Position numbers and translations under genes: made by a program. DNA of 64,000 nucleotides from Candidatus Omnitrophota bacterium. GTDB taxonomy: Bacteria; Omnitrophota; Gorgyraeia; Duberdicusellales; 4484-171. Positions 1-64,000 of this stretch are shown piece by piece. Within the stretch, counting starts at the first letter, position 1, and each line of letters begins with the position of its first letter. The notes beneath the pieces were generated by a model. The model was given only the letters and a program-made list of their open reading frames with translations, was not told the DNA's origin and searched no databases. The stretch covers positions 12,471 through 76,470 of the forward strand of contig JAFGQU010000022.1 of NCBI GenBank assembly GCA_016935525.1. The letters are read 5' to 3'.

Positions 1-320
1 CCGATATCACTCACAATGATCGCGTCAGTTTGAATCTTGATGATTGTGCCGAGGAGACTGTCGATATCCCGATATTGTTCAGGAATAATAAACGGCATGT
101 TCAAAGTGACGAAAAGTTTTTTCCGGTGAGCATGGGCCACATCAATCGATTTTTGAAGCTCGTTATAGGAGGAAAAATTCGAAGCAGTATCTCCCGCATG
201 ACAATTTATATCCTTGTATACGACCTGTTCAGGGATTATTCCGCAATAGAATTCATCAGCACCGGCATCGATAAGCGGAAGAATATCTTGGTATCTACTG
301 ACCGGAGCTAGAATATGCAT
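1..320 (-). CDS. Peptidase U32 family protein, N-terminal part (gene continues beyond window start)
   Basis: Minus-strand translation from ATG at ~318-320 gives MHILAPVSRYQDILPLIDAGADEFYCG...KKLFVTLNMP, matching U32 collagenase-like N-termini (ELLAPAG..GADAVY..VTxN). Not in the ORF track because it runs off the window. Confidence 0.5.
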   Translation of the reverse strand, partial: MHILAPVSRYQDILPLIDAGADEFYCGIIPEQVVYKDINCHAGDTASNFSSYNELQKSIDVAHAHRKKLFVTLNMPFIIPEQYRDIDSLLGTIIKIQTDAIIVSDI

Positions 321-1623
321 GGGTCTTGTCCTCTTTCCATTTTTTTAGATCTTCTTCGGTATCGATATCCCGTAGCAAAGGTAATCTGGCTGAGGCTGCT
401 TTAAGATTTTCAATACGGCTTAATGTGGCGGGTAACACATCCGGAGTACTCCAGGGTATGTTTCGGAAAAGTTCTCGATACATTTTTTTCATCCCCAAAA
501 GATAATATCCTCCATCATGAGTCGGCCCCAGTACGATTTGATGGGAATCTAATAATCGGAGTGCGTTTTCAATGATATCCCGGGAAAGGTCGGGAATATC
601 GGTCCCGACAATGACCACTTTCTCCGCCCCGTAGCTGAACACCCGGCACAATGCGTGTTCCATCCGTTGGCCAAGATCATGACCGGTCTGGCTTAGACAA
701 AGGAATCCTGATCTTGCCCAGCGGCAGGTTTTTTTTACTGTATCAGAATCAGCTACAAAAATATACCGAATGAGGCCGGTATTTGAGATGCTGCGTGCGG
801 TACGGAATGCCTTTTCTGCGATTCGTTTATACACTAACGCGGCATAACGTTTCCCTTTGGTTTTTGCCAGCCGGCTTTTCACTTTGCCCGGGACCGGATA
901 ACGCGCAAAGAGAATAATCGCGGTATGGTTTTTTTTCTTACGAGCAGTATACATTTGAGCCAATTCGTAAGGAGATTTTCCTAAAAGATAGAGACACATT
1001 ATTTTCGCATCAAAGAAATATTGCCGGACGATGCCGTTTTGGACGAATCGCCGGGCTGAAGTAACGGCGGTTTTCGGTAAAAGATGTATTTTAGTGAGGA
1101 CCCTAGCTTTTTGAAGGAATTTTACTTCTTCGAATAACGGCCAGTTCGGGTATCCGGCTATCCGGTAGAAGAATCCGCGACGGACAATAATACAGTGATC
1201 TCCGAACCGGGTGAATACCGAATCAAACCGGCTGCAGAAAGTATACCATTTAAGTATCCAGTGAGATATATCCAGAGCCAGACGAAATATCCCGATCTGC
1301 ACTCTTTGATCGGAAAAGAAATCGGATAGCGAAAAAAAAGCATCGTCCGGCAAGCGCGTGTCGGCATGGAGAAATAAGAATATATCTCCTTTTGCCCGGT
1401 CGGCCCCGGCATTGAGTTGGTATCCTCTTCCCCGGGCAGTCGTAAGTACCGTTGCTCCCAGTGATTCGGCGATTGTCAGGGTGGCATCGGTACTGCCGCC
1501 GTCGGCAACAATGATCTCGATTTCAGGATTAAGGGTGCGAAGATGATTGATACAATCGGCTATACACAGTTCTTCGTTAAGGGTAGGTATGATTACTGAG
1601 AAAGTAAACAAATGCGTTCCCAT
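295..1623 (-). CDS. Fusion protein: N-terminal GT2 family glycosyltransferase (TIGR04283-like) plus C-terminal DUF2064 / MobA-like nucleotidyltransferase-fold domain (TIGR04282-like)
   Basis: N-terminus FSVIIPTLNEE...IIVADGGSTDAT...LHADTRLP is a typical GT2 core. C-terminal half AIILFARYPVPGKVKSRLA...VGTDIPDL...GPTHDGGYYLLG matches DUF2064. Confidence 0.7.
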   Translation of the reverse strand: MGTHLFTFSVIIPTLNEELCIADCINHLRTLNPEIEIIVADGGSTDATLTIAESLGATVLTTARGRGYQLNAGADRAKGDIFLFLHADTRLPDDAFFSLSDFFSDQRVQIGIFRLALDISHWILKWYTFCSRFDSVFTRFGDHCIIVRRGFFYRIAGYPNWPLFEEVKFLQKARVLTKIHLLPKTAVTSARRFVQNGIVRQYFFDAKIMCLYLLGKSPYELAQMYTARKKKNHTAIILFARYPVPGKVKSRLAKTKGKRYAALVYKRIAEKAFRTARSISNTGLIRYIFVADSDTVKKTCRWARSGFLCLSQTGHDLGQRMEHALCRVFSYGAEKVVIVGTDIPDLSRDIIENALRLLDSHQIVLGPTHDGGYYLLGMKKMYRELFRNIPWSTPDVLPATLSRIENLKAASARLPLLRDIDTEEDLKKWKEDKTHAYSSSGQ

Positions 1624-1692
1624 TGCATATAATCGGGGCCCAATAGATAATTACCCTTGAAAATGATACGTAAAGAAATCCCGTTATGAGAA

Positions 1693-1935
1693 TTAATCCA
1701 TATGTTTTGTGGATTCCTGGATTAGAGGAAGAATCGCTTCGACTTCTTCTTTGGACATCCGGCCGAGTTTAGCGAAACGGTATTCTCCGTCGGCACTTTT
1801 ATTTTCCCGGGTAATCTGAAGTTTTTTTGTCCCTTTGTTGTAGGAATGGACTCCTACAGTAAGCCGTTCTACATCGTTTTCCCATGATTTCTGAAAGATA
1901 CATTCGTCCAGGCTTGGATTATACGGCATAAGCAC
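1693..1935 (-). CDS. Hypothetical small protein (80 aa)
   Basis: Complete ORF in an operon-like position between the GAF-ANTAR gene and the transferase fusion. No recognisable motif. Confidence 0.4.
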   Translation of the reverse strand: MLMPYNPSLDECIFQKSWENDVERLTVGVHSYNKGTKKLQITRENKSADGEYRFAKLGRMSKEEVEAILPLIQESTKHMD

Positions 1936-1973
1936 CTCCCTCTTTTAATAAAAATATGCATTGTGGTATGGTA

Positions 1974-2678
1974 TTATTTTCCGCTCTTGATCTCATCGGA
2001 CAAAATGATCGCATCGGCGATCTCTTTCATCGGCACTCGTTTATCCATACTGGACTTACGGATTAAAGCGTAGGCCGCGTTTTCGGTCAGTTTCTGTTCG
2101 CGCATAAGGATACCTTTGGCTTTTTCTACTTTCTTGCGAGTTTCCAGCTCTTCCTGAATAATCTTCGATTTCACCATCAATTCGGTATTTTCAATAGCGA
2201 CCGCAGCCTGGTTAGCCACGGCACTTAAAAGGTCGATATCACTTTTGGTAAATTTGTACACATCGGTAGTATAACAATTGATCACTCCGATTAATTTTTT
2301 CTTTACCAGCATCGGTACACTGAGCATAGATACCAGGCCTTCACGACGGGCAAGCTGTTTTTCTTTATATTGCGGATCTTTAGCTACATCAAGAATGACC
2401 ATCGGTTTTTTTTCTTTCGCGACCAGCCCGACAATCCCTTCTCCCAGCTTGATACTGCGTTCTTTAAGATAGGCCTGGCTCATCGCCTGGGTCGCCCTGA
2501 TTTTCAATTCCTGTGTTTTTTCTTCAATCAGCCATAATGCGCAGATCTTCGCCCGCATTACGTTGGCGGTAAGGGTGACGATCAGTTTCAGTACATCTTC
2601 GAGATAAAGGTCGGAAGTGATCGCTTTACTGATCTTACTTAACGTCACAATATAGTCTTTATAGCTGGTTTTTGGCAT
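1974..2678 (-). CDS. GAF domain plus ANTAR RNA-binding antiterminator-type regulator
   Basis: N-terminal GAF-like region. C-terminal ELETRKKVEKAKGILMREQKLTENAAYALIRKSSMDKRVPMKEIADAIIL is a classic ANTAR helix pair (AmiR/NasR-like). Confidence 0.75.
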   Translation of the reverse strand: MPKTSYKDYIVTLSKISKAITSDLYLEDVLKLIVTLTANVMRAKICALWLIEEKTQELKIRATQAMSQAYLKERSIKLGEGIVGLVAKEKKPMVILDVAKDPQYKEKQLARREGLVSMLSVPMLVKKKLIGVINCYTTDVYKFTKSDIDLLSAVANQAAVAIENTELMVKSKIIQEELETRKKVEKAKGILMREQKLTENAAYALIRKSSMDKRVPMKEIADAIILSDEIKSGK

Positions 2679-2808
2679 ACTATCTCATTATAACAAAAAT
2701 GATGGCACTGAGAACCCTATATCTATATATTATATATATAGGAAGCAGAAAATCAAAGGAAGAAATAACGCGGGGGAAAAGCGAAAAAACGCCTATTTTA
2801 AATGGATA

Positions 2809-3237
2809 TTATTTCTCCTGGATGATGAATTTTTCAATTTTTTCTTTTATATGGTCACGGATCTTCCGGATAGTTTTTAATTTTTCCTGATCACTTCCCG
2901 ATAGTCCCGCCGGATCTTCAAACCCCCAATGCAGCCTTTTGGCGATACCCGGAAATACCGGGCAACGCTGGGAATTGGCTCCATCGCATACGGTGATAAC
3001 GTAGTTATACCGTTTGCCTTGGGTGTAAAAATCAAACACGCTTTTGGCCTTATTTTGGGAAATATCGACCCCGATCTCTTTCATTACCTGAACGACCAAC
3101 GGATTCACTGTGCCCGGTTCGAGTCCGGCACTTTCGGCATAAAACCGGTCGCCGCCCAGTCTGTTTAAAAAGGCTTCGGCTATCTGGCTGCGTGCCGAGT
3201 TATGGATACATACAAAAAGCACTTTTTTCTTATCCAT
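2809..3237 (-). CDS. arsC: Arsenate reductase, thioredoxin-coupled LMW-PTP family (ArsC)
   Basis: CIHNSARSQ P-loop near the N-terminus and VCDGANSQRCP second Cys pair. Overall collinear with B. subtilis-type ArsC. Confidence 0.75.
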   Translation of the reverse strand: MDKKKVLFVCIHNSARSQIAEAFLNRLGGDRFYAESAGLEPGTVNPLVVQVMKEIGVDISQNKAKSVFDFYTQGKRYNYVITVCDGANSQRCPVFPGIAKRLHWGFEDPAGLSGSDQEKLKTIRKIRDHIKEKIEKFIIQEK

Positions 3238-3562
3238 ACCGAGTTCTTCTCCGTTACGAATATATGAAAAGTAACATTATTTTCGATATGCCCCTTTTAT
3301 CCCGCCGCTTAAAACCACGGCTTTCAGGCTGTGGATGGATGCGGCGAGGATTCCGCCCCAAAAGAACTCCGGGCTTTTCTCTCACCCCAACATGTTTATC
3401 CAGCGGGATCCCGCTGGATAAATTACATTTATGTGCGGGAAGCCCGGGTGGGGCTCCATTTGAAACAAGGGGGCCCGTGGCATACAGGCATAGCTTACTG
3501 TTCTCTTGTGATTTGGCCATGAAGGAACTGTTACTTTTTTGTGAACAATAACCGGTATCGTC
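3238..3562 (-). other. About 320-nt GC-rich, ORF-less 5' leader / candidate structured RNA upstream of arsC
   Basis: No credible ORF on either strand; only mutually overlapping low-complexity ORFs. GC content is higher than flanking intergenic DNA. Multiple nested helices, including a perfect 28-bp palindrome. A hairpin plus T-run sits at ~3545-3600 on the + strand. Confidence 0.3.
3395..3422. repeat. Perfect 28-bp palindrome TTTATCCAGCGGGA|TCCCGCTGGATAAA, centred on GGATCC
   Basis: Read directly: the 14-nt arm and its exact reverse complement abut with no spacer. Confidence 0.9.
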
Positions 3563-3919
3563 TCAACGGTTATTGTACCCTTGATTTTTCTTTATTTTTT
3601 CCCGGGCCTGTTTTCGTTTTTTTGCGGCTTCTTTATGCGTTTTTTTCAACTCTTTTTCTGCCCGGTGTAAAGCCCGTGCTACTTCCCGTTCCTGAAGGAT
3701 TTTAGTTTTAGCTTCACCGGACTTGCCGATGGTCGCCCACCAGTCTCCGACCCGGTTGAATACGGAATGTTCTGATGCATGTGCGTGCGCCTGGACATTT
3801 GCCTGGGTTTCTCCCTGATCCTGGGGGTAACAGGGTAACACCTGCGCACAGATAATGAAAGCGATTAACAGAGGTCTCTTCACCAAAGTCTCCTTTCGGT
3901 TGACTATAGTCCTATCCAC
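3563..3919 (-). CDS. Small secreted Lys-rich protein (signal peptide plus KE-rich C-terminus)
   Basis: Hydrophobic KRPLLIAFIICAQVL segment, then a charged KxxK-rich tail. AAAGGAGAC lies 7 nt before an internal GTG, so the likely true start is the GTG near 3878. Confidence 0.5.
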   Translation of the reverse strand: MDRTIVNRKETLVKRPLLIAFIICAQVLPCYPQDQGETQANVQAHAHASEHSVFNRVGDWWATIGKSGEAKTKILQEREVARALHRAEKELKKTHKEAAKKRKQAREKIKKNQGYNNR

Positions 3920-4002
3920 ATATTACCCGGAAAAGCAATTATATCAGAAGCAACCGGTATCAACAATAAAGGATATTATATATGGGGTACCCAAAAAGAA
4001 TA

Positions 4003-4060
4003 ACTGAAGGCGGGGTTGTCTCTCTTTACAACAACTCGTGATGAGTTGTTGTAAAGAGAA
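4003..4060 (-). terminator. Rho-independent terminator after 4072..4956
   Basis: Perfect 16-bp stem CTCTTTACAACAACTC/GAGTTGTTGTAAAGAG with a 5-nt loop, followed on the minus strand by TTATTCTTTTTGGG. Confidence 0.6.
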
Positions 4061-4071
4061 GTCGTATTCAG

Positions 4072-4956
4072 TTACTTGCGCGGCGACATGGATGTCGAAA
4101 GCGCATCGAGTTTTTCAACGACAGTAGCGATCTGTTCGAGATTACGTTCGGACTCGGTATTTATTTTTTTGAACACATCGGAAATCGAATCGATAGCTTC
4201 GATGTTCAGATCATAATTAAGGAAATTACGCGTATCGACTAATTGAGCGAGGAACGGTTCTATTTTTGTTTTTAACCGATCGACTTCTCTCATGATCTGG
4301 TCGAAGTCTCTTTGCGTTACAGTCAGCCGGCGCCGGCTGCGGTTACGGATAGAATTGTTGTTGAATGATTCTAGATTGCTTTCCCACGCTGCGAAATAGG
4401 CAGCAGCCTGTTCTTCCATGGTCCCGGATGCGTCACGTAACGCTTCGATATGAGTCTGGGTTTTCTCGATTTCCTGGATGAACTTTTTGAACTGTTTGGT
4501 CAACGGGTTATCCATCAGACGGTCCGCTTCGTTGGTTTCGGCAAGAAAATTCATGGCATTTACCACATTGTGGACCTGTTCGTCGGTTTTTGTGAGTACC
4601 GCCCGTAAACTGGCCATGCTGGCTAAGGTATCTTCTACTTTCACTTGGTCCATATAGTCCTGAACAATCGCAACGCTTTGGGGATGCGATTCTTCTTGGG
4701 CCATATCGACCATTTCCGGTTCGGCCACATCCTGAGGTTCTTCTACGAGAGGCTTCTCCACCACCGGTTGAGGTTCAACGGGTTCGGTTTCTACCGCGGG
4801 TAGCTCGATCGGTACCTCAGATACCTCCGGCACTTCAATGATCTTCGGCGGGGGCATAAAATATCCCTGATTATTGGCTGGTTGAGCGCCGGCTACAGAA
4901 ACGGTCGCGCATATCCAAATAAGTATCCCTAAGCTTCTTAATAGAGCTGTTTTCAT
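4072..4956 (-). CDS. Secreted protein: signal peptide, Pro/Glu/Val-rich linker, C-terminal ~190-aa alpha-helical domain (function unknown)
   Basis: N-terminus MKTALLRSLGILIWICATVSVAGA is signal-peptide-like. PEVSEVPIELPAVETEPVEPQPVVEKPLVEEP linker. Rest is predicted helical. Confidence 0.6.
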   Translation of the reverse strand: MKTALLRSLGILIWICATVSVAGAQPANNQGYFMPPPKIIEVPEVSEVPIELPAVETEPVEPQPVVEKPLVEEPQDVAEPEMVDMAQEESHPQSVAIVQDYMDQVKVEDTLASMASLRAVLTKTDEQVHNVVNAMNFLAETNEADRLMDNPLTKQFKKFIQEIEKTQTHIEALRDASGTMEEQAAAYFAAWESNLESFNNNSIRNRSRRRLTVTQRDFDQIMREVDRLKTKIEPFLAQLVDTRNFLNYDLNIEAIDSISDVFKKINTESERNLEQIATVVEKLDALSTSMSPRK

Positions 4957-5120
4957 TTGTCCCTCCTTGTTACCGTGCCTTTTTCTCTCGTCTTAACTAT
5001 ACTATAATTATAGGGAAGATTACAAATATATCACTTTCGTATATAACTGAATCACAGTAGCTTATAAGTCCAGCCGTCTTTAAACCGGTCAAATCGGGTT
5101 ATCGTCGAAAAGCGTAGTAA

Positions 5121-6626
5121 TTACTTGATTTTCCTGGCGCCGGGCAATATCTCTTCACGCACTTTTGGTAATTGTCCGAAAATGTTCTGGTATATCTCGT
5201 TATACCGGTCTTTGGGGCCGATAAATTCAAATACCAGCGGCATCACCTTTTTTGCCTCTCTCGCCATATCGTGAGATATGTTACGGATATCCCATTGAGC
5301 ATGATTGTCCTGGCGTAACCGTGAAATATGATAAAGTTCCCGGGCGTTTATTCGCATAAGGGCTCGGCGACAATGAGCGTTAGTAAGAATATAAGGAGCG
5401 CTCTGCGGTGCTCTTTTGGCGATGTGCTCGTAAGTCCGGTTGGTTTTCTCGACGATTTCGGTAAAATAATCCTCTTTCCCGATCGCTTTAATCGATTCCG
5501 GGACAGTAAGGCCTAACGCTGGGTCGTACCCTTGAGTGGTAAGGGTAGCCATCCGGTGGCGTTTTAACTGGCCGAAACAGGCTGCAGACAGGATGATATC
5601 AAAAGTAAGGCTTACATATTCAAATTCCCTTATCATCGAGTCATAAAATTGCAGATTCTTCCATGCCGTTTGAAATATTTTTTGTTTTGTCTCAAACGGA
5701 CAGTTCGTTATGATCCGTTGGCACTGCCGGTAAGGTAAGTTCGATACGCTATGTAAAATACTCGCGGCAACCGTATCGTCTCCGTCAGCGGTGTACTCGA
5801 TCAGGCGGACTTTTCCTTCGGTCGGTTCGACCGGGGTCTCCGTGATCAATTGTTGCGTCAGGCTTTTAAGTTCCGGATACGTTTTCTGGTCACGATCGTT
5901 TGCCTGATGAAAAATTACGATCGAAGGCGCGACCTCGGCGATCTCATCGTAGATCATTCTTCCCAGTCTCTGGACTTCTTCAAGCGGGTGGGATGCGAAC
6001 CGCCGTAACATCAGTTCAAGGTTTCGCGCGTTTACGGTAAGTCCTACCTGCGATTCCGTCGCGAGTGCCGTAACGTACCGGGCATCTTCTTTTGCCCAGC
6101 CTTCGAGGAGATTATGATTTTTAGGGTTTTCGGCCAGTTGAGGATATTTTTTAAATACGTGGTCTTTCAACAGAGAAAAGAGTTCGAAATAAGCGTTATT
6201 TTGTACTTTGACCGTATCGATAAAAAGCCGTTCGGCTCCGGTATTTTTTATGTCCTGGGGGACCACAAAATCATTATCTAACGTGATATAACGTTGAGAC
6301 TTTTCGGTGTAAGAACACAACCGGAATCTTTCCAGCTCCTCCATCGCCAATCGCGATACTCCGATGATATCCAGATTGAATACAGCGTGTTCGGCGACCG
6401 AATGGTGGCCCATTTTAAAAATGATCGAACTGTTGGATTTACGGGTCTTTTCTACCTCGTTACGGGCATCTTTACGGATCTCTTCGATAGGACGGGGATC
6501 GCGGCTGATCCGGGCGTAGGCTGCGGATATGACTTCGGGAGTGATATCTTGACGTGAGGCTGGGTTTGCCTGGAGTTCTTTTAACACAGCAGTATCGACG
6601 TTGAAACCGGCTAAATGGACTTTCAT
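5121..6626 (-). CDS. thyX: Flavin-dependent thymidylate synthase ThyX-like, tandem-domain (~500 aa) form
   Basis: N-terminal half carries a ThyX-motif-like RFRLCSYTEKSQRY (compare RHRxxSxxxxSQRY). C-terminal half carries RHRMATLTTQ. Two ThyX-like halves in one chain, as in the long ThyX forms. Confidence 0.55.
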   Translation of the reverse strand: MKVHLAGFNVDTAVLKELQANPASRQDITPEVISAAYARISRDPRPIEEIRKDARNEVEKTRKSNSSIIFKMGHHSVAEHAVFNLDIIGVSRLAMEELERFRLCSYTEKSQRYITLDNDFVVPQDIKNTGAERLFIDTVKVQNNAYFELFSLLKDHVFKKYPQLAENPKNHNLLEGWAKEDARYVTALATESQVGLTVNARNLELMLRRFASHPLEEVQRLGRMIYDEIAEVAPSIVIFHQANDRDQKTYPELKSLTQQLITETPVEPTEGKVRLIEYTADGDDTVAASILHSVSNLPYRQCQRIITNCPFETKQKIFQTAWKNLQFYDSMIREFEYVSLTFDIILSAACFGQLKRHRMATLTTQGYDPALGLTVPESIKAIGKEDYFTEIVEKTNRTYEHIAKRAPQSAPYILTNAHCRRALMRINARELYHISRLRQDNHAQWDIRNISHDMAREAKKVMPLVFEFIGPKDRYNEIYQNIFGQLPKVREEILPGARKIK

Positions 6627-6733
6627 GTTCGCTCCTTATTGTGAGTTTGATCCGACAGGTCTTATTATTATAGCAAGAAATATTTCTTTGAGAAGGACAT
6701 TATTATGGATCGGTTCGCTTAGGATCCGAGTCA

Positions 6734-8419
6734 TTATAGCTGTTTTTTCTCTATTTTTGCCCAGGTATCCCGCAAAGGGACGATCCGGTGAAACACAGGA
6801 TTTTTATCGGTAGATTCGACCGGGTCGACAAAAAAATAACCGTGCCGTTCGAATTGATAGCGAGTGCGCACATCCGCTTGTTTCAGGGAGGGTTCGAGTT
6901 TTGCTCCAGAAAGCATCTCCAGAGAATGAGGGTTAAGATGGACAGTGAAATCTTCTCCTTCGGCATGGGCTTCGGGGGCAGCTGCGGAAAACAGATGGTC
7001 ATAGATCCTGACCGGAGCGGATATCGCATGAGCCGCGCTTACCCAATGGAGAGTCGCTTTTACTTTTCGTTTATCGGGAGCGTCTCCTCCTCGCGTCGCC
7101 GGATCATAGGCGCAGTGTAATTCGACGATATTCCCTTGAGCGTCTTTTATTACTTGTTCGCATGTAATGAAATAGGCATAACGCAGGCGTACTTCTTTCC
7201 CGGGAGAAAGCCGGTAAAACTTTTTCGGCGGATCTTCGCGAAAATCGTCCTGTTCGATATAGATGATCTTACTGAACGGTACCGGCCTGGTCCCCATGGC
7301 GGGATCCTCGGGATTATTGACCGCGTTCAGCTCTTCGGTCTGTCCTTCGGGATAATTGGTGAGCACTACTTTAAGAGGGTTCAAGACCGCCATCCTTCGC
7401 GGTGCGGTTTTATTGAGTTCTTCCCGTAACGCATTTTCCAGAAGAGCGACATCGATGATACTATTGAATTTAGCGACTCCTATTTTTTCGCAGAAATTGC
7501 GGATAGATGAAGGCGTATATCCTCTACGGCGTAATCCCGAAAGAGTCGGCATCCGCGGGTCATCCCACCCGCATACGTGATTTTTTTCTACCAGTTGGAG
7601 CAGTTTCCGTTTACTCAATACCGTATAACTTAAGTTCAGGCGGGCAAATTCGATCTGTTGAGGATGGTACGCATCAAGTTCAGCGAGGATCCAGTCGTAC
7701 AAGGCCCGGTTATTTTCAAATTCCAGCGTACAGATCGAATGGGTGATCCCTTCGATCGAATCGCTCAGGCAATGGGCGAAATCATACATAGGATAGACAC
7801 ACCAGGCCTCACCGGTACGATGGTGGCGTTCATATCGGATACGATAAAGAATAGGGTCGCGCATGATCATGTGCGGTGAAGCCATATCGATCTTTGCCCT
7901 CAGGACCCGGTCTCCTTCGCCGAATTCCCCCTGACGCATCCGGGTAAACAGACCAAGATTTTCTTCAACACTGCGATTACGAAACGGGGAATCTTTTCCG
8001 GGTTCGTTCACCGTACCGCGAAACACGCGGATCTCATCAAGCGGCAGGTCGCATACGTACGCTTTGCCTCTTTTAATGAGTTCGACGGCATACGCGTAAA
8101 GTTTTTCAAAATAATCGGAAGCGTAATAAAGACGGTCTTCCCAGTCAAATCCCAGCCAGCGGACGTCCTGGGTGATGGAGTCTACATATTCCTGTTCCTC
8201 TTTCGTCGGATTGGTATCGTCAAACCGCAGGTTGCATTTTCCCTGATAATCACGGGCGATACCGAAATTGAGACATATGGATTTTGCATGACCGATATGA
8301 AGATATCCGTTGGGCTCCGGGGGGAAACGGGTATGGACTCTGCTCGCATATTTCCCGGTTTTCAGATCGTCGTCAATGATTTCCCGGATAAAATTAGTAG
8401 GTTTTTTAGAAGATTCCAT
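6734..8419 (-). CDS. glnS: Glutaminyl-tRNA synthetase
   Basis: [13 protein letters not shown]...[19 protein letters not shown] (HIGH motif), collinear with E. coli GlnRS. 561 aa. Confidence 0.9.
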
Positions 8420-8500
8420 AGGATGTATTTTAACACAATCTTTTAAAAAGTGAAGTGAGCGGGTCTCCTCGGATATTGGCTGTTACAAAAACGATTCGGC

Positions 8501-9136
8501 CTAATCCGTCAGGGGGTGACGGTACCGGTCGATCAGCCGTTCAATGGCATTTCTGATCGTGGAGAACTCTTTTGCGGCAATAAGGTCACTGCGGAAGATA
8601 CTAGTACCGAAGGCTACAGCGTCGGCTTTATACTCAAAAAATGAGCGGATATTTTTCTCGTTCACTCCGCCGCACGCGAGCAACTCGATGTCTCTGAACG
8701 GGCCTTTGATCTCCTGGAAATATCCGGGTGATACAGATTTCGCCGGGAATACTTTTACCATCGTCGCTCCGTTTTGCCAGGCATGATATATTTCCGTCGG
8801 CGTAAACGCTCCGGGGAATACGGGGATTTTTTGTTTCCGGCAATATTCGACGACTTCTTCGACAAAGACGGGAGATACGATAAAACTCGCTCCCGAGTCG
8901 ACGGCGTTCTTAAGGTTGGTGATATCCAGTACCGTACCGGCCCCGATAGTGAGTGAGTTTCCGGCAATGTTCTTCATCCGGCGAATGAGCGAGGATGCTC
9001 CTTCGGTGTCCATGGTGATCTCGATAGTCTTTAATCCGGATGAGATCACCGTTTCGGTAAGCGGTTCAATCTCTGTCTCTTTGATCCCCCGCAGGATTCC
9101 CAATATCGGCAGTTTTTTGAATTCGGCTATATCCAT
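8501..9136 (-). CDS. eda: KDPG / KHG aldolase (Eda family)
   Basis: Eda-family core recognised. ORF-track N-terminal extension (to 9196) runs into the repeat array. Likely start is MDIAEFKKLPILGILRG at ~9136. Confidence 0.75.
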   Translation of the reverse strand: MDIAEFKKLPILGILRGIKETEIEPLTETVISSGLKTIEITMDTEGASSLIRRMKNIAGNSLTIGAGTVLDITNLKNAVDSGASFIVSPVFVEEVVEYCRKQKIPVFPGAFTPTEIYHAWQNGATMVKVFPAKSVSPGYFQEIKGPFRDIELLACGGVNEKNIRSFFEYKADAVAFGTSIFRSDLIAAKEFSTIRNAIERLIDRYRHPLTD

Positions 9137-9145
9137 AAGATTAAA

Positions 9146-9300
9146 GTCACATAGACACACGTATGCCTTCGGCACGTCACAAAGACACAAGGTCACAAAG
9201 TCACAGAGTCACATGTATTCGGTTCCACGTGTGACGTGTGTCGTGCAACGTGTGACTGCCCGCGAAGCAGACGTTCGTGTGACGTGTGACTTTGTGACCT
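9146..9300. repeat. Inverted array of short direct repeats (GTCACA x~5, then TGTGAC x~5). Intercistronic, 9307..10257 stop to eda start
   Basis: Left arm gtcacatag...gtcacaaag...ggtcacaaagtcacagagtcacatg. Right arm cacgtgtgacgtgtg...cgtgtgactg...cgtgtgacgtgtgactttgtgacc. Can fold as a long bulged hairpin. Confidence 0.85.
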
Positions 9301-9306
9301 TCCTGA

Positions 9307-10257
9307 TCAGTCGGCGTCGGTATCAACAAGACTTTCGTAAAATTCACGATAGTTTTCTTTATGCTCGCTATTCCTCAGTGCCATCGCGGCCCGGGGATGT
9401 TCGTTCATCATTCCGGCGATCGCATAAGGAATGATATAGCCCCATTCGATCTTTTCGCGTAACGGAACGAATTCTTTAGAGATCAAATCGAGTATCGGGC
9501 GGATATCGAATTTAGGGTTTTTCAGGAATCCGATCAATAATTCCAGTGGACAATTGCCTGCGGCCCGGCCGATGCCGTATATCGTCGCATCAAGATAATT
9601 CGCACCGTGCATGATCGCCTCGATGGTATTACCGAACGCCAGTTGTTGATGGTTATGCCCGTGAAACCCGACTTCCCGGGTTTTCAGTATTTCTTTGAAT
9701 TTTTTTACCAGCCACTCTACCGGTTCCTGATACAGCGCTCCGAAACTGTCGACAATATATACCGCCTGGACTTTACTCTCGCTTTCGATCTGCTGTAACG
9801 CTTCATCGAGTTCCGGCCCCTGGTCACGTGAAATAGCCATGACGTTAATGGTCGTTTCATACCCTTTCTCGGCAAAATGATTTACCATAAAGATCGCCTT
9901 ATCGATATCTTTTACGTAAGAAGCGACCCGGATCATATCTACCGGGCTCTCGCTTGCAGGTTTGACATCATCGATCTCTACCCGGCCCACATCGACCATT
10001 ACCGATAGTTTCGTATGCGATTCGATCCCTTTGGTTATCTTGAGAATATCCTCGTCATCACAGAACTTCCACGGTCCGTATTCTTTCGCAGAGAACAATT
10101 CCCGCGAATTCTTATAGCCGATTTCCATATAGTCTACACCGGATTCGGAGATTGCTTTATAGACCGCGCGTACCAGTGTAGGGTCAAAATCATGGTTATT
10201 GATCAATCCGCCGTCACGGATCGTGCAATCAAGCACTTTAATTTCGGGACGATACAT
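9307..10257 (-). CDS. HMGL-like (pyruvate carboxyltransferase / DRE-TIM) aldolase-family protein
   Basis: KVLDCTIRDGG N-terminal motif and TIM-barrel-like remainder. Likely start MYRPEIKV at ~10257, preceded by AAAGGAG. The ORF-track upstream extension is probably not translated. Confidence 0.65.
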   Translation of the reverse strand: MYRPEIKVLDCTIRDGGLINNHDFDPTLVRAVYKAISESGVDYMEIGYKNSRELFSAKEYGPWKFCDDEDILKITKGIESHTKLSVMVDVGRVEIDDVKPASESPVDMIRVASYVKDIDKAIFMVNHFAEKGYETTINVMAISRDQGPELDEALQQIESESKVQAVYIVDSFGALYQEPVEWLVKKFKEILKTREVGFHGHNHQQLAFGNTIEAIMHGANYLDATIYGIGRAAGNCPLELLIGFLKNPKFDIRPILDLISKEFVPLREKIEWGYIIPYAIAGMMNEHPRAAMALRNSEHKENYREFYESLVDTDAD

Positions 10258-10265
10258 AGTATACT

Positions 10266-10345
10266 CCTTTTTAGTTTGTGTGTTCGCCCGTGCTTGGTTT
10301 CCCGCCACAGGCGGGATTCCCGTTCCCAAACACGGGGTAACGGGT
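10266..10345 (-). promoter_or_regulatory. GC-rich structured 5' leader (three-way junction) upstream of the HMGL-like gene
   Basis: Outer helix GCCCGTG/CACGGGC encloses two hairpins: CCCGCC-aca-GGCGGG, and CCCGTTCCC-aaacac-GGGGTAACGGG. About 80 nt between a sigma70-like promoter and the RBS. Confidence 0.35.
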
Positions 10346-10369
10346 ACACGGGCTCACTTAATTCATAAT

Positions 10370-10406
10370 CATAAAATTATACCTGTAAAATATGAAATTC
10401 CAAGCA
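10370..10406 (-). promoter_or_regulatory. Sigma70-like promoter (TTGGAA-16-TATAAT) for the HMGL-like / eda operon
   Basis: Minus strand reads cTTGGAAtttcatattttacaggTATAATttt, ~115 nt upstream of the ATG. Confidence 0.35.
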
Positions 10407-10424
10407 CTAATGCAGTCGATGGTC

Positions 10425-10520
10425 CATGGCCGATAGTTAATAGTCAATAGTCAATAGTCGAGAGTCGATAGCCTATGGACTACGGACTATGGACTATGGA
10501 CCACAGACTATGGTCTATGG
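10425..10520. repeat. Inverted array of direct repeats (AGTCAATA-type x~5, then TATGGACT x~6)
   Basis: tagttaatagtcaatagtcaatagtcgagagtcgatagcc, then tatggactacggactatggactatggaccacagactatggtctatggact. Reverse complement of the right unit (AGTCCATA) is one mismatch from the left unit. Confidence 0.75.
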
Positions 10521-10775
10521 ACTGAATCAAAAAGCTGAAGGAGAAAAAGGGCAAAAAGCGAAAAAGTTATCAATATCTGGCAGCCAAGGACCATTATATA
10601 AGGCAGAAAGTCTTTTTTTCGTTTATAACGTTTATAACGTACGCCTCCCCGTACCTGAGCGCTTCCAGTACGGATGGTATCGCAGACGGCTTTAGCCATA
10701 TAAAGGGCGCAAAGCAGAAGTAGCAAAAGGATTCCGAGTGTATCCATGAGGTATAGGATTTAAGGCTTTTCAGTT

Positions 10776-11138
10776 TCAGACCGAATAAAAAAGCAGTATC
10801 CCGATTGCGATCATTCCCAGAGCGAGCATACGTGAAGAAAACGGCTTATTGGGGATGATTCTCTCCGAGAAGCTTAAAATGGGTTTTCGGGCAAAGATTA
10901 TGGCTGTCCCTTTTAAGAGGCTGATAATACCGAATATAACCATTACTATCGGCAAAGCCGCGTTTTGAATGTTGAGGATAAAGATTATTCCGAAAAGAAG
11001 GGCCCCAAGCGCGCCAAAATAGAATTTTGTGCCTTGTTTCCAGAATTCCAGAATAGACCGGATAAGTTGAGGTTTTACGAGAAATAAACTGCCTTCAATC
11101 ACTAAGCTGATTGCCAAAAGCTGAATCATTATTGTCAT
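10776..11138 (-). CDS. Small integral membrane protein (about 4 TM segments), function unknown
   Basis: Strong RBS AAGGAGG 7 nt upstream. Highly hydrophobic 120-aa product. Confidence 0.55.
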   Translation of the reverse strand: MTIMIQLLAISLVIEGSLFLVKPQLIRSILEFWKQGTKFYFGALGALLFGIIFILNIQNAALPIVMVIFGIISLLKGTAIIFARKPILSFSERIIPNKPFSSRMLALGMIAIGILLFYSV

Positions 11139-11474
11139 ACCGATCCTCCTTTTTTAAGGTGAGAGACTGCATCCTGACTTTTGTTTTCTCATCGATTATT
11201 CCTGGGATATCGGTACCTTCTCATGTACTAGTATAGCAAATATTTTCTATTTTTATAAATAAATATTACCCAGCGAAGATTTTTGTCCGGAATTATTTTT
11301 ATAAATTATTGTAAATGAATAAGTTACGTACACAACTATTTGTGCATTATTAGCCAGATTCAGGGGTTTGTTTATATAAGTACTTGTAGCACAATGTCTT
11401 ACGTTTAAAATATACTTGTAATCTCTCCCAGGATTGTAGTATATTTAAAGTGGAAGGGAAAAGGGGGGATAGTT

Positions 11475-11825
11475 ATGTTGAAAATGTTAAACATTATCAC
11501 ACCGACGTATGGGCACCAGGCCAATATCACCCAGAGTTTACGCGGGGCTGATAAGTTACACGATGTATACCCTCGGATCCGGGTGAATTCTCCGCCTAAG
11601 GTGACTCATACCGCAGGGCGTACAATTAAAGAAGAATTTGAGGTGAAAGACGCTGATGTGCTGAAAGGGTATGATCCCGGTCAATATTCCGGTTATCAGG
11701 GGATCAATCTCGATTCCGGGATCAACCTGAAACCGGCAATAAACCCTGTAGGTACTAATTTTATGCCTATATACGGGTTTACCGGGCCGGGAAGTATCGG
11801 AGGCTGGCTTAATATATACGCTTAA
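11475..11825 (+). CDS. Hypothetical protein (116 aa), only confident + strand gene in the window
   Basis: RBS GGAAGGGAAAAGGGGGG before the ATG. Gly-rich C-terminus GFTGPGSIGGWLNIYA. Preceded by ~330 bp of AT-rich DNA. Confidence 0.5.
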   Translation: MLKMLNIITPTYGHQANITQSLRGADKLHDVYPRIRVNSPPKVTHTAGRTIKEEFEVKDADVLKGYDPGQYSGYQGINLDSGINLKPAINPVGTNFMPIYGFTGPGSIGGWLNIYA

Positions 11826-12011
11826 CTAAGGATCTCCTTGAGCCATATTTCCGAAAGAGGCCTGAAAGCCATTTTTATATCTCAATTCCTCTTTTTGTGA
11901 ATAATCTCCGCTTGAGTTATCCACAGCGGTTGGATCCGGAGACTCCCGGGCATACCTCTCTTATCTAAATCCCCTATTTTTAAAGTGTACATAAGCCGGT
12001 TTTTTGGGTAA

Positions 12012-12794
12012 TCAGGGGTGGTAACGTGTACAGGTCTCTTCATTGTGAATAACTTCCATTTCAGTGAGATATTTCCAATACCGTTTCGGCATGAACTGCC
12101 GCTGTAATCGTACATTTTTACGGTCTTTTATCGCAATATTCTTAAAGTATTCCTGCCATATTTTTTGATGTTCGGCTTCTTTGAAAGATAATTCAGGAAC
12201 CCTATAGTTTTTTACGTCAAAAATACGGGGATATGTAAGGTTGTGAATCGCTATCTTTTTTCTCTTAATATCATGGATAAACCATTGTTTCTGGGGCAAC
12301 CTTTGAGAAAAATGCCTTATAATAAGGGGTAATACATAATGGTCGGTCTCAATCGGAGCATACAGCCAGCCATCCTGAAGTTCCCGGAACCGTACCAATC
12401 CTCTCATCCGATGGGCTTCTACGCTTACTTTACGGGCATGATCATGGATAAACTTTACCCTCTCATCGGAAAGGAAATAATCAAGCTTTTTTTGAGTCTC
12501 AAATCCCAGCCGGACATATCGATAAATCGCCATTTCTTTATGCTGAACGGAAGACAAAAATACCCGGAATATATGGTCCAATGACCGGCGAACGAGGACC
12601 TTTTCGAGGGTATTCAAAAAATCGGCAGTTTCTGCTGGATCGGTCGTAATGGTGATGATTTTATCAAACAGGCCGGGTCGATAGGATCCTTTCGGACAGA
12701 TATTTCCCGGTTTTTCTCGTTTTTTTTCGATGACCGAAAGAGCCGTCAAGAGGCCCGTATACGTCCCGTCATAAAGATAGATCTTTCTTTCCAT
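12012..12794 (-). CDS. DUF4130-domain protein, partner of the radical-SAM DNA modification/repair protein (TIGR03915-like)
   Basis: About 260 aa, immediately downstream of and abutting the radical-SAM gene (stop/start adjacent). Composition and gene pairing fit the TIGR03915/TIGR03916 pair. Confidence 0.65.
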   Translation of the reverse strand: MERKIYLYDGTYTGLLTALSVIEKKREKPGNICPKGSYRPGLFDKIITITTDPAETADFLNTLEKVLVRRSLDHIFRVFLSSVQHKEMAIYRYVRLGFETQKKLDYFLSDERVKFIHDHARKVSVEAHRMRGLVRFRELQDGWLYAPIETDHYVLPLIIRHFSQRLPQKQWFIHDIKRKKIAIHNLTYPRIFDVKNYRVPELSFKEAEHQKIWQEYFKNIAIKDRKNVRLQRQFMPKRYWKYLTEMEVIHNEETCTRYHP

Positions 12795-14081
12795 TCAAAA
12801 TTCTCCGTGGAGCACCGAAGCGATTTCTTCCTTTTTTCCCTGTATAAAAAAATTAAGTTGTGGTGAAGAATTTTGCAGGGCGGGTCTTTTTTCAGGGGCC
12901 AGTCGTTCCCGGATATCTTCGGGAGTGAAAGGGATATCGCCATGATATTTCCCTTTTACCGTAATGAAATATTGAGCCCGTTTGAGCGATATTCTCATCT
13001 TTTTCAGGTCTTCGATCCGTAAAGATTTTACTTGCCGGGTGAGGACTATTTTATATGCCCCCTGTACCCCTATCCCCGGGACGCGTATCAGCGTCTCATA
13101 ATCAGCACGATTTATCTCTACGGGAAATTTTTCCGGATGACGTAATGCCCAACTCGCCTTGGGATCGACTTCCAGATCAAGGTGCGGAGTGTTTTTCGTA
13201 AAGAGTTCCCGTCCGTCGAACCCGTAAAACCGGATCAGCCAATCAGCCTGATAGAGGCGGTGTTCACGTAACAACGGGATAGCGGTGGTGAGTGCCGGGA
13301 GATTTTTCGTGGTGTTTACCGGTACATACGCCGAATAGTAGACCCTTTTCAAATGGATTGATTGATAGAGCCATTGACTTAACCCCATGATCTCCAGGTC
13401 CGTTTCCGGAGTAGCTCCGATGATCAATTGAGTGCTTTGGCCGGCCGGAGCATATGCCGGTACTTTTTTATGCTTTTTCCGTAACGCGATCATCGAACGT
13501 ATCGAAGTGTCGAGCCTTTTCATCGGGCCGATGATCTCGGGCATTTTTTTATCCGGGGCAAGAAGAGCGAGACTTTTTTGGGTAGGTAATTCGATGTTTA
13601 CGCTTACCCGGTCGGCGTACCGCCCGGCGATCTCCAAGAGACGCGGTGAGGTCCCGGGGATGATTTTAAGGTGGATATATCCGCCGAACTGACGGCGTCC
13701 GCGCAACTGGCGCACTATCTCGATCATCCGTTCCATCGTATAGTCGGGAGTTTTAATGACCGCCGAACTCAAAAATAATCCTTCAATATAGTTTTTTTCA
13801 TAAAAATCTACGGTAAGATCGATGAGTTCACGAGGTTCGAACGTTGCCCGCGGGATATCGTTACTACGCCGGTTTACGCAATAGGCGCAATCATAGATGC
13901 ATACGTTGGTCATCAGTATTTTTAATAATGAAATGCATCGTCCATCGGACGACCAGCTATGACAGATCCCGCCCAGGACAGTCATTCCCAGTTTATTTTT
14001 TCGTTTTGCGCCGCTGGAGGAGCAGCTGACGTCATATTTCGCGCTTTCGGCCAGAATTTTAAATTTTTCTAACGTATTCAT
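12795..14081 (-). CDS. Putative DNA modification/repair radical SAM protein (TIGR03916-like)
   Basis: MNTLEKFKILAESAKYDVSCSSSG N-terminus. CIYDCAYCVNRR radical-SAM CxxxCxxC motif. C-terminal HhH-like LIRVPGIGVQGAYKIV. The ORF-track N-terminal extension (to 14222) reads through the tandem repeats. Start set at the internal Met (~14081). Confidence 0.75.
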   Translation of the reverse strand: MNTLEKFKILAESAKYDVSCSSSGAKRKNKLGMTVLGGICHSWSSDGRCISLLKILMTNVCIYDCAYCVNRRSNDIPRATFEPRELIDLTVDFYEKNYIEGLFLSSAVIKTPDYTMERMIEIVRQLRGRRQFGGYIHLKIIPGTSPRLLEIAGRYADRVSVNIELPTQKSLALLAPDKKMPEIIGPMKRLDTSIRSMIALRKKHKKVPAYAPAGQSTQLIIGATPETDLEIMGLSQWLYQSIHLKRVYYSAYVPVNTTKNLPALTTAIPLLREHRLYQADWLIRFYGFDGRELFTKNTPHLDLEVDPKASWALRHPEKFPVEINRADYETLIRVPGIGVQGAYKIVLTRQVKSLRIEDLKKMRISLKRAQYFITVKGKYHGDIPFTPEDIRERLAPEKRPALQNSSPQLNFFIQGKKEEIASVLHGEF

Positions 14082-14138
14082 GATATATAAAATACAAAAA
14101 CCTTCGCCGTTTTTAGCGAAGGTTTTACTTGACCCAAA

Positions 14139-14305
14139 TTGCGAAACAATTTGCCCGTAGGGCCGATCCCAAAACTGAAAGTTTTGGAACAGATCGGGGT
14201 CACCCTCTTGAGGGTATTCCATGATCTGCGAAGCAATTTGCCCGTAGGGCCGATCCCAAAACTGAAAGTTTTGGAACAGATCGGGGTCACCCTCTTTTGA
14301 GGGTT
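14139..14305. repeat. Near-identical tandem direct repeat (2 x ~87 bp), each with a bulged hairpin. In the 5' leader of the radical-SAM gene
   Basis: Unit TGCGAA(A/G)CAATTTGCCCGTAGGGCCGATCCCAAAACTGAAAGTTTTGGAACAGATCGGGGTCACCCTCTT(T)GAGGGT occurs twice. Inner stem CCGATC..CCAAAACT-gaa-AGTTTTGG..GATCGG. A further hairpin CCTTCGC-cgttttta-GCGAAGG plus T-run lies at 14100-14127, ~15 nt before the ATG. Confidence 0.85.
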
Positions 14306-14417
14306 TTCTGTCCAGGATTTAATCCTTCAAACACAGGACATTTATCTAATTATATATTTAGCTTATCGCGAGATCGGAAGATTGTCAATATGGATTTGTA
14401 GTGTACATTCCCATCAC

Positions 14418-14500
14418 AAGACTAATAAAATTCCAAATTACAACTTCCAATATCCAAATGGGTCTTGTTTGTAATTTGTAAATTGGTATTTGGAATTTGG
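14418..14500. repeat. Inverted array of direct repeats (CCAAAT x3, then ATTTGG x3), immediately after gltD stop
   Basis: ttccaaattacaacttccaatatccaaatg...tttgtaatttgtaaattggtatttggaatttggag. Folds as a long hairpin followed by TTTATT on the minus strand. Possible terminator role. Confidence 0.75.
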
Positions 14501-14503
14501 AGA

Positions 14504-15952
14504 TTAGAATGTCGGCAACTCGGAATTTCCCATAAGATAGCGGTCGATATGATGTGCTGCCCGGCGGCCTTCAGAGATTGCCCAGACGATCAGGGATTGG
14601 CCGCGATGGGCATCGCCGCAGGCAAATATGCCTTTTTGCGAGGTCATAAACCTTTGGTCGGTCTGAGCGTTATTCCGGTTATCTTTTTTGATCCCGAGGT
14701 CGTCCAGTAATCCCTGTTGGGGATGTAAGAACCCTACCGCTAAAATGACCAGATCGGCATCAATATCGAATCCGCTGCCCGGTATTTCCTGCATGAGCGG
14801 ACAGGATTCGGGACTGTTCGGGTCTTTTTTAAATTCGACTTCCACACATTTGATTTTTTTGATCTCACCATTTTTTCCTACAAACTCTTTGGTGAGTACC
14901 GACCAATGACGGTTTCCTCCTTCTTCATGACTGGAAGAAGTTTTTAAAAGCATCGGATAGGCCGGCCAGGGATCGTTTTCTCTACGGCACTGAGGCGGTT
15001 GCGGAAGAAGTTCGATTTGAACCACGCAAGAAGCATCCTGACGATGGGCTGTACCCACGCAATCCGAACCGGTATCTCCTCCTCCGATCACTACTACCCG
15101 TTTACCCTGGGCGGTGATCATTTTTTCAGGAACAGTTATCCCGGCAATCCGGCGGTTATTCTGTATAAGATAATCCATCGCAAAATAGATACCGTTAAGG
15201 TCCCGGCCGGGAAGAGTGAGGTCCCGGGGAACCCGGGAACCGGTCGCGATACAGATCGCGTCAAATCTATTCCGTAACGTTTCGGGTTCGAGGTCTTTAC
15301 CGATTTCGATATTTGTCTCAAATCGGACTCCTTCTTGTTCCCATATCCGCAGCCGGCGGTCGATCACCTGTTTTTCCAGTTTAAAATCAGGGATCCCGTA
15401 GCGCAAGATGCCTCCGCATTTTTCATCTTTTTCATACACGGTTACCGTATGGCCGGCTTGATTTAGTTGTGCCGCACAACTCAATCCCGCCGGTCCCGAT
15501 CCGATTATCGCCACCTTTTTCCCGGTACGCGATTGCGGCGGGCGAGGCCGGATCAGGCCATGGGTAAACCCGTATTCAATGATCGAGAGTTCATTTTCCC
15601 GGATAGTGACCGGATCATCATTGATCCCTAATACGCAGGCATATTCACAAGGCGCCGGGCATACCCGTCCGGTAATTTCCGGAAGATTATTGGTTGTGCC
15701 TAACAGTTGTAACGCTTTTTCCCAACGCCCTGAGATCATCGCGTCGTTCCATTCCGGAATATAATTTCCGACAGGACAGGCCCAATGACAAAAAGGAGTA
15801 CCGCAATCCATACAGCGTGATGCCTGTTCGGCCGATTTCTCATCACTACGTAACAAAGACACTTCTTTATAATCTTTTATCCGTTCGCAGACCGGCCGAT
15901 ACGGTGTTTTTTCTCTTTTTGTCTTTAAAAACGCTTTTACGTCCTTCGCCAT
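14504..15952 (-). CDS. gltD: Glutamate synthase (NADPH) small subunit
   Basis: Two Cys clusters ([23 protein letters not shown]). GSGPAGL FAD/NAD folds. 482 aa. Directly downstream of gltB. Confidence 0.9.
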
Positions 15953-16061
15953 TGCTCACTCCGTTCGCTACACAGATGATCGCTGATTTTATACTGATGA
16001 GCGCAGATATTTGCATCTGTGATTATATGCTTCTCCAGTTTCTGTAGCAATCTGCGTATAA

Positions 16062-19000
16062 TCAATCCGATACTTCGGTCAATCCTAATTTCTTGTCGAC
16101 ACCTTGCATTTCCAGGATCTTTTTATATTCTAACGGCATTATCTTTACGAATTTTTCCACACAATCGTTAAAATTATCCAATACTTTTTTGGCGACGGTA
16201 CTTTGAGTATATTTATAATGATTACTCACTAAAGAATGAATAAGTTGAGTATCATCCTCATGTAGGGTCTCAAATTTTACCATGCTCAGGTTACATTTTG
16301 CCCGGAAATCCTCTTCGGTATCCCATACATAAGCGATTCCTCCGCTCATTCCCGCGGCAAAGTTTCGCCCGGTACGTCCTAAGACCACTACCCGTCCCCC
16401 GGTCATATATTCACAGCCATGGTCGCCGACTCCTTCGACTACGGCATAGAGACCGGAATTACGAATACAAAACCGTTCGCCGGCAATCCCGCGGATATAG
16501 GCTTCGCCCGATATCGCTCCGTAAAAAGAAGTGTTTCCGATAATAATATTCTCCTGGGGAATATATTCGGCGTTACGGTCGGGATAGATGATGATTTTCC
16601 CGCCGGAGGTACCTTTGCCGACATAATCATTAGCCATGCCTTCTAATTCGAACGTGATCCCTTTCGCAAGCCAGGCTGCGAAACTCTGGCCGGCAATACC
16701 CCGGAATTTGATCTGGATCGTATCTTCCAGAAGCCCTTCTTCTCCGTAAAATCTACATACCTCACCGCTTAACATCGCTCCGGTAGTACGGTCGGTATTT
16801 TTAATCGATACTTCAAATTTTACCGGTTCGGAATTATTATTTAAAGTATACCGGCATAGATCGATAAGCTTTCGGTCAAGCACGCTGTCTATTCGGTGAT
16901 CCTGAGTACGTTGACAATAAGTGCCTACATCCGGCGGTACCTGCGGTTTATAGAGTATCCGCGAGAAATCGATCCGGGTCGCTTTCCAGGGCAGGATATT
17001 GGTATCGACTTCTAAAAGGTCGGTACGGCCGATAAGCTCATCGATCGTCCGTATTCCCAGAGAAGCCATGATCTCACGCAGTTCTTCAACAACAAAGTTA
17101 AAATAATTGACGATATGTTCCGGACGGCCCTGAAATTTTTTCTGCAAAAGATCATCCTGGGTCGCTATTCCTACCGAACAATTATTTAGATGACAATGCC
17201 GTAACATGACGCATCCCATTATAATCAATGTTGCGGTACAGAATCCGAATTCTTCGGCTCCCAGAATGGCAGCGATTGCGACATCTCTTCCGGTACGTAA
17301 TTGCCCGTCGGTCTGCAGGCGTACCCGTGACCGCAGGTCGTTTAAGACTAAGGTTTGATGCGTTTCCGATACCCCCAGTTCCCAGGGTAACCCGGCATGG
17401 CGGATAGAACTGACCGGAGACGCTCCGGTCCCGCCGTCTCCGCCGGAAATAAGGATCATATCGGAATGTCCTTTCGCTACGCCGGCGGCAATAGTGCCTA
17501 CTCCGATTTCCGAGACCAGTTTTACGCTGATCCGCGCGTGCGGATTGGTGTTTTTCAGATCAAAAATAAGTTGAGCCAGGTCTTCGATCGAGTAAATATC
17601 ATGATGCGGCGGCGGTGAGATTAAAGTGACCCCTGGTGTCGTGTATCTGGTTTTCGCGATGGTAGGCGATACTTTATGACCGGGCAGTTGTCCTCCTTCG
17701 CCCGGTTTCGCTCCTTGAGCGATCTTTATCTGCAATTCGTCGGCATTCGTAAGATAGTTTGTGGTTACTCCAAACCGGCCGGACGCGACCTGTTTTATCG
17801 CGCTGCGCCGAGAATCTCCGTTAGGATGAGGGATAAACCGTGCGGGGTCTTCGCCTCCTTCACCGGTATTTGATTTTCCACCGAGCTTATTCATGGCGAT
17901 TGCCAGGGTTTCATGGGCGCCCCGGGAAATAGAACCGAAACTCATCGCTCCGGTAGCGAACCGTTTAAAAATATCTTCTTTCGGTTCGACCTCATCGATA
18001 GGGATAGTCTCAGACCTCTTGAATTTCAGCAGACTGCGTAATGTCGTCGGCTGTGCCGATTGATCGTTGATCAGGCGGGCAAATTCCCGATATTTCTGAG
18101 GATCGTTTTTACGGGTAGCGTCCTGCAGGGCGGCGATACTGTGCGGGTTCCAGAGATGGAACTCTCCGTCCCGTTTCCACTGGTAAAGCCCTCCGGTATC
18201 CAAAAGTGCGTTATACCCTGAACGTTGTGGGTAAGCATTGTGGTGTCGAAGAATCGTCTCGCGCGCGATGATCTCGAAATCCACTCCGCCGATACGGGAT
18301 ACCGTACCGGTAAAACTCCTTTCGATCACTTCATCGGCAACGCCTAAGGCTTCGAATATCTGAGCCCCGCGATAACTCTGTAACGTAGATATACCCATTT
18401 TGGAAAGGACCTTTTTGATACCTTTATCTATCGCTTGTATATAATTTTTTTTGGCCGTCGGGATATCCAGTTCCAGCTCCCCTTCTCTCTCGAGATATTC
18501 GATCGATTCAAGAGCAAGATAGGGGTTTATTGCGCCGCACCCGTAACCGAAAAGTAACGCAAAATGGTGGACTTCCCGCGGTTCGGCGCTTTCTAAGATC
18601 AACGCGATCTGAGAACGGGAGGTTTTCCGTACCAGATGGTGGTGTACGGTCCCGATAGCCAGTAGTGCCGGTATGGCCGCGTGATCCTGGTTGAATCCGC
18701 GGTCACTTAACACGATAAACGTATATCCTTCTTTAATCGCCGCCTCGGATTCCCGGCAGATCGCGTCAAGACGTTTCATGAAATTATCGGAAGAATCGGC
18801 TTTAAACAGCAACGAAACCGTTTTGGTCTTAAATCCTTTCTCTTTAATATTTTTTATGAGAACAAGGTCTTCATCGGTAAGGATCGGGTGCGGCAGGTGG
18901 ACTCGCCGGGCATGAGCTTCGGTCTCATCGAGAAGATTGCGCCGTGAGCCCATAAAACATTCCAGGCTCATCACGATCTCTTCGCGGATCGGATCGATTG

Positions 19001-20591
19001 CCGGGTTGGTCACCTGCGCAAAAAGCTGTTTAAAATAGCTATACAATAATTGCGGTTTTTTAGAAAGTACGGCAAGCGGCGTATCGTTTCCCATCGAGCC
19101 GGTAGGTTCTAATCCGGTATGGGCCATCGGTTTGATGATCATCTTTAGATCTTCGCGCGTATAGCCGAAGGCTTTAAGCGAAGTCAAAGTTTTCTGTCCG
19201 TTTGCAGGCGGGGTTTCTTTCCTGGGAAGTTCACCCAGTTCTACTAAAGTGTTTTTAAGCCACTCGGCGTACGGTTTTTGGATAGAAACCGTTTCTTTCA
19301 CTTCCTGATCGTCTATGATACGACCTTCTTCGGTATCGACAAAAAACATTTTCCCCGGTTCCAGCCGGCCGGAAGAGATGATGTCACCGGCGGGAATATC
19401 GAGTACCCCTACCTCTGATGCCATTACTACCATATTGTGTGTAGTGATGATATACCGCGAAGGGCGCAGACCGTTACGGTCCAGGACCGCTCCGATCCTG
19501 GTCCCGTCAGTAAAAGCAATACTCGCCGGGCCGTCCCAGGGTTCCATTAAACAGGACATATATTTATGGAACGACCGGACCCGTTCATCAAGAAAGGTGT
19601 TCTGTTCCCAGGCCGAAGGGATAAGCATCATCATCGCGTGAGGAAGACTTCGTCCGGCCAATACCAACAGTTCCAACACCAGATCGATAGTCGCCGAATC
19701 GCTCAGTCCTGGAATAATGATCGGTTTTAGTTTTTCGATGTCCGGGCCGAACAACGGAGATGCTAAAAGCTGTTCTTTTGCGCTCATCCAGTTGATATTT
19801 CCCCGTAATGTGTTGATCTCACCGTTATGGGCGAGAAACCTGAACGGCTGGGCAAGGTCCCAGGTAGGAAACGTATTGGTACTGTAACGGGAATGGACCA
19901 GGGCAATCGAACTTTTAAGGTCGGGATCATTAAGGTCGACAAAAAAGCTCTGTAATTGATCGGGCATCAGAAGCCCTTTATAAGAGAACGTACGGCAGGA
20001 AAGGTTGGTGATATAGAAAAACGATTTTTGAGTTATGTTCGATGCAGCGACGGTTTTTTCTACCAGACGGCGGATCACGTACAGTTTTCGTTCGAACGCA
20101 AGCTGATCGGCAAGGTCCGGGGATCTTTGGATAAAAATCTGTTCGATGGCCGGTTGGGCCTTTTTTGCTCCTTTTCCGATATCGGTATTATTCACGGGAA
20201 CCTGCCGCCAGCCCAGTAACGTCTGTCCTTCTTCGCTCACGGTTTTGGCAAAAATATCTTTTAAGAGCTTTTTTTCCCGGGTATCCGTAGGTAAAAAGAT
20301 CAATCCGGTTCCGTAATCGCCATAATCCGGTAATTTGATGCGGGCGGTATCGGCTATTTTCCGGAAAAATTCGTGAGGAGTTTGGATGAGAATTCCCGCA
20401 CCGTCACCGGTCTTAGGGTCTGATCCTACCGCGCCGCGATGAGCCAGACGGTTTAAAACCCCTATTCCCTGCTGAACGAGAGCATAGGATTTTTCCCCCT
20501 TTATGTGACAGACAAATCCGACCCCGCAGGAATCTTTTTCAAATTGTGGGTCATATAAACCTTGTTTTTGAGGGAAATGAGTATATTCCAT
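16062..20591 (-). CDS. gltB: Glutamate synthase large subunit
   Basis: 1509 aa. N-terminal class II amidotransferase CGVGF. Central and FMN domains. C-terminal GXGXG domain. Confidence 0.95.
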   Translation of the reverse strand: MEYTHFPQKQGLYDPQFEKDSCGVGFVCHIKGEKSYALVQQGIGVLNRLAHRGAVGSDPKTGDGAGILIQTPHEFFRKIADTARIKLPDYGDYGTGLIFLPTDTREKKLLKDIFAKTVSEEGQTLLGWRQVPVNNTDIGKGAKKAQPAIEQIFIQRSPDLADQLAFERKLYVIRRLVEKTVAASNITQKSFFYITNLSCRTFSYKGLLMPDQLQSFFVDLNDPDLKSSIALVHSRYSTNTFPTWDLAQPFRFLAHNGEINTLRGNINWMSAKEQLLASPLFGPDIEKLKPIIIPGLSDSATIDLVLELLVLAGRSLPHAMMMLIPSAWEQNTFLDERVRSFHKYMSCLMEPWDGPASIAFTDGTRIGAVLDRNGLRPSRYIITTHNMVVMASEVGVLDIPAGDIISSGRLEPGKMFFVDTEEGRIIDDQEVKETVSIQKPYAEWLKNTLVELGELPRKETPPANGQKTLTSLKAFGYTREDLKMIIKPMAHTGLEPTGSMGNDTPLAVLSKKPQLLYSYFKQLFAQVTNPAIDPIREEIVMSLECFMGSRRNLLDETEAHARRVHLPHPILTDEDLVLIKNIKEKGFKTKTVSLLFKADSSDNFMKRLDAICRESEAAIKEGYTFIVLSDRGFNQDHAAIPALLAIGTVHHHLVRKTSRSQIALILESAEPREVHHFALLFGYGCGAINPYLALESIEYLEREGELELDIPTAKKNYIQAIDKGIKKVLSKMGISTLQSYRGAQIFEALGVADEVIERSFTGTVSRIGGVDFEIIARETILRHHNAYPQRSGYNALLDTGGLYQWKRDGEFHLWNPHSIAALQDATRKNDPQKYREFARLINDQSAQPTTLRSLLKFKRSETIPIDEVEPKEDIFKRFATGAMSFGSISRGAHETLAIAMNKLGGKSNTGEGGEDPARFIPHPNGDSRRSAIKQVASGRFGVTTNYLTNADELQIKIAQGAKPGEGGQLPGHKVSPTIAKTRYTTPGVTLISPPPHHDIYSIEDLAQLIFDLKNTNPHARISVKLVSEIGVGTIAAGVAKGHSDMILISGGDGGTGASPVSSIRHAGLPWELGVSETHQTLVLNDLRSRVRLQTDGQLRTGRDVAIAAILGAEEFGFCTATLIIMGCVMLRHCHLNNCSVGIATQDDLLQKKFQGRPEHIVNYFNFVVEELREIMASLGIRTIDELIGRTDLLEVDTNILPWKATRIDFSRILYKPQVPPDVGTYCQRTQDHRIDSVLDRKLIDLCRYTLNNNSEPVKFEVSIKNTDRTTGAMLSGEVCRFYGEEGLLEDTIQIKFRGIAGQSFAAWLAKGITFELEGMANDYVGKGTSGGKIIIYPDRNAEYIPQENIIIGNTSFYGAISGEAYIRGIAGERFCIRNSGLYAVVEGVGDHGCEYMTGGRVVVLGRTGRNFAAGMSGGIAYVWDTEEDFRAKCNLSMVKFETLHEDDTQLIHSLVSNHYKYTQSTVAKKVLDNFNDCVEKFVKIMPLEYKKILEMQGVDKKLGLTEVSD

Positions 20592-20602
20592 AGCTCTTTC
20601 AT

Positions 20603-20875
20603 TTAACCGAGGATACCGCGATAATAATCGACGTCAATCCGGTATTTTTCTATTTTGGTATGAAGCGTGTTACGGTTGATCCCCAACATTTTAGCGGCTT
20701 TCAGTTTATTGCCGAAGGTGCGTTCCAGGACTATTTCAATCAACTTTTTTTCAATGAGAGCTACGATGTCTTTATAGATTTCCCGGTGTTTGCCTTTGAT
20801 GATCAAAGAATCCACTTCTTTTTTTAAGTCGAGATAAAGGTTTTCTTCGTGAGGATCAGGATTTAATTTTTCCAT
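20603..20875 (-). CDS. Fis-family (HTH_8) small DNA-binding protein
   Basis: C-terminus NKLKAAKMLGINRNTLHTKI matches the Fis/NtrC-type HTH. 90 aa, 11 nt upstream of gltB. Confidence 0.55.
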   Translation of the reverse strand: MEKLNPDPHEENLYLDLKKEVDSLIIKGKHREIYKDIVALIEKKLIEIVLERTFGNKLKAAKMLGINRNTLHTKIEKYRIDVDYYRGILG

Positions 20876-20994
20876 TGTATCAGGATGATTGTTTTTACCC
20901 GAACGATTTTTCGATATTTTCTGTCATAGGATGCCTTATTTTTAGGCAAAAAAGAGCAAAATTTTTTCCGTACCGGCTTTACTTTAAAAATGGA

Positions 20995-21699
20995 CTATTG
21001 AACCGGTATGTTTTTATTGATCAAACGGGCGAAATTAAGAAAAATCCGTTGCGCGGCCAGGTTATATGTATCTTCGATATCGTGAGCCCGCAGGACCATC
21101 TGAGTACAATACGAGTTGTTCCAACGGTCCCGGTGAACATATTCTTTTATCCATTCGACGATCATTTTTGGTTTGATCTCCACATGAAACTGTAACGCAT
21201 AGGCGTTTCCGATACGGAACGCCTGATCACAGATAGCCGATGTCGCCAGTAATTGGCTTCCCGGAGGGATAGTGAACGTATCGTGATGCCATTGGAACAC
21301 TTCCATATTTTCGCCTATTCCTTCGAATAAAGGATCGGTTAAGCCTTCCGGCGTGAAATCTATAGTATGCCAGCCGATTTCTTCGGATGAGGCTCGCGTC
21401 ACTATTGCTCCGGATGCTTTCGCAATCAGTTGGGCTCCCAGGCAAATTCCTAATACGGGGATTTTCTGCGTCAGGATATCTTGGATAAAACTATTCTCTT
21501 TTGCCAGAAAAGGGAATTTTTTCTCTTCATAGACGTTCATCGAGCCGCCCAGGATCACTACCGCATCGGCATCGGCTGGATCCGGTAGTGAATCCCCGGC
21601 GTAAAGACGAATAGTTTGAACCGGCAGTTTCCCTGATTGAAAGAAATCCAGAAGTAATCCCGGTCCTTCGATATCAATATGCTGTAGAAAATAGATCAT
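20995..21699 (-). CDS. Class I glutamine amidotransferase (GATase1), stand-alone
   Basis: VVILGGSMNVYEE...IPVLGICLGAQL catalytic-Cys context. HxE at the C-terminus (QFHVE). Confidence 0.75.
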   Translation of the reverse strand: MIYFLQHIDIEGPGLLLDFFQSGKLPVQTIRLYAGDSLPDPADADAVVILGGSMNVYEEKKFPFLAKENSFIQDILTQKIPVLGICLGAQLIAKASGAIVTRASSEEIGWHTIDFTPEGLTDPLFEGIGENMEVFQWHHDTFTIPPGSQLLATSAICDQAFRIGNAYALQFHVEIKPKMIVEWIKEYVHRDRWNNSYCTQMVLRAHDIEDTYNLAAQRIFLNFARLINKNIPVQ

Positions 21700-21717
21700 C
21701 GCGGTCAGAATGTTTTT

Positions 21718-23823
21718 TCACAGGACCAGTAACAGTTCCTGATATTTTGCCAATGGCCATAATTCGTCGGCGACTACCGTCTCGGCGGTATCTATCGCTT
21801 CCCGTAATGTATCCAGAGCCCGAGCTCCTTTGGTCGCGTACGCTTCGGAGATCTTTATAAGCGTAGATTCTTTTTCACAGGCGGCCATGGCTTTCTCAAG
21901 ATTGTGCGTCCCGGTAAGGATCTTAGCATACAGATCATTGAGTAATTTGATCTCAGTGTTAAACGGGGACGATTTTATGCCGGCAGTTTTTGCCGCGGCC
22001 TGCGATGGAGCGATAAGCGCGATCTGTTGAGCGATTGCCGGTAAGATCATGGTCCGGGCGATATTGACCGCTGTTTTAAATTCGATATCTTTAGTCTTAT
22101 TGTACGCTTCCAGTTTGATCTCTATTTTAGAGTGGAGCTCTTTTTCGGTCAAAATGTCGAACCGTTTAAACAGCTCAAGCGCATCTTTGTTCAGAAATAA
22201 CTTTAATGCTTCAGGAGTGTTTTTGGTGTTAGGCAACCCGCGTTTTGCAGCTTCTTTATGCCATTTCTCGTCATAATTATTTCCTTCGAACCGTACTCGT
22301 TTAGTTTCTTTAAAGACCTCTTCAAGTACCGCGATCGCTTTTTCCGCAGGACTGGTCTTTGTCTTTTTCTTTTCAATCCTATCGGCAATTTCTTCATAAC
22401 CGTAAGCCATGATCAGATTGAGCATGGTCGCGGCTTCCGAACAGTTTTGACTTGACCCTACTGCCCGGAATTCAAATTTATTTCCGGTAAAAGCCAGCGG
22501 AGAAGTCCGGTTACGGTCGGATGTATCTTTGGCTACTTTAGGAAGATTTTGTACTCCGACATAAATTTCCGAGAGTTTTTTATCGGTAATCGTCCCTAAC
22601 CCTTCGATCTGATCGAGTAACGCGTCGAGATATTCTCCTAAATATACCGAAATGATAGCCGGCGGCGCTTCGTTTGCCCCTAACCGATGATCATTACCGG
22701 CATCGGCGACCGCCGACCGCAGGAGCCCGCCATATTTATGTACTCCCAGCAATATCGCGCCCAGCGAGATAAGAAAGATGATGTTATCTTTTGGCGAACC
22801 GGAAGGATCAAAATAGTTCGCGCCGGTATTATCTCCGATCGACCAGTTAAAATGTTTTCCGGAACCATTGACTCCGGCAAGCGGTTTTTCGTGTAATAAC
22901 GCGACTATTTCGTGAGCTTCGGCGACTTTTCTCATGATATCCATAAGCTGAAGGTTATGATCAATCGAGAGGTTTACCTCTTCATACAGCGGCGCGATCT
23001 CAAACTGGTTCGGCGATACTTCGTTATGACGGGTTTTTGAGGGTATCCCGCGACGATAAAGCTCCCGGTCCATATCTTCCATGAACATGATCACTTTTTC
23101 TTTTATCGCCCCGAAATAATGGTCTTCCATCTGCTGACCTTTTGCCGGAGTCGCTCCGAAAAGCGTTCTTCCGCAAATTTGCAGATCAGGACGGGTTCCA
23201 TAAAGAGCTTGGGAAAAAAGAAAGTATTCCTGTTCGGGGCCGCCATAGACTTTGATCTGTTCGGTATGTTTGTGCCCTAGGAGACGATTGATACGTAATG
23301 CCGCTTCGTTGACCGCGTTCAGCGAACGCAGTAACGGGGTCTTGATATCGAGGACTTCCCCGGTCCAGGAAAGAAATATCGAAGGGATCACCAGAGTTTT
23401 AGTCTCTCCCGCTTCCAGAAGAAAAGCCGGAGACGTCGGGTCCCAGGCCGTATATCCTCTGGCTTCAAACGTCGAACGTATTCCTCCGGAAGGAAATGAT
23501 GACGCGTCCGGTTCTGATTGGATCAATTGTTGTGCTGAGAAACGTTCGACGATATCGCCCCCTTCACCGTAAGAAATAAAAGCATCGTGTTTTTCGGCGG
23601 TACCGCCCCGTTGCGGCTGGAACCAATGGGTGAAATGAGTCGCGCCGTTTTCGATTGCCCATTCTTTCATGGCGTGGGCGACATCACCGGCAATCGATTG
23701 GTCCAGAGGTTTTCCGCTTTCAATAGTTGCCAATAGTTTGCGGTACACATCTTTATTAAGTTTTTCCAGCATCACTTTCTTACTGAATGTCAGTTCTCCG
23801 AAGATATCACTTATCTTAGGCAT
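21718..23823 (-). CDS. glnN: Glutamine synthetase type III
   Basis: About 700 aa, GS-III-like N-terminus (THFTHWFQPQRGGTAEKHD). AAAAAGGAGGT lies 7 nt before the second ATG (MPKISD), so the start is set at ~23823 rather than 23844. Confidence 0.8.
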   Translation of the reverse strand: MPKISDIFGELTFSKKVMLEKLNKDVYRKLLATIESGKPLDQSIAGDVAHAMKEWAIENGATHFTHWFQPQRGGTAEKHDAFISYGEGGDIVERFSAQQLIQSEPDASSFPSGGIRSTFEARGYTAWDPTSPAFLLEAGETKTLVIPSIFLSWTGEVLDIKTPLLRSLNAVNEAALRINRLLGHKHTEQIKVYGGPEQEYFLFSQALYGTRPDLQICGRTLFGATPAKGQQMEDHYFGAIKEKVIMFMEDMDRELYRRGIPSKTRHNEVSPNQFEIAPLYEEVNLSIDHNLQLMDIMRKVAEAHEIVALLHEKPLAGVNGSGKHFNWSIGDNTGANYFDPSGSPKDNIIFLISLGAILLGVHKYGGLLRSAVADAGNDHRLGANEAPPAIISVYLGEYLDALLDQIEGLGTITDKKLSEIYVGVQNLPKVAKDTSDRNRTSPLAFTGNKFEFRAVGSSQNCSEAATMLNLIMAYGYEEIADRIEKKKTKTSPAEKAIAVLEEVFKETKRVRFEGNNYDEKWHKEAAKRGLPNTKNTPEALKLFLNKDALELFKRFDILTEKELHSKIEIKLEAYNKTKDIEFKTAVNIARTMILPAIAQQIALIAPSQAAAKTAGIKSSPFNTEIKLLNDLYAKILTGTHNLEKAMAACEKESTLIKISEAYATKGARALDTLREAIDTAETVVADELWPLAKYQELLLVL

Positions 23824-23945
23824 GGTAACCTCCTTTTTCTTCATCGGGTTTGACTTACATAATAAGAAACGTTCCCTAACCCTTATCGTCAGAGAACGCC
23901 TTTGTTCTTTTTCTGCCTATTTTTCGGGCACTTCGTTGTACTAAA

Positions 23946-23978
23946 TATACAAGTAATAATCTTGCCGATTTGGTAACC
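23946..23978 (-). promoter_or_regulatory. Conserved 33-nt motif (copy 1) upstream of glnN: TATACAAGTAA-N12-TTGCC-N6-GGTAACC
   Basis: About 85% identical to 28677..28709. Contains an imperfect palindrome TTGCCGATTTGGTAA. About 100 nt upstream of the glnN start. Confidence 0.35.
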
Positions 23979-23983
23979 ATTTT

Positions 23984-24325
23984 TTATCCTATCGCCGTAT
24001 TGCCGGTTTCCCCGGTGCGAATACGGATACATTGGCCTAAATCTATGACAAATATTTTACCATCTCCGATGTTTCCTGTCTTGGCCCCTTTTATGATCGC
24101 AGCAATAGTAGATTGCACAAAATCCTCGTTTACCGCGATCTCCAGGCGTATTTTCTTCAGGAGATTTACCTCGTGGATCACGCCACGATAGGTTTCAGTA
24201 TACCCTTTTTGCTGCCCGCAGCCAAGAGCATTTGTTACGGTCATTTTATAGACTTCAGCTTCATAAAGGGCTTTTTTTACATCCGGTAATTTATGCGGTT
24301 GAATCATTGCAATTATTAATTTCAT
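23984..24325 (-). CDS. glnK: P-II nitrogen regulatory protein
   Basis: Near-canonical P-II sequence. T-loop [12 protein letters not shown]. 113 aa. Immediately downstream of amt. Confidence 0.9.
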
Positions 24326-24339
24326 TTTTATCCCTCCGT

Positions 24340-25683
24340 TTAGCGGGTAGTGAATATTTGAAACCCGGAATAGGATTCCATCCCATGTTGGCTAATATCC
24401 AATCCTTTCAATTCTTCTTCACGTGATACGCGTAAACCGGTCAACTTTTTCAACAGGGTAAACACCAGCCCCATAGTAACGGCAACGAATACGGCCGTAG
24501 TAAATACTCCCAAAGCCTGTATACCGAGTTGAGTGAATCCGCCTCCGTATATCAGGCCGTTATGAGCCAATCCCATAGCTTTCTGCCCGAATATACCTAC
24601 TGCGAGAGTACCCCAGATCCCGTTCATAGCGTGAACGGGAACGGCACCGACAGGATCGTCAACTCCGATTTTATCTAAAAATATTGTTCCCAGTACGACA
24701 ATGATCCCAGCGATTGCTCCGATGATCATGGCCGCCCATGGCTCAACGAACGCACAAGGAGCGGTTATGGCTACCAGTCCGGCGAGTGCGCCATTCATCG
24801 TCATGGTCAGATCCGGTTTCCCAAATAGTTTCCAGGCAAAAAACATTCCCGCAAGCGCTCCGCTTACCGCGGAAATATTCGTGGTCATAGCTACGTGAGC
24901 AATAAGGCTCCCGTCGCCGACACGTAATGTCGAACCGGGATTAAATCCAAACCAAGCAAACCATAATATAAGCGTACCCAACGAGGCCAATGTCATCGAA
25001 TGACCTTCGATCGCATTGGCTGATCCATCTTTATTAAATTTACCGATGCGCGGGCCGAGTATGATAGTTCCCATAAGTGCGGCGGTGCCGCCTACCGTAT
25101 GGACCACGGTAGATCCCGCAAAGTCAGCGAAATTAAGTTGTGACAACCATCCTCCGCCCCAGATCCAGTGGCCGACAATGGGGTATACTGTAGCGGAAAT
25201 AAGGAAAGAATAAATAAGGTATGCTTTAAATTTCATGCGTTCGGCGATTCCCCCGGCAACGATAGTTGCGGCCGCACCGCAGAATACCGCATGAAAAAAC
25301 CAGGTAGCATAAAGAGGAAGATGCCCTTCATGTGAGGCACCGATCAACGCCCATCCCTTAAATCCCATAAACGCATTCCCCGCTCCGAACATGATCGCAT
25401 AACCAAAAATATAGAACCCCATCGATGCCATACAGAAATCTAAAAAGTTGTTCATGAGGATATTACAGGTATTCTTTGTACGAATAAGACCGGCTTCCAG
25501 CATTCCGAATCCGGCCTGCATAATGAATACCATAAATGCCGCGATCATCACCCATAGCGTATCAATACCGGCGGTGATCGTGGCGATATCGGTCTGTGCC
25601 CACAGCTTAGAAGGTAGGATAAATAAACTCAATAGGGTGAGGATCCCTAACCCTGCATATTTCATTTTTGTCGATTTCATCAT
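24340..25683 (-). CDS. amt: Ammonium transporter (Amt)
   Basis: Amt family throughout. AAGGAG lies 6 nt before the internal ATGATG, so the start is set at ~25683 (MMKSTKMKY..., signal-peptide-like). Confidence 0.9.
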
Positions 25684-25740
25684 CAACTCCTTTAGTTTAT
25701 TCATTTGATTAACCGATTGAATAAAATGAGCCAAAAAAAA

Positions 25741-25923
25741 TCAGATCGTTTTCAACTTATCGTCCAGAAAACCAGCGTACACTCTATTGATACGATTGGT
25801 TTTCAGCCAACGTTCTAGGGTGGAGATCTGGATATCGGTTTTTTTCGATAATTCATATAGCGTATACCCTCTTTCTTGCTTTAAGTTGCGTAATTTATCA
25901 ATAAGTTCTTTGTTTTCCATCAA
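25741..25923 (-). CDS. Small HTH DNA-binding protein (60 aa) embedded between glnK(2) and amt(1)
   Basis: RGYTLYELSKKTDIQISTLERWLKTNRI is an XRE-like HTH. No clear RBS. Confidence 0.4.
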   Translation of the reverse strand: MMENKELIDKLRNLKQERGYTLYELSKKTDIQISTLERWLKTNRINRVYAGFLDDKLKTI

Positions 25924-25934
25924 TGTGTCTCAAA

Positions 25935-26276
25935 TTATCCGATTGCTTTGGAACCGGTCTCTCCGGTACGGATCCGGATACACTCGCCTAAATCGATTAC
26001 AAATATCTTCCCGTCACCGATATTTCCCGTACGGGCGCCTTTGATAATGGCATCAATAGTAGGTTGAATAAAATGCTCATTGACCGCGATTTCTAAACGG
26101 ACCTTCTTTAAGAGATTTACTTCATGGATTACTCCGCGATAGGTCTCGGTAAACCCTTTCTGCTGCCCGCAGCCAAGAGCATTGGTAACCGTCATTTTAT
26201 AGACCTCGGCCTCATAAAGGGCTTTTTTTACGTCGGGGAGTTTATGCGGTTGAATCATCGCGACTATAAGTTTCAT
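25935..26276 (-). CDS. glnK: P-II nitrogen regulatory protein (second copy)
   Basis: About 90% identical to the 23984..24325 product. Confidence 0.9.
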
Positions 26277-26305
26277 CGTATCTCTCCTCTTTTTTTATCC
26301 CATTT

Positions 26306-26338
26306 CTTGTACCGGGAAGACAACTTCCCGGGTACAAG
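26306..26338 (-). other. Intercistronic stem-loop between amt(2) and glnK(2)
   Basis: CTTGTACCGGGAAG-acaa-CTTCCCGGGTACAAG, a ~14-bp stem. No U-tract follows on the minus strand, so probably not a terminator. Confidence 0.5.
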
Positions 26339-26352
26339 AGAATGGCGTTTTA

Positions 26353-27702
26353 TTATTCAGTAGTAAATATCTGGAATCCGCTGTATGATTCCATCCCGTG
26401 TTCACCGATGTCCAGTCCTTTTAATTCTTCGTCAGGAGTTACCCGTAACCCCATTATTACTTTTATGATACCGAAAAGGATCGTTGCCGTACCGAATACC
26501 CAGATAAATACGCTGGCGACACCGATCAACTGGACGATAAATTGTCCCAGTCCCCCTCCGAAAAAGAGGCCGTCGATTCCGCCATACGCGCTTTCGGCAA
26601 ATAATCCGGCAGCCAACGTTCCCCAGGCACCGCATATTCCATGTACTGAAACTGCGCCTACCGGATCATCGATATGAAGTACTTTGTCAATAAACTCTAC
26701 ACTTAACACTACCAACGTCCCGCCGATCGCACCGATGATGATCGCGCTTAACGGTGAAACATTCGCGCACGGTGCGGTAATCGCGACCAGTCCGGCTAAG
26801 GCGCCATTTAAGGCCATACTGGTATCGGGTTTACCGAACCGTATCCAGGCTACACTCATCCCCATAATAGCTCCGGCGGCGGCAGCCAGATTGGTCGTGA
26901 CTGCGATGATCGCGATACTTAAATTCGTCCCGGAAGTAGTACTGCCCGGGTTAAATCCGAACCAGCCGAACCACAGGATGAATACCCCTAACGCTGCTAA
27001 AGGAATATTATGTCCGGGAATAGCATTTGATGAACCGTCTTTATTATATTTCCCTAACCGTGGACCTAACATGATCGCACCGGCAAGTGCGGCCCATCCG
27101 CCGACGGAATGGACGACCGTCGAGCCGGCAAAATCGATCATTCCTTTTGCCGCAAGCCATCCTCCGCCCCAGATCCAGTGGCCGACTACCGGATATATAA
27201 CCGCGGTAATACACACACTGTATGCCAGGTACGCATTAAATTTTGTCCGTTCCGCCATTGCGCCCGATACGATCGTCGCAGCGGTTGCGGCAAATACGGT
27301 TTGAAATATCCAGTAAGTAAATTGCCAAAGCCCTTCGGACGTAGCCGGATTAGCGGTACTTAAAAAGAACCCGTTTTTCCCGAACAGTCCCAATACGCTT
27401 GTTCCGAACATGATTCCGAATCCTACGGCCCAGTAGGCGATTGATCCTACCGAAAAATCCATAAGGTTTTTCATCATGATGTTGGCTGCGTTTTTTGCCC
27501 GGGTAAATCCCGTCTCGACCATGGCAAATCCGGCTTGCATAAAGAATACCAGAAACGCCGCAATAAGCGTCCATACGGTATCGATCGCAATCGCATTGCT
27601 TTCGGGCGTAGCTTCAGCCCACGCCGGCCGAATAACCGCAGTTATCGCCACCAGGAGTATCGGCAGCCATTGTACAGTTTTCAATAAAATCTTTTTAATC
27701 AT
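26353..27702 (-). CDS. amt: Ammonium transporter (Amt), second copy
   Basis: Amt family. Signal-peptide-like N-terminus. RBS AAGGGAGGT before the ATG. Confidence 0.9.
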   Translation of the reverse strand: MIKKILLKTVQWLPILLVAITAVIRPAWAEATPESNAIAIDTVWTLIAAFLVFFMQAGFAMVETGFTRAKNAANIMMKNLMDFSVGSIAYWAVGFGIMFGTSVLGLFGKNGFFLSTANPATSEGLWQFTYWIFQTVFAATAATIVSGAMAERTKFNAYLAYSVCITAVIYPVVGHWIWGGGWLAAKGMIDFAGSTVVHSVGGWAALAGAIMLGPRLGKYNKDGSSNAIPGHNIPLAALGVFILWFGWFGFNPGSTTSGTNLSIAIIAVTTNLAAAAGAIMGMSVAWIRFGKPDTSMALNGALAGLVAITAPCANVSPLSAIIIGAIGGTLVVLSVEFIDKVLHIDDPVGAVSVHGICGAWGTLAAGLFAESAYGGIDGLFFGGGLGQFIVQLIGVASVFIWVFGTATILFGIIKVIMGLRVTPDEELKGLDIGEHGMESYSGFQIFTTE

Positions 27703-27723
27703 AATGTACCTCCCTTATTTAAA

Positions 27724-28521
27724 TTAAAATGCATACGCAAAACTTATCCCGGTATAAAAGCGTTCCGGTTGATTCCCGTCGTTGGCATCTTTTAGATCAT
27801 CTAAAGGTATCGAATAGTTGATCGACGGCGTCATGGTTAACGTGTCGGTCAGAGGTAACGTCAATGCAAGAGAAAGACCGATATCATACCCACTTGTTCC
27901 GGCAATAAAGAGTTTTCGGTTATATCCGAAATGAGAGCCGAAATCAAGCGATATGCCGGTATCTTCGTGAAGCAGGAGACTGTAAGCCATATCCAGCGAA
28001 AAATAACTTCCCAATCCTCCGCCATGGTTCTGGTCGCCGTAATCACGATAATAGGTAAGTGAGGTTTCTACCGGCCAGTCCAGTCCCGGTATTTTGCTCA
28101 ATCCTAATCCGACATAAAATTCACGGCTATACAGGTTTGCCGCGGGAAAATCATAGTACGTATGCCCTACCGATACGCTCAAGAGATCGTTGATCGCTTT
28201 GGTATAATCGATCACATAATCGATCTCGTCCGATTGCCCCCCCTGATTATTGTCGGTATCCCAACTGCTCCAGAAACTGAAGGTGAACCCATAGGCGCTG
28301 ATGTGTATCCCTGGCTGGATGACCGGGTCCCGGTCAAGTAAAAAACCTCTCCAGACATAATCCGAATAGAAATCAAGCGTTCCGGAAATATCAACGTCGA
28401 TATGTAACTCGTCAAGGATACCCGCGCCATACACACTTTTCCCTAAAGGAAAAAGCATGCCGGTAATAAGCAGTACCCCTAAAGTTACGTGCCGTACGGT
28501 TATTAAAAGTGATTTTACCAT
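27724..28521 (-). CDS. Outer-membrane beta-barrel (porin-like) protein, co-operonic with amt
   Basis: Signal peptide MVKSLLITVRHVTLGVLLITGMLFPLGKSVYGAG. Alternating aromatic beta-strand pattern. C-terminal ...ISFAYAF. Start set at the internal Met with RBS AAAGGGGA. The ORF-track extension is likely untranslated. Confidence 0.6.
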   Translation of the reverse strand: MVKSLLITVRHVTLGVLLITGMLFPLGKSVYGAGILDELHIDVDISGTLDFYSDYVWRGFLLDRDPVIQPGIHISAYGFTFSFWSSWDTDNNQGGQSDEIDYVIDYTKAINDLLSVSVGHTYYDFPAANLYSREFYVGLGLSKIPGLDWPVETSLTYYRDYGDQNHGGGLGSYFSLDMAYSLLLHEDTGISLDFGSHFGYNRKLFIAGTSGYDIGLSLALTLPLTDTLTMTPSINYSIPLDDLKDANDGNQPERFYTGISFAYAF

Positions 28522-28571
28522 CGTGTGTCCCCTTTCGTTAAGGCGTTTGTTTGTATATCGGACCATTTTTT

Positions 28572-28630
28572 CAAAAAAAAACGTTTCACTGCACCCCACC
28601 CGGTGTAATGAAACGTCTTTGTTTTTTTAC
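28572..28630. terminator. Bidirectional rho-independent terminator (after the sigma-factor gene, in the leader of the porin-amt operon)
   Basis: AAAAAAAAACGTTTCA...(20-nt loop)...TGAAACGTCTTTGTTTTTTT. A-run on one side and T-run on the other. A second hairpin CACAGTAAA-caatcgtta-TTTACTGTG sits at 28643-28669. Confidence 0.6.
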
Positions 28631-28676
28631 CACTTTGTATACACAGTAAACAATCGTTATTTACTGTGCGTTCAAC

Positions 28677-28709
28677 TATACAAGTAACTGATTACCCGCT
28701 TTGGTAACC
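28677..28709 (-). promoter_or_regulatory. Conserved 33-nt motif (copy 2): TATACAAGTAA-N12-TTACC-N6-GGTAACC, upstream of the porin-amt-glnK operon
   Basis: tatacaagtaactgattacccgctttggtaacc, with perfect palindrome TTACC-cgcttt-GGTAA. Matches the copy upstream of glnN. Confidence 0.35.
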
Positions 28710-28710
28710 G

Positions 28711-29244
28711 TTAACTCAATAAAAGTTCGTGAGCTATATACGCGTACTTATGTTTGATCTTTTTGCCCGTCTTTACTACCATTACATGAGAGATTCCCAG
28801 AGTTTCTCCGATTTCCCGGGTAGTAAATCCGTCTAACTGCATCATAAAGATGTTCCGTTCCCGTACAGTAAGTACAGGCGTGATCTCGCCTAACAGCAGA
28901 TGAGCGTCGATCCAATGAACGGGAAATCCGTCATTCCTGTCCGGTATTTTCTTGTTCAGCGAGTCATGCCCGGTATGTTCAGATTCGGCATCCAGGCTTA
29001 ATGAGACCTTATCCAGAGATCTATACGTTTTCCGAATATAGTTTTTCAGAAAATAATAGCAGTTTTGCAAAATATAACTGTCGGTCTTATTGTTCCAGAA
29101 CCCGGTCATGTTTTGTTCCCAAAGGTGGGTAGAAGCTTCCTGATAGAGATCCTGTTCGTCAAAATAGGTATACCGATTATTGAGTTTATGCGTGATTGCT
29201 TTTAATTTAGGATTCAGTTTGACTATTAATTCTTCGAACTTCAT
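28711..29244 (-). CDS. Sigma-70 family (ECF-like) RNA polymerase sigma factor
   Basis: C-terminal region-4 HTH LTVRERNIFMMQLDGFTTREIGETLGISHVMVVKTGKKI. N-terminal region-2-like segment. RBS AAGGAGG. Confidence 0.55.
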   Translation of the reverse strand: MKFEELIVKLNPKLKAITHKLNNRYTYFDEQDLYQEASTHLWEQNMTGFWNNKTDSYILQNCYYFLKNYIRKTYRSLDKVSLSLDAESEHTGHDSLNKKIPDRNDGFPVHWIDAHLLLGEITPVLTVRERNIFMMQLDGFTTREIGETLGISHVMVVKTGKKIKHKYAYIAHELLLS

Positions 29245-29333
29245 AGGTACCTCCTTAAAAAATAAAAACCCTCATCAAGCTGTCATCGCTTAATGAGGGC
29301 GTCGTTGCCGCTTTTGGAGTTTTCCGGGGCCGT

Positions 29334-29364
29334 AAAAAAGAAAAACCCCAAATTACTTTGGGGC
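29334..29364 (-). terminator. Rho-independent terminator after 29432..30541
   Basis: Minus strand: CCCCAAA-gtaa-TTTGGGG followed by TTTTTCTTTTTT. Confidence 0.65.
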
Positions 29365-29431
29365 ATCTTTGCCTAAACCCGTTTCTACCTACATTGTAGA
29401 AACTATTCTTGTATTAAAGATACCATTAATC

Positions 29432-30541
29432 TCAGGACATGTCAAGTATTTTTTCGGCAATCGCCAGCGCCGCCGTAAGTCCCGGCGATTCAATACCGAT
29501 AAGGTTAATAAACCCGGGAAAACCCTGGTCCGACTCTTCTTTTATCACAAAATCCCTGAAATCCTCGTGTTCAGCCTGTAATTTGGGCCTGATCCCGGCA
29601 GTATCACCGATAAGCTCCGCTATGGTCACCTCCGGCAGGAACTTCTTTATTTCCTCGTAAAACCGCTGTTTTTGGCCGATATCGACGGTATAATCGATTT
29701 CCCGGCAATAATAGGAATCCGGCCCTACCCGCAATCCTCCGGCCATATCGGGAGTAATATGGATACCCAGTGAAACACCTGTCGCCGGCGGATAAATAAG
29801 ACGAGCTATTGAATATTTTTGCGGATTACCAAGACGGAAATATTGCCCTTTACAATAGTGGATCTTGTAATGATTTCGTTCAATATCTATCCCTGCTAAA
29901 GAAGCTATGTTATCGCTGTGAAGGCCGCCGCAATTTATGATTTTTTCTGCCTGGAAAGCGAATTCTGTTCCTTGCGGCTCTTTTACAGTCACGGTATAAC
30001 CGGAAGACTCTTTCCGGATACGGACCACTTCGGTAGAAAATGAAAATACGACACCACGATCGAGCGCGGTTTGATAAAGAAACTGCATGTATGAATGAGA
30101 ATCGATGATCCCCGATTCCGGCGAAAATAACGCGGTGCGGGCATTCACATCCGGCGCATACGAGGAGATTTCTTTTCTACTAAGATACCGTAACGTGGTG
30201 ATCCCGCACTGGATGACATTTTGGAAAATATCTTCGATTTTCGCTTCTTCGGCCCGGTCGGCGGCAATGATGAGTTTACCGGTTTTCCGGTAAGGGATAC
30301 GGTTCTTTTTACACAATTGGTAAAGAAGTTCTTTACCGCGGACGCAGCAAGTAAGTTTCAGCGACCCCGGACGATAATATAACCCGGCATGGATGACCTC
30401 CGAATTACGCGAACTGGTTTCCTGACCGAAAGAAGCGTTTTCCTCAATAACCACTATAGAGGTATTTTCTTCAGCTAGTTTCGCAGCACAACTTAACCCG
30501 ATAATACCCGCTCCGATAATGACAGTATCGACTTTTTCCAT
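29432..30541 (-). CDS. lhgO: FAD-dependent oxidoreductase, L-2-hydroxyglutarate oxidase/dehydrogenase (LhgO) family
   Basis: N-terminal TVIIGAGIIGLS dinucleotide fold. SEVIHAGLYYRPGSLK and GQYFRL motifs, collinear with E. coli LhgO. Confidence 0.75.
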   Translation of the reverse strand: MEKVDTVIIGAGIIGLSCAAKLAEENTSIVVIEENASFGQETSSRNSEVIHAGLYYRPGSLKLTCCVRGKELLYQLCKKNRIPYRKTGKLIIAADRAEEAKIEDIFQNVIQCGITTLRYLSRKEISSYAPDVNARTALFSPESGIIDSHSYMQFLYQTALDRGVVFSFSTEVVRIRKESSGYTVTVKEPQGTEFAFQAEKIINCGGLHSDNIASLAGIDIERNHYKIHYCKGQYFRLGNPQKYSIARLIYPPATGVSLGIHITPDMAGGLRVGPDSYYCREIDYTVDIGQKQRFYEEIKKFLPEVTIAELIGDTAGIRPKLQAEHEDFRDFVIKEESDQGFPGFINLIGIESPGLTAALAIAEKILDMS

Positions 30542-30569
30542 GACGGTTTATTATATCAAAGCAATCGTA

Positions 30570-30610
30570 TAAAAAAACGCCTCTTCCGGTAAAAGAAGAG
30601 GCGTTTTTTG
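30570..30610 (-). terminator. Rho-independent terminator after 30632..32272 (bidirectional-capable)
   Basis: AAAAAAACGCCTCTTC-cggtaaaa-GAAGAGGCGTTTTTTG. An upstream hairpin AACCGCAC-cac-GTGCGGTT at 30611-30630. Confidence 0.65.
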
Positions 30611-30631
30611 TCAAACCGCACGTGGTGCGGT

Positions 30632-32272
30632 TTATGATTTCAATATTGTTTTGGCGATCTCGTCGTTCTTATCGGCGATAAACGTAATTCCCGTCTCTTT
30701 TGCCGTTTCCCGGTTTGCCGCATAGATATCGTCCCGAGAGATCTCTTTTAACGAGAATTTCCGTGCCCCGGCCATCAATTGTTGCAATCCGGCAGCAAGC
30801 TTATCGGCTAATGTCCAGGCAGCGATAGCTCCGCAGGGAATATTTTTCATCTCATCTTTACCGACTTTTTTCTGGACATCATAATAACCGGCAAAGATCT
30901 CATCGGGAGTCGTCCCGAATTCGGTCACACTCGACGGCAATTTATCCCAGTTCCCGTTGAGTTTCTCTCTTTTTTCGGGACTTACTACCCCTTCGATATT
31001 TGACCCTAAAAATCCCGGAATCATCAGCGACCGGCCCATACAGACCAGTTTGGTAAATGGAGCGCCTAACGCTAACGCTTTAAAGATCTGGTCTTCTCTC
31101 GCCAACCCTCCGGCAAACGCCATGTCCACGACTTTTTCTCCTTTATCGGCAAGAAGTTTTGCGTATTCATAGGCTTTAGAGTGTAACACTACCGATGGGA
31201 CTCCCCAACTTTCCATCATGTTCCAAGGGCTCATTCCCGTCCCTCCGCCGGAACCGTCGATAGTGAGCAGGTCGAGTTGAGCCTGAGTTGCGTATTTGAT
31301 CGACATGGCTAACGCTTCCATACCGTAAGAACCGGTTTTAAGCGATATGCGTTTATACCCTAATTTCCGCAGGTATTCCACCGATTTCATGAAATTTTCC
31401 CGCACGGAATCACGGGATGCGAGGCTGGTATACCCCAGGCGGCTATGCCGGGCAAAGGAACGGATCGCTTTATGATTGAACGCTTCCTGTACCTCTTTAC
31501 GGGTCGGATCAGGATCGACCACGTATCCTCTTTCTTTAAGAAACAGGGCATAATCGAGGCTGGTCACCTGGATTTCTCCGCCGATATCTTTTGCGCCCTG
31601 GCCCCATTTAAGTTCGATAATGACTTTATCTCCGTATTTCTCAATTACGTATTCGGCGACACCGTTACGGGTATCTTCGACATTAAGCTGGACGATAATC
31701 GCGCCGTAACCGTCGTGATATTTCAAAAATATGTCGATACGACGGTCGAGTTCCGGAGCTTTAATGATCTTCCCTTTTTTGATTTCTGAGGATTTATCGA
31801 CACCGACCACGTTTTCTCCGATTACAATCGGATATCCTACCAATGCCGCGCCGATTGCGAATGAATCCCAATATTTCGCGGCAATAAATGTCGATCCTAG
31901 TGCTCCGGTCATCACCGGTACCCGAAACTTGGTTTTCATCTTCGCTCCGAATTCTCCTCCAAGATGTACATTAGGGAAAATACAATCGTCTTCTGATTCG
32001 GTCAGCCCTTTGGGCAGGCCTTTTGCGCCATAATTGTATCCGTCAATACGTAAAGAATTATAAGAAACGCCTACGTGACTGGTATTAGAACTTCCGGCCG
32101 TAACGGTTCCGAAATCACGCGGGTAAAGGACTTTTCTTCCCTGTAAACTGGATAACCAGGTTTCGCATTTACCTTTACAATCGGCACGGCAAAGAGTACA
32201 AAGACCTGATTCCGCCGGATTGCCCCGGTTGATCGTCCCAAGGGCGTCATTACTTTTGGGCCATTGAATCAT
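30632..32272 (-). CDS. Glutamate synthase-related FMN-binding domain protein (archaeal-type GltB subunit-2-like, stand-alone)
   Basis: 546 aa. N-terminal Cys cluster CTLCRADCKGKCE. FMN/Fe-S glutamate-synthase central-domain pattern (GSGGGTGMSP..., LVCMGRSL). Confidence 0.7.
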   Translation of the reverse strand: MIQWPKSNDALGTINRGNPAESGLCTLCRADCKGKCETWLSSLQGRKVLYPRDFGTVTAGSSNTSHVGVSYNSLRIDGYNYGAKGLPKGLTESEDDCIFPNVHLGGEFGAKMKTKFRVPVMTGALGSTFIAAKYWDSFAIGAALVGYPIVIGENVVGVDKSSEIKKGKIIKAPELDRRIDIFLKYHDGYGAIIVQLNVEDTRNGVAEYVIEKYGDKVIIELKWGQGAKDIGGEIQVTSLDYALFLKERGYVVDPDPTRKEVQEAFNHKAIRSFARHSRLGYTSLASRDSVRENFMKSVEYLRKLGYKRISLKTGSYGMEALAMSIKYATQAQLDLLTIDGSGGGTGMSPWNMMESWGVPSVVLHSKAYEYAKLLADKGEKVVDMAFAGGLAREDQIFKALALGAPFTKLVCMGRSLMIPGFLGSNIEGVVSPEKREKLNGNWDKLPSSVTEFGTTPDEIFAGYYDVQKKVGKDEMKNIPCGAIAAWTLADKLAAGLQQLMAGARKFSLKEISRDDIYAANRETAKETGITFIADKNDEIAKTILKS

Positions 32273-32327
32273 AACAACCTCCTCTTCTTGTATGGGTAAT
32301 AATTATGCGTATTTTGCCTGTATTTCA

Positions 32328-32377
32328 GGCATCCGTAAAAAATAAAAAACGTCCTTCCTCCTGAAAGAAAGGACGTC
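32328..32377 (-). terminator. Rho-independent terminator after the gltD/nfnB-like gene and its 3' repeat array
   Basis: ACGTCCTT-cctcctgaaaga-AAGGACGT with a long A-run on the + strand (U-run on the transcript). Confidence 0.55.
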
Positions 32378-32461
32378 GTTGTCCTATTGATTTACTATAT
32401 CAATATCGTTTATGCTGTCAAGGGGATTATTAAACAGCGGATAGCGTAGAGCGATTAGCGG

Positions 32462-32600
32462 ACAGATGGAAAATCCCGATCAAATCCAAAGCGCTAAATT
32501 CAAAAAAGGTATTCGCTTTCCCCATTAGGATTTCGGATTTAGAATTTTGGATTTTTAAGCCTGTGACGTGTGACCTTATGTCTATGTGACCTATTTCTTC
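32462..32600. repeat. Composite repeat element: AAATCC x2-3, GGATTT x3, TGTGAC x3 (3' of gltD/nfnB-like gene)
   Basis: aaatcccgatcaaatccaaagcgctaaattc...ggatttcggatttagaattttggattttt, then tgtgacgtgtgaccttatgtctatgtgacc. Its reverse complement has the same module order as 36793..37052. Confidence 0.8.
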
Positions 32601-34003
32601 AGATATTCAAGGATAGCTCGAGCCGCTTTCTTTGCCATACCCATCGCTTCGATGACCGTGCCTTCGCCACCGACGATATCTCCTCCGGCATACACCCCCG
32701 GAATCGATGTCTGCATACTGTCCGGGTCGACCGTAATATCACCGTGGGTATCGGTAGATAATTCCGGAGTGACCCGTAACAGGACTTGATTGGCTTTTAG
32801 GCCTACGGCCAGAATCGCTCCTTCACAGGGTATTTCAAACTCACTGCCGGCGATGGCCAGGGGCCGACGTCTTCCTGATGAATCTGGTACACCCAATTCG
32901 CACCGTTGACAGATCGCTTTTTCAATATACCCTTGGCTCCCTTTGAATGCGACCGGTTGCGTGAGGAATTCGAACTGGATGCCTTCTTCACGGGCATGAT
33001 GGATCTCAAGCCGGCGTGCCGGCATTTCTATTTCGGTACGGCGATAAAGGATCTTTACTGACGGAGCATACCCGGCAATGGATTGTAACCGTAATGCGAC
33101 TCTTGCCGCATCCATAGCGGTATTGCCTCCGCCGATTACGACCATCTGTTTTCCTATATTTACCGGAGTCGCGTAGTGAGGGAATTTGTAGGCATTCATA
33201 AGGTTCACCCGGGTAAGGAATTCATTTGCCGAATACACATTACAGAGATTTTCACCGGGGATACCTAAAAATGTCGGAACACCGGCCCCTAATCCTAAAA
33301 AGATCGCCGAATACCCTTCATCCCACAGGTCGGGAATAGTTTTAATTTGACCGATGATGGAATCAGTGATGATCTCTACTCCCAGTTTTTTTATATACTC
33401 TATCTCTACGTCAAGTATGTCGACCGGCAGACGAAACGGCGGTATCCCGTAACACAATACCCCGCCGGCACGGTGAAGACTTTCAAATACAGTCACCTGT
33501 ACTCCCTGGCGGGCTAATTCTCCGGCACAACATAATCCGGCAGGGCCGGAACCGACTACGGCGACTTTACATCTCTTTAGATGTTCTTGTTGCCGGATGG
33601 GGACATCTATGGTGTTTTTTATTCCGTAATCTCCGAGGAACCGTTCCAAAAAATGGATATTGATCGCGTTCTTTGACGCAAACGGTTCTCCTTTTTTTGT
33701 GAGTACGCACGCCCGGCGACATTGATATTCAGCCGGGCATACCCGGCCGCAGATAGACGGGAAATTGTTTTTTTGACGGATAGTCAAATACGCCTGAGCA
33801 TACTCTTTACGGGTAATCTGGAATATGAATTTTTTAATATCGATTCCTACCGGGCACCCTTCGCTACAGGTGGGGTTTTTACATTGAAGACAACGGGCGG
33901 CTTCAGCTAAAGCTTCTTCTTCGGTGTAGAGGCCGACTACTTCGTTGAAATCTTTTATCCGTTGCTGAGGGGCAATCTCTTGTGGGTGTATAGTTTCTTT
34001 CAT
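32591..34003 (-). CDS. GltD-family NADPH-dependent oxidoreductase (NfnB / SudA / 'homotetrameric GltA'-like)
   Basis: Two [4Fe-4S]-type Cys clusters (CLQCKNPTCSEGCP, CGRVCPAEYQCRRAC). Two GxGxxG folds (VVGSGPAGL, VVIGGGNTAMD). About 470 aa. Start set at MKETIH (alternative: 34045). Confidence 0.8.
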   Translation of the reverse strand: MKETIHPQEIAPQQRIKDFNEVVGLYTEEEALAEAARCLQCKNPTCSEGCPVGIDIKKFIFQITRKEYAQAYLTIRQKNNFPSICGRVCPAEYQCRRACVLTKKGEPFASKNAINIHFLERFLGDYGIKNTIDVPIRQQEHLKRCKVAVVGSGPAGLCCAGELARQGVQVTVFESLHRAGGVLCYGIPPFRLPVDILDVEIEYIKKLGVEIITDSIIGQIKTIPDLWDEGYSAIFLGLGAGVPTFLGIPGENLCNVYSANEFLTRVNLMNAYKFPHYATPVNIGKQMVVIGGGNTAMDAARVALRLQSIAGYAPSVKILYRRTEIEMPARRLEIHHAREEGIQFEFLTQPVAFKGSQGYIEKAICQRCELGVPDSSGRRRPLAIAGSEFEIPCEGAILAVGLKANQVLLRVTPELSTDTHGDITVDPDSMQTSIPGVYAGGDIVGGEGTVIEAMGMAKKAARAILEYLKK

Positions 34004-34028
34004 ATTACTAATATAAATGTTCAATGTA

Positions 34029-34106
34029 AAATTAGCATTTAGCAATTAGCAATGTGAAATTCGGAAATTCTCTTATTTCTTCCATTGCTAAATGAAAATT
34101 GCTAAT
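34029..34106. repeat. Inverted array of direct repeats (TTAGCA x3, then TGCTAA x2-3) between the nfnA-like and nfnB-like genes
   Basis: aaattagcatttagcaattagcaatg...cattgctaaatgaaaattgctaattg. Confidence 0.75.
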
Positions 34107-34125
34107 TGATCATTGATAATTTTTC

Positions 34126-34998
34126 TTACTCTATACGCTTACCGCTATCCGCTATTCGCTGTAAATTACAGATATGTTTCTCTTTTTTTTCGTACATCTT
34201 ACTGCGCTGGAAGAGTTCGTCCCAATCGACCAAGTGGGCATCGAATTCCGGCCCGTCAATACATGCGAATTTTGTTTCTTTATCTACCGTGACCCGGCAA
34301 CATCCGCACATGCCGGTCGCATCGACCATAAGCGCGTTAAGCGAGACTATAGTCTTGAGTGAATATCTTTCGGTAATCTCGGTGACTTTTTTCATCATCG
34401 CAACCGGCCCGACCGCATAGGCTAGATGGTAAGGAGTATTGTTATGGTTTTTCTCAAGAAGACGAAGAAGGACATCGGTCACCAATCCTTTCTCTCCTGT
34501 GGAGCCGTCATCGGTCGTGGCAAAAAACTCATCGGATAGGCCTTGAAGTTCTTTTCTTAAAATAAACAGGTCTTGACTACGTGCTCCGATAATAGTAGTG
34601 ATCTGATTCCCGATGTGTTTTAAAGCCCGGGTTACCGGATATACCTCGGCAATCCCTACTCCTCCCCCGATAATGAGTATCCTCCCGAATTTCTTGATCT
34701 GGGTAGGGGTCCCTAAAGGGCCGGCAAGGCTGAATACCGTTTCCCCGATACCCAGTTCTCCCAGTTTTCCCGTAGAATATCCGGCGTGTTGAAAAATAAG
34801 AGTGATCGTCCCGGTTTCTTTATCGCTCTCCACTATGGTCAACGGGATCCGTTCGCCGGTCGCGGTGGGAATCACTACTACGAATTGTCCGGGGCGGGCT
34901 TTTTGGGCGATAAGCGGAGCAATGATACGCAATTGAGTGATTCGCAGGGGATCTTTCCGGATGAGTTCTTTTTTATCGATAATCTTCATCAGTATCAA
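34126..34998 (-). CDS. PyrK-like FAD/NAD(P)-binding, [2Fe-2S] electron-transfer subunit (NfnA / SudB-like)
   Basis: FNR-like fold. C-terminal MCGCCRV...C cluster typical of PyrK/NfnA. About 285 aa. Confidence 0.75.
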   Translation of the reverse strand: MILMKIIDKKELIRKDPLRITQLRIIAPLIAQKARPGQFVVVIPTATGERIPLTIVESDKETGTITLIFQHAGYSTGKLGELGIGETVFSLAGPLGTPTQIKKFGRILIIGGGVGIAEVYPVTRALKHIGNQITTIIGARSQDLFILRKELQGLSDEFFATTDDGSTGEKGLVTDVLLRLLEKNHNNTPYHLAYAVGPVAMMKKVTEITERYSLKTIVSLNALMVDATGMCGCCRVTVDKETKFACIDGPEFDAHLVDWDELFQRSKMYEKKEKHICNLQRIADSGKRIE

Positions 34999-35483
34999 AA
35001 CGATGTGGTGAAAAACCTATCCATACCCGACAAAATGCCTTTTGTCGTCAACGTCACAATAATACCGGCGATCATGATGCCGATAATGATTCCGCACAAT
35101 GCTTTCGCAAACCGGAATTTAAGCAGGGCGGCGACCAGGGTCCCGGTCCAGGCTCCGGTCGTAGGGAAAGGTATGGCGACAAACATGACCAGCCCGATAA
35201 ACCCGTAGGTACGGACAAAATCTGATTTTAATTCGATCCGTCGGTTCCACCAGTGGAAAAACCTTCCGGCGAGAGGTACGTTTTGCAATACATCGAACAT
35301 AACCTTATAAAAGAAAAACAGAGGGATTACCGGCAGGATATTACCGAAAATTGACAACCAGTAACTTTCCAGAGTTGAGATCCCTTGCGCTAACGCATAG
35401 GGGATAGCACCTCTCAATTCAAGAATGGGAGACGCCGCGATAAGAATAGTGATAAGTTTAGTTTCCGGGAGCATATTTACCAA
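34995..35483 (-). CDS. Small polytopic membrane protein (COG2426-like, 'small multidrug export'-type), function uncertain
   Basis: 162 aa, 4-5 hydrophobic segments. Overlaps neighbouring genes by a few nt. Confidence 0.4.
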   Translation of the reverse strand: MVNMLPETKLITILIAASPILELRGAIPYALAQGISTLESYWLSIFGNILPVIPLFFFYKVMFDVLQNVPLAGRFFHWWNRRIELKSDFVRTYGFIGLVMFVAIPFPTTGAWTGTLVAALLKFRFAKALCGIIIGIMIAGIIVTLTTKGILSGMDRFFTTSF

Positions 35484-36102
35484 TTAACGGAACAAAAATG
35501 CATCCTCCGGCCGATGTTCTCTCGGACTTTCCGGTAGGAGTCTTCTTTAAGATCGTCAGGGTCTGCTGGAATGATTCTCCTACGGGCATGATCAGGGTGC
35601 CGGGTGAGCTCAACTGTTCGATCAACGGTTGAGGGATAACGGTTGCGGCGGCGGTCACGATGATTTTATCGTAAGGGGAATGTTCCGGCCAGCCTTCGGT
35701 CCCGTCATCGACCTTTAAAGATACATTAAGTTTGAGTGTTTTTAATATCTTTTCGGCTTTTTCAGCCAACTCCGGTATACGTTCGACACTATACACGCTA
35801 CATCCGATTGCCGCTAAAATCGCGGTTTGATAACCGCTGCCGGTGCCGATTTCCAATACCTTGTCAGAAGATCCCAGGTCAAGCAATTCAGTCATAAGCG
35901 CGACGATATAAGGCTGAGATATCGTCTGGTCATATCCGATAGAAAGCGGCCGGTCAGTATAAGCGTCCGGCATAAGGATATCGGGAACAAAATATTCCCG
36001 GGGAACACTCAAAAAAGCATCTACTACTTTTTTATTTTTAATCCCTCTTGATTGGAGTTGTTCTTTTACCATTTGTTGGCGTAGGAGTGTATATCCGGAC
36101 AT
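35458..36102 (-). CDS. pcm: Protein-L-isoaspartate O-methyltransferase
   Basis: VLEIGTGSGYQTAILA SAM-binding motif. ...VPREYFVP... Collinear with Pcm. 214 aa. Confidence 0.85.
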   Translation of the reverse strand: MSGYTLLRQQMVKEQLQSRGIKNKKVVDAFLSVPREYFVPDILMPDAYTDRPLSIGYDQTISQPYIVALMTELLDLGSSDKVLEIGTGSGYQTAILAAIGCSVYSVERIPELAEKAEKILKTLKLNVSLKVDDGTEGWPEHSPYDKIIVTAAATVIPQPLIEQLSSPGTLIMPVGESFQQTLTILKKTPTGKSERTSAGGCIFVPLIGKYAPGN

Positions 36103-36104
36103 AA

Positions 36105-36773
36105 TTACTGGTTCAGTATTGCCAGGAAAAAAAAACGTAAAAAACGGATGGTGTCGATGATCGGCTTGATCTTACTGGAAGAATCTTTATGATAGATACT
36201 CTGGATAGGAATCGACTTGATCCGGATATTATTACGGACGGCTTTAATAAGAAATTCCGAATCGACTTCAAAGTTCTCCGTTTCAATAGGTATTTTTTCC
36301 AGGACTTCCCGTTTTATCAGACGAAATCCGCATTGGGTATCGGGGATATGTTGTTTGATCAAAGCCGAAATCAGCCAGGACATGAACCGGTTGGTGAGCA
36401 CGCGGTCAAACGGCATCCCTTGAGGGTTATTCATCCGGTTACCTAATACGAATTTTTCTCCCTGATGAGCTTGGTATAAAAACCCTTTTACATCGGAAGC
36501 AGCGTGTTGACGGTCGGCATCCATAGTGATCACGTAATCAAACTCTTCGTTATCAAAAAGATACTGGACGGCATTTTTTAAGGATTGGCCTTTTCCCAGA
36601 TTTTCTGAATTACGTAATACGGTTACTCCGGCGGATTGAGCGATCTGAGCCGTCTCATCGGTAGAACCGTCATCAACGACCAGAATAGATAATTCTGTCT
36701 GTTGCAGTTCTTCTAAGACCAGCCCTAAGCTATTCGCTTCGTTATAGGCAGGAATAACAGCCCATACTTTCAT
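36105..36773 (-). CDS. GT2 family glycosyltransferase (polyprenyl-phosphate sugar transferase-like)
   Basis: VIPAYNEANSL...VVDDGSTDETAQIA...DADRQH (DxD). Start set at MKVWAVIPAYNE. Confidence 0.75.
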   Translation of the reverse strand: MKVWAVIPAYNEANSLGLVLEELQQTELSILVVDDGSTDETAQIAQSAGVTVLRNSENLGKGQSLKNAVQYLFDNEEFDYVITMDADRQHAASDVKGFLYQAHQGEKFVLGNRMNNPQGMPFDRVLTNRFMSWLISALIKQHIPDTQCGFRLIKREVLEKIPIETENFEVDSEFLIKAVRNNIRIKSIPIQSIYHKDSSSKIKPIIDTIRFLRFFFLAILNQ

Positions 36774-36792
36774 AATGGATCTTTCCACATTA

Positions 36793-37052
36793 TAGGTCAC
36801 ATGTCACATAGTCCCACGACACACGTTACTTTGACTTTATTCGGATACGGTTAGATTTCAATCACCAATAACCAAGATATATCTTTTAAATCCTAAATTC
36901 TAACCCCTAAATCCTAAACAAATTCGAAATGGGGAAAATCCAAAACAATACCACTGAGACCAAAAATCAAAAATATATCAATATTTTGGGTTTGGGATGT
37001 ATGATTTAGGATTTGCTTAGAGCCTAGGATTTTGGATTTAGGATTTAAACTG
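36793..37052. repeat. Composite repeat element: GTCACA x2-3, AAATCCTAA x3-4, spacer, TTAGGATTT x4
   Basis: ggtcacatgtcacatagtc...taaatcctaaattctaacccctaaatcctaaac...ggaaaatccaaaac...gatttaggatttgcttagagcctaggattttggatttaggattt. Same modules as 32462..32600 in opposite orientation. Confidence 0.8.
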
Positions 37053-37081
37053 TGATTAGTCATTATCTGGTTATTTATTCC

Positions 37082-37924
37082 TCAGTCTGTCCAAAATTCT
37101 CCGAACATATACCATTGAGAAGGATATTTTTTTATGTAGCTTCCCAGTATTCCGGCGCATTCGTCTAACAGTTCGCTTTCAGTCTTTAATCCGTCTCCTT
37201 TCAACGGAGAGATCGCTTTTTCAAAAATCAAACGATAATGATCTCTATTTTCACGGATCATAAACGTCGGGACGATATATGACCGGCTGCGCAGGGCGAA
37301 CCGTACCGGTCCCTTCGGCAATTTGCAGGCATGGTCAAGCAGAGTTACCTTTTCTCCATTACCGAAAAAATCCCGGTCACCTACGATAGCTATTATACCG
37401 CCTTCGGCTAAATAACGAAAACAAGTTTTTACTTCGTCGGTGGAGATGATTTTTACTTTACAGAGATTCCGTTGATGATTAAAAAAACGGTTTACTCTGG
37501 GGTTTTTATGCGGCAAAGCTAATCCGGCAACCGGGTAACCCGACATGCCCATAACCGCGGCACCTAATTCGTAATTGCCCAGATGGGCGCTGTAGATAAT
37601 AATGCTTTTGCCTTCCTGACGTAACCGGTCGACGATCTCCCGGTGCTCTATCTTTACGTATCGGGTTATAAACTTCGGGTTGATCCGGGAAAAACGAAAG
37701 AAATCGACAAGATAATAGGTGAAATTTATGAATATCATGCGTACGTGTGCGGCAAGTTTCTTTTTATCATCGCCGATGACCGGTTTAAGGTTATTGCTGA
37801 TCACGACAAAATCCCGTTTCGCACATAGAAACTGTAGATTCCCTAAAAGATAGGCCAGGAGATACCCTACCCGCCGGGGAAGGATTAATGCGAGGAATCT
37901 CCCTAGAAGAAACAGAAAATACAT
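37082..37924 (-). CDS. Lipid A biosynthesis (Kdo2-lipid IVA) acyltransferase, LpxL/HtrB family
   Basis: SAHLGNYELG (H-x4-E/D acyltransferase motif). About 280 aa. Confidence 0.7.
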   Translation of the reverse strand: MYFLFLLGRFLALILPRRVGYLLAYLLGNLQFLCAKRDFVVISNNLKPVIGDDKKKLAAHVRMIFINFTYYLVDFFRFSRINPKFITRYVKIEHREIVDRLRQEGKSIIIYSAHLGNYELGAAVMGMSGYPVAGLALPHKNPRVNRFFNHQRNLCKVKIISTDEVKTCFRYLAEGGIIAIVGDRDFFGNGEKVTLLDHACKLPKGPVRFALRSRSYIVPTFMIRENRDHYRLIFEKAISPLKGDGLKTESELLDECAGILGSYIKKYPSQWYMFGEFWTD

Positions 37925-37925
37925 A

Positions 37926-39038
37926 TTATAGTTTTTTTTGATTTAAAGTAACATCGGCAATATGCAATGCCGCGTCGCTCAACGCGGTCTGTTTTGCCGA
38001 TTCTTTTAAAACCGATAATTGGCGGGGATTATTGAGCAGCATATTCACCGTAACCGGTATCTGGATGAGATTAGTGATCCGGATGATTGCCTGTCGGTTT
38101 TCAAGGTAACGGACATTACGATCTTCCTGTCCCGGAATAGGATTTACTACTAAGGTGCCGATCCCTTTGGTCAGAGCTTCCGAAATGGTTAATCCCCCGC
38201 CTTTGGTAATCAAGATATCCGAAAAATCCATCAGTTTATTTATAAAATCGACATATCCATACGCAAAGATTTTTTTGCGGAATTTTTTACGGGAAACCCA
38301 TTCATAAAGCTTCTTATTCCGGCCGCAGACGACGATCAATTGAAGCTGCCGTGGCAATTCTTCCATGAGTTTGATGATCTGTTTGATCGGGCCGATTCCT
38401 AACCCTCCGCCCATGATCATTATCGTTTTGGTATCGAATGCAAACCCGAATTCCGCGGCAATCGCTTCGCGAGGATGGTTTTGGCTGAATTGATAAGAAA
38501 TAGGGATGCCTGCCACCTTGATCTTTTCCTGAGGAACCCCTTCTTTTACTAAAATCTGCTTGGCTTCCTGACAGGCTACCGTATAGATGCTGATCTGTGG
38601 ATGGATCCAGAACCGATGAGGATAATAATCGGTTACTACCGCGATCAGGGGGATATCAAGTTTATATTTCTTTTTTATATCGCCGGCGATACGACAGGGA
38701 AATGCCTGAGTAGCCAGAATAGCCCCCGGCTGGTAATCATTTAAAAGTTTGTAAATTTTAGGGATAGCAAATATATTTACGATATTCTGGAGAGGCGAGG
38801 CGGCTTTTACGACCGTCTTACGGTCATATAATGATCCCCAGATAAACGGAGCATGTTTTATCGTGAGCATATAAAAGAAGTCGATACAACGTTCCAGACG
38901 CGGAGTAACATATCCGAACCCGTTAATGTTCTTTATATCTAAAGAAGGTTCACGAAACCGAAACGCTTCTTCAAGGTTTTCGCTTGCTTTTTTATGGCCG
39001 CCATATTGGGAAATGTGTAAAAGCAATAATCGTTTCAT
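37926..39038 (-). CDS. Diacylglycerol glycosyltransferase, UgtP / MGDG-synthase family (GT28)
   Basis: Collinear with B. subtilis UgtP: LLLHISQYGGHKKAS, IMGGGLGIGPIK, ITKGGGLTISEAL, NPIPGQEDRN. Confidence 0.8.
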   Translation of the reverse strand: MKRLLLLHISQYGGHKKASENLEEAFRFREPSLDIKNINGFGYVTPRLERCIDFFYMLTIKHAPFIWGSLYDRKTVVKAASPLQNIVNIFAIPKIYKLLNDYQPGAILATQAFPCRIAGDIKKKYKLDIPLIAVVTDYYPHRFWIHPQISIYTVACQEAKQILVKEGVPQEKIKVAGIPISYQFSQNHPREAIAAEFGFAFDTKTIMIMGGGLGIGPIKQIIKLMEELPRQLQLIVVCGRNKKLYEWVSRKKFRKKIFAYGYVDFINKLMDFSDILITKGGGLTISEALTKGIGTLVVNPIPGQEDRNVRYLENRQAIIRITNLIQIPVTVNMLLNNPRQLSVLKESAKQTALSDAALHIADVTLNQKKL

Positions 39039-39046
39039 GCTGAATC

Positions 39047-40207
39047 CTATCGAGAGAATGCTGAAATAAAAGCGTTCACAACCTGGGGATGAAACTGTAC
39101 TCCGGAATTTTTTTTAATTTCTGCGATCGCCTCATCATGGGTCAAAGCTTTACGGTACGGCCGTTCAGTAGTCATCGCGTCATAGGCATCGGCGACTGAA
39201 ATAACCGCGGCGATCATCGGGATTTTTTTACCGGATAACCCTTGAGGATATCCTTCCCCGTCATAACGTTCATGATGATACTTTACTCCCAGAATCACCT
39301 GATTGAGGTCTTTTATCGGAGAAAGGATGCCTTCTCCTACCAGCGGATGAGTTTTAATCGAAGCCCATTCGGTTTCGTTTAAACTTTCCTGTTTGTTCAG
39401 TATCTGTTCCGGCACGCCGATCTTTCCGATATCATGCAGGAGCGCGGCAATACGCAGATGAGAGGTAAATTCTTCCCAGTTCCGGATCTTTCTCATCTTA
39501 CGCAGTTGGTTGGCGATGACCATCGAATAATCGACGACTCGTTTGGTATGTCCCGAAGTATAGTGGTCTTTCGCTTCAATCGCCTCAGCCAGCGTCGATA
39601 TCGTCTGGACGAAAAGATTCTGATTTTTCTCAAGCTGTATCGTAAGGTCTTCAAACAAACTGGCATTTCGTATTGCCATCGCCACATCCGAAGAAAGGAT
39701 AGAAAGAAACGTGAGTTCGTCGGTCCCGAAAGATTTCTTATCTTTTTTCTCGCCTAACACGAATACTCCGAAAAACTCGTCACGGAAGAATATCGGGATG
39801 GCTATCCTTGCTTTATAGACCTTCAATTGTTGATGCAGTTGTTCTAAAAGCTTCTTTTCTTCGGGCGACTCCAGGATTTTTTTACTTTTCAGACGGGACT
39901 GGATCCGTTCGGTAATAAGAAACAGATTATCGTGGCCGGGAACGTGATAAGTAAGAAAATATTTGATTAAAGGCGACTCCGAAGATATCTTGATCAGTCC
40001 GGAAGGGACTTTTGTCCCTTTTTTGCCCTGACTGATCGTAAGAATATAGGATTTTTTCTGTTGGTCAAAAAGGAATATCCCGGCATGAGATACCTTCAGA
40101 CAACGTAACACGGTGCGGATGATGAGTTTGATCAAGGTGTCGGTACGATGTATCAGGATCATTCGGCGAGCCGCTTTTTCAAGCTCTTTACGATAAGTTA
40201 TTTTCAT
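39047..40207 (-). CDS. GAF-domain HD-GYP phosphodiesterase (c-di-GMP signalling)
   Basis: HD motif (LLHDIGK) and HHERYDGEGYPQGL (HD-GYP signature). N-terminal GAF-like region. Confidence 0.8.
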   Translation of the reverse strand: MKITYRKELEKAARRMILIHRTDTLIKLIIRTVLRCLKVSHAGIFLFDQQKKSYILTISQGKKGTKVPSGLIKISSESPLIKYFLTYHVPGHDNLFLITERIQSRLKSKKILESPEEKKLLEQLHQQLKVYKARIAIPIFFRDEFFGVFVLGEKKDKKSFGTDELTFLSILSSDVAMAIRNASLFEDLTIQLEKNQNLFVQTISTLAEAIEAKDHYTSGHTKRVVDYSMVIANQLRKMRKIRNWEEFTSHLRIAALLHDIGKIGVPEQILNKQESLNETEWASIKTHPLVGEGILSPIKDLNQVILGVKYHHERYDGEGYPQGLSGKKIPMIAAVISVADAYDAMTTERPYRKALTHDEAIAEIKKNSGVQFHPQVVNAFISAFSR

Positions 40208-40275
40208 GAGTTTGTATCAATCGTATTGTCAGCGGAAGGCCTCATCTCCCTTTGAGATCAGTGAGAAAAAACGTA

Positions 40276-40632
40276 TCAATTCATATATTTGCCGATCAAC
40301 GTATCCAGCGATTCCAATTCTATCGGTTTTACCAGATAATCGATCACACCGAATTTTTTTGCCCGTACAATCGATTCTTTATCGTCTTTGGCGGTAATCA
40401 TGATGACTTTTGTATCGTGGGAGGAGTTGCGGATATGTTCTAAGATATAGAAACCGTCTTCCCCGGGCATTTTTACATCCAACAATACTAACTGAGGGTT
40501 CTCGGCATCGAATATCTCCAGTGCCGATTGGGCCTCCGTGGCGGTGAACGCTTTAAATCCTTTACGTTTCAAAAAATTCTTAAAAAATTCAACTACTTCG
40601 ACTTCGTCATCGACAATCAATATTTTACTCAT
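40276..40632 (-). CDS. Single-domain response regulator (CheY-like receiver)
   Basis: ILIVDDE...LLDVKMPGEDGF...KVIMITA with conserved D/D/T/K positions. Confidence 0.85.
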   Translation of the reverse strand: MSKILIVDDEVEVVEFFKNFLKRKGFKAFTATEAQSALEIFDAENPQLVLLDVKMPGEDGFYILEHIRNSSHDTKVIMITAKDDKESIVRAKKFGVIDYLVKPIELESLDTLIGKYMN

Positions 40633-40754
40633 TGCTCCTCCTTAAGTTGCTTCATCGATCAGGTAGAACCCGGTATAATAATGAAATTTATTATACCATA
40701 AAATAATTTTTGGGGTATATTTTCCTTACTGGATAACGGCTAAACGGCTTCCGG

Positions 40755-42002
40755 TTATTCCGACTCGAGGGTAAGTTTGGTTATGATCTCGGCGATGGTA
40801 GGATGCATAAAAACGCTCTTTTTTAAGCTATCGATGGACATTCGGTTGCGTATCGCATAGGCAAAAATACTGATAAGCTCACAGGCCCCCCGGGAAAGAA
40901 GCGTGGCTCCCAAGAGGGCTCCTTTTTCATCTATAAGGATTTTAAGGTAACCTCCATCGTCATGGTATACCGATGATGACGAAAATGGGCGAAAATGGGT
41001 TTTAAGAGCGCGGTACGCTGTTCTTTCCTGTTCTAACTGCTCCTCTTGGATTCCTACCTGGGCCAGTTGAGGAATAGTAAAAACACCTTCCGGAATACCC
41101 ATAACACTGTATTTCTGGCTGTTTCCGGCAATATTTTCTACGCAGATACGGCCCTGATATTCTCCGATATAGGCATACATCTTTTCTGCGGTCACATCGC
41201 CGCAGGCGTAAATATGCGGCAGGTTTGTCTGACAGAATTCATTAGTAAGGACCCTTTGCGACTGATCACGTTGTATCCCGATAGCATCCAGGTTAAGCCC
41301 CTGAGTATGCGGCACTCTGCCTGCGGCAAGCAGGACCATATCATATTCGTTGAAATCATATTGAGCGGCATCGGCCCCGGTATGAATATCGATGCCTTCG
41401 CGGGACATGTACGTTTTTAACCTTTGAACGATTGAACTGTCAAATCCTAAAAGGATCCGTGGTTCTTTTTCTATGACGGTCACCTTCCGGGAAAGAGTAT
41501 GTAAGAGCGAGGCGAATTCCACGCCGATAGCTCCTCCGCCGACAATAAGGAATTTTCCGGGCAGGGTTTTAAACGAAAAAAGAGTTTCGGCAAAGAATAT
41601 CTTTTTATTGTCTACTCCCAGAAAATCTCTGGGATGAGAACCGGTCGCGATAATATAATATTGAGATTGGATCCTTTTTTCTCCGACGGCGATCTCCCGG
41701 TCATTTATAAACCGGGCCGAGCCCCATAAAAATTCCAGCCCTTGGGTGTGAAGGAATTGGAGCGACTTTTTTTTAATGGATCCGACCAGTTTTTCTTTTT
41801 CCTCATAAAGCCGGGCGGGATTTTTTTCGTATCCCCCGTGGTGAAGATACAGTTTGGCGGGGATGCAACCCCGGTTAAGGCAGGTCCCGCCGTATAGAGC
41901 GGGATCTACATCGATCAGGACGGTCTTTTTTTTCTTTTTCAATGCCTGCCGGGCGGCTTCGATCCCTGCGGCTCCGGCTCCGATTATTACGATATCGTAC
42001 AT
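40755..42002 (-). CDS. Class I pyridine nucleotide-disulfide oxidoreductase (dihydrolipoamide dehydrogenase family)
   Basis: IVIIGAGAAG. Redox-active GGTCLNRGCIPAK. C-terminal FMHPTIAEI dimerisation motif. 415 aa, shorter than canonical Lpd. Confidence 0.7.
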   Translation of the reverse strand: MYDIVIIGAGAAGIEAARQALKKKKKTVLIDVDPALYGGTCLNRGCIPAKLYLHHGGYEKNPARLYEEKEKLVGSIKKKSLQFLHTQGLEFLWGSARFINDREIAVGEKRIQSQYYIIATGSHPRDFLGVDNKKIFFAETLFSFKTLPGKFLIVGGGAIGVEFASLLHTLSRKVTVIEKEPRILLGFDSSIVQRLKTYMSREGIDIHTGADAAQYDFNEYDMVLLAAGRVPHTQGLNLDAIGIQRDQSQRVLTNEFCQTNLPHIYACGDVTAEKMYAYIGEYQGRICVENIAGNSQKYSVMGIPEGVFTIPQLAQVGIQEEQLEQERTAYRALKTHFRPFSSSSVYHDDGGYLKILIDEKGALLGATLLSRGACELISIFAYAIRNRMSIDSLKKSVFMHPTIAEIITKLTLESE

Positions 42003-42910
42003 TGTCTGAACGAAAGGTTATAGTCGTCGACCGTTTTCTTTATCCGGGCATCAAGAGGGATCTCAATGATCTTTTCTATTCCGTCCTTTGAAATGATACA
42101 AGGAACTCCCATAGCAATATCCGAGACTCCGTATTCTCCGTCAAGACAGACCGAAACCGGAATCAGGCTGTGGGTATCAAGAGCGATCGATGCGACAAGG
42201 TCAGCGCAGGCTAAAGACGGCGCAAAATAGGCGCTGCGGCTTTTCAATTGGTCCACTATTTCTTTTCCGCGCAGTGTTACGCGGGACGAGACTTCTTCCT
42301 GTTCTGAGGGAGTAAGAAAATCGGTTATCGGAAGGTTGTTGTATTTTGAATACTCCAGAAGTGGAAGCATATCTTTACTATGCGGGCCGATTACCAGCGA
42401 GTGGATCGAAGCCGGATCGACCGTGGTCTTCTGGTAGATCAGGTTGGTCAGACGTGCCGAGTCAAGGCCGGCTCCCATACCGATCACCCGGGTACGGTCG
42501 AACCCTAACCTTTTTTGCACGAAATATACCAGAAGGTCAAGAGGATTGGTCACGATGACGACTACGGATTCCGGCGCGTTCTTTTTTATCTCAACAGCGA
42601 TTCCTTCGACAATAGTACGATTGATCTTTAAAAGATCACTACGGGTCATTCCTTCCTGTCTCGGTTTACCGGCAGTAATGACTACGATATCCGATCCGGC
42701 GATATCGGAAATCCGGTGGCTTCCGGTGATCTGCGTCCGGAACCCTATAAATTGCCGGGTATCTTCAAGGTCATAAGCGATCCCGCAGGCGAGTCCCGGG
42801 AGAACATCCACCAGGACAAGGTCTTTAAGGTCTAGTTTATTTAAAAGATGGAAGGCAAGTGCGCTTCCTACCGAGCCGGCTCCGATAATAGAGATTTTAT
42901 TGATCATAAT
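41987..42910 (-). CDS. mdh: Malate dehydrogenase (LDH-like family)
   Basis: ISIIGAGSVG. ITAGKPRQEGMTRSDL with Arg at the substrate-specificity position (malate-type). Start set at MINKISIIG. Confidence 0.8.
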   Translation of the reverse strand: MMINKISIIGAGSVGSALAFHLLNKLDLKDLVLVDVLPGLACGIAYDLEDTRQFIGFRTQITGSHRISDIAGSDIVVITAGKPRQEGMTRSDLLKINRTIVEGIAVEIKKNAPESVVVIVTNPLDLLVYFVQKRLGFDRTRVIGMGAGLDSARLTNLIYQKTTVDPASIHSLVIGPHSKDMLPLLEYSKYNNLPITDFLTPSEQEEVSSRVTLRGKEIVDQLKSRSAYFAPSLACADLVASIALDTHSLIPVSVCLDGEYGVSDIAMGVPCIISKDGIEKIIEIPLDARIKKTVDDYNLSFRQCTIS

Positions 42911-42917
42911 CGTTATA

Positions 42918-43032
42918 TTGAAATACGATAGAAATACATAGAAATACGATGGAAATGCAATTGTATTTCGTTCCGTGAAGCGGAACATATTTCACGAACG
43001 TATGTGAGTATATTTCGCGAAGCATATTTCAA
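42918..43032. repeat. Inverted array of direct repeats (GAAATAC x4, central hairpin, GTATTTC x4) between the IDH-family gene and mdh
   Basis: gaaatacgatagaaatacatagaaatacgatggaaatgcaat - tgtatttcgttccgtgaagcggaacatatttcacgaacgtatgtgagtatatttcgcgaagcatatttcaatg. Confidence 0.85.
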
Positions 43033-44114
43033 TGAGACTTTATTTTCTTGATTATTGCATCGGCCATCTGAGACGTCCCGACTGCGGCCGGATCGTCACG
43101 GTCGGCTTTTAGATCATAGGTTACCGCTTTCCCTTCGGCAATAACCTCTTCGACCGCTTTTTCGAGGCAGCAGGCTTCACGTGTATATCCCAGATGTTTT
43201 AACATCAACACCCCCGAAAGGATCGTTGCGGTCGGATTCACCTTGTTTTTTCCGGTATATTTCGGAGCCGAGCCGTGGACCGGTTCGAACACCGCATATT
43301 CATCTCCGATATTCGCGCCCGGGGCGACCCCTAACCCCCCTACCAATCCTGCGCATAGATCGGAAATAATGTCGCCGTAGAGATTTTGTAATACCAGAAT
43401 ATCAAAATTTTGCGGACGGGTCACCAATTGCATGCATAGATTATCGACAATGATATCGCCGGCTTCAATATCGGGATATTCTTTGGCGACTTCTTTAAAT
43501 GTATGCAGCCATAATCCGTCGGTCGCTTTCATGATGTTCGCTTTATGTACACAGGTAACCTTTTTGCGGCTTTCTTTACGGGCCAATTCAAAGGCAAACC
43601 GGCTGATATGGCGAGTTGCGCTTATCGATATCGGTTTAATCGAGATGGCACTGTCTTTTCGTATCTCCTGCCCGCTTGCGGCTGAGATCTGCGATATAAG
43701 CTTATCGGTCACTTCCTCACCCTGAAAGAACTCTATGCCGGCATAAAGATCTTCGGAATTTTCCCTCAGTACGATAATATCGACGTTTTTATGAGGCGCG
43801 GCTACTCCGGCTATGGTCTTTGCCGGCCGCAGGCATACGGACAGATCTAACGCATGTCGCAAGGCTACATTTACCGAACGGAAACCGCTTCCTATCGGAG
43901 TAATGATCGGCCCTTTAATGGCTACTTTATTTTTTTTTATCGAATCGAGAGTTGCTTTAGGCAGGAGCTCTCCGCTTGCTTCCAATGCCGGTTGCCCGGC
44001 CAACGCTTCTTGCCATTCGATAGTTACTCCGGTCGCATCGATACAACGCCGTGTGGCCAGAGTCACTTCCGGCCCGATCCCGTCACCTGGGATAAGAGTC
44101 ACTTTGTGCGACAT
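43029..44114 (-). CDS. Isocitrate / 3-isopropylmalate dehydrogenase family protein (NAD-dependent beta-decarboxylating dehydrogenase)
   Basis: LIPGDGIGPEV N-terminus. FRSVNVALR. GSAPKYTGKNKVNPTATILS. 361 aa. IDH vs LeuB vs homoisocitrate DH cannot be resolved by eye. Confidence 0.75.
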   Translation of the reverse strand: MSHKVTLIPGDGIGPEVTLATRRCIDATGVTIEWQEALAGQPALEASGELLPKATLDSIKKNKVAIKGPIITPIGSGFRSVNVALRHALDLSVCLRPAKTIAGVAAPHKNVDIIVLRENSEDLYAGIEFFQGEEVTDKLISQISAASGQEIRKDSAISIKPISISATRHISRFAFELARKESRKKVTCVHKANIMKATDGLWLHTFKEVAKEYPDIEAGDIIVDNLCMQLVTRPQNFDILVLQNLYGDIISDLCAGLVGGLGVAPGANIGDEYAVFEPVHGSAPKYTGKNKVNPTATILSGVLMLKHLGYTREACCLEKAVEEVIAEGKAVTYDLKADRDDPAAVGTSQMADAIIKKIKSH

Positions 44115-44210
44115 TGCATCCTTTCCCGCGTGAATCCCTGCCCGCCCTGCCTGAGTACAGTCAGGGCGCAGGCGGTGGCGCGTTTTGATCCGTGGGATTC
44201 CGCTGCTATC

Positions 44211-44711
44211 TTACAATTTAAAATCACCGTATTTTTTTAAATAAGGGATGATCCCCCCCTGATTCACCAATTCTTTACGGAATGAATCAAATTTGACAAA
44301 TACACTCTCTTTATTTTTTGTATGGTTGTAAATAACTCCCCGGTCGCAATCAACCGTCAGTTCATCTTTTTCTGCGATCCCTTCGGTATCGGCTTCAATC
44401 AGCGGCAGGCCGATATTAAAGGCATTACGATAAAATATCCGGGCAAAACTTTTTGCTACTACACAGGCAATTCCCGCTTCTTTGATCACCCAGGGCGCCT
44501 GTTCCCGGGAAGAACCTAACCCGAAATTATTTCCGGCAATGACGATCGATTTTCCGGGAGTGATCTCTTTTGAAAACCCCGGCCGGATATCTTCAAAGAG
44601 ATATTGTGATAATTCCTTCATATCGCTGATTTTAAATTTGTAGCGCCCTGAAATGATAAAATCGGTATTGATGTCGTCGCCAAAACGAAAGGTTATGCCG
44701 TCAAATTTCAT
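44211..44711 (-). CDS. leuD: 3-isopropylmalate (or homo-)aconitase-family dehydratase, small subunit (archaeal-type LeuD)
   Basis: 166 aa. GDDINTDFIISGRY and AGNNFGLGSSREQAP motifs. Confidence 0.75.
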   Translation of the reverse strand: MKFDGITFRFGDDINTDFIISGRYKFKISDMKELSQYLFEDIRPGFSKEITPGKSIVIAGNNFGLGSSREQAPWVIKEAGIACVVAKSFARIFYRNAFNIGLPLIEADTEGIAEKDELTVDCDRGVIYNHTKNKESVFVKFDSFRKELVNQGGIIPYLKKYGDFKL

Positions 44712-45757
44712 AAGTTTTTGAAATCCAGAGGGTTACGGACTCTGGTCATCGCAGTTTCCATTGTGATTACTCCGGTCTGTACCAGTTCTTTAAGACAATG
44801 GTCCATAGTGTGCATTCCGTATTGAGCGCCCATCTGCATCAATGAAGGAATCTGCGCGATCTCTCCTTCACGGATCAAATTTCTGATACCGGGGGTGGAA
44901 ATCATCACTTCTGTCGCAAGTCTTCTTCCCTGCCCGTCAGCCCGCGGTAAAAGGTTTTGCGAGATTACCCCTTGCAGACAATCGGCAAGTTGTACGCGTA
45001 CCTGTTTTTGTTGATGCGGAGGGAATACGTCGATGATCCGTTGTACGGTCTGCGGAGCATCGGAAGTATGTATTGTCCCCAGTACCAGATGGCCGGTTTC
45101 GGCCGCCGTGATCGTCGTTGCAATCGTTTCCAGATCGCGCATTTCCCCTACCACGATCACATCGGGATCCTGGCGTAAACAACGTTTTAAAGCTTCCGGG
45201 AACGAATGGGTATCGGCGTACACTTCTCGTTGTTTTATGATACTCTTACGGTTCTCATGATAGAATTCTATAGGGTCTTCTATACATACGATCATTTCCT
45301 GTCGTTCGGAGTTGATCACATCGATCATTGCCGCCATGGTAGTGCTTTTTCCAGTTCCGGTCGGCCCGGTGAGAAGAATAAGGCCGTTACGGCGTTGAAG
45401 TAACTCGTAAGCAATCGGCGGTAGGTCTAATTGATCCATGCCGGGAATCACCTTTGGAATCCGTCTAAATGCCGCCTCTACACTGGTCCTTTGATAGTGG
45501 ACATTAACCCGGAACCGGTCAAGTCCGGACATAGTAAACGAAAAATCAAGTTCTTTGTCGCGTTCAAAAATAGCTTTTTGATCGTCAGTCAATATACTGT
45601 AGATGAGTGATTTAGTCTCATCGCCGGAGAGTGAGTCCATCGTCATCGTGTACAGGCGGCCGTCAATGCGCAAGATCGGAGGTTGGTTGACAGTGATATG
45701 AAGGTCACTGGCTTTTTTATCCATAGTGAGCTTCAGTAGTTCATTGATCGTTACCAT
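44708..45757 (-). CDS. pilT: Type IV pilus retraction ATPase PilT
   Basis: Walker A LLTGPTGTGKSTT. PilT-signature GHLVLGTIHTSDAPQTVQRIIDVFP. 349 aa. Confidence 0.85.
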   Translation of the reverse strand: MVTINELLKLTMDKKASDLHITVNQPPILRIDGRLYTMTMDSLSGDETKSLIYSILTDDQKAIFERDKELDFSFTMSGLDRFRVNVHYQRTSVEAAFRRIPKVIPGMDQLDLPPIAYELLQRRNGLILLTGPTGTGKSTTMAAMIDVINSERQEMIVCIEDPIEFYHENRKSIIKQREVYADTHSFPEALKRCLRQDPDVIVVGEMRDLETIATTITAAETGHLVLGTIHTSDAPQTVQRIIDVFPPHQQKQVRVQLADCLQGVISQNLLPRADGQGRRLATEVMISTPGIRNLIREGEIAQIPSLMQMGAQYGMHTMDHCLKELVQTGVITMETAMTRVRNPLDFKNL

Positions 45758-45772
45758 AGTAACTTTCCTCTC

Positions 45773-47026
45773 TTATTTTATATATTTTCTCGGATCGGTT
45801 ATTTTTCCGGTAAGGCTTGATGCCGCGACAGCAGCCGGAGATGCAAGATAAATAAAACTATGAGGGTTACCCATTCTTCCTTTAAAATTACGGTTAGCCG
45901 TCGATAACACTACTTCTCCGTCTGCCGGCACCCCCAGATGGGTCCCTACACACGGCCCGCATCCGGCAGGAAGGATAACCGCACCGGCATCGATCAGGGT
46001 TTTTATGAGACCTTTTTTAAGCGCAGCGAGATAAATCTTTCCCGAAGCCGGAGCGATTAACAGTTTTATTCGCGGATGCACTTTTCGTCCGGAAAGTATT
46101 TTCGCTGCGATTTCAAGATCTTCTAACCTGCCGTTGGTACAGGTTCCAATATACGCCTGATCGATTTTAGTGTCAACCAGCTCTTCTATCGGCGCTCCGT
46201 TATCGACCGTATGAGGTTTTGCGATATAAGGAGTCAATTTCGATACATTACATTCGATCACTTTTTCATAGTGACAATCTTTATCCGGGTATACCGGGAT
46301 ATATGTACGGTCTTTTATTTTTTTCAAAAACTGGAGGACCTTCTTATCGACTGGGGTAGTGCCGCATTTTGCGCCGAATTCAATCGTCATGTTTGTGATG
46401 GTGCAACGCGCGTCGATGGAAAGGGTATCAATCACCCCTCCGGTAAATTCAATCGCTTTATACGTAGCCTCGTTTGCCGTAAGGGTATGGATTATGTGCA
46501 GGATGATATCCTTACTGTAGACTCCTTTAGGCAACTTGCCGTGTACGATGATCTTGTAAGTCTCGGGCACTTTGAACCAGTTTTTACCGGTAGTAAGGGT
46601 TACCGCAAGGTCGGTCGACCCGACTCCCATTCCGATCGCCCCCAGAGTCCCGCAGGTCGATGTATGCGAATCCGCACCCAGGATAAGGGCCCCGGGTATG
46701 GCGAACCCTTCTTCGATCACCAACTGATGCGAGATCCCGCAATTCACATCAAACAGGCGGGTTTTTGTTTTTTGAGAGAAGTCCCTCATACGCGAATGGA
46801 TCCTGGCTACGCCTACATTAGGAGCTGGAGCGCTATGATCGATGAATATCGCGTATTTCTTAGGATCTTTAAGAGGTTTTTTGAACGTAGCGATGCTGTC
46901 TAAGACCAATGAAGTCGTTCCGTCCTGAGAAAAACAAAAATCAACCCGGCACACCCCGACTTCTCCCGCTCGTAAAGATTTACCGGCATGACGAGAAAAA
47001 ACTTTTTCGGCGATTGTCTGGCTCAT
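45773..47026 (-). CDS. leuC: 3-isopropylmalate (or homo-)aconitase-family dehydratase, large subunit (archaeal-type LeuC)
   Basis: 417 aa. Aconitase-family Cys ligands (GTCTNG, AGCGPCVG). ...ADSHTSTCG... Confidence 0.8.
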   Translation of the reverse strand: MSQTIAEKVFSRHAGKSLRAGEVGVCRVDFCFSQDGTTSLVLDSIATFKKPLKDPKKYAIFIDHSAPAPNVGVARIHSRMRDFSQKTKTRLFDVNCGISHQLVIEEGFAIPGALILGADSHTSTCGTLGAIGMGVGSTDLAVTLTTGKNWFKVPETYKIIVHGKLPKGVYSKDIILHIIHTLTANEATYKAIEFTGGVIDTLSIDARCTITNMTIEFGAKCGTTPVDKKVLQFLKKIKDRTYIPVYPDKDCHYEKVIECNVSKLTPYIAKPHTVDNGAPIEELVDTKIDQAYIGTCTNGRLEDLEIAAKILSGRKVHPRIKLLIAPASGKIYLAALKKGLIKTLIDAGAVILPAGCGPCVGTHLGVPADGEVVLSTANRNFKGRMGNPHSFIYLASPAAVAASSLTGKITDPRKYIK

Positions 47027-48201
47027 TATAGATTGTCCATGAATTCTTTTATGCGACGGGCGCCTTCTTTGATCTGTTCAGTACTCGTCGCAAAACTGAT
47101 ACGGATATACCCTTCAATACCGAATCCTTCCGAAGGAATAACGGCAACGGAGTGTGTATCAAGAAGCCGGGAAGCAAAATCATAAGCCGAAAGGCCGCTT
47201 TGGGAAATATCGCAGAAAAGATAAAAAGTCCCCTGGGGCTTTAACGGTGAAAGCGACGGGTGTCCGCTCAAGCTCTCAAATAACAGGTCCCGCCTTTCCT
47301 GAAAAATCTTTTTGATGTGCCCGGTCCACTCCTGTCCTTTAGCCAACGCGACACATGCTGCTTTTTGAGCGATAGAATTTGCCCCGCTGGTAGTATGGTC
47401 GATCATTTTTGACGCTTCCTGAACAAATTTGACCGGAGCGGCGATATAACCCAGTCGCCAGCCGGTCATAGAAAAACATTTGGAAAATCCGTTCACCGTG
47501 ATTGTCCGGTTATACGCTTCCTTATTAAGAGCCGCAAAACTCGTATGGGTTCTTTTATCGAAAAGTATATGTTCGTAGATCTCGTCGCTTAATACCCAAA
47601 GATTACTATCTTTAATGACATCCCAGAGGGCTTTAAGTTCAGATTCGGTATACGTCACGCCGGTGGGGTTGGAAGGATAATTTAAAATGATCAGTTTTGA
47701 TCGGGCGGTGATCGCCGCCGCAAGCTTCTTCGGATCGATCTTAAATCCGTTTTCTCTATGTGTGGGAAGAGTACGGACTTTCGCACCGGCAATCTTTGCC
47801 ATCTCCGGGTAACTTACCCAGTAGGGTTCGGGAAGGATGATCTCTGAATCTTTCTCGATCAAAGCAAAAATACCCAGGAACACAGAAAATTTAGCTCCGG
47901 TAGTCACCAGGATGTTTTCCGGAGTATAACCAAGAGAATTTTCGTTTTGAAGTTTTTCGACAATACCGGCTTTAAGCTCGGGAGCGCCGGAAGAGGGCGT
48001 ATATTTCGTAAATCCTTGGTCAAGTGCGTCTTTTGCCGCTTGTTTTATGAAATCCGGCGTATCGAAATCAGGCTCACCGGCGGCAAAGTTGATGATATCT
48101 TTACCTTCTTTTTTTAGCTTTTTCGCCAAAGCGGTGATCTTAAGCGTAGGCGACTTAGAAAGAGCCGTAACATGAGAATTAAACTGATTTAGAATCTCCA
48201 T
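47026..48201 (-). CDS. Class I pyridoxal-phosphate-dependent aminotransferase (AspC-like)
   Basis: NYPSNPTGV and FSKCFSMTGWRLGY (PLP-Lys context). 391 aa. Confidence 0.8.
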   Translation of the reverse strand: MEILNQFNSHVTALSKSPTLKITALAKKLKKEGKDIINFAAGEPDFDTPDFIKQAAKDALDQGFTKYTPSSGAPELKAGIVEKLQNENSLGYTPENILVTTGAKFSVFLGIFALIEKDSEIILPEPYWVSYPEMAKIAGAKVRTLPTHRENGFKIDPKKLAAAITARSKLIILNYPSNPTGVTYTESELKALWDVIKDSNLWVLSDEIYEHILFDKRTHTSFAALNKEAYNRTITVNGFSKCFSMTGWRLGYIAAPVKFVQEASKMIDHTTSGANSIAQKAACVALAKGQEWTGHIKKIFQERRDLLFESLSGHPSLSPLKPQGTFYLFCDISQSGLSAYDFASRLLDTHSVAVIPSEGFGIEGYIRISFATSTEQIKEGARRIKEFMDNL

Positions 48202-48231
48202 TAGGAAAAATAACGGTTTGGTTATCCCGAC

Positions 48232-48262
48232 GCGATAAAACTCCGGCTTTTAAGCCGGAGAT
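48232..48262 (-). terminator. Rho-independent terminator after rplQ
   Basis: Minus strand CTCCGGC-ttaaaa-GCCGGAG followed by TTTTAT. Upstream hairpins GATTCCGC/GCGGAATC and CCGGA/TCCGG. Confidence 0.6.
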
Positions 48263-48380
48263 AGAAACTCTGGTCGGGATTCCGCTCCTGCGGAATCATA
48301 AAGAGAACCTACGGGCTTTCCCGCACCTTATTGTTTTTATTCAGCGAGATCCCGGAATGTCCGGAATAGCCCGTGGAGCT

Positions 48381-48896
48381 TCATTTTCTATCCGAAGATT
48401 TTTTCTTGAACATCTCCTTTACTCCGTGAATGAGTCCTCCTTTAGGCTGTTTTTCTTTTGATTCGGGAGATGTCGCTTTTTCTTTTTTCTCTTCGGTTTC
48501 TTTTTGGGTCTTCTTTTTAGCCTTTTTCTCTTCTTTTTTCTCTCTTTTGGTGAATTCGATCAAAGCCAGCGATGCGCCGTCACCGGGCCGGGTAGCCAAC
48601 GGGATGATCCGGGTATATCCCCCGGCGATTTCGCTGAATCTCGGAGCGATCACATCAAAAACCTTTTTCACCAAACGATGATCGTTAAGAAGCTGATAGG
48701 CCTGACGGCGGGTATGCAGAGTATTATCTTTACCCAATCCGATGAGTTTATCGGCCCAGGCGCGTAATCCTTTTGCTTTAGCTCTGGTGGTCTTGATAGA
48801 CTCGTAGATCACCAGCGAACGCAATAGACTTCTTATGAGCGCTTTACGTTGAGCCCGGGAACGGGAAAATTTTTCGTTCTTTTTACGATGCCTCAT
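48381..48896 (-). CDS. rplQ: 50S ribosomal protein L17, with a ~45-aa Lys/Glu-rich C-terminal extension
   Basis: Conserved L17 core MRHRKKNEKFSRSRAQRKAL...GGYTRI. Tail KREKKEEKKAKKKTQKETEEKKEK... Confidence 0.9.
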   Translation of the reverse strand: MRHRKKNEKFSRSRAQRKALIRSLLRSLVIYESIKTTRAKAKGLRAWADKLIGLGKDNTLHTRRQAYQLLNDHRLVKKVFDVIAPRFSEIAGGYTRIIPLATRPGDGASLALIEFTKREKKEEKKAKKKTQKETEEKKEKATSPESKEKQPKGGLIHGVKEMFKKKSSDRK

Positions 48897-49879
48897 ACCA
48901 TTTCAAGTTTTTTGGGGTCTATTTTTGTCCCTAACGATAACCCCATGGTTTTCAATAAGTTAGTGATCTCGTTTAAAGATTTCTTCCCGAAATTCCTATA
49001 GGCGAGCATTTCCGCTTCAGCCTTGGATACCAGTTCGGAAAGACTCTTGATGTTGGCCTCTCTCAGACAGTTGGCGCTTCTTACCGATAATTCCAATTCG
49101 GAAATAGGGATCTTAAGTTTCTCATAGAACGCGATCTCCTCCGGAGTGAGTTCTTCGATCTCTTCTTCCGGTATCTCACCCAAAGTAAAGAAAAGTTCCA
49201 GATGCTTACTGAACACTTTCGAAGCATAGATCAACGCCTCTTTGGGTTCGATACTGCCGTTAGTGGTTATTTCCAGGATAAGTTTGTCGTAATCGGTCCG
49301 TTTACCGACTCGGGCGTTCTCTACTTTAAAATTGACTTTTTTTACCGGGGTAAAGATAGAATCGATAGGAATCACCCCGATAGGCATATCTTCCTGCTTA
49401 TTCATATCCGCCGGAACAAATCCGCGCCCCTTGCCTACTTCCATCTCAATGTCTATCTTTGAATTCTTTGAAGTCAATTCGGCGACATGCAGATCGGGAT
49501 TTACCACTTCGATGCTTTCATCGGTGGTAATATCTCCAGCCGTAACATTCTTTTCTCCAGTTATTTTTAAGGTGATCTTACGGGGTGATTTCGAATAGGA
49601 ACGCAACACAATATTTTTAATATTGAGGATAAGTTCGGGAAAGTCTTCTTTGACGCCGGGTATCGTAGAGAATTCATGCGATGCCCCTTCTACTTTAATA
49701 GAAGTCACTGCCGCACCCTCAATTGACGAAAGCAATGCCCGTCTTAATGAATTTCCCAGCGTAACTCCATACCCTCGTTCTAACGGTTCAGCGATAAATT
49801 TTCCGTAGAAGGGTGTATATGATTCTTCTTCGATGATGATACGCTTGGGAAATTGAAAATCGCGCCATGTAATGCCCAT
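48893..49879 (-). CDS. rpoA: DNA-directed RNA polymerase alpha subunit
   Basis: RpoA N-terminal and C-terminal domains recognisable. 328 aa. Confidence 0.95.
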   Translation of the reverse strand: MGITWRDFQFPKRIIIEEESYTPFYGKFIAEPLERGYGVTLGNSLRRALLSSIEGAAVTSIKVEGASHEFSTIPGVKEDFPELILNIKNIVLRSYSKSPRKITLKITGEKNVTAGDITTDESIEVVNPDLHVAELTSKNSKIDIEMEVGKGRGFVPADMNKQEDMPIGVIPIDSIFTPVKKVNFKVENARVGKRTDYDKLILEITTNGSIEPKEALIYASKVFSKHLELFFTLGEIPEEEIEELTPEEIAFYEKLKIPISELELSVRSANCLREANIKSLSELVSKAEAEMLAYRNFGKKSLNEITNLLKTMGLSLGTKIDPKKLEMV

Positions 49880-49904
49880 ATGACCTCCTTATGTACTTTA
49901 GGCG

Positions 49905-50543
49905 TTATTTCGAATATAATTCAACTATTAATTGTTCATTCACCGGTAAGATCAAATCTTCTTTTTCCGGTAATCGGGAAACTTTCAGTTTCAGATTTTC
50001 TTTGTCGACATCAAGCCAGGTAGGCGTGCTGCGACTTTTTGCGTTTACATCTATATTTAATTTTATCAATTTCGCATAACTTTCCGACGCTTTGAAGAAG
50101 ATCTCATCGTTTGTTTTGACATGATATGACGGAATATCTACCCGCCGACCGTTTACAAACACAAATCCATGTTTTACCATTTGCCGAGCTTCGGTACGCG
50201 AAAGAGCAAACAGCGCGCGGAAAATGACATTATCCAGGCGCCGTTCAAGCAATTCGATAAGTTTACGTCCGGTAGCACCTTTTGTTCTGGTGGCGATAGT
50301 ATAGTATATCCGGAACTGCTTTTCTAGCATCCCATACATTCTCTTTACTTTCTGTTTTTCCCGTAACTGTTGAGAATAATAAGATGCTTTCTTTTGCCTG
50401 CCGGTACCTTTTCCGTGAAATCCGGGAGCATAGGGGCGTTTAGTAAAAGGACATTTTTCGGCAATGCATTTGGGCCCTTTTAAAAACAGTTTCATCCCTT
50501 CCCGGCGGCATAACTTGCATTTTGCTTCTAAATATCGTCCCAT
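49905..50543 (-). CDS. rpsD: 30S ribosomal protein S4
   Basis: MGRYLEAKCKLCRREG...S4 domain. Start set at the internal Met with RBS GAGGT. The ORF-track extension is not used. Confidence 0.9.
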   Translation of the reverse strand: MGRYLEAKCKLCRREGMKLFLKGPKCIAEKCPFTKRPYAPGFHGKGTGRQKKASYYSQQLREKQKVKRMYGMLEKQFRIYYTIATRTKGATGRKLIELLERRLDNVIFRALFALSRTEARQMVKHGFVFVNGRRVDIPSYHVKTNDEIFFKASESYAKLIKLNIDVNAKSRSTPTWLDVDKENLKLKVSRLPEKEDLILPVNEQLIVELYSK

Positions 50544-50579
50544 TCTTTTTACCTCACATTTATTGGTTAATTCTTTCAA

Positions 50580-50612
50580 GTAACGCGTAACGCGACACGC
50601 GTAACGCGTAAA
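50580..50612. repeat. Palindrome-rich motif in the rpsD 5' leader (CGCGTAACGCG-aca-CGCGTAACGCG). Shares a 16-nt core with 60380..60415
   Basis: Minus strand ACGCGTGTCGCGTTAC here vs ACGCGTGTCACGTTAC upstream of rplV. Confidence 0.45.
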
Positions 50613-50625
50613 AACAATACATTCT

Positions 50626-51015
50626 TTATACTCGCCGTTTTTTTCTCGGCCGGCAACCGTTATGGGGTACGGGCGTCACATCCTTTACTCGCCGCACATT
50701 TAAACCCGCACTCTGTAATGAACGGATAGCTGCTTCTCTTCCCGGTCCGGGCCCTTTGACAAAGACTTCCACATCGGTAAGTCCAACATCTTTAAGCCGT
50801 CTGGCAACATTAAATGCGGCAAGCTGGGCGGCGTAAGGAGTAGATTTTTTTGTCCCCTTAAACCCGATAGACCCGCCTGATGACCAGGCCAGGGTGTTCC
50901 CTTCCATATCGGTAATAGTGATGATCACATTGTTGAACGTCGCATTGATATGGGCCTGTCCCATATTGGACTTTAAATGTATCTTCTTTTTTTTCTCTCT
51001 TCTCTTTTTAGCCAT
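50626..51015 (-). CDS. rpsK: 30S ribosomal protein S11
   Basis: Conserved S11 core. Lys-rich N-terminal extension. Confidence 0.9.
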
Positions 51016-51027
51016 TATGTACTCCTC

Positions 51028-51396
51028 TTATCGTTTTATCCCACCGACACGAGCTTTAGGCCCTTTTCGGGTCCGGGCGTTACATTTAGTCCTTTGTCCG
51101 CGGACCGGCAATCCCCGTTTATGGCGCGTGCCCCGGTAACTGCTTATTTCGATGAGCCGGCGGATATTCTGAGAAATATCCCGCCGCAATTCTCCTTCTA
51201 TTTTATAATTTGCCTGGATATAGGTAGTGATCCGGGAAACTTCTTCTTCGTTTAAGTCGGATGCCCGTTTATTCGCATCTATTTTGGTATTATCCAGGAT
51301 GAGTTTTGCATAATGCGGACCGATTCCGTAAAGATATTGTAAAGAATACAGGATCTTTTTATTTTTGGGAATATCAACACCAAAGATTCTCGGCAT
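51028..51396 (-). CDS. rpsM: 30S ribosomal protein S13
   Basis: MPRIFGVDIP...S13 signature. Confidence 0.95.
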   Translation of the reverse strand: MPRIFGVDIPKNKKILYSLQYLYGIGPHYAKLILDNTKIDANKRASDLNEEEVSRITTYIQANYKIEGELRRDISQNIRRLIEISSYRGTRHKRGLPVRGQRTKCNARTRKGPKARVGGIKR

Positions 51397-51551
51397 AGTA
51401 CCTCCTTTAATGAGACCGCAACTTATGGAATGATCATAAGTTGCATGGTCGAATTAAACCCTTGACAATTTTGCATAAAATCGTCAAGGGTGAATTCAGT
51501 CGACAGATTTATGTTCGTTCGCTTCTCTCTCTTCATAACTCTGGACTTCAT

Positions 51552-51665
51552 TCAGCCTTGTTTCTGTTTATGTTTAGGGTTTTTACAGATTATCCTTACG
51601 ATCCCTTTACGCCGGATAATCCTGCAATTTTCGCACATTTTTTTTACTGACGAACGTACTTTCAT
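51552..51665 (-). CDS. rpmJ: 50S ribosomal protein L36
   Basis: Found by manual translation; below the ORF-track size cutoff. [37 protein letters not shown] (37 aa, C-x2-C...C...H zinc ribbon). Confidence 0.8.
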
Positions 51666-51706
51666 TTTTCCAATCCTTATAAAGAGATTACGGCAATCCC
51701 TGTTTT

Positions 51707-51925
51707 CTATTTATACCTATAGGTTATTCTGCCCCGGGTCAGGTCATACGGCGATAATTCCAGTTTCACCTTATCCCCCGGTAGGATCTTAATAAAGTGC
51801 ATGCGCATTTTCCCGCTTACATGGGCAAGCACTATATGGTTATTTTCAAGCTTTACCCGAAACATCGCGTTCGGCAACGTTTCTACTATTTCTCCTTCAA
51901 CTTCTATTAACTCTTCTTTACTCAT
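51707..51925 (-). CDS. infA: Translation initiation factor IF-1
   Basis: 72 aa S1-like OB fold. ...[16 protein letters not shown]... Confidence 0.95.
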
Positions 51926-51929
51926 CGTT

Positions 51930-52679
51930 TTAAGCAGTAATAATACAGGGTCCCCGGCGCGTCACCGCGACCGTATGCTCAAAATGCACGCTTAAAGAGT
52001 TATCTTGTGTTTTTACTGTCCATCCGTCATCAAGGATCGCGACTTCAGATCCGCCGGAAGTCACCATCGGCTCGATTGCGATCACCATACCCTCTTTGAG
52101 TATTTCTCCGGTATTCTCCACACCGAAATTAGGCACCTCCGGAGGGCAATGTAATACTCTCCCGATTCCATGACCGACGAATTTTCGGATGACCGAGAAA
52201 CCGTTGGATTCTACGTAATTTTGAATCGTAGAACCGATATCGCCGATATAAGCTCCTATCCGAACTTTTTTTAAAGCCCGGGCAAGCGAATTATGTCCGA
52301 CTTTCAGCAACTTTCGGCCGATCGCCGAAACCTTCCCGGTCGGATACGTGTATGCGGTATCAACAAATAATCCTTTATATTTAATACCTAAATCAACACT
52401 CACAAAATCTCCGTCTTTGATAATGTGTTCCGGCCGCGGAATACCGTGGATGATCTCGTCGTTTATCGATACGCATAAAGATGCCGGATAATCGCAGTAC
52501 CCTTTAAATGCCGCGTCCATTCCCGGATAACGCGCGAGCATCTTATCGAAATGGATTTCGATATCTTTTGTAGATATACCCGGCCGTATAATCCGGCGTA
52601 ATTGTTTTAAAAACTGGCCGGCGACTTTGCCCGGTATCCGCATTGTGTTGATCTCTTCAGGAGAGAGAATATTATCCAT
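51930..52679 (-). CDS. map: Methionine aminopeptidase type I
   Basis: Metal ligands in the FVGHGIG / D..D..H..E..E pattern. 249 aa. Confidence 0.9.
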
Positions 52680-53307
52680 TTTTTAAAAGAGATGAGATAT
52701 CCATAAATACTTCCTGAGCGTCTTTATTGGCATCGACGACGAGCAGGTTGTCTTCCTTTTGATAATAATCCTTTAACGGGGCGCTTTCAGCTTCAAACAC
52801 TTCGATCCGTTTCTCGATCACTTCCGGATTATCATCTTTACGTTGAATCAATTTCGAACCGCACGCATCACAGACCCCTTCTACTTTAGGGGGCATATTG
52901 GTTATGTGAAAATTCGCGCCGCATTGCGGGCATATTCTCCGGCCAGAAAGGCGTTTTACAACCGTTTCGGTAGTCACGTCAAGATAGACAACTGCCGTTA
53001 TCTGGATGTGTTTCCGTTCGAATATTTTTTGTAGATTTTCTGCCTGAGCAAGATTTCGGGGATACCCGTCAAGGACAAACCCTTCATCCTTTATATTCTC
53101 TTCGATCACAGCCCCGACTACTTCATCGGGAACAAGTACACCCTGTTCCATATACTGTTTGACTTTTCTGCCCAGCTCGGAATCTTTCTTTACTTCTTCA
53201 CGTAAAATATCGCCTAAAGATATCTTGCGAATTTTAAAATTTTTGGCTAAGACGACTGCTTGGGTCCCTTTCCCCGAACCGGGAGCACCTAATAATATCA
53301 ATTTCAT
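52672..53307 (-). CDS. adk: Adenylate kinase
   Basis: GAPGSGKGTQ P-loop. Zn-lid CPQCGANF...CDACGSKL. Confidence 0.95.
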   Translation of the reverse strand: MKLILLGAPGSGKGTQAVVLAKNFKIRKISLGDILREEVKKDSELGRKVKQYMEQGVLVPDEVVGAVIEENIKDEGFVLDGYPRNLAQAENLQKIFERKHIQITAVVYLDVTTETVVKRLSGRRICPQCGANFHITNMPPKVEGVCDACGSKLIQRKDDNPEVIEKRIEVFEAESAPLKDYYQKEDNLLVVDANKDAQEVFMDISSLLKNG

Positions 53308-54662
53308 TTTCTTCCTCTCAATCTGGTTCCTGATTTGCCGAATCCTTCATACCCTTGAGCTAATATCTGTCCTTCGATCTGGCGCATAGTGTCTAAGAGA
53401 ACTCCGACCATGATCAACACGGTAGTGCCTCCGAAAAATGAAGTAATCGCATAAGAAGGAACATTGAACACTTTCATAACCATATTCGGTAACGTAGCAA
53501 TAACCGCAATATATACCGCTCCGATAAATACGATCCGGGTCGCGACAAAATCCAGATAATCAGCCGTAGGTTTACCGGGTCTGATCCCCGGTATAAATCC
53601 TCCGTATTTTTTAAGATTATTGGCAATTTCTACGGGGTTAAAGACGATTGCCGTATAAAAATACATAAAAAACATGATTAACGAGACATAAATAAGGTTA
53701 TACCAGAGCCCGTGTTCACGAAAGATTGTCTGAATGACCATAGTGAATTTATTCGTACCCGGGAAAAAAGTAGCAAGCGTTGCCGGGAACAGGATAACGC
53801 TTTGCGTAAAAATGATGGCGATGACTCCCGACATATCGAGTTTTATCGGTAAATAGGTGCTTTGCCCGCCGTAGACCCGTCGGCCGACGATACGTTTCCC
53901 GTATTGGATCGGAATACGCCGTTGAGCCTGAGTAAACAGCACGACCGCTACTACTACCGCAAGCCAGATGAGAATAAGACTTACTACCGTCACGGTACTG
54001 ATTTGCCGTTTTGCCGCATCAAGCGGAGAATAAAGGACCCACAATTGATACAAAGAACTGGGAATACGGGAGATAATACTCGTCATAATGATCAAAGAAA
54101 TCCCATTACCGATACCCCGTTCCTGGATCTGTTCACCTAACCACATGATAAATACCGTACCGCAGGTAAGAGTTAATACCGTTACCACGCGAAAGATGAG
54201 CCCCGGGTCGGGAACAATAAGGATACCGCGAAAATTATTCGGGTTTTCCAACCACAACGCGAGCATAAATCCCTGCAATAGGCAGATGACTAACGTGAGG
54301 TAACGGGTATACTGGTTGATCTTTTCGTATCCGGCTTTTCCTTCCCGCGCCAGGTTTTCCAGGGCCGGGACCACACCGGTTAAAAGCTGCATAATGATCG
54401 AAGAAGAAATGTAAGGCATGACTCCTAAGGCGAAAATACTCAATCGCTGTAATGCTCCTCCGGTAAACATATTTACGATACCTAAAAGGGTTTCTCCCTG
54501 GATTTTACGTAGTTGTTCGAAAAAAGTAGCTAAAGCCACGCTGTCTACCCCGGGGGTAGGAATAAAACATCCCAGGCGGTATACGATAAGAAGAGAAAGA
54601 GTGATAATGATTTTCTTTCGTAATTCTTCGACCCGGAATATATTTTCTAAGGTTTCAAACAT
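53304..54662 (-). CDS. secY: Preprotein translocase subunit SecY
   Basis: 452 aa polytopic. SecY signature regions. Confidence 0.95.
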   Translation of the reverse strand: MFETLENIFRVEELRKKIIITLSLLIVYRLGCFIPTPGVDSVALATFFEQLRKIQGETLLGIVNMFTGGALQRLSIFALGVMPYISSSIIMQLLTGVVPALENLAREGKAGYEKINQYTRYLTLVICLLQGFMLALWLENPNNFRGILIVPDPGLIFRVVTVLTLTCGTVFIMWLGEQIQERGIGNGISLIIMTSIISRIPSSLYQLWVLYSPLDAAKRQISTVTVVSLILIWLAVVVAVVLFTQAQRRIPIQYGKRIVGRRVYGGQSTYLPIKLDMSGVIAIIFTQSVILFPATLATFFPGTNKFTMVIQTIFREHGLWYNLIYVSLIMFFMYFYTAIVFNPVEIANNLKKYGGFIPGIRPGKPTADYLDFVATRIVFIGAVYIAVIATLPNMVMKVFNVPSYAITSFFGGTTVLIMVGVLLDTMRQIEGQILAQGYEGFGKSGTRLRGRK

Positions 54663-55099
54663 TCAACCGATCCTCCGGCATTTTTGATCAATTCTTCGGC
54701 TTTTTTAGAAAACCGATGTGCAGAAAATGTAGCTTTAGTTTTAAAATCTCCCTTGATCCGGCCAAGTATTTTAACCGGCATTTTTTCATCGGAAATCAGT
54801 TGGGCTTTTTTTAACGTCTGCGGATTAATCTGGGGGGCATCTTTCATCTTTTTCTTCACGGATTCCAGGTTCACGATCTGATATTCCATAGGGTTTACGG
54901 AAGTAAATCCCCGTTTAGGTATCTTTCTGAAAAACGGGACATTCCCTCCTATCGCTCCGACATAAAATTTGGTACCGACCCGTTGCCCGGATCCTTTATG
55001 TCCGCGTCCTGAAGTCTTTCCGTGCCCGGATCCGGTTCCCCGGCCGACCCGTTTATTTTTTTTCTTTTTACGAGCTATGCGAATCTGAGACAGGTTCAT
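54647..55099 (-). CDS. rplO: 50S ribosomal protein L15
   Basis: GRGTGSGHGKTSGRGHKG motif. Overlaps the rpsE 3' end by ~30 nt. No L30 gene between rpsE and rplO. Confidence 0.9.
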   Translation of the reverse strand: MNLSQIRIARKKKKNKRVGRGTGSGHGKTSGRGHKGSGQRVGTKFYVGAIGGNVPFFRKIPKRGFTSVNPMEYQIVNLESVKKKMKDAPQINPQTLKKAQLISDEKMPVKILGRIKGDFKTKATFSAHRFSKKAEELIKNAGGSVECLKP

Positions 55100-55571
55100 C
55101 TTTTTTTTCCTTTAACTGGTCTAATCCATTGAAGGTCGCTTTCACCACGTTTATCGGGTTACGGGACTTACGCAGGATCTTTGTCAATATGTCATTAATA
55201 CCGGCACATTCACATATCGCCCGGACCGTCGCGCCGGCGATTACGCCGGTCCCTTTTGAAGCCGGTTTAAGCATCACTCTTACCGAGCCATACATCCCTT
55301 CGGTTTCATGGGGAATCGTCCGGTCCTCGACTTTTTTTACCTCTATTAATTCTCTTCTCGCTTTTTTAATCGCTTTTTTGATAGCACTGGCTACTTCATT
55401 GGCTTTGCCCATCGCGTAGCCTACTTTATCTCGACCGTCACCTACTACTACCAGCGCAGAAAATGCAAGGTTTTTCCCTCCCTTGGTAACTTTCGTGACC
55501 CGGTTAATGGAAATAACTCTTTCAATAAACGCCGGTTGCTCTGCTGTGTGTACTTGTCTTTCGGTCTCCAT
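55068..55571 (-). CDS. rpsE: 30S ribosomal protein S5
   Basis: S5 dsRBD and C-terminal domains. Confidence 0.95.
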   Translation of the reverse strand: METERQVHTAEQPAFIERVISINRVTKVTKGGKNLAFSALVVVGDGRDKVGYAMGKANEVASAIKKAIKKARRELIEVKKVEDRTIPHETEGMYGSVRVMLKPASKGTGVIAGATVRAICECAGINDILTKILRKSRNPINVVKATFNGLDQLKEKKDEPVSDSHSS

Positions 55572-55927
55572 TAAAAAATCAAACCTCCTTCACGGGCACC
55601 TTCGGCAATAGCCTTTATTTTACCGTGATATTTATAGCCTCCTTTATCAAAACATACATTTTTTATTCCCAATTCAATGGCTTTAGCGGCTAAAAGCTTG
55701 CCGACTTCTTTTGCCCCGGCCTGGGTAGAAGAACTGACCTTTTTTTCTTTAAACGGCTTACTCAGGCTGGAAAGTCCGGCAATGACTCGTTGCGTTTCGT
55801 CGTTCACGATCTGGGTATAGATATGTTTATTACTGCGAAATACCACCAATCGCGGCCGGCTTTCAGACCCTTTAATCTTTTTCGTGAACCGATATTGTCT
55901 TCTTTTTCTGGGATTCTTTTTCATCAT
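55571..55927 (-). CDS. rplR: 50S ribosomal protein L18
   Basis: RPRLVVFRSNKHIYTQI signature. Confidence 0.95.
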   Translation of the reverse strand: MMKKNPRKRRQYRFTKKIKGSESRPRLVVFRSNKHIYTQIVNDETQRVIAGLSSLSKPFKEKKVSSSTQAGAKEVGKLLAAKAIELGIKNVCFDKGGYKYHGKIKAIAEGAREGGLIF

Positions 55928-55933
55928 ATCACC

Positions 55934-56473
55934 TTATTTGGTCATCGCTTTCCCTAATTTTTTACGGACTTCTTCACCGACATAGCGGATCCCTTTACCT
56001 TTGTACGGTTCCGGCGGATAAAGACTGCGTATTTTTGCGGCGAACTGACCTAATTGCTGTTTGTCATTTCCTTCGATGACGATTCTGGTTTGCCCTTCGA
56101 CCTTGGTCGTGAGCCCCTCCGGGACAGGCAGTTCGACCGGATGAGAGAAGCCGATACTTAAGGCAAGAGTGTTGCCTTTCATCTGGGCCTTATATCCCAT
56201 CCCGATGATCTCTAATTCACGTTTAAAGCCGGTAGTGATACCAATAACTACATTATTAAGCAACGCCCGGATGGTCCCATGAAGACTCTTGATCGGTTTC
56301 TCATCGGATAGTCTCTCTACCCATACCTGGCCGCCCTCTATTTTTGCGTTAATCCCTTTAGGTAACACAAAATCGTGCTTCCCTTTAGGACCTTCAAAAT
56401 GGATAGTCCTGTCCTTTAAGGTCGCGTTCACTTTTTCCGGTAGTGTTACTGGTTTTTTTCCTATTCTCGACAT
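55934..56473 (-). CDS. rplF: 50S ribosomal protein L6
   Basis: MSRIGKKPV...two L6 domains. Confidence 0.95.
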   Translation of the reverse strand: MSRIGKKPVTLPEKVNATLKDRTIHFEGPKGKHDFVLPKGINAKIEGGQVWVERLSDEKPIKSLHGTIRALLNNVVIGITTGFKRELEIIGMGYKAQMKGNTLALSIGFSHPVELPVPEGLTTKVEGQTRIVIEGNDKQQLGQFAAKIRSLYPPEPYKGKGIRYVGEEVRKKLGKAMTK

Positions 56474-56484
56474 ACGCTTCGCTT

Positions 56485-56572
56485 TACACAGATAATCACT
56501 GATTTAAAACAGATGATCGCTGATATTCTTTGTGGCTATCTGTGTTTTTTTATCTGTGCTCATCTGTGTTTT
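56485..56572. repeat. Inverted array of direct repeats (CAGAT(A/G)ATC(A/G)CTGAT x2, then ATCTGTG x3) in the rpsH-rplF spacer
   Basis: cacagataatcactgatttaaaacagatgatcgctgata...ctatctgtgtttttttatctgtgctcatctgtgttttt. This is a ~98-nt gap where S8 and L6 genes normally abut. Confidence 0.8.
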
Positions 56573-56967
56573 TACCATACATATCCTATAACTTCTCCGC
56601 CGACCCCCAATTCACGGGCTTTTTCGTCGGTGACTACCCCTTGAGAAGTCGATATAATAGCTACCCCGTATCCGCTTAACACTCTGGCCATAGCTTTCCG
56701 CTTATTATAGACTCTGCGGCCGGGAGTAGATACCCGTTGCAGGCTATGGATCGCGTTTTTCTTGCCTTCATAACGTAAATACACTTTTATCTGTTTGTGT
56801 TCGGGCGTATCCAATTCTTTAAAATTCTCTATAAATTTCTTTTCTTTCAGTATCTCCAGGACCCGTAACAGCATCCGGGAATGAGGAACGGCTACGTCTT
56901 CTTTACGGGCACGGATAGCATTACGTATCATTGTAAATCCATCGGCGATCATATCTGTTCTGCTCAT
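56572..56967 (-). CDS. rpsH: 30S ribosomal protein S8
   Basis: S8 signature. 131 aa. Confidence 0.95.
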   Translation of the reverse strand: MSRTDMIADGFTMIRNAIRARKEDVAVPHSRMLLRVLEILKEKKFIENFKELDTPEHKQIKVYLRYEGKKNAIHSLQRVSTPGRRVYNKRKAMARVLSGYGVAIISTSQGVVTDEKARELGVGGEVIGYVW

Positions 56968-56986
56968 AATATCCTCTCGTCTTTAA

Positions 56987-57181
56987 TTACCAGCTTGCTT
57001 TTTTTACTCCAGGAACCAATCCCTGCCAGGCAAGCTGTCTAAAACAGATCCGGCAAAGTTCAAAATCCCGGATATATCCGCGCGGCCGGCCGCAACGGCG
57101 ACAACGATTTTTTCTGCGGGTAGAAAACTTCGGTGCCTTCTGGTCACGCTTCCATTTTTCTTTCATTGCTTTTGTCGACAT
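56987..57181 (-). CDS. rpsN: 30S ribosomal protein S14 type Z (zinc-binding)
   Basis: 61-64 aa. CRRCGRPRG...CRICFR Cys4. Confidence 0.9.
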
Positions 57182-57189
57182 AACACCTC

Positions 57190-57759
57190 TTATTTCTTAA
57201 ATGGGAACCCAAAATATCGTAACAATTCACAAGCTTCCTCGTCGGTTTCGGCCGTGGTGCATATCGTGATATTCATCCCTTGAGTCCGTTCGATCCTATC
57301 GATGTCTATTTCGGGAAAGATCGACTGTTCGGTTATTCCGAAATTGTAATTCCCCTGATGGTCAAAACCGTGAGAAGAAAAACCACGGAAGTCACGAATA
57401 CGGGGGATGGCCGACACGATCAGCCGGTCAAGGAAATCATACATACGTAATCCCCGTAAGGTCACGCAACATCCGATTGCAAGACCTTTACGTAGCTTAA
57501 AATTTGAAATCGGTTTTTTTGCCCGGGTGATTTTCACTTTTTGCCCGGCGATTTTCGTAAGATCGGCGGCAGCTTTTTCTACCAGTTTTGCGTCACTGGT
57601 CGCCTGGCCGATCCCCATGTTGATCACGATCTTTTTCAATCGGGGAATCTGCATAGGATTGGCATAACCGAATTTTTCCTTCATCTGACCGACTATCGTA
57701 TCACGATAGATCTGCTTCAGACGCGGAACATATTTTTCTTTTAGATTTCCTTCTGGCAT
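57190..57759 (-). CDS. rplE: 50S ribosomal protein L5
   Basis: L5 signature. 189 aa. Confidence 0.95.
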
Positions 57760-58055
57760 CGCGAACAGACCCTCACTTTTCCTTTTTTATCGAGTAGTTT
57801 TGTATGAAACCGTACCCCTCGGTTACAATGGGAGCATAACAGCGCGATATTAGAGACCTGTATCGGTATCGGGATCTCTTTGATCCCTCCCGGATCAGCT
57901 TCTGACCGGCGGCGCATATGTTTTTTCACCAGGTTGACCCCTTCCACCAATACCGTGTTTTTCTTATAGTTCATTCTCAGGATCTTCCCGGTTTTATTTT
58001 TATCTTTTCCGGCAAGAACCATTATTTTATCGCCTTTTTTTAAGTGTAAACTCAT
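57741..58055 (-). CDS. rplX: 50S ribosomal protein L24 (KOW), with a C-terminal Cys4 (C-x2-C...C-x2-C)
   Basis: GDKIMVLAGKDKNKTGKI KOW motif. C-terminus CSHCNRG...CSRCQKEI. Confidence 0.9.
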   Translation of the reverse strand: MSLHLKKGDKIMVLAGKDKNKTGKILRMNYKKNTVLVEGVNLVKKHMRRRSEADPGGIKEIPIPIQVSNIALLCSHCNRGVRFHTKLLDKKGKVRVCSRCQKEI

Positions 58056-58057
58056 GA

Positions 58058-58423
58058 TTATATTACCTCTGGCGCCAATGAGAGAATTTTTGTAAATTTA
58101 TCCCGTAATTCCCGGGCAATCGGACCGAATACTCTTGTTGCGCGGGGATTTCCTTGTTTATCGATGATCACGCACGCATTTTTATCGAACGTGATCGCCA
58201 TGCCGTTTTTCCTCTTGATAGGAGCATGAGTGCGCACGATTACGGCCCGGACTACTTCCCCTTTTTTGACCTGGCCCCGGGGAATAGCTATTTTGACACT
58301 GGCAGTGATCACATCGCCAATATTGGCGCATTTCTTGTTTTTCTTACCGATAACGCCGATACAGGAAACCATTTTTGCTCCGCTATTATCGGCAACATCC
58401 AGTTTTGTCCGTAAATAGATCAT
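58058..58423 (-). CDS. rplN: 50S ribosomal protein L14
   Basis: [17 protein letters not shown] signature. Confidence 0.95.
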
Positions 58424-58671
58424 TGGATCTTCTCCAATAAAAGAAACCGTTTTTCTTTAGAATAAGGGCGTGATTCGATGATCCGTACTTTATCACCGAC
58501 TTTGGCGATACTTTCGGGATCATGCACTTTATATTTCTTGGTATATTTCACCTGTTTCTGGTACATCGGATGAGCCATGCGTTGTTCGATCTCGACTACA
58601 ATGGTTTTCTGCATTTTATCGGAAATGACCACGCCTTCCATGATTCGTCTTTTTGTCTTAACTTCCTTCAT
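58420..58671 (-). CDS. rpsQ: 30S ribosomal protein S17
   Basis: OB-fold S17 signature. 83 aa. Confidence 0.95.
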
Positions 58672-58864
58672 TTTTCTTCTCCTTCAATAGAGTTAAAATA
58701 CGGGCGGCATCTTTCCTGAGTTGCACAAAAAGATGCGGTTTTTCCACATGAGCGATCTTTTTCTGGAACCCAAGCTCCATAAGGCGCTTACGGGTCTCTT
58801 CAAGTTTAGTAGTCAGTTCCTGAATTGATAATTGACGTAAATCTTTTATCTTCATGAGTGTCAA
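58658..58864 (-). CDS. rpmC: 50S ribosomal protein L29
   Basis: 68 aa helical L29 pattern. Confidence 0.9.
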
Positions 58865-59268
58865 CGCCTGGTTACAAACCGGGTTTTAAAAGGGAATTTA
58901 TACGCAATATTTTTAAAGGTTTCCCGGGCATATTCCTCCGGAACCCCGCCTAATTCAAAAAGGACGACTCCCCGTCTTATCAGCGCGACCCATTTATCTA
59001 CTTCGCCTTTCCCTTTCCCCATCCTTGATTCGGTAGGATGTTTGGTGATCGCTTTATCGGGAAAAATACGGATCCAGAGTTTTCCGCCCCGGCGCAACCG
59101 TCTGGTGATGATCACCCGCGCAGTTTCGATCTGCGTATTGGAAAGATACCCGCAGGTCAGGGCTTTTATACCGTACTCACCGAAAGAAACCGAAGATCCG
59201 GCTACAGCAAGGCCTTTTCTTCTGCCTCGCTGTGGTTTACGATATTTTACTCTTTTAGGTAGTAACAT
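58861..59268 (-). CDS. rplP: 50S ribosomal protein L16
   Basis: [16 protein letters not shown] signature. Confidence 0.95.
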
Positions 59269-59278
59269 GGTTTAATCC

Positions 59279-59971
59279 TTACGAAGACTTCCCCGGACTA
59301 TTGGTTTCCTGGGGTGACTCAGGAATAAGATAATGCCCAAGATTTTTTATTCCTTTATATACCCACACTTTTACCCCGATCGTACCATATGTGGTACGGG
59401 CCACGGCAAATCCATAATCAATATCCGCACGAAAAGTCTGCAGGGGCACTTTACCGTATTTATATCTTTCGGTACGGGCGATTTCATGGCCGTCGAGCCG
59501 GCCGGATACGCTCATCTTTATTCCTTCACAACCCAGATTGATCGCCTGTTGAAGAGTCTTTTTCATTGCCCGGCGAAATCCCACCCGGCGAATAAGCTGA
59601 AAAGCGATATTTTCTGCCACCAACTGAGCCGATGTCCCCGGTTCCATAACCTCTTCGACATCGATCATAATCTCTTTTTTAGTTAATCTACCGATTTCTT
59701 CTTTTACCCGTTCTATATCCTGGCCCCGCCGGCCGATGATTACACCGGGACGAGAAGTCTTTATCCGGGCCCGGATAAGCGTAGGAGATACCCGTTCAAT
59801 AATAATACTGTCGATCGACCCGAACGAATAATTCCTTTTGATCAATTCCCGGATCTTTATGTCTTCTTCTAAAAAGTCGGCATATTCCCGTTTATTACTC
59901 GTAAACCATTTTGACTGCCAATCTTTTCCGAATCCGATCCGTACTACAAAGGGATGAACTTTTTGCCCCAT
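59279..59971 (-). CDS. rpsC: 30S ribosomal protein S3
   Basis: MGQKVHP...KH domain. 230 aa. Confidence 0.95.
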   Translation of the reverse strand: MGQKVHPFVVRIGFGKDWQSKWFTSNKREYADFLEEDIKIRELIKRNYSFGSIDSIIIERVSPTLIRARIKTSRPGVIIGRRGQDIERVKEEIGRLTKKEIMIDVEEVMEPGTSAQLVAENIAFQLIRRVGFRRAMKKTLQQAINLGCEGIKMSVSGRLDGHEIARTERYKYGKVPLQTFRADIDYGFAVARTTYGTIGVKVWVYKGIKNLGHYLIPESPQETNSPGKSS

Positions 59972-59978
59972 ACTTCTC

Positions 59979-60377
59979 CTACTTTGTTTTTTTCTTTTTA
60001 ACCGTTGTTTTTTTAGGTTTCTGTTTTGTTTTTTGTCCCAATATTTCCGCCGACCCCAGCTCCACCAGAAGGTGCGAAGTCCGGCGGCGGATCATGGTTG
60101 CCCGGCCGAAACTTGCCGCGCGATAACGAGTGATCATCGGCCCATCATTTACCCGTAAGGTGAGCAGTTTCAATTGAGCTTCGTCATACCCTTTTTGTTT
60201 GGCGTTGGCGACCGCCGATGAGAGCGTCTTATTGACGAATTTCGCCCCTTTTTTATTTAAAGAGTGCAAAATAGCCTGTGCCTCAGGAAGTGTGCGGCGT
60301 TTTACCAGATCGATCACCTGTCTTAACTTCTGCGGCGATATTCTTAAATATTTTGTGAGAGCTTTTGCTACCATCAT
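59979..60377 (-). CDS. rplV: 50S ribosomal protein L22 (Lys-rich C-terminal tail)
   Basis: L22 core. KKTTVKKKKTK tail. Confidence 0.9.
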   Translation of the reverse strand: MMVAKALTKYLRISPQKLRQVIDLVKRRTLPEAQAILHSLNKKGAKFVNKTLSSAVANAKQKGYDEAQLKLLTLRVNDGPMITRYRAASFGRATMIRRRTSHLLVELGSAEILGQKTKQKPKKTTVKKKKTK

Positions 60378-60379
60378 GC

Positions 60380-60415
60380 ATCCTGTAACGTGACACGCGT
60401 GCTGCGCAACACGTC
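60380..60415. repeat. Palindrome-rich motif in the rplV 5' leader sharing a 16-nt core with the rpsD leader motif
   Basis: cctgtaacgtgacacgcgtgctgcgcaacacgtcg. Compare with 50580..50612. Confidence 0.45.
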
Positions 60416-60422
60416 GTAATTA

Positions 60423-60710
60423 TTATTTTTTCGCTATTGCTTTCTTTGCTTTAATACCGCCATGTTGACGGAATGTCCGGGTAGGGACAAATTCTCCTAA
60501 TCTATGTCCGACCATCCCTTCAGTCACATACACCGGGACGTGTTTCCTTCCGTCATGAACGGCAAAAGTCAATCCGACAAATTCGGGAGTGATCATACTG
60601 GCTCGAGCCCAGGTTTTAATCGGTTTTCTATCTCCGGAAGTCCGCGCTTTTTCGACTTTTTTCTGTAACTTAGGATATACGTAAGGACCTTTCTTTAATG
60701 ACCTGCTCAT
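60423..60710 (-). CDS. rpsS: 30S ribosomal protein S19
   Basis: [11 protein letters not shown] signature. Confidence 0.95.
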
Positions 60711-61555
60711 TTCGATCCTTTCGTTTTTCTTCTTTTTATAATGTATTTATCACTTATACGATGAGGTTTTCTTGTCTTACCGCCTTTAGTCGGTTTTCCC
60801 CAGGGAGTGACCGGATGAGGGTTCCCCTGGCCGGCTTTTCCTTCGCCTCCGCCATGAGGATGATCTACGGGGTTCATCGCGACTCCGCGTACTTTCGGAC
60901 GACGTCCTAACCATCGTACCCGGCCGGCTTTTCCGTGAACACACGCGGCATGTTCTATATTTCCTACCTGTCCTACTGTTGCCCGGCAGGATAGCTTTAT
61001 TAACCGGATCTCTCCCGAAGGCATCCTGATCTGAGCAAACCCGCGTTCTTTAGCCATAAGCTGGGCGCTCGACCCGGCACTACGGATCAATTTGGCGCCT
61101 CGCCCGGGCTCTAACTCAAGATTATGGATTTCAGTACCCAAAGGCATATGTTCGAGTTTCATACAGTTACCCGGTTTAATGTCTATCTGGCTATCGGAGG
61201 CGCTCATCACCTGGTCTCCTACGTGTAACCCGTGAGGATGAATAATATACCGGCGTTCTTTATCGGAATATTCCACCAGGGCTATCCGGGCGCTGCGGTT
61301 GGGATCATACTCGATCGCAATAACGTTTCCTGAGGTATCGAATTTATCCCGTTTAAAATCAATATTTCGATAACGGCGTTTATGCCCGCCGCCGCGATGG
61401 CGCATCGTGACTCTTCCGTCGGTATTTCTCCCGCCGGTTCTTTTCACATGGCTGGTCAGAGATTTTTCCGGTTTACTTTTAGTGATCTCGGCAAAATCAG
61501 TAATGACCTTGTATCTCATCGTCGGCGTGATCGGTCTAAATTTCTTAAGTCCCAT
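60707..61555 (-). CDS. rplB: 50S ribosomal protein L2
   Basis: L2 signature. 282 aa. Confidence 0.95.
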
Positions 61556-61566
61556 ACGTTACCTCG

Positions 61567-61857
61567 TTATACAAACTTTATTTCTTGGCCTTCACGCAAA
61601 GTGACGACCGCTTTTTTCCAGGAAGCAGTCTTTCCTTCCTGTCCCCAACGTAACCTTTTCAGTTTACCTTTTTTATTAAGTACGTTCACTCTCGTTACTT
61701 TTACTTTATATATTTTTTCGACAGCCTTTTTTATTTCGATCTTATTGGCATCACCGGAAACCCTGAACGTATATTGCCGGTTCTGTCCGGCCATCGTCGC
61801 TTTTTCGGTGATATACGGAGATTGTATTATCGAATAAAACTCGCTCATTTCAGCCAC
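61567..61857 (-). CDS. rplW: 50S ribosomal protein L23
   Basis: 96 aa L23 signature. Confidence 0.9.
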   Translation of the reverse strand: MAEMSEFYSIIQSPYITEKATMAGQNRQYTFRVSGDANKIEIKKAVEKIYKVKVTRVNVLNKKGKLKRLRWGQEGKTASWKKAVVTLREGQEIKFV

Positions 61858-62489
61858 TTCTTTATTTTTTCTTCGATCTTCAAAAGGCTTTCTTTAGTAA
61901 ATACGATCTTCTCGCAATTGAGAGCCATGTACGTCGACAGATCATTTACCCGCGAAACGGTAAGGTTCGCGATATTACGCGAAGCGAACGCCAGGTTATC
62001 CGTAGGAGTATCGATGATAAATTTCACCTTAGTCTTTTCGACCTTTAGATTACGCAATATCTCGAAAAACCCTTTGGTCTTTTTACTATCCAGGACTATC
62101 TGGTCTATGACCATCAATTGTTCGTCGTTCAATTTAGAATTCAAAGCGCTTTTCAGCGCCATCGTCTTCATCCGTTGCGGGAACTTTTTAGTATATTTGT
62201 GCGGTTGAGGGCCAAAGGTTATCCCGCCCCCGCGCCATAATGGAGAACGGATCGACCCGACCCGGGCCCTCCCCGTTCCTTTTTGACGCCACGGTTTGAT
62301 CCCGCCGCCGGATACTTCACCGCGTCTTTTGGTTTTCGCGCATCCGGTCCGTTTATTTGCCAGATGACTGACCACCGCCTGGTTCAAAAGGTCATGATTC
62401 ACTTTCCCGTCAAACACTTTAGAATCAAGCGAATACTTTGAGATCTTTTTACCTTTTTGATTATAAATTTCTAATTCTTTCGTCTTCAT
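61845..62489 (-). CDS. rplD: 50S ribosomal protein L4
   Basis: L4 signature. 214 aa. Confidence 0.95.
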   Translation of the reverse strand: MKTKELEIYNQKGKKISKYSLDSKVFDGKVNHDLLNQAVVSHLANKRTGCAKTKRRGEVSGGGIKPWRQKGTGRARVGSIRSPLWRGGGITFGPQPHKYTKKFPQRMKTMALKSALNSKLNDEQLMVIDQIVLDSKKTKGFFEILRNLKVEKTKVKFIIDTPTDNLAFASRNIANLTVSRVNDLSTYMALNCEKIVFTKESLLKIEEKIKKWLK

Positions 62490-63109
62490 CGTTTACGCAC
62501 CGATACGACACCGCCGATACTTCCCGGAACAGCGCCTTTAATGAACAAAAGGTTATTTTCTGTATCTACTTTCACTATCTCTACCTTCCTTACGGTACGA
62601 TAGACATCACCCATGTGTCCCGGCATCTTAAGGCCTTTGATGATCCGGCCGGGAAAAGTATTTGCCCCGGCTGATCCCAGCCGGCGATGCATGGTGTGGC
62701 CATGAGTCCGCGGTTGGCCCCGCCAGCCATGGCGGCGGACACCGCCCTGAAACCCCCGGCCTTTCATTTTACCCTGGACATCGACTATTTCCGATTCCTG
62801 AAAAATGTCAATTCCGATCTCCTGAAGCGGCGCGATTTCAGCGTTCGGGTCGAAATCGACTTCACGTAATAACCGGTAAAAGGAGGTACCGAGTTTTTTG
62901 AAATATCCCTGTTGCGGTTTTTTTATCTTCTTCACCTTTTTTTCCGGCACTTTAAAACACCCGATCCGGACCTTTTCCTTTGTGGGATAGGTCACTTTCT
63001 CAAGTACACATGCTGGTTCGATCTCAAGGATGGTAACTCCGACCAGATCCCCTTCTTCGGTAAAGATCTGGGTCATCCCTAACTTTTTTCCATACAGTTC
63101 TTTTATCAT
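62486..63109 (-). CDS. rplC: 50S ribosomal protein L3
   Basis: L3 signature. 207 aa. Confidence 0.95.
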   Translation of the reverse strand: MIKELYGKKLGMTQIFTEEGDLVGVTILEIEPACVLEKVTYPTKEKVRIGCFKVPEKKVKKIKKPQQGYFKKLGTSFYRLLREVDFDPNAEIAPLQEIGIDIFQESEIVDVQGKMKGRGFQGGVRRHGWRGQPRTHGHTMHRRLGSAGANTFPGRIIKGLKMPGHMGDVYRTVRKVEIVKVDTENNLLFIKGAVPGSIGGVVSVRKR

Positions 63110-63196
63110 CTCAATATACCTATATTATTATATGCGTGAGGCGTGTAAAACCCCCTCACCCTACGTTTCATCGCTTTGATCACGCAAAACGCTTTT

Positions 63197-63505
63197 TTAA
63201 ACTTCCTGTTTTATCTCTACATTCACCCCGCTCGGTAGATTTAACTTACGTAATGCATCTATCGTCTTAGGGGTAGGACTGTCCAGGTCAATGATCCGTT
63301 TATGAACAGCCATCATAAATTGCTCTCGCGATTTTTTATCTATGTTCGTCGAACGGTTGACGGTATAGATCTTCTTTTTTGTAGGCAAAGGAATAGGGCC
63401 ATTCACTTTAGCTCCGGTTCTTAAAGCCACATCCACGATCTCACTCGTTGATTGGTCTAGAAGTCTGTGATCAAATGCTTTCAGTCGTATTCTTAGTTTG
63501 AGCAT
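63197..63505 (-). CDS. rpsJ: 30S ribosomal protein S10
   Basis: [17 protein letters not shown] signature. Confidence 0.95.
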
Positions 63506-63541
63506 GAACCTATTCCTTCTCTCTACGATTCTTGAAGCAGA

Positions 63542-64000
63542 TTATTCGGTGATTTCGGTAACCACGCCGGCTCCGACTGTCCTTCCGCCTTCACGAATAG
63601 CAAATCTTAATTCTTTTTCAATTGCGACCGGCTGGATAAGTTCGACATCTACAGTCACGTTATCCCCCGGCATTACCATCTCTACTCCCTGAGGCAGTTT
63701 CATGGTACCAGTTACATCTGTGGTACGAAAATAGAATTGCGGACGGTATCCGCCGAAAAACGGCGTATGTCTTCCGCCTTCTTCTTTTTTCAAAGCGTAG
63801 ATCTGAGCTTTGAATTTTTTATGAGGAGTGATCGTTCCGGGATGACAAGCAACCATTCCTCTTTCCACATCGTCTTTTTCAATACCACGCAGAAGTAACC
63901 CTACGTTGTCGCCGGCCTGGCCTTCATCAAGAAGTTTACGAAACATTTCTACCCCGGTCACGACCGTCTTTTTCGGTTCTTCGGCAATACCGACTAACTG
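63542..64000 (-). CDS. tuf: Elongation factor Tu, C-terminal portion (gene continues beyond window end)
   Basis: Domains 2/3 of EF-Tu (…[12 protein letters not shown]… C-terminus). ORF open to the window edge. Confidence 0.9.

Follow-up and report, generated by a model that had tools for sequence, protein, structure and literature searches.

A probable promoter of the nitrogen-assimilation regulon of Omnitrophota, linked to an ECF-like sigma factor and ANTAR-type leader attenuators

The window analyzed here, a 64,000-nucleotide stretch of the genome of a Candidatus Omnitrophota bacterium (assembly GCA_016935525.1, contig JAFGQU010000022.1), encodes on the minus strand two sets of nitrogen-assimilation genes. 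One is an operon (23984..28521) that consists of the genes for a TorF-like porin, Amt, P-II, a 60-aa HTH protein, and a second pair of Amt and P-II, and the other (14504..23823) comprises glnN (glutamine synthetase type III), a class-I glutamine amidotransferase, a Fis-type HTH_8 protein, gltB and gltD. Each set is preceded by a copy of a promoter-like element, and the two 33-mers quoted in an earlier, sequence-only reading of this DNA are both found as given on the minus strand. Copy 1 (28677..28709) begins 1 nt past the stop codon of a sigma-70-family gene, with the porin ATG (28521) 155 nt downstream, and copy 2 (23946..23978) begins 5 nt past the stop codon of the second P-II gene, with the glnN ATG (23823) 122 nt downstream; both distances fall in the range of 100-190 nt reported in that reading. 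By contrast, the identity between the copies, previously put at ~85%, is 25/33 (76%) by direct count. A degenerate pattern built from the bases common to both copies has only these two sites in the 64 kb and none in 100 shuffles; the two copies are not a product of chance (0 expected). With a weight matrix derived from related loci, the copies score 35.9 and 34.7 bits, and the next-best site in the window scores -4.6. The recurrence of TACTTGTA around 11 kb that had been pointed out is real, at 11381 and 11413 on the plus strand, but these occurrences lack the GTTACC block and their matrix scores are negative.

Comparison of about 200 related loci, with 229 related motif sites, showed that the conserved part of the element consists of two blocks, GTTACC(A) and (T)ACTTGTA, separated by a 17-bp spacer of variable sequence, and that in all these loci, without exception, the motif and the gene downstream of it share the same strand. 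In copy 1, GTTACC occupies 28708-28703 and, after the 17-bp spacer, ACTTGTA occupies 28685-28679; in copy 2, the blocks are at 23977-23972 and 23954-23948, respectively. In 547 kb of sigma-homologue loci, there are 85 occurrences of GTTACC-N15-17-ACTTGTA, compared to ~0.05 expected by chance; each of the 85 is on the sigma strand, and the spacer is 17 bp long in 80/85. Several positions that were not forced by the search are conserved as well, namely, A7, which is kept in 99% of the related sites, the A-tract after block 1, T18-23, and T35/R36/A38, the latter at the expected position of the start site. The TTACC-N6-GGTAA inverted repeat, which had been seen as a possible operator for a dimeric HTH regulator (the candidates being a global nitrogen regulator and the Fis-type and 60-aa XRE-type HTH proteins of the cluster), is perfect in copy 1, where its 5+5 arms were also flagged as a small hairpin in a terminator scan, but copy 2 reads TTACC-N6-GGCAA and the palindrome is present in only 4 of the 229 related sites. 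GGTAA at N4-8 is found in 10 of these 229 sites, compared to about 3, and at most 12, in shuffled spacers, so that the palindrome, and therefore the operator interpretation, is not supported; what is conserved is asymmetric, fixed in spacing and strictly oriented. The genes for the 60-aa HTH and Fis-type proteins are frequent in the regulon, but they are found in only 24/106 and 26/106 motif-bearing stretches, respectively, i.e., the proteins once suggested as binders belong to the regulon in only about one in four of these stretches. The Fis-type protein of the cluster consists of a 90-aa HTH_8 domain only. Binding by a dimeric HTH regulator is thus largely refuted by the comparative data and appears hardly credible.

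As a test that is independent of the sigma gene, 185,579 GTDB species genomes were scanned for the motif only, which yielded at least 150 sites in at least 120 stretches, with nitrogen, sigma or ANTAR genes within 8 kb of at least 136 of these sites. The nitrogen genes adjoining the scan sites are amt, P-II, glutamine synthetase, porin, Fis-gltB and nifH, and, among the matches listed, nearly all sites with nitrogen genes belong to Omnitrophota MAGs. Also among the matches listed, nitrogen, sigma or ANTAR genes are found within 8 kb in 95 of 96 cases for Omnitrophota-labelled MAGs and in 0 of 5 for named non-Omnitrophota species. The genes that follow the motif are those for glutamine synthetases III and I, Amt, P-II and porins, together with Fis-gltB, Glu synthase, nifH and hcp. 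The suggestion that the motif is a cis-regulatory element common to nitrogen operons is supported, with further copies associated with nitrogen genes found both genome- and phylum-wide.

The closest coupling to the motif is seen for the sigma-70-family gene (28711..29244, minus strand) whose end is 1 nt away from the start of copy 1; the earlier reading had overlooked both this gene and the ANTAR layer described below. The product of the sigma gene, the candidate reader of the motif, is a divergent, ECF-like factor of 177 aa with two domains, sigma2 and sigma4. TIGR02937 matches this protein over its full length with E=1e-9, below the family cutoff, and matches to Sigma70_r4 and r2, with scores below the curated Pfam cutoffs, are found across the family. 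The best full-length PDB matches of the AF2 model (pLDDT 83.6) in a Foldseek search are the ECF sigmas SigH, SigL and SigE, with E-values of only about 1e-3 and with TM-scores that are low because the two sigma domains are mobile; the nearest database names are 'sigma-70 family RNA polymerase sigma factor, Candidatus Omnitrophica'. The motif is located within 450 nt past the stop codon, mostly at 5-40 nt, in 109 of 133 distinct sigma homologues and is missing downstream of 20. Among the genes that end just upstream of the motif in the motif-anchored loci, the sigma gene is the most frequent (52/126 sites), and in the loci examined no other regulator gene shows equally tight linkage to the motif. 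Two usual hallmarks of ECF factors are missing: a motif in front of the sigma gene was found just once in 126 cases, so that there is no autoregulation, and no anti-sigma gene is apparent beside the sigma gene. The presumed DNA-reading helices of the sigma factor (LKNYIRK, ISHVMVVK) are near-invariant in the family, in apparent parallel with the invariant promoter blocks.

Linkage and conservation suggest the assignment of the motif to the adjacent sigma factor. GTTACC would then be the -35-like and ACTTGT(A) the -10-like block, with 17 bp between them and transcription starting 6-8 nt downstream, at the predicted positions ~28673 (G) for copy 1 and ~23942 (A) for copy 2, and the element would be read by the small ECF-like factor encoded at 28711-29244 rather than by the housekeeping sigma. 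The TTGTATA end of the motif, for which a -10-like role had been considered, is indeed part of a -10-like block. Conceivably, the promoter is read by the housekeeping or a different alternative sigma, GTTACC being an activator site and the adjacent sigma gene a co-regulated neighbour with other targets. The TATAGT and TATATT sequences directly 3' of TTG in the two window copies resemble sigma-70 -10 hexamers, shifted by 5 nt, and both the lack of autoregulation from the motif and the existence of sigma homologues without a motif are compatible with this possibility. However, across the family, conservation is weak at the TAnnnT positions (34% of sites carry T at the -7 equivalent) but practically complete in ACTTG, there is no sigma-70-like -35 at the proper distance, the sigma gene is unmatched in its linkage to the motif, and the canonical sigma-70 promoters of the same window look different. 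One such promoter-attenuator region (32337..32421, minus strand) contains TTGACA-N16-TATAGT at 32421-32394, followed by AGGAC[AACGAC]GTCCT (32385-32370) and a terminator; the promoter lies upstream of Glu_synthase(546 aa)-DAO-sigma and is a likely entry point of the cascade proposed below. Given that the genome has ordinary promoters of this kind, the motif is not the housekeeping consensus, and we consider a different reader unlikely.

Two further interpretations involve neither this sigma factor nor another one. Actinobacterial GlnR boxes (gTnAc-n6-GaAAc) control the same kinds of genes in actinomycetes, and the blocks could be viewed as direct-repeat half-sites, (G/T)TTAC-N15-TTTAC about 20 bp apart, for an OmpR/GlnR-type response regulator, with TTAC in both blocks, GTTAC fitting the GlnR a-site and matching types of genes downstream. 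However, there is no conserved b-site 6 nt downstream, given that positions 11-17 carry <0.2 bits, the 20-bp spacing is off the 11-bp periodicity, and none of the loci examined has a linked OmpR-family gene, which makes such a regulator quite improbable. The element also might act at the RNA level, e.g., as a processing or stability signal: it always closely follows a co-directional gene, with no terminator separating it from the stop codon, and copies that follow sigma, P-II or GS stop codons shortly, on the same strand, are probably also transcribed by read-through. Nevertheless, there is no complementarity or covariation between the blocks and no match to an Rfam family, whereas three features are those of a DNA promoter, namely, the constant 17-bp spacing, a spacer with A/T tracts, and the conserved purine 6-7 nt downstream, so a role in RNA has very little probability.

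Functional-looking leader hairpins, already noticed in the sequence-only reading, follow both copies, each with a terminator-like stem and a T-run at the end. The leaders in the window contain ANTAR-type dual hexaloop hairpins (A1/G4) that overlap an intrinsic terminator. In leader 1 (28573..28668, minus strand), a long hairpin (28668-28642) is followed by P1, TAC[AAAGTG]GTA (28639-28628), and P2, AAAC[AAAGAC]GTTT (28624-28611), which overlaps the 5' arm of the intrinsic terminator (28617-28573, with T9 at its end). Leader 2 (23861..23941, minus strand) includes P1, GTAC[AACGAA]GTGC (23941-23928), a conserved TAGGCA box (23920-23912), and P2, GAAC[AAAGGC]GTTC (23907-23894), overlapping a terminator-like hairpin (23900-23861). 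The leader of the sigma gene itself (29257..29403, minus strand) carries two ANTAR-type attenuators in series, the first with a hairpin at 29403-29381, GGC[AAAGAT]GCC (29373-29362) and a terminator (29364-29334), and the second with GGC[AACGAC]GCC (29309-29298) and a terminator (29300-29257). At least one A..G.. hexaloop hairpin is found in 188 of 226 leaders compared to 21% of shuffles, and at least two in 111 of 226 compared to 2.2%. The hairpins show covariation: the unselected fourth pair of P1 is paired (AU, GU or GC) in 43 of 46 sequences. According to the published rule, ANTAR proteins recognize a dual hairpin whose hexaloops contain A1 and G4 and which overlaps a terminator, and most such sites precede nitrogen genes (PMC3369931); the GnfR site is CAGGCAANGGCGCC (PMC2995071). 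The leaders match this pattern. A candidate RNA-binding antiterminator is a GAF-ANTAR protein encoded in the window (1974..2678, minus strand), which is 70% identical to the product of the GAF-ANTAR gene directly upstream of sigma in the related loci L002-L004; such genes adjoin the sigma gene in about 30 loci.

Taken together, we consider it probable that the motif is the core promoter of an Omnitrophota nitrogen-assimilation regulon that is read by the small ECF-like sigma factor and gated by ANTAR antitermination. Transcripts initiated at the motif promoters would encounter the leader attenuators, with two short A..G.. hexaloop hairpins of which the 3' one overlaps a terminator, and under nitrogen limitation the GAF-ANTAR protein (1974-2678) would bind the hairpin pair and allow read-through. 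Because the sigma gene is itself behind two attenuators, antitermination would act twice, increasing the amount of sigma and opening the leader of each target, so the circuit would function as a feed-forward AND gate.

ECF-type (group 4) sigmas with bipartite promoters include E. coli sigmaE, B. subtilis SigW (TGAAAC-N16-CGTA) and M. tuberculosis SigH/SigL. The Omnitrophota factor resembles these in its size of about 175 aa with sigma2 and sigma4 only, its best structural matches, the two short promoter blocks with a 16-17-bp spacer, the small dedicated functional regulon, and the physical linkage of the sigma gene to a target promoter. It differs in that the promoter is downstream rather than upstream of the sigma gene, with no autoregulation, no anti-sigma partner is seen, control apparently occurs via transcription attenuation in its own leader, the regulon serves nitrogen assimilation in the cytoplasm and not envelope stress, and the family scores under the TIGR02937 and Pfam cutoffs. 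To our knowledge, GTTACC and ACTTGTA are not blocks of any ECF promoter, and we found no description of this sigma/promoter pair and its wiring in the literature. The ANTAR part is a known kind of system: nitrogen-gene regulons of this type are those of Geobacter GnfK/GnfR, K. oxytoca NasR, P. aeruginosa AmiR and E. faecalis EutV, with others predicted in Desulfotomaculum and Pelobacter. Shared with these are the dual leader hairpins with A1 and G4 in the hexaloops, the 3' hairpin overlapping an intrinsic terminator, the location upstream of amt, glnK, GS, GOGAT and nif, and an ANTAR-domain protein encoded nearby. However, the Omnitrophota sensor domain is GAF rather than a receiver, NIT or an AmiC partner, the attenuators are joined to a dedicated alternative-sigma promoter, and the sigma gene itself is behind attenuators of a distinct GGC/GCC stem class. 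Proteobacterial sigma-54 (RpoN)/NtrC is likewise an alternative sigma with an unusual promoter, largely for glnA, amtB-glnK and nif, but the Omnitrophota protein belongs to the unrelated sigma-70 family, the motif is without GG-N10-GC, and no enhancer-binding AAA+ activator is linked to it. The cyanobacterial promoters activated by NtcA also have a conserved element in place of the -35 region upstream of nitrogen-assimilation genes; that element, GTA-N8-TAC with a -10 TAN3T, is palindromic and binds a CRP-family dimer, whereas the Omnitrophota element is asymmetric, with no conserved GTA-N8-TAC. Together, the motif, the sigma factor and the leader hairpins appear to activate the genes for nitrogen uptake in the uncultivated phylum Omnitrophota.

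Both 33-nt sequences singled out in the sequence-only reading are present exactly, on the minus strand, at 28709-28677 (copy 1) and 23978-23946 (copy 2), and a degenerate pattern made of their shared bases matches these two sites and no others in the 64 kb, and 100 shuffles that preserved the dinucleotides gave no match; the pair is a real and highly non-random feature of this DNA. The copies are less alike than had been claimed, with 25 of 33 positions identical (76%) rather than ~85%, and the TTACC-N6-GGTAA inverted repeat attributed to both is perfect in copy 1 alone because copy 2 reads GGCAA. Copy 1 lies 1 nt past the stop codon of a 177-aa ORF (28711-29244, minus strand) and 155 nt before the ATG of a TorF-like porin gene, the first gene of a porin-amt-glnK-HTH60-amt-glnK operon, where HTH60 is a 60-aa HTH protein. 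Copy 2 lies 5 nt past the stop codon of the second P-II gene and 122 nt before glnN (GS type III), which is followed by the genes for a glutamine amidotransferase and a 90-aa Fis-type HTH_8 protein, gltB and gltD. When the window was scored with the frequency matrix of the motif, the copies reached 35.9 and 34.7 bits and everything else -4.6 bits or lower. No weaker copies were found in the window upstream of the Fis/gltB genes, the gltA-like operon or the ANTAR gene and, therefore, the glnN-GATase-Fis-gltBD genes probably are driven from copy 2. A generic sigma-70 promoter scan yielded 21 promoters against 19.4 expected, that is, background, and did not pick up the motif.

The recurrence of TACTTGTA near 11 kb, also pointed out earlier, is genuine, with copies on the plus strand at 11381-11388 and 11413-11420, but they lack the GTTACC block and have a negative matrix score, so we treat them as unrelated to the nitrogen motif. 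These two copies are 32 nt apart in an AT-rich divergent spacer, with an unannotated 116-aa ORF (11475-11825) downstream. Elsewhere in the window, gltD is directly followed (12012-14222, minus strand) by a putative gene pair for the modification or repair of DNA, which encodes a radical-SAM protein (TIGR03916) and the TIGR03915 protein that partners it. Between a DHODB-like electron-transfer gene (34126-34998) and a gltA-like gene (32591-34045) is an inverted repeat, large but imperfect (34028-34123), which is composed of ATTGCTAA(T/A) / TTAGCAAT boxes and has 31-46-nt arms that are 71-77% complementary; it may serve as an operator or form a hairpin in the RNA.

The 177-aa protein encoded next to copy 1 is 100% identical to a database entry annotated 'sigma-70 family RNA polymerase sigma factor [Candidatus Omnitrophica bacterium]', and the search recovered 365 homologues, of which the named ones are all labelled Omnitrophica or Omnitrophota. 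The TIGR02937 (sigma70-ECF) profile aligns with residues 2-166, i.e. the whole length of the protein, with E=1e-9 and 38 bits, slightly below the 42.9-bit cutoff; Sigma70_r4 matches 21-22 of 25 family members and Sigma70_r2 matches 10 of 25. With the AlphaFold model of the protein (pLDDT 83.6), the best PDB matches in Foldseek are the full-length ECF sigmas SigH, SigL, SigE, RpoE and SigW (probability ~1.0, E ~2e-3), the modest scores being due to the mobility of the two domains. These lines of evidence agree and are consistent with a sigma2 plus sigma4 assignment, although the scores are weak; on the strength of the family and region matches and the Foldseek results, we treat the protein as a putative, divergent two-domain ECF-like sigma factor. 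Almost no variation is seen in the presumed DNA-reading segments, LKNYIRK in region 2 and ISHVMVVK in region 4, and the same holds for the promoter blocks described below. Positive autoregulation and an adjacent anti-sigma gene are typical, but not universal, among ECFs. The Pfam listings for the neighbours of the sigma gene include no anti-sigma domain; upstream are a DAO oxidoreductase, a PsbP_2-like protein or a GAF-ANTAR protein, and downstream is a porin.

In the loci of the closest homologues, the sigma-porin-amt-P-II order is retained and the motif directly follows the stop codon of the sigma gene. Across 133 distinct sigma homologues, the motif, with no more than one mismatch per block, occurs within 450 nt past the stop codon in 109, usually at a distance of 5-40 nt; four others are at contig ends and 20 have no motif, and among these 20 are several whose copies are degenerate and one sub-clade whose context differs. 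A motif-less sub-clade (loci L020, L039, L041 and L082 from other genomes and metagenomes) shares another conserved downstream sequence, tgtaaaaaatacagggat..., and probably is a paralogue that controls a different set of genes. The 600 nt that precede the sigma start contain the motif in 1 of 126 cases, i.e. there is no typical autoregulation. Among the matches listed from the motif-anchored scan of species genomes (see below), the gene that ends just 5' of the site is sigma in 52 of 126 cases, P-II in 40 and GS in 11. No other regulator is as tightly coupled to the motif, the HTH60, Fis-type and ANTAR proteins each being encoded in about one quarter of the stretches listed. The housekeeping consensus does not account for the motif either, given that the window contains an ordinary TTGACA-N16-TATAGT promoter (32421-32394). 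The best-supported reading of this linkage is that the motif would be the promoter of the adjacent sigma factor.

The conserved anatomy of the motif bears on the same issue. A metagenome scan with the sigma alignment added 80 loci, and in 547 kb of sigma loci, the pattern GTTACC-N15-17-ACTTGTA occurs 85 times against ~0.05 expected; the spacer is 17 bp long in 80 of the 85 sites and 16 bp in five, and all 85 are on the gene (that is, sigma) strand. In the related loci, the genes downstream of the motif begin about 80-300 nt away. The 5' part of the frequency matrix consists of an A-rich stretch, gGTTACCAAAa and seven unconserved positions, with less than 0.2 bits at spacer positions 11-17; the 3' part consists of a T-tract, TACTTGTA and, five to eight bases on, T/R/n/A, so placed that T35, R36 and A38 are conserved where the transcription start is expected, 5-9 nt past the -10 block. 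Putative -35 and -10 hexamers 17 bp apart, with a purine 6-7 nt downstream as the predicted start, make up the geometry of a sigma-70-family promoter and not that of a dimer operator.

In the sequence-only reading, the palindrome was taken for the operator of a dimeric HTH regulator, with HTH60 and the Fis-type protein as candidates for binding. The TTACC-N6-GGTAA repeat on which this interpretation depends is present in only 4 of 229 related sites, and in the loci of the closest sigma homologues, for example L002 (GTTACCAAAAGACGAAGATCTTTACTTGTA), the palindrome is missing but the motif is kept after the sigma stop codon; the operator interpretation is wrong as to the mechanism and right as to the biological theme. 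Several known nitrogen-control elements also were considered and rejected. A sigma-54 promoter consists of GG at -24 and GC at -12, 10 nt apart; following G0/G1 of the matrix, positions 12-13 are unconserved, with 0.05-0.12 bits. The NtcA box is a GTA-N8-TAC palindrome centred near -41.5; the matrix contains no conserved GTA-N8-TAC pair, and copy 1 has just GTA-N6-TAC. The actinobacterial GlnR box consists of an a-site, gTnAc, 6 nt and a b-site, GaAAc; the GTTAC of the motif matches the a-site, but positions 12-16 are unconserved.

In the sigma-anchored loci, the genes that follow the motif encode GS, Amt, P-II, porins, Fis-type/gltB and glutamate synthase, and the downstream proteins that were unmatched to the references from the window are other porin families, GS type I, an APC-type permease, NifH, an Hcp-like protein and a GAF-ANTAR protein. 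The copies located before nifH, the Hcp-like (hybrid-cluster) gene and the GAF-ANTAR gene, in related loci L092 (1042), L194 (709), L085 (381) and L180 (5818), widen the regulon so that it takes in nitrogen fixation and the antiterminator as well. In a test that was independent of the sigma gene, GTTACCA-N14-TTACTTGTA was scanned in one genome per species for 185,579 species, with at least 150 sites found in at least 120 stretches. Among the matches listed, 136 of 150 sites share a stretch of at most 8 kb with nitrogen, sigma or ANTAR genes; the breakdown is 95 of 96 sites in MAGs labelled Omnitrophota, 41 of 49 in otherwise-labelled MAGs and 0 of 5 in named non-Omnitrophota species (Flavobacterium, Selenomonas, Suilimivivens, Runella and Chitinophaga), and these five sites behave as chance matches. 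Spread of the motif over unrelated genes, or the lack of further copies at nitrogen genes, had been named beforehand as speaking against a role in nitrogen control; as it turned out, neither is the case, and additional copies at nitrogen genes are numerous. The full sigma/motif/ANTAR system is also present in MAGs labelled Planctomycetales, Syntrophaceae, Syntrophorhabdaceae, delta proteobacterium, Elusimicrobia or Firestonebacteria (loci L090, L100, L108, L113, L128, L134, L151, L160, L191, L194, L196 and others). Unless the labels or bins are in error, the system reaches beyond Omnitrophota; several of the labels (Planctomycetales, Syntrophaceae, Elusimicrobia and others) may stem from faulty binning or taxonomy.

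Nearly every copy of the motif is followed by a short hairpin, (G/A)CAC[AnnGnn]GTG(C/T), an A-rich linker and a second hairpin, (A/G)AC[AnAGGC]GTT, the 3' arm of which doubles as the 5' arm of a GC-rich terminator stem (GGCGTTC...GAACGCC) with a T-run; often, a second module, AGAC[GnAGGC]GTCT plus a terminator, comes next. At least one 3-bp A..G.. hexaloop hairpin is found in 188 of 226 leaders, compared to 21% of shuffles, and at least two in 111 of 226, compared to 2.2% of shuffles; the figure for upstream coding controls is 14%. When 46 dual hairpins were aligned, the fourth pair of the first hairpin (P1), which was not used for selection, proved to be formed in 43 of the 46 (AU 23, GU 11, GC 9), a sign of covariation in P1, and inner pairs change from CG to UA and from AU to GC. 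Leader 1, between copy 1 and the porin gene, contains P1, TAC[AAAGTG]GTA (28639-28628, minus strand), P2, AAAC[AAAGAC]GTTT (28624-28611, minus strand), and a terminator (28617-28573, minus strand) that has the P2 3' arm, GACGTTT, as its 5' arm and is followed by a T-run. Leader 2, between copy 2 and glnN, is built in the same manner from P1, GTAC[AACGAA]GTGC (23941-23928, minus strand), P2, GAAC[AAAGGC]GTTC (23907-23894, minus strand), and a terminator (23900-23861, minus strand; 5' arm identical to the P2 3' arm, GGCGTTC; T-run after it). An Rfam search (E<=1) of 20000-32000 found nothing in either leader, the sole match being a chance-level Thr_leader elsewhere. The ANTAR recognition element comprises two small hairpins with A1/G4 hexaloops that are mutually exclusive with a terminator, and such elements are mostly located upstream of P-II, amt, GS, glutamate synthase and nitrogenase genes (PMC3369931); the GnfR site of Geobacter, CAGGCAANGGCGCC (PMC2995071), has the same form as the Omnitrophota leader hairpins. 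By sequence and pairing, the leader hairpins are the published ANTAR recognition element, with protein binding and read-through as predictions. A GAF-ANTAR protein is encoded in the window (1974-2678, minus strand; PF03861, E=3e-19), and its homologues are directly upstream of the sigma gene in ~30 loci; loci L018, L038, L059, L061 and L070 have a tandem pair of GAF-ANTAR paralogues in this position. In four other related loci, L065 (~1600-1690), L040, L048 and L066, the leaders contain one to three insertions of a ~40-nt palindromic repeat (GGCACGCCAAACAATCCGATATGTTTGGGCGT...) that resembles REP- or MITE-type elements.

The sigma gene itself has a leader (29403-29257, minus strand) with two terminators, each preceded by GGC[AAAGAT]GCC or GGC[AACGAC]GCC, and hairpins of the GGC/GCC type with a T-run are present upstream of sigma in 63% of the sigma homologues. 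The stems thus fall into classes, GGC/GCC in the sigma leaders and CAC/GTG and AAC/GTT in the target leaders, and this division, together with the tandem GAF-ANTAR paralogues, may reflect two antiterminator specificities. Upstream of Glu_synthase-DAO-sigma, there is a sigma-70-type promoter with an ANTAR-like attenuator (32337-32421, minus strand): the TTGACA-N16-TATAGT promoter is followed by AGGAC[AACGAC]GTCCT, a strong terminator (z = -5.3) and the gene for a 546-aa Glu_synthase-domain protein, and, therefore, this operon seems to be ANTAR-gated yet independent of the GTTACC/ACTTGTA motif. In the proposed logic, an ANTAR-activating signal would allow read-through of the sigma leader, so that the sigma factor is made; the sigma factor would then initiate transcription at GTTACC-N17-ACTTGTA promoters, and the same antiterminator would be required, in addition, to open each target leader. 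The most likely function of the motif, with the statement taken as a whole, appears to us to be that of a nitrogen-regulon promoter which is specific to the sigma factor and coupled to attenuation of the ANTAR type, and we hold with greater confidence that it is a promoter-like nitrogen-regulon element. We lean, if only slightly, towards the joint reading under which a lineage-specific mini sigma that reads GTTACC-N17-ACTTGTA would control the whole nitrogen-acquisition programme of Omnitrophota (amt, glnK, GS, GOGAT, porins and, where present, nifH), with the sigma factor free of anti-sigma control and both its own leader and every target leader GAF-ANTAR-gated, so as to form a coherent feed-forward AND gate.

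The Omnitrophota pair would work like an ECF sigma factor and its cognate promoter, whereas, in contrast to the common ECF systems, it has neither autoregulation nor, in the Pfam listings, an adjacent anti-sigma gene, differs in the sequences of the promoter blocks and would serve nitrogen assimilation. The attenuators are new members of the known class of ANTAR targets. In the literature that we searched, there is no description of this sigma family, its promoter or the ANTAR link, an absence that is no proof of novelty. If the joint reading is true, the system would be an example of an ECF-like sigma factor under the control of attenuation instead of an anti-sigma factor.

Nitrogen control is among the best-studied regulatory problems in bacteria and, to our knowledge, each major phylum studied so far relies on a different master device, sigma-54/NtrC, NtcA, GlnR, TnrA or AmtR. 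For Omnitrophota, which are uncultivated, sequence is the only source from which regulation can be read. The specificity of the matrix (two sites above 30 bits and the next at -4.6 in 64 kb) lends itself to the annotation of nitrogen regulons in metagenomes and to the flagging of mis-binned Omnitrophota contigs, and the orthogonal sigma/promoter pair is a possible part for synthetic biology. The present analysis offers a precise, testable wiring diagram for a whole phylum, with a promoter consensus, a 177-aa candidate sigma factor that is open to testing in E. coli or in vitro, and defined ANTAR target RNAs. Should this diagram be correct, the sigma/antiterminator gate would fill, in Omnitrophota, the place that sigma-54/NtrC, NtcA, GlnR and TnrA occupy elsewhere.

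What the first reader, a model, noticed from the sequence alone, without database searches (positions are those of the whole stretch)
30632..34998. Second, archaeal-type glutamate-synthase FMN subunit clustered with an NfnA/NfnB-like (PyrK-like plus GltD-like) pair
Besides the canonical gltBD, the window encodes a stand-alone 546-aa FMN/Fe-S GltS central-domain protein with an N-terminal Cys cluster. It is separated by a repeat element and terminator-like hairpin from a GltD-family protein with two 4Fe-4S clusters and a PyrK-like [2Fe-2S] flavoprotein.

That trio could form an alternative glutamate synthase or 2-oxoglutarate-reductive-amination complex driven by ferredoxin/NAD(P)H (Nfn-type bifurcation), or a sulfide-dehydrogenase-like enzyme. 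The lack of separate amidotransferase and GXGXG domains means the glutamine-hydrolysing part would have to come from elsewhere. The stand-alone GATase1 at 20995..21699 is a candidate.
Basis: partly seen in the sequence, partly recalled or inferred. Interest (0 to 1): 0.55.

Follow-up and report, generated by a model that had tools for sequence, protein, structure and literature searches.

The report
Nitrogen-switched glutamate-synthase-like flavoprotein beside ordinary NfnAB
The three genes are real but form two separate units: an ordinary NfnAB redox enzyme, and next to it a very highly conserved, uncharacterised iron-sulfur flavoprotein related to glutamate synthase that appears to be switched on with the cell's nitrogen-assimilation genes and could be an unrecognised way for anaerobes to assimilate ammonium.

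Summary
The three ORFs, the N-terminal Cys cluster, the repeat and the hairpin are all present as described.

**The downstream pair is ordinary.** 32591..34998 is a standard nfnA-nfnB pair. It matches T. maritima NfnAB and P. furiosus NfnI end to end, and it forms the tail of a housekeeping operon.

**The 546-aa protein is not an archaeal-type GltB.**
- It belongs to a compact, distinct branch of the glutamate-synthase FMN-domain superfamily.
- It is 72-86% identical across many anaerobic phyla.
- It has an invariant CX2CX3CX3C motif and lacks the canonical 3Fe-4S site.

**The terminator-like hairpin belongs to this gene's own leader.** A conserved promoter-like element is followed by an ANTAR-type hexaloop hairpin that overlaps an intrinsic terminator.
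- A covariance model of this leader type puts 32 of its 35 hits in 81 genomes just upstream of this gene.
- In the window, its three best hits are the leaders of glnN, of porin-amt-PII, and of this gene.
- The matching GAF-ANTAR regulator is encoded at 1974..2678.

**Context elsewhere.** The gene's neighbours are GAF-ANTAR, NrpR, glnA, gdh or split GOGAT. NfnAB adjacency occurs only in Omnitrophota.

**Verdict.** The "trio complex" idea is not supported. A nitrogen-regulated, glutaminase-less, probably ferredoxin-driven glutamate-synthase-like enzyme is the best reading, but its function is inferred, not shown.

The parts
34126..34998 (-). nfnA-like gene (PyrK-like FAD/[2Fe-2S] subunit); probable true start ATG 34989
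   Evidence: PRK06222 gives 360 bits against a cutoff of 220. P. furiosus NfnI-S (5jca_S) matches at 4e-80 and T. maritima NfnA (4ylf_A) at 2e-70. The motif VDxTGMCGxCRV...FAC(I/V)DGPEF is conserved. The start lies within a few bases of the upstream gene 34995..35483.
32591..34045 (-). nfnB-like gene (GltD-like subunit with two [4Fe-4S] clusters, FAD and an NADPH site); probable true start ATG 34003
   Evidence: TIGR01316 gives 497.5 bits against a cutoff of 471.75. PF14691 and PF07992 are present. T. maritima NfnB (4ylf_B) matches at 2.8e-134 over residues 22-482 and 5jca_L at 8e-126; GltD chains give only about 238 bits.
32470..32560 (.).
   Evidence: TRF finds period 7 at 32525-32554, with similar arrays at 36887-36918 and 37025-37047. 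The fold of 32430-32592 is no more stable than shuffled sequence (z = +0.8).
32394..32421 (-). Sigma-70-type promoter-like element (TTGACA, 16 nt, TG-n-TATAGT) for the FMN gene
   Evidence: It matches 11 of 12 consensus positions and has an extended -10. CTTGACA and the -10-like ATTGaTAtAnT keep the same spacing in the leaders of WIN, L086, L087 and L010.
32370..32385 (-). ANTAR-type hexaloop hairpin P2 (AGGAC-AACGAC-GTCCT; loop has A at position 1 and G at position 4); its 3' arm is also the 5' arm of the terminator
   Evidence: Found. It is invariant as AGGACAAnGnCGTCCT in four Omnitrophota leaders. The covariance model scores 17.8 bits, E = 0.016, the third-best hit in the window. The motif definition comes from PMC3369931.
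32335..32377 (-). Intrinsic terminator (13-bp stem plus T-run): the attenuator of the FMN gene leader
   Evidence: -29.1 kcal/mol, z = -3.6. The terminator arms co-vary among WIN, L086, L087 and L010. Equivalent terminators lie 50-100 nt upstream of the gene in L001 and L005.
32315..32331 (.). Palindrome or hairpin TGCCTGTATTTCAGGCA between the terminator and the ribosome-binding site
   Evidence: The same motif sits at 20932-20948 and, with one mismatch, at 23914-23930, and upstream of the gene in L007, L009, L011, L015 and L016. The two arms co-vary.
30632..32272 (-). Stand-alone Fe-S/FMN protein of a distinct branch of the glutamate-synthase FMN-domain superfamily (546 aa; CX2CX3CX3C at residues 25-36)
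29432..30541 (-). DAO-family FAD oxidoreductase (L-2-hydroxyglutarate oxidase/dehydrogenase-like), probably co-transcribed with the FMN gene
   Evidence: PF01266 scores 213 bits. PRK11728 LhgO scores 236 bits, below its cutoff of 299. Structure matches are 3dme_A at 8e-70 and 8w75_D at 7.5e-42. The scan found no terminator in the 90-nt gap. The gene holds the same position in L086 and L087.
23894..23943 (-). ANTAR dual-hairpin leader of the glnN (type III GS)-GATase1 operon, in the same regulon
   Evidence: The covariance model scores 28.2 bits, E = 5.5e-5, the best hit in the window. The sequence is shown and the GS type III domains.
28611..28666 (-). ANTAR-type leader (P2 AAAC-AAAGAC-GTTT overlapping a terminator) of the porin-amt-PII-amt-PII operon
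   Evidence: The covariance model scores 20.7 bits, E = 0.0033. The sequence is shown. The gene assignments come; the PII gene at 25935..26276 was not scanned and is called PII only from its size and position.
1974..2678 (-). GAF-ANTAR regulator gene, the candidate antiterminator for these leaders
   Evidence: E = 5e-95 against an HMM built from the GAF-ANTAR genes that neighbour the FMN gene in other genomes. Pfam finds GAF and ANTAR domains.

Best explanation
Two functionally separate units lie side by side.

[quoted passage not shown] It is transcribed as the tail of a housekeeping operon (glycosyltransferase, pcm, small exporter, nfnA, nfnB).

**(2) 30632..32272 encodes a stand-alone Fe-S/FMN protein.** It comes from a distinct, extremely conserved branch of the glutamate-synthase FMN ('synthase') domain superfamily.
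- The gene has its own promoter-like element.
- Its leader carries an ANTAR-type hexaloop hairpin that shares one strand with an intrinsic terminator. The 'terminator' is therefore a conditional attenuator.
- By default transcription stops about 45 nt after it starts.
- When the GAF-ANTAR protein (gene at 1974..2678) is active, presumably under nitrogen limitation, it holds the small hairpin. The terminator then cannot form, and the FMN gene and the DAO-family gene behind it are transcribed.
- The glnN and amt/PII operons carry the same type of leader and would be switched on together.

**Proposed chemistry (inferred, not shown).** Electrons from a low-potential donor such as ferredoxin enter through a cluster bound by the N-terminal CX2CX3CX3C motif and reduce FMN. 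FMNH2 then reduces 2-iminoglutarate, formed from 2-oxoglutarate and free ammonia, to L-glutamate. No glutaminase domain and no ATP are needed.

**The NfnAB adjacency** is lineage-specific synteny in Omnitrophota, not a complex.
For: **NfnAB identity.**. Nfn genes are known to sit in many different gene clusters (PMC6405883).

**Operon position.** nfnA starts within a few bases of the upstream gene. Gene order is the same in L087 and L088.

**Own leader.**
- A promoter-like site matches 11 of 12 consensus positions.
- It is followed by the hairpin AGGAC-AACGAC-GTCCT, which overlaps the terminator.
- The promoter boxes and the hexaloop hairpin are invariant in WIN, L086, L087 and L010, while the terminator arms co-vary.

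**ANTAR link.**
- The motif is defined as hexaloops with A at position 1 and G at position 4, with P2 overlapping the terminator (PMC3369931).
- Covariance model R1, built from other genomes, ranks the glnN, porin-amt and FMN leaders as the top three hits in the window.
- Across 81 loci, 32 of its 35 hits lie just upstream of the FMN gene. Ten of these are in loci not used to train the model.
- A GAF-ANTAR gene is the commonest upstream neighbour (13 loci). Its orthologue is in the window.
- In relative L087 the order is FMN, DAO, glnA, GAF-ANTAR.

**Nitrogen context elsewhere.** NrpR is divergently placed in 7 loci, GDH is nearby in 6, GlnA in 4 and split GOGAT in 4.

**Enzyme family.**
- PF01645 is the only Pfam hit.
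- hhalign against an archaeal-type GltB gives 98% probability over residues 63-421. The GE(N/G), VQ, KxGQGAK, DGxGGGTGxSP and GG..ED..KALALGA stretches line up.
- The model is an FMN TIM barrel with pLDDT 85.5.
- The Cys4 motif is invariant.
- The gene is monocistronic or has variable partners.
Against: **The leader is incomplete in this clade.**
- In the window and its closest relatives only one hexaloop hairpin (P2) follows the predicted promoter. The P1 hairpin that EutV requires is absent or degenerate.
- The covariance-model score is marginal (17.8 bits, E = 0.016).

**No direct evidence exists for substrate, electron donor or cofactors.**
- Similarity to the window's own canonical GltB is limited to one 41-column stretch.
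- Free-ammonia use by GltS alpha subunits is poor (my recollection).

**A functional link to NfnAB is not excluded.** The order nfnA-nfnB-FMN is kept across Omnitrophota that have diverged to 52-55% NfnA identity.

**Some RNA evidence is partly circular.** The sequences used to build the covariance model were selected for forming hairpins, so the pair statistics are circular in part.
Confidence: 0.62

Rival explanations
1. The FMN protein, NfnB-like and NfnA-like proteins assemble into one alternative glutamate synthase. NfnAB acts as the NAD(P)H/ferredoxin electron-input module, much as GltD feeds GltB.
For: NfnB is homologous to GltD. The three genes are adjacent and on the same strand. The order nfnA-nfnB-FMN is kept in L010, L011, L015, L016, L086 and L087 despite 52-67% Nfn identity. 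In L023 a GltD-like protein (32% identical to NfnB) also precedes the gene.
Against: The pair scores as NfnAB, not GltD. It belongs to a housekeeping operon, and in L011, L015 and L016 it follows genes that look by eye like hydG and hydF. A conserved promoter and a regulated terminator separate it from the FMN gene in every Omnitrophota locus examined. No NfnAB adjacency occurs outside Omnitrophota among 81 loci. The FMN protein is far more conserved than its supposed partners (78-80% against 52-67%).
Confidence: 0.1
2. The FMN protein is nitrogen-regulated but does not make glutamate. It would act on another 2-oxo, 2-hydroxy or imino acid, or on an amine. One option is oxidative release of ammonia from a scavenged nitrogen compound, with electrons passed to ferredoxin. 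Another is a 2-oxoglutarate/2-hydroxyglutarate interconversion linked to the adjacent LhgO-like enzyme.
Against: The QGAK, GE(N/G) and GGTG stretches characteristic of the GltS synthase site line up. The recurrent neighbours are glnA, gdh and GOGAT, all of which handle glutamate, glutamine or 2-oxoglutarate. The DAO partner is restricted to a small clade.
Confidence: 0.22
3. The hairpin at 32348-32377 is simply the terminator of the nfnAB operon. The ANTAR-like hexaloop and the promoter-like site are coincidental, and the FMN gene is expressed constitutively from some other start.
For: No other convincing terminator follows nfnB. The window leader lacks a clear P1 and scores only E = 0.016.
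Against: The hexaloop hairpin and promoter boxes are invariant in four genomes while flanking sequence varies. The same hairpin-plus-terminator arrangement precedes the gene where the upstream gene is gdh, glnA or ANTAR and not nfnB. The predicted promoter lies upstream of the hairpin, not downstream.
Confidence: 0.06

Closest known systems
[quoted passage not shown]
   Same: Both subunits align over their full length. Domain content and Fe-S ligand motifs match, the gene order is nfnA then nfnB, and both NCBIfam models are passed.
   Different: Nothing notable. There is a spacer of about 120 nt between nfnA and nfnB that contains heptamer repeats. Activity was not tested.
Glutamate synthase alpha-subunit FMN ('synthase') domain, and the archaeal-type split GltB (Fer4 + PF01645, about 500 aa)
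   Same: FMN TIM barrel. The motif stretches KxGQGAK, DGxGGGTGxSP and GG..ED..KALALGA line up. hhalign gives 98% probability against an archaeal-type GltB. The genomic context is nitrogen assimilation.
   Different: - No amidotransferase, central or GXGXG domains, and no genes for them nearby.
- No Fer4 domain.
- The canonical C-terminal Cys triad for the 3Fe-4S cluster is absent and is replaced by an N-terminal CX2CX3CX3C motif.
- Two large insertions are present (about residues 155-185 and 255-290).
- phmmer finds no GltS structure, and a family profile reaches them only at E = 0.014.
ANTAR antitermination leaders (EutV/eutP, NasR/nasF, AmiR; Ramesh et al. 2012, PMC3369931)
   Same: A hexaloop hairpin with A at position 1 and G at position 4 shares its 3' arm with an intrinsic terminator. 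An ANTAR protein is encoded in the genome. The target genes concern nitrogen metabolism. ANTAR motifs upstream of 'glutamate synthase genes' have already been reported in Desulfotomaculum reducens.
   Different: The regulator is a one-component GAF-ANTAR protein, a type uncharacterised as of that 2012 paper. In the window's clade the leader seems to keep only P2, with the promoter lying where P1 sits in other genomes.
FMN-dependent TIM-barrel oxidoreductases: type-2 IPP isomerase, alpha-hydroxyacid oxidases, IMPDH/GMPR
   Different: Sequence identity is only 12-16%. None has a Cys4 metal site or a nitrogen-regulated context. The Pfam and hhalign signal points to the GltS family.

Membership tests
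NfnAB (Nfn-type transhydrogenase) | Large subunit has an N-terminal two-[4Fe-4S] domain plus an FAD/NADPH-binding GltD-like fold, and scores above the curated model cutoff | tested here: met
   PF14691 and PF07992 are present. TIGR01316 scores 497.5 bits against a cutoff of 471.75. The CLQC..C..GCPV and CGRVCP.E.QC motifs align with 4ylf_B.
NfnAB (Nfn-type transhydrogenase) | Closer to characterised NfnB/NfnI-L than to GltD, DPD or other paralogues | tested here: met
   451.7, 423.8 and 408.3 bits to 4ylf_B, 5jca_L and 5vj7_A, against 238 bits to GltD chains and 167 bits to DPD. No tree was built.
NfnAB (Nfn-type transhydrogenase) | Small subunit is PyrK-like with FAD and a [2Fe-2S] site (Asp plus three Cys), encoded directly upstream | tested here: met
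   PRK06222 scores 360 bits against a cutoff of 220. The motif VDATGMCGCCRV...FACIDGPEF aligns with VDGTGMCGACRV...FACVDGPEF of 5jca_S and 4ylf_A. The identity of the ligand residues is from memory.
NfnAB (Nfn-type transhydrogenase) | Electron-bifurcating NADH/ferredoxin:NADP+ activity | not testable with these tools
   Requires enzymology. The P. furiosus paralogue NfnII/Xfn shows that close homologues can differ in activity (PMC6405883).
Glutamate synthase FMN ('synthase') domain superfamily (PF01645) | Significant match to PF01645 and homology across the barrel | tested here: met
   PF01645 scores 56.8 bits (cutoff 20.4) but covers only profile positions 189-302 of 369. hhalign against an archaeal-type GltB gives 98% probability, E = 2.5e-13, over 298 columns.
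Glutamate synthase FMN ('synthase') domain superfamily (PF01645) | Synthase-site motifs (GEGG, QGAK, DGGTGASP) | tested here: met
   GENV, KWGQGAK and DGSGGGTGMSP line up and are conserved within the family. The roles of individual residues are from memory.
Canonical or ferredoxin-dependent glutamate synthase (GltB / GlsF) | Amidotransferase, central and GXGXG domains in the same protein or in adjacent genes | tested here: not met
   No such Pfam hits in the protein or its neighbours. The window's true gltB at 16062..20591 has them all (PRK11750, 1801 bits).
Canonical or ferredoxin-dependent glutamate synthase (GltB / GlsF) | [3Fe-4S] cluster bound by a Cys triad late in the FMN domain | tested here: not met
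   No conserved Cys triad lies after the ALGA motif; only C411 is there, and it is not conserved in distant members. The conserved cysteines are C25, C28, C32 and C36. The motif position is from memory.
Archaeal-type split GltB (Fer4 + PF01645) | N-terminal 2x[4Fe-4S] ferredoxin domain, encoded with GATase_2 and GXGXG subunits | tested here: not met
   No Fer4 family hit. In L001 a complete split GOGAT with its own 500-aa Fer4 + PF01645 subunit lies beside the 546-aa gene, so the two are distinct proteins.
ANTAR-controlled antitermination leader | P2 hairpin with a hexaloop (A at position 1, G at position 4) overlapping the 5' arm of an intrinsic terminator | tested here: met
   AGGAC-AACGAC-GTCCT at 32385..32370 overlaps the terminator at 32377..32348. 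It is invariant in related leaders.
ANTAR-controlled antitermination leader | Upstream P1 hexaloop hairpin (the dual-hairpin substrate) | tested here: inconclusive
   P1 is clear in the glnN leader and in many other genomes. In the window's FMN leader the covariance model has to force a P1 with a 17-nt insertion, and the promoter-like boxes occupy that position.
ANTAR-controlled antitermination leader | An ANTAR-domain protein encoded in the same genome | tested here: met
   GAF-ANTAR gene at 1974..2678.
ANTAR-controlled antitermination leader | Protein-dependent read-through of the terminator | not testable with these tools
   Requires a reporter or in vitro transcription assay.

The most novel reading that the evidence does not exclude
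The 546-aa family would be a so-far unrecognised ammonium-assimilation enzyme of anaerobes. It would be a stand-alone, glutaminase-less, ATP-independent, ferredoxin-driven 'glutamate synthase'. It would reductively aminate 2-oxoglutarate with free ammonia, using a relocated N-terminal Fe-S cluster and FMN. It would be induced under nitrogen limitation through ANTAR or NrpR control. This would be a third route alongside GDH and GS-GOGAT.
Probability: 0.3. Interest if true: 0.8.

Novelty: new variant of a known kind. Interest (0 to 1): 0.55.

Why it matters
NfnAB here is routine. The neighbouring protein is more interesting.

- **Conservation and spread.** It is 72-86% identical across Omnitrophota, Clostridia, Desulfobacterota, Elusimicrobia, spirochaetes and other lineages.
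- **Nitrogen control.** In many of these genomes it carries an ANTAR-type leader or sits beside NrpR, glnA or gdh.
- **No known function.** The family has no specific NCBIfam model. I found no experimental work on it in the library searched.

If it makes glutamate from 2-oxoglutarate and ammonia with ferredoxin electrons, anaerobes would have an ATP-free, high-driving-force route for nitrogen assimilation. Genome-based metabolic models currently miss or mislabel such a route.

It is directly testable, because cultured species carry the gene: Sporomusa ovata, Moorella mulderi, Clostridium intestinale, Desulfatibacillum alkenivorans and Pelotomaculum propionicicum.

The window also gives a compact example of a GAF-ANTAR nitrogen regulon in Omnitrophota, a phylum with very few cultured members.

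Tried and rejected
- **Rfam.** No family reached its gathering score anywhere in the window. In the spacer only sub-threshold PyrR and PyrG-leader hits appeared (E = 0.45 and 1.7). I considered a pyrG-like reiterative-transcription leader and dropped it once the ANTAR pattern emerged.
- **Sequence search of solved structures.** phmmer with the FMN protein found only de novo TIM barrels, which are spurious repeats. A family profile reached GltS only at E = 0.014.
- **Related loci.** The search for related loci with the diverse alignment A1 failed. It worked with the closer alignment A2.
- **The repeat element as a structured RNA.** Rejected: its fold is no better than shuffled sequence.
- **A P1 hairpin in the window leader.** The only candidate is an AT-rich heptaloop hairpin, and it overlaps the conserved -10-like box.
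- **The GATase1 at 20995..21699 as a glutaminase partner.** I found no recurrent association.
- **A consistent co-transcribed partner of the FMN gene across genomes.** None found. Partners include an IclR-type regulator, a NadE-like protein and others, judged by eye.
- **Literature.** Eight searches found no characterisation of this subfamily.
- **AFDB fold search.** The afdb50 library was unavailable.

Full report
**Observation**

- **The 546-aa product of 30632..32272.** It matches only PF01645 (glutamate synthase FMN domain, 56.8 bits), and only over residues 292-408. No NCBIfam model matches it.
- **The 484-aa product of 32591..34045.** It carries the two-[4Fe-4S] domain PF14691 and a pyridine-nucleotide oxidoreductase fold. 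It passes TIGR01316.
- **The 290-aa product of 34126..34998.** It is PyrK-like (PF10418, PF00175) and passes PRK06222.
- **The 318-nt spacer.** It contains a 7-nt tandem array. It also contains a 13-bp hairpin with a T-run at 32348-32377, which is far more stable than shuffled sequence.

The window comes from a Candidatus Omnitrophica/Omnitrophota metagenome-assembled genome, because the protein is 100% identical to P0001.

**The NfnAB pair is ordinary**

- The large subunit aligns end to end with T. maritima NfnB (4ylf_B, 2.8e-134) and P. furiosus NfnI-L (8e-126). Glutamate synthase small subunits score about half as much.
- The small subunit aligns with NfnI-S and T. maritima NfnA, and the cluster motif VDxTGMCGxCRV...FAC(I/V)DGPEF is conserved.
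- nfnA begins within a few bases of the preceding gene, a small exporter, which itself follows pcm and a glycosyltransferase. The same order is found in a relative (L087).
- In other Omnitrophota the pair instead follows genes that look by eye like hydG and hydF.
- Nfn genes are known to sit in many different clusters (PMC6405883).

**The FMN protein is a distinct and remarkably conserved family**

- More than 8000 database proteins match it. The best 120 are 79-100% identical and come mostly from Omnitrophota, with some from Clostridia.
- In species-representative genomes it is 72-83% identical in many lineages. These include Moorella mulderi, Sporomusa ovata, Clostridium intestinale, Pelotomaculum propionicicum, Desulfatibacillum alkenivorans, Syntrophus, Elusimicrobia, spirochaete lineages, Thermodesulfovibrio and Margulisbacteria.
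- Among 1.84 billion 50%-identity cluster representatives, only 878 match at E <= 1e-3. Few of these are full-length and divergent (29-51% identity), so canonical GltB proteins are essentially not reached.
- C25, C28 and C36 are invariant and C32 nearly so, giving CX2CX3CX3C.
- Against an archaeal-type GltB, hhalign gives 98% probability over residues 63-421. The GE(N/G), VQ, KxGQGAK, DGxGGGTGxSP and GG..ED..KALALGA stretches line up, and there are two large insertions.
- Against the window's own GltB only a 41-column stretch aligns.
- No Cys triad exists where, from memory, GltS binds its 3Fe-4S cluster.
- The AlphaFold model (pLDDT 85.5) is an FMN TIM barrel. Foldseek gives GltS the best query coverage (TM 0.44-0.46), with E-values similar to those of the alpha-hydroxyacid oxidases.

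So the superfamily assignment is sound, but 'archaeal-type GltB' is not. The chemistry remains inferred.

**Genomic context in other genomes points to nitrogen, not Nfn**

I called ORFs in 81 public loci plus the window and clustered the neighbours. I then annotated the recurrent clusters.

| Neighbour | Occurrence |
|---|---|
| GAF-ANTAR protein, directly upstream, same strand | 13 loci |
| NrpR homologue, divergent | 7 loci |
| Glutamate dehydrogenase, within four genes | 6 loci |
| Glutamine synthetase | 4 loci |
| Split GOGAT cluster with its own FMN subunit | 4 loci |

- In a Clostridia contig the gene lies 275 nt after glnA, beside a complete split GOGAT.
- In Omnitrophota genome CP070807 it lies 304 nt after gdh.
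- NfnB-type and NfnA-type genes precede it only in the window and in the Omnitrophota loci L010, L011, L015 and L016, and in the close relatives L086 and L087.
- Those Omnitrophota are diverged. Relative to the window, the FMN protein is 78-80% identical, NfnB 62-67% and NfnA 52-55%. The synteny is therefore old within the phylum, but phylum-specific.

**The hairpin is a regulated attenuator**

On the coding strand the order is:
1. nfnB stop codon
2. heptamer repeats
3. a near-consensus promoter (TTGACA, 16 nt, TG-n-TATAGT; 11 of 12 matches)
4. a small hairpin AGGAC-AACGAC-GTCCT
5. the terminator, whose 5' arm is the 3' arm of that small hairpin
6. a 17-nt palindrome
7. ribosome-binding site and ATG

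A hexaloop with A at position 1 and G at position 4, overlapping a terminator, is the published signature of ANTAR substrates (PMC3369931). Many homologous leaders show the full dual-hairpin form, CAC-AAYGGC-GTG ... GAC-AAAGRC-GTC, followed by a terminator.

I built a covariance model from 22 such leaders from other genomes.
- **In the window.** Its three best hits are the glnN leader (28.2 bits, E = 5.5e-5), the porin-amt leader (20.7 bits, E = 0.0033) and the FMN leader (17.8 bits, E = 0.016).
- **Across 1.02 Mb of loci.** 32 of 35 hits fall just upstream of the FMN gene, and ten of these are in loci not used for training.
- **Pair statistics.** They show many compensatory changes, but the training sequences were chosen for forming hairpins, so this is partly circular.
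- **The regulator.** The window encodes the orthologous GAF-ANTAR protein at 1974..2678.
- **Related leaders.** An alignment of the WIN, L086, L087 and L010 leaders shows invariant promoter boxes, an invariant hexaloop hairpin and co-varying terminator arms.

One caveat applies. In this clade the promoter sits where P1 sits elsewhere, so the transcript seems to carry only P2.

**The window is a nitrogen island**

Reading along the minus strand:
- [leader] FMN gene, then a DAO-family LhgO-like gene
- sigma-like factor
- [leader] TorF-like porin, amt, PII, amt, PII (the PII at 25935..26276 is inferred from its size and position only)
- [leader] glnN (type III GS), then class-I GATase
- small HTH protein, then gltB, then gltD

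In relative L087 the FMN-DAO pair is followed directly by glnA and GAF-ANTAR.

**Mechanism**

Shown here:
- The nfnAB pair and the FMN gene are separate units.
- The promoter-hairpin-terminator architecture is conserved.
- The leader type, the ANTAR gene and nitrogen genes are associated.

Inferred:
- The GAF-ANTAR protein prevents termination under nitrogen limitation.
- The enzyme binds FMN and a Cys4 Fe-S cluster.
- It takes electrons from ferredoxin and reduces 2-iminoglutarate, made from 2-oxoglutarate and free ammonia, to glutamate.

**Novelty and verdict**

ANTAR control of 'glutamate synthase genes' has been noted before, and the protein is already annotated generically in databases. 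I found no characterisation of this subfamily.

- The trio-complex interpretation is not supported.
- The nitrogen link is supported.
- I rate the finding as a new variant of a known kind, of moderate to good interest because of the family's extreme conservation and direct testability.

Noticed in passing
window 23894-23943 (-) and 28611-28666 (-): ANTAR-type leaders, each with a hexaloop hairpin overlapping a terminator. They precede glnN-GATase1 and the porin-amt-PII-amt-PII operon. Together with the FMN gene they make a compact GAF-ANTAR nitrogen regulon in an Omnitrophota genome.
   Followed up: partly
window 23946-23978 (-) and 28677-28709 (-): An identical 33-nt module, GGTTACCAAAnCGG-N8-TTACTTGTATA, lies in both the glnN and the porin-amt leaders. 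Two matches were found where 0.00 are expected by chance. It could be a promoter or an operator, perhaps for the sigma-like factor at 28711..29244.
   Followed up: partly
window 32315-32331, 20932-20948, 23914-23930; L007, L009, L011, L015, L016 about 50-100 nt upstream of the FMN gene: The palindrome TGCCT-N7-AGGCA recurs in nitrogen-gene leaders: 6 matches with at most one mismatch, against 0.97 expected. Its two arms co-vary among related leaders, which suggests an RNA hairpin between the terminator and the ribosome-binding site, or else an operator.
   Followed up: partly
window 29362-29401 (-): A borderline ANTAR-like hit (15.2 bits, E = 0.066) followed by terminator-like hairpins at 29364..29345 and 29300..29268. 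It lies upstream of the sigma-70/LuxR-like gene 28711..29244.
   Followed up: no
window 29432-30541 (-); L086 4028-5167; L087 6726-7844: A DAO-family gene resembling L-2-hydroxyglutarate oxidase/dehydrogenase follows the FMN gene in this clade only. In L087 it is followed by glnA and GAF-ANTAR. This hints at 2-oxoglutarate/2-hydroxyglutarate chemistry or metabolite repair.
   Followed up: partly
window 32470-32560, 36880-37050, 34022-34160: Arrays of AAATCC-type heptamers in direct and inverted orientation lie in several intergenic spacers, including the roughly 120-nt gap between nfnA and nfnB. They look like a small genome-specific REP-like repeat family.
   Followed up: partly
L006-L085: The FMN protein keeps 72-83% identity across unrelated phyla, while the neighbouring NfnA is only 52-55% identical even within Omnitrophota. 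This means either extreme purifying selection or frequent horizontal transfer. The two were not distinguished.
   Followed up: no
window about 20617-20880 (-): A small ORF ending in a Fis-type helix-turn-helix sequence (…KAAKMLGINRNTLHTKIEKYRID…) sits between the class-I GATase and gltB. It was read by eye from the sequence and not scanned against any library.
   Followed up: no
window 12012-14222 (-): A pair of genes for a radical SAM protein and a linked 'DNA modification/repair' protein (TIGR03916 and TIGR03915) lies just downstream of gltD.
   Followed up: no

What the first reader, a model, noticed from the sequence alone, without database searches (positions are those of the whole stretch)
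32462..37052. Two composite elements (32462-32600 and 36793-37052) are the same module series GTCACA / AAATCC / GGATTT in opposite orientations
Reading 36793-37052 on the + strand gives [GTCACA x2-3][AAATCCTAA x3-4][spacer][TTAGGATTT x4]. Reading 32462-32600 on the - strand gives [GTCACA x3][AAATCC x2-3][GGATTT x3].

The same modules in the same order suggest a dispersed repeat family with conserved GTCACA terminal repeats, rather than independent local events. GTCACA arrays also form both arms at 9146-9300. A family with a conserved terminal motif and variable internal foldback resembles miniature mobile or recombinogenic elements.
Basis: seen in the sequence. Interest (0 to 1): 0.6.

Follow-up and report, generated by a model that had tools for sequence, protein, structure and literature searches.

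The report
Mosaics of dispersed seven-base-repeat elements
The two look-alike stretches are patchworks of short 7-8-base repeat arrays, and their AAATCC/GGATTT core is a copy of a roughly 136-base palindromic insertion element that recurs almost unchanged in at least six phyla of uncultivated bacteria and in their phages and that I could not find described anywhere.

Summary
GTCACA, AAATCC-type and GGATTT-type arrays sit at both loci in the same order on opposite strands, far above chance. The window comes from a Candidatus Omnitrophota genome.

The composite is not the repeating unit. The AAATCC/GGATTT part is a discrete palindromic element about 136 nt long. Each arm holds about nine heptads, AAAT[C/T]C[T/N], with a conserved AAAC spacer. 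Copy B (36888-37046) is full length, copy A (32470-32554) is truncated, and a third diverged copy lies at 14418-14513.

One signature of the family hit at least 120 metagenome contigs, where about one was expected. Hosts span Omnitrophota, Patescibacteria, Dehalococcoidia, Planctomycetota, Acidobacteria, Deltaproteobacteria-like lineages and tailed phages. The termini are sharp, there are no target-site duplications and the arms do not covary. Single arms also occur in frame inside genes. Syntenic relatives lack the inserts at loci A and B.

GTCACA arrays are a separate 7-8-nt array family. They are rarely adjacent to the element elsewhere (3 of 115).

The best reading is a horizontally spreading, non-autonomous insertion element, set among other heptad arrays. 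How it moves is unknown. No Rfam match and no published description were found.

The parts
36888..37046 (.). Locus B: full-length copy (159 nt, with about 21 extra central nt) of the AAATCC heptad palindromic element. The left arm is AAATCCTAAATTCTAACCCCTAAATCCTAAACAAATTCGAAAT... and the right arm is ...ATTTGCTTAGAGCCTAGGATTTTGGATTTAGGATTT.
   Evidence: The family model R1 matches positions 1-136 of 136 at 55 bits, E=4e-16, on both strands. Exact 17-20-nt matches to elements in L038 and L034. Inverted-repeat arms 36885-36930 and 37004-37049.
36796..36826 (+). Locus B: GTCACA array (GTCACAtGTCACAtaGTCCCAcGACACAcgt), 80 nt from the element and just upstream of the start codon of the glycosyltransferase gene at 36774.
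   Evidence: It lies outside the R1 match.
32470..32554 (.). Locus A: truncated and diverged copy of the same element. On the - strand it reads AAATCCAAAATTCTAAATCCGAAATCCTAATGGGGAAA...TTTGGATTTGATCGGGATTT.
   Evidence: R1 scores 27.9 bits, E=1e-7, over model positions 15-116. A 23-nt exact match, TTAGGATTTCGGATTTAGAATTT, to L038 617-639. The hairpin is weak (z=-1.5).
32562..32590 (-). Locus A: GTCACA x3 array, starting directly after the TAG stop codon (32591-32593) of the gltD-like gene.
32436..32465 (.). Locus A: third module, four AGCGnAT-type heptads (CGCT-type on the - strand). The same unit family occurs at 34131-34160 and at L082 4922-4951.
9143..9301 (.). Locus C: foldback whose two arms are 7-8-nt G[T/A]CACA arrays. 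It lies between the HMGL-like stop codon (9307) and the KDPG-aldolase start codon (9137).
   Evidence: RNA fold -62.8 kcal/mol, z=-4.6. The exact 16-mer AGGTCACAAAGTCACA also occurs twice in L081.
14418..14513 (.). Third, diverged member of the AAATCC family (CCAAAT[TA]C / TTGGAAT heptads), starting at the stop codon of the upstream gene.
   Evidence: R1 scores 30.6 bits, E=1.6e-8. A 17-nt exact match to L082 2141-2157.
10413..10523 (.). Another heptad foldback: GTCCATA arrays followed by GACTATT arrays on the - strand. It belongs to the same genome-wide phenomenon but to a different unit family.
   Evidence: The 17-mer CCATGGACCATCGACTG is shared with L051.
34004..34160 (.). AGCAATT/AATTGCT heptad foldback between the DHODB-like and gltD-like genes, plus AGCGGAT heptads that form the 3' end of the DHODB-like gene. 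This gene pair is 0-30 nt apart in most of about 75 relatives.

Best explanation
Loci A and B are mosaics of independent short-period repeat modules. They accumulated in insertions specific to this Omnitrophota lineage.

The AAATCC/GGATTT module
- It is a copy of a discrete palindromic 'heptad-array' element about 136 nt long.
- The left arm is about nine heptads, AAAT[C/T]C[T/N], interrupted by a conserved AAAC. The right arm is its complement. The termini are 5'-AAATYCTA...TAGRATTT-3'.
- The element behaves as non-autonomous, horizontally circulating insertion DNA. It lands between tightly packed genes.
- As 63-nt single arms (9 x 7 = 21 codons) it also lands in frame inside genes.

Shown here
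- Family membership of A and B.
- Sharp element ends and a modal length of 135-137 nt.
- Empty sites in syntenic relatives.
- In-frame insertion inside genes.
- Presence in at least six phyla and in true tailed phages.
- No target-site duplication and no covariation between the arms.

Inferred
1. Because the arms do not covary, each heptad is constrained directly, with AA at positions 1-2 and C at position 6. The 7-nt unit is therefore probably what a protein recognises, either a mobilising protein or a DNA/RNA-binding protein. A base-paired hairpin is probably not what is constrained.
2. On either strand an incoming ribosome first meets TAA or TAG in all three frames. It leaves over A/U-rich heptads that contain AGGA. 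The palindrome can therefore sit between cistrons in either orientation with little harm, which would explain its success in compact genomes.
3. A and B may be copies of each other within this genome.

The GTCACA arrays are a second, separate family of 7-8-nt iteron-like G[T/A]CACA arrays. They happen to lie next to both copies in this genome. How any of these families moves is not known.
For: Family membership:
- R1 hits at B (55 bits, full length), A (27.9 bits) and 14418-14513 (30.6 bits).
- Exact matches of 17-23 nt to elements in L038 and L034. Those genomes share only 67% amino-acid identity in gltD with the window.

Distribution:
By my estimate about one hit was expected by chance.
- Host contig GC ranges from 0.28 to 0.65.
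- Host assignments come from exact proteins or 90%-identity clusters: Omnitrophota, Acidobacteria, Dehalococcoidia/Chloroflexi, Planctomycetota, Syntrophorhabdaceae, 'Deltaproteobacteria' and Candidatus Yanofskybacteria. A Parcubacteria-like host follows.
- About 25 IMG/VR contigs carry real elements, some with several copies. These contigs encode portal, tail-tube and tape-measure proteins.

Discrete unit:
- Sequence information jumps from about 0 to 1.4-2 bits at the left boundary.
- 62 of 117 instances have two arms, with a modal length of 135-137 nt.

Insertion:
- The acyltransferase-GT2 gap is 307 nt in the window, against 1 and 14 nt in relatives.
- In five relatives the promoter abuts the gltD stop codon.
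- The nearest relative, L082, carries family copies at other sites that are compact in the window.
- Seven loci carry the left arm in frame inside genes, always read as xNSKSEILNPKQIQNSKF.
- One Cu-ATPase has a clean 21-residue insertion relative to six homologues of 80-86% identity.

No hairpin constraint:
- 74.1% of cells pair, against 75.2% after shuffling.
- RNAalifold predicts no pairs.
- G.T and A.C mismatches are equally common, with no bias towards the sense strand.

Position relative to genes: the median gap is 14 nt from the adjacent stop codon and 18 nt to the adjacent start codon. Ten upstream ORFs end inside the element.

GTCACA as a separate family.
Against: - No mobilising gene, no transposition intermediate and no strain-level presence/absence polymorphism was seen. 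The closest relatives of the window organism are only 51-56% identical in the neighbouring protein, so 'insertion' is inferred from distant synteny and from protein alignments.
- No conserved target sequence and no target-site duplication were found. This leaves the mechanism open.
- Conservation across phyla could instead reflect selection for a cellular function of the heptads.
- Period-7 arrays of many unrelated units fill these genomes. Part of what is seen at A, B and C, especially the GTCACA and AGCGGAT arrays, may have grown in place by slippage.
- Copy A is truncated, scores modestly and folds weakly.
- Host assignments rest on names given to MAG bins, and bins can contain misplaced contigs.
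Confidence: 0.6

Rival explanations
1. One composite miniature mobile element has the structure [GTCACA terminal repeats]-[AAATCC]-[GGATTT]. GTCACA is the conserved terminus and the foldback is a variable interior.
For: The module order is the same at A and B on opposite strands. AATGGGGAAA is shared inside both copies and is not a family feature. One metagenome element, L145, is nested between inverted CACAGAG arrays.
Against: - GTCACA lies on one side only, at unequal distances (8 and 80 nt), and outside the family model match.
- Only 3 of 115 family members elsewhere have such arrays within 80 nt.
- The AAATCC elements of L038, L034 and the phages lack GTCACA.
- GTCACA arrays stand alone at locus C and in L081, L177 and L274.
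- There is no target-site duplication.
Confidence: 0.05
2. Growth in place. The arrays are STRR-like heptameric simple-sequence repeats made locally by polymerase slippage and quasi-palindrome template switching. Resemblance between loci is convergence on a few favoured units.
For: - Period 7 dominates all tandem arrays: 67 of about 140 in the Omnitrophota loci and 475 of about 750 in the element-bearing loci.
- Many unrelated units occur.
- Arrays appear and disappear at different sites in relatives.
- Over-representation of heptamers in bacterial intergenic DNA, and a slippage explanation for it, are published (PMC4692102).
Against: - Slippage does not explain exact matches of 17-23 nt that include non-repeat features, such as the AAAC spacer and a fixed order of variant units, between genomes with saturated divergence.
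- It does not explain a fixed modal length or sharp termini.
- It does not explain the same sequence in hosts of GC 0.28-0.65.
- Exact sharing of units between loci is 15 pairs, against 2.2 expected.
Confidence: 0.12
3. A host cis-regulatory RNA. The foldbacks are intercistronic or 3'-UTR hairpins, acting as terminators, mRNA stabilisers or attenuators. They are selected at the RNA level, as proposed for REP elements.
For: - Folding energies are well below shuffled controls for most foldbacks (z from -3 to -9).
- The arrays begin at or near stop codons of upstream genes.
- Most lie between co-directional genes.
Against: - No covariation.
- No excess of G.U over A.C mismatches on the sense strand, and the sense RNA is not more stable than the antisense.
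- The stems are AT-rich with no T-run, and the terminator scan finds nothing at locus C or in the arrays.
- One-armed copies are common (40 of 117 instances have no clear right arm).
- The sites are compact in relatives, so the hairpins are not needed there.
- No Rfam family matches.
Confidence: 0.08
4. A protein-binding array with a cellular or phage function. Heptads in direct and inverted orientation would be cooperative binding sites, in the format of the 7-bp WATCACW heptads bound by the omega ribbon-helix-helix repressor of pSM19035. Conservation would come from the binding protein, and that protein might itself be the mobile entity.
For: - Strict 7-nt periodicity with invariant AA and C positions, and independent variation of the two arms.
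- GTCACA arrays in phage contigs look like iteron or operator clusters.
- MacGregor raised the same idea for TAACTGA repeats (PMC4679880).
- The omega-heptad format is from my own knowledge.
Against: - No candidate binding gene is linked to the elements in the window or was looked for elsewhere.
- In-frame copies inside housekeeping genes, and positions flush with stop and start codons, fit tolerated insertions better than placed operators.
- The family is absent from cultured phages (a single marginal partial match) and from plasmids.
Confidence: 0.15

Closest known systems
Rickettsia palindromic elements (RPE; Ogata et al. 2000, from my own knowledge)
   Same: Palindromic repeats of about 100-150 nt, dispersed in compact genomes. 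They occur in intergenic DNA and in frame inside conserved protein-coding genes, where they add a peptide segment. No transposase is known.
   Different: RPEs are confined to Rickettsia and are not built from 7-nt units. Here only one 63-nt arm is found inside genes. The family spans several phyla and phages. No sequence comparison with RPEs was made.
Cyanobacterial STRR heptanucleotide repeats, and heptameric intergenic repeats of Nostoc and Xanthomonas (Mazel 1990, from my own knowledge; Rehm 2015, PMC4692102)
   Same: Tandem 7-nt units in intergenic DNA. There are several unit families per genome, units are shared among related taxa, some are arranged as inverted arrays, and the function is unknown.
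   Different: The units differ (CCCCAGT, TTGGTCA, CAACAGT, GGGGATT and GGGAATC against AAATYCT and G[T/A]CACA). The hosts differ. The AAATCC family has a fixed higher-order architecture, length and termini, and is not an open-ended array.
TAACTGA direct repeats of Beggiatoaceae, Cyanobacteria and Bacteroidetes (MacGregor 2015, PMC4679880)
   Same: A specific heptamer repeated in intergenic DNA. It often lies immediately upstream of start codons where no Shine-Dalgarno sequence is seen, it sometimes lies inside ORFs, and it is shared across phyla with no known transfer mechanism.
   Different: The unit is different. TAACTGA repeats are short direct arrays of 2-6 copies, not palindromes of about 136 nt. 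Presence in phages was not reported there.
REP/BIME mosaics and REPINs (PMC3116915; PMC2817692)
   Same: Loci A, B and C are mosaics of several short repeat types in both orientations between genes, like BIMEs. Dispersal without target-site duplication would fit mobilisation by a Y1 (RAYT-like) transposase.
   Different: REPs are GC-rich imperfect palindromes of 20-40 nt with a conserved GTAG, and they depend on hairpin recognition. Here the stems are AT-rich, there is no covariation, no RAYT was seen, and the range crosses phyla.
Heptad operator/centromere arrays of the omega ribbon-helix-helix protein (pSM19035, WATCACW; from my own knowledge)
   Same: 7-bp units in runs of direct and inverted orientation. 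GTCACA differs from ATCACA at one base.
   Different: No adjacent ribbon-helix-helix gene or plasmid context was seen. Binding is untested. The AAATYCT unit is unrelated in sequence.

Membership tests
AAATCC heptad palindromic element (family defined here from 124 metagenome instances) | Significant match to the family sequence model R1 (136 positions) | tested here: met
   B scores 55 bits, E=4e-16, over positions 1-136. A scores 27.9 bits, E=1e-7, over positions 15-116. 14418-14513 scores 30.6 bits.
AAATCC heptad palindromic element (family defined here from 124 metagenome instances) | Termini 5'-AAATYCTA...TAGRATTT-3' and the conserved CTAAACAAAT / ATTTGTTTAG cores | tested here: met
   B begins with AAATCCTA at 36888 and ends with TAGGATTT at 37046. 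It carries CTAAACAAAT in the left arm, and ATTTGCTTAG (one mismatch) in the right arm. A lacks the outer heptads and the AAAC core, so it is truncated.
Classical MITE (derived from a DDE-transposase insertion sequence) | Target-site duplications flanking the element | tested here: not met
   The longest direct repeat between left and right flanks of 54 elements has the same distribution as in shuffled flank pairs.
Classical MITE (derived from a DDE-transposase insertion sequence) | Terminal inverted repeats shared with an autonomous insertion sequence | not tested
   The termini are inverted because the whole element is palindromic. No parent insertion sequence was searched for. None of the 20 window proteins scanned is a transposase.
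REP / REPIN | GC-rich stem-loop of 20-40 nt kept by base pairing, with an associated RAYT gene | tested here: not met
   The arms are AT-rich and show no covariation (74.1% paired against 75.2% after shuffling; no RNAalifold pairs). RAYT association cannot be tested without whole genomes.
RPE-like palindromic elements that insert in frame | Copies inserted in frame in conserved protein genes, absent from close homologues | tested here: met
   Seven loci have in-frame copies. A 21-residue insertion in a Cu-ATPase is absent from six homologues of 80-86% identity. The copies in the window itself are intergenic.
STRR / heptameric intergenic simple-sequence repeats | Tandem 7-nt units, intergenic, with several unit families per genome | tested here: met
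   TRF finds period-7 arrays at A and B and at five further window loci, plus a period-8 GTCACAAA array at locus C. Relaxed scan: 5 period-7 arrays against 0.1 in shuffles. Period 7 dominates in related loci.
STRR / heptameric intergenic simple-sequence repeats | STRR1-3 unit sequences and a cyanobacterial host | tested here: not met
   The units are AAATYCT, G[T/A]CACA, GGACTAT, AGCGGAT and others. The host is Omnitrophota.
Structured RNA family (Rfam) | Match to a curated covariance model, or covarying helices | tested here: not met
   No match at gathering score in the window, L127, L038, L098, L226 or L251 apart from one tRNA. Nothing relevant at E<=1 in 32200-37200. No covariation.
Intrinsic terminator | GC-rich stem followed by a T-run on the transcribed strand | tested here: not met
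   The only terminator-like site in locus A is the conserved hairpin at 32377-32348, outside the arrays. None is found in locus C or in the arrays of B.
Omega-type ribbon-helix-helix heptad operator arrays | WATCACW heptads next to a ribbon-helix-helix gene or its regulated promoter, with binding shown | not testable with these tools
   The 7-8-nt units in direct and inverted runs resemble the format. GTCACA differs from ATCACA at one base. No binding data and no ribbon-helix-helix gene were identified.

The most novel reading that the evidence does not exclude
This is a previously undescribed class of horizontally circulating DNA. Palindromic elements of about 136 nt, built from a small alphabet of 7-nt units, colonise compact genomes of at least six bacterial phyla and their tailed phages. 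Sibling heptad families such as G[T/A]CACA may belong to the same class. The elements insert without target-site duplication, and as 63-nt arms they insert in frame into housekeeping genes. They would be propagated or read by a protein that recognises single heptads rather than a hairpin.
Probability: 0.45. Interest if true: 0.8.

Novelty: new variant of a known kind. Interest (0 to 1): 0.68.

Why it matters
- Small dispersed repeats are usually specific to a genus. A non-coding element that keeps 20-25-nt identity across Omnitrophota, Patescibacteria, Chloroflexota, Planctomycetota, Acidobacteriota, Desulfobacterota-like lineages and phages implies frequent DNA traffic among uncultivated sediment and groundwater bacteria. 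It also implies a propagation or recognition mechanism that does not depend on host background.
- The family gives a concrete, searchable handle on an old open question: why 7-nt repeats dominate bacterial intergenic DNA (STRR, TAACTGA, GGGAATC).
- The element adds peptide segments to essential proteins of organisms with very small genomes.
- Practically, such elements break assemblies, confuse binning and gene calling in MAGs, and could serve as markers of gene flow.

Tried and rejected
- Strain-level comparison. The only other contig carrying the window's acyltransferase is identical to the window, and the nearest homologues are 51-56% identical. Empty and filled sites could therefore not be compared at nucleotide resolution.
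- tRNA origin. A GGTTCGACTCC...CACCA stretch inside one L038 element suggested a tRNA fragment, but ARAGORN finds no tRNA in L038, L081, L050, L082 or the window.
- CRP-like sites. No TGTGA-N6-TCACA arrangement is visible in the three loci as read.
- RNA-level selection. Sense and antisense folding energies and G.U against A.C mismatch counts show no sense bias.
- GTCACA 16-mer in viral contigs. The 16 hits are at about the chance level and lie mostly in coding DNA; L264 is operator-like. The array patterns (GTCACANN)x3 and (GWCACAN)x4 are enriched but heterogeneous.
- Host assignment by homology to window proteins.
- Literature. No paper links Omnitrophota or CPR bacteria with such repeats, and no paper contains the sequence strings other than as primers.
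- Cultured phages and plasmids. One marginal partial match and no match, respectively.

Full report
**1. What is in the sequence**

The window has 45.6% GC, and nearly all of its genes are on the - strand. Three intergenic spacers are at issue.

- Locus A (32273-32590) lies between a gltD-like gene and a Glu_synthase-domain gene.
- Locus B (36775-37081) lies between a lipid-A acyltransferase gene and a family-2 glycosyltransferase gene.
- Locus C (9138-9306) lies between an HMGL-like gene and a KDPG-aldolase gene.

- B, read on the + strand: GTCACA x2 plus two degenerate units, then TAAATCC-type heptads x4.6, a spacer, and GGATTT x4.
- A, read on the - strand: GTCACA x3 starting directly after the stop codon, then AAATCC/AAATTC heptads x4, then TTTGGATTT and GGGATTT.
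- C is a foldback whose arms hold 7 forward and 6 reverse G[T/A]CACA hexamers.

The clustering is far above chance.

| Test | Observed | Expected or control |
|---|---|---|
| Two GTCACA within 12 nt | 8, all at A, B and C | 0.02 |
| AAATCC pairs | 6, five at A and B | 0.46 |
| Colinear local alignment of A(-) with B(+) | score 46.5 | 19.3 +/- 3.2 in shuffles |

**2. Organism and setting**

The gltD-like protein finds only Candidatus Omnitrophota MAGs, at 64-71% identity. A Logan contig identical to window 27534-45107 is the only other record of this organism.

Tandem Repeats Finder shows that A, B and C are part of something wider. The window holds period-7 arrays of many different units in intergenic DNA.

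- ATAGTCA and CTATGGA at 10433-10523.
- TTTGGAA at 14468-14501.
- AATTAGC/GCTAATT at 34022-34121.
- CTATCCG at 34131-34160.
- GTAACGC at 50580-50611.

Several of these are foldbacks in which an array is followed by its reverse complement. In a relaxed scan period 7 gives 5 arrays against 0.1 in shuffles, while other periods give 0-2. Across 80 Omnitrophota loci, period 7 accounts for 67 of about 140 arrays with at least three copies.

**3. The same units recur in distant genomes**

- L038, a single-cell genome, carries three intergenic foldbacks of AAAT[A/C/T]CT and AG[A/G]ATTT heptads.
- L081, a Black Sea MAG, carries GTCACA/GACACA arrays. One of them lies in frame in the gltD linker.
- These genomes are as far from the window as any other Omnitrophota sampled, at 67-68% gltD identity.
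- Among all canonical hexamers, AAATCC and GTCACA are the two that most often form clusters across the 1.26 Mb sampled.
- Exact sharing of heptad units between different loci is 15 pairs against 2.2 expected.

Long exact matches link the window's arrays to other genomes.

| Length | Window position | Matching locus |
|---|---|---|
| 23 nt | locus A | L038 |
| 17-20 nt | locus B | L038 and L034 |
| 16 nt | locus C | L081 |
| 17 nt | 10413-10429 | L051 |
| 17 nt | 14489-14505 | L082 |

**4. The AAATCC/GGATTT foldback is a discrete, widespread element**

Distribution:
- A signature with 21 specified bases, CTAAATYCTAAACAAATNNNAAAT, was scanned against the metagenome collection. By my estimate about one chance hit was expected. 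They come from sediment, groundwater and lake samples.

Architecture, from the 124 instances:
- The left boundary is sharp. Sequence information jumps from about 0 to 1.4-2 bits, 19 nt upstream of the signature.
- 62 of 117 testable instances have a clear right arm, and the modal total length is 135-137 nt.
- The consensus is AAATYCT AAATnCT AAnnnCT AAATYCT AAAC AAATYCn AAATnCn ..., then a loop, then the complement ending ...ATTTGTTTAGRATTTAGnnnTTAGRATTTAGRATTT.
- The flanks show no conserved target and no target-site duplication.

Membership of the window copies, tested with a sequence model (R1) built from 22 members:

| Window region | Score | E-value | Model positions |
|---|---|---|---|
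| B, 36888-37046 | 55 bits | 4e-16 | 1-136 (full length) |
| 14418-14513 | 30.6 bits | 1.6e-8 | 23-116 |
| A, 32470-32554 | 27.9 bits | 1e-7 | 15-116 |

Among the 82 Omnitrophota loci, only L038, L034 and L082 carry the element. Its distribution within the phylum is therefore patchy.

**5. Hosts**

- Element-bearing contigs range from 28% to 65% GC.
- Exact-protein and 90%-cluster look-ups place them in Omnitrophota (L177), an Acidobacteria MAG (L095, the same contig), Dehalococcoidia/Chloroflexi (L108), Planctomycetota (L118), Syntrophorhabdaceae (L192), a 'Deltaproteobacteria' MAG (L121) and Candidatus Yanofskybacteria (L142).
- The L144 host is Parcubacteria-like.
- About 25 of 50 IMG/VR contigs that matched a 17-mer carry real elements, several with 2-4 copies. 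These contigs encode portal, tail-tube and tape-measure proteins, so they are true tailed phages.
- Cultured phages gave one marginal partial match and plasmids gave none.
- Rfam has no matching family.
- Literature searches, including searches for the sequence strings themselves, found no description.

**6. Evidence that the elements are insertions**

- The two closest relatives keep the gene order MGDG synthase, acyltransferase, GT2, PCMT. Their acyltransferase-GT2 gap is 1 nt and 14 nt, against 307 nt in the window.
- In five relatives that keep the gltD and Glu_synthase pair, a TTGACA promoter directly follows the gltD stop codon. It leads into a conserved leader, terminator and second hairpin. 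The window keeps that architecture but has about 165 nt of arrays between the stop codon and the promoter.
- The DHODB-like and gltD genes are 0-30 nt apart in most relatives. In the window they are 122 nt apart, and the gap holds a heptad foldback.
- Conversely, L082 has family copies at sites that are compact in the window.
- In seven metagenome loci the left arm lies inside a long ORF, always in the same frame, read as xNSKSEILNPKQIQNSKF. The genes include aminoacyl-tRNA synthetases, PdxJ, a cysteine desulfurase-like gene, a P-type ATPase and TrmH.
- For the ATPase, six homologues of 80-86% identity lack exactly 21 residues, which equals 63 nt or nine heptads. One of them has a different QIPNPKSQIPNK insertion at another site.

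**7. How it might work**

- The arms are 74% complementary. Shuffling the 3' partners among sequences gives 75%, and RNAalifold predicts no consensus pairs.
- G.T and A.C mismatches are equally frequent, with no bias towards the sense strand. Sense RNAs are not more stable than antisense RNAs.
- The palindrome is therefore not maintained by base pairing within each copy. Each heptad is constrained on its own, with AA at positions 1-2 and C at position 6 nearly invariant.
- I infer that the 7-nt unit is a recognition unit for a protein. I cannot name that protein.
- On either strand the entry arm presents TAA every 7 nt, which covers all three reading frames. The exit arm presents TAG every 7 nt together with A/U-rich heptads that contain AGGA. 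This follows directly from the consensus.
- Elements sit a median of 14 nt after the adjacent stop codon and 18 nt before the adjacent start codon. Ten upstream ORFs end inside the element.
- This fits an element that can sit between cistrons in either orientation at little cost, which would help it persist in compact genomes and phages. That last step is inference.

**8. The GTCACA arrays**

- They lie outside the element boundaries at A and B.
- They form their own foldback at C.
- They recur without AAATCC in L081, L177 (Omnitrophota), L133 and the phage contig L274.
- In IMG/VR, (GTCACANN)x3 occurs in 59 contigs and (GWCACAN)x4 in 24. By my estimate about 2 and fewer than 0.01 were expected by chance. 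Most lie outside long ORFs and several look like iteron or operator clusters.
- Only 3 of 115 AAATCC elements elsewhere have such arrays within 80 nt, against a background of 0.56%.
- GTCACA is therefore a sibling family and not the terminus of the AAATCC element.
- A and B do share AATGGGGAAA at the equivalent internal position. It occurs only twice in the window and is not a family feature. They also share the side on which GTCACA lies. A copy relationship within this genome, in opposite orientation, therefore remains plausible.

**9. Verdict**

It is wrong about what the unit is and about GTCACA being a conserved terminus.

The closest known things are:
- Rickettsia palindromic elements, for in-frame palindromic insertions.
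- STRR and other heptameric repeats, for the period and intergenic habit.
- TAACTGA repeats, for a cross-phylum heptamer with no known vector.
- BIME mosaics.

The element fails the MITE test (no target-site duplication), the REP test (no hairpin constraint, AT-rich stems) and the structured-RNA tests. I rate it a new variant of a known kind. The mechanism is unresolved, and so is the question of why 7-nt units with a small shared alphabet dominate these genomes.

Noticed in passing
window 32273-32421 (- strand); L013 11400-11660, L063 11400-11670, L009 2285-2510, L069 10095-10365, L015 11405-11630: A conserved architecture sits upstream of the Glu_synthase-domain gene: promoter (TTGACA-16-TATAGT), short leader, terminator-like hairpin (GACAAAGACGTC...GACGTC plus a T-run) and a second hairpin (GCTGCCTAATATTTAGGCA). 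In the five relatives the leader is 70-90 nt longer. No Rfam match. It is a candidate attenuator or leader for a nitrogen-assimilation gene.
   Followed up: partly
window 15953-16061 and 56474-56571: Two intergenic foldbacks of CACAGAT/ATCTGTG units share the exact 16-mer ATCAGCGATCATCTGT. This is another dispersed family in the same genome.
   Followed up: no
L081 10395-10421; L051 2822-2852; L050 3027-3059; window 34131-34160: Heptad arrays lie inside coding sequence: GACACAn x4 in frame in the gltD inter-domain linker, GGACTAT-type units inside a DHODB homologue, AGACCCA units inside a hisH-like gene, and AGCGGAT units that encode the non-conserved C-terminal tail of the window's DHODB-like protein.
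   Followed up: partly
L144 1-2145 and proteins P0203, P0205, P0206: Closely related Cu-ATPases of CPR bacteria carry element-derived peptides. L144 has a clean 21-residue insertion, and P0203 has a separate insertion of about 20 residues (QIPNPKSQIPNK) at another site. P0205 and P0206 carry similar-looking short peptides (FPNPKAQ, ILNPKSE) in a variable region, which is weaker evidence.
   Followed up: partly
window 50580-50611: A TTACGCG x4.6 array is self-complementary, because ACGCGT is a palindrome. It lies in the 82-nt spacer before the gene at 49905-50579.
   Followed up: no
window 44115-44210, 48202-48380, 10258-10330; L082 3801-3856: GCGGAATCCC / GGGATTCCGC motifs recur in three spacers. 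The syntenic spacer of the nearest relative holds a CGCGGAT array that shares CGGATCAAAACGCG with the window.
   Followed up: no
L145 (element at 0-based offset 7246 on its - strand): An AAATCC element is nested exactly between inverted CACAGAGACACAGAG / CTCTGTGTCTCTGTG arrays, so one palindrome sits inside another.
   Followed up: no
L251, L222, L213/L217 (IMG/VR phage contigs): Related phage contigs carry three to five half-length (single-arm) copies of the element in 7-9 kb, next to tail-tube and structural genes.
   Followed up: partly
L086-L255 as a set: In the 170 element-bearing loci, 475 of about 750 tandem arrays have period 7. Besides AAATTCT and AAATCCT, recurrent units include AAATTAG, AAACTCT, AATAGTC (the unit at window 10433-10471) and ACGAGCT (the unit in L004). 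This suggests a shared repertoire of heptad families.
   Followed up: partly
window 21718-27702: The window holds a nitrogen-assimilation neighbourhood, with a 1509-residue GltB-type glutamate synthase and two P-II genes. Nearly every gene in the 64 kb is on the - strand.
   Followed up: no
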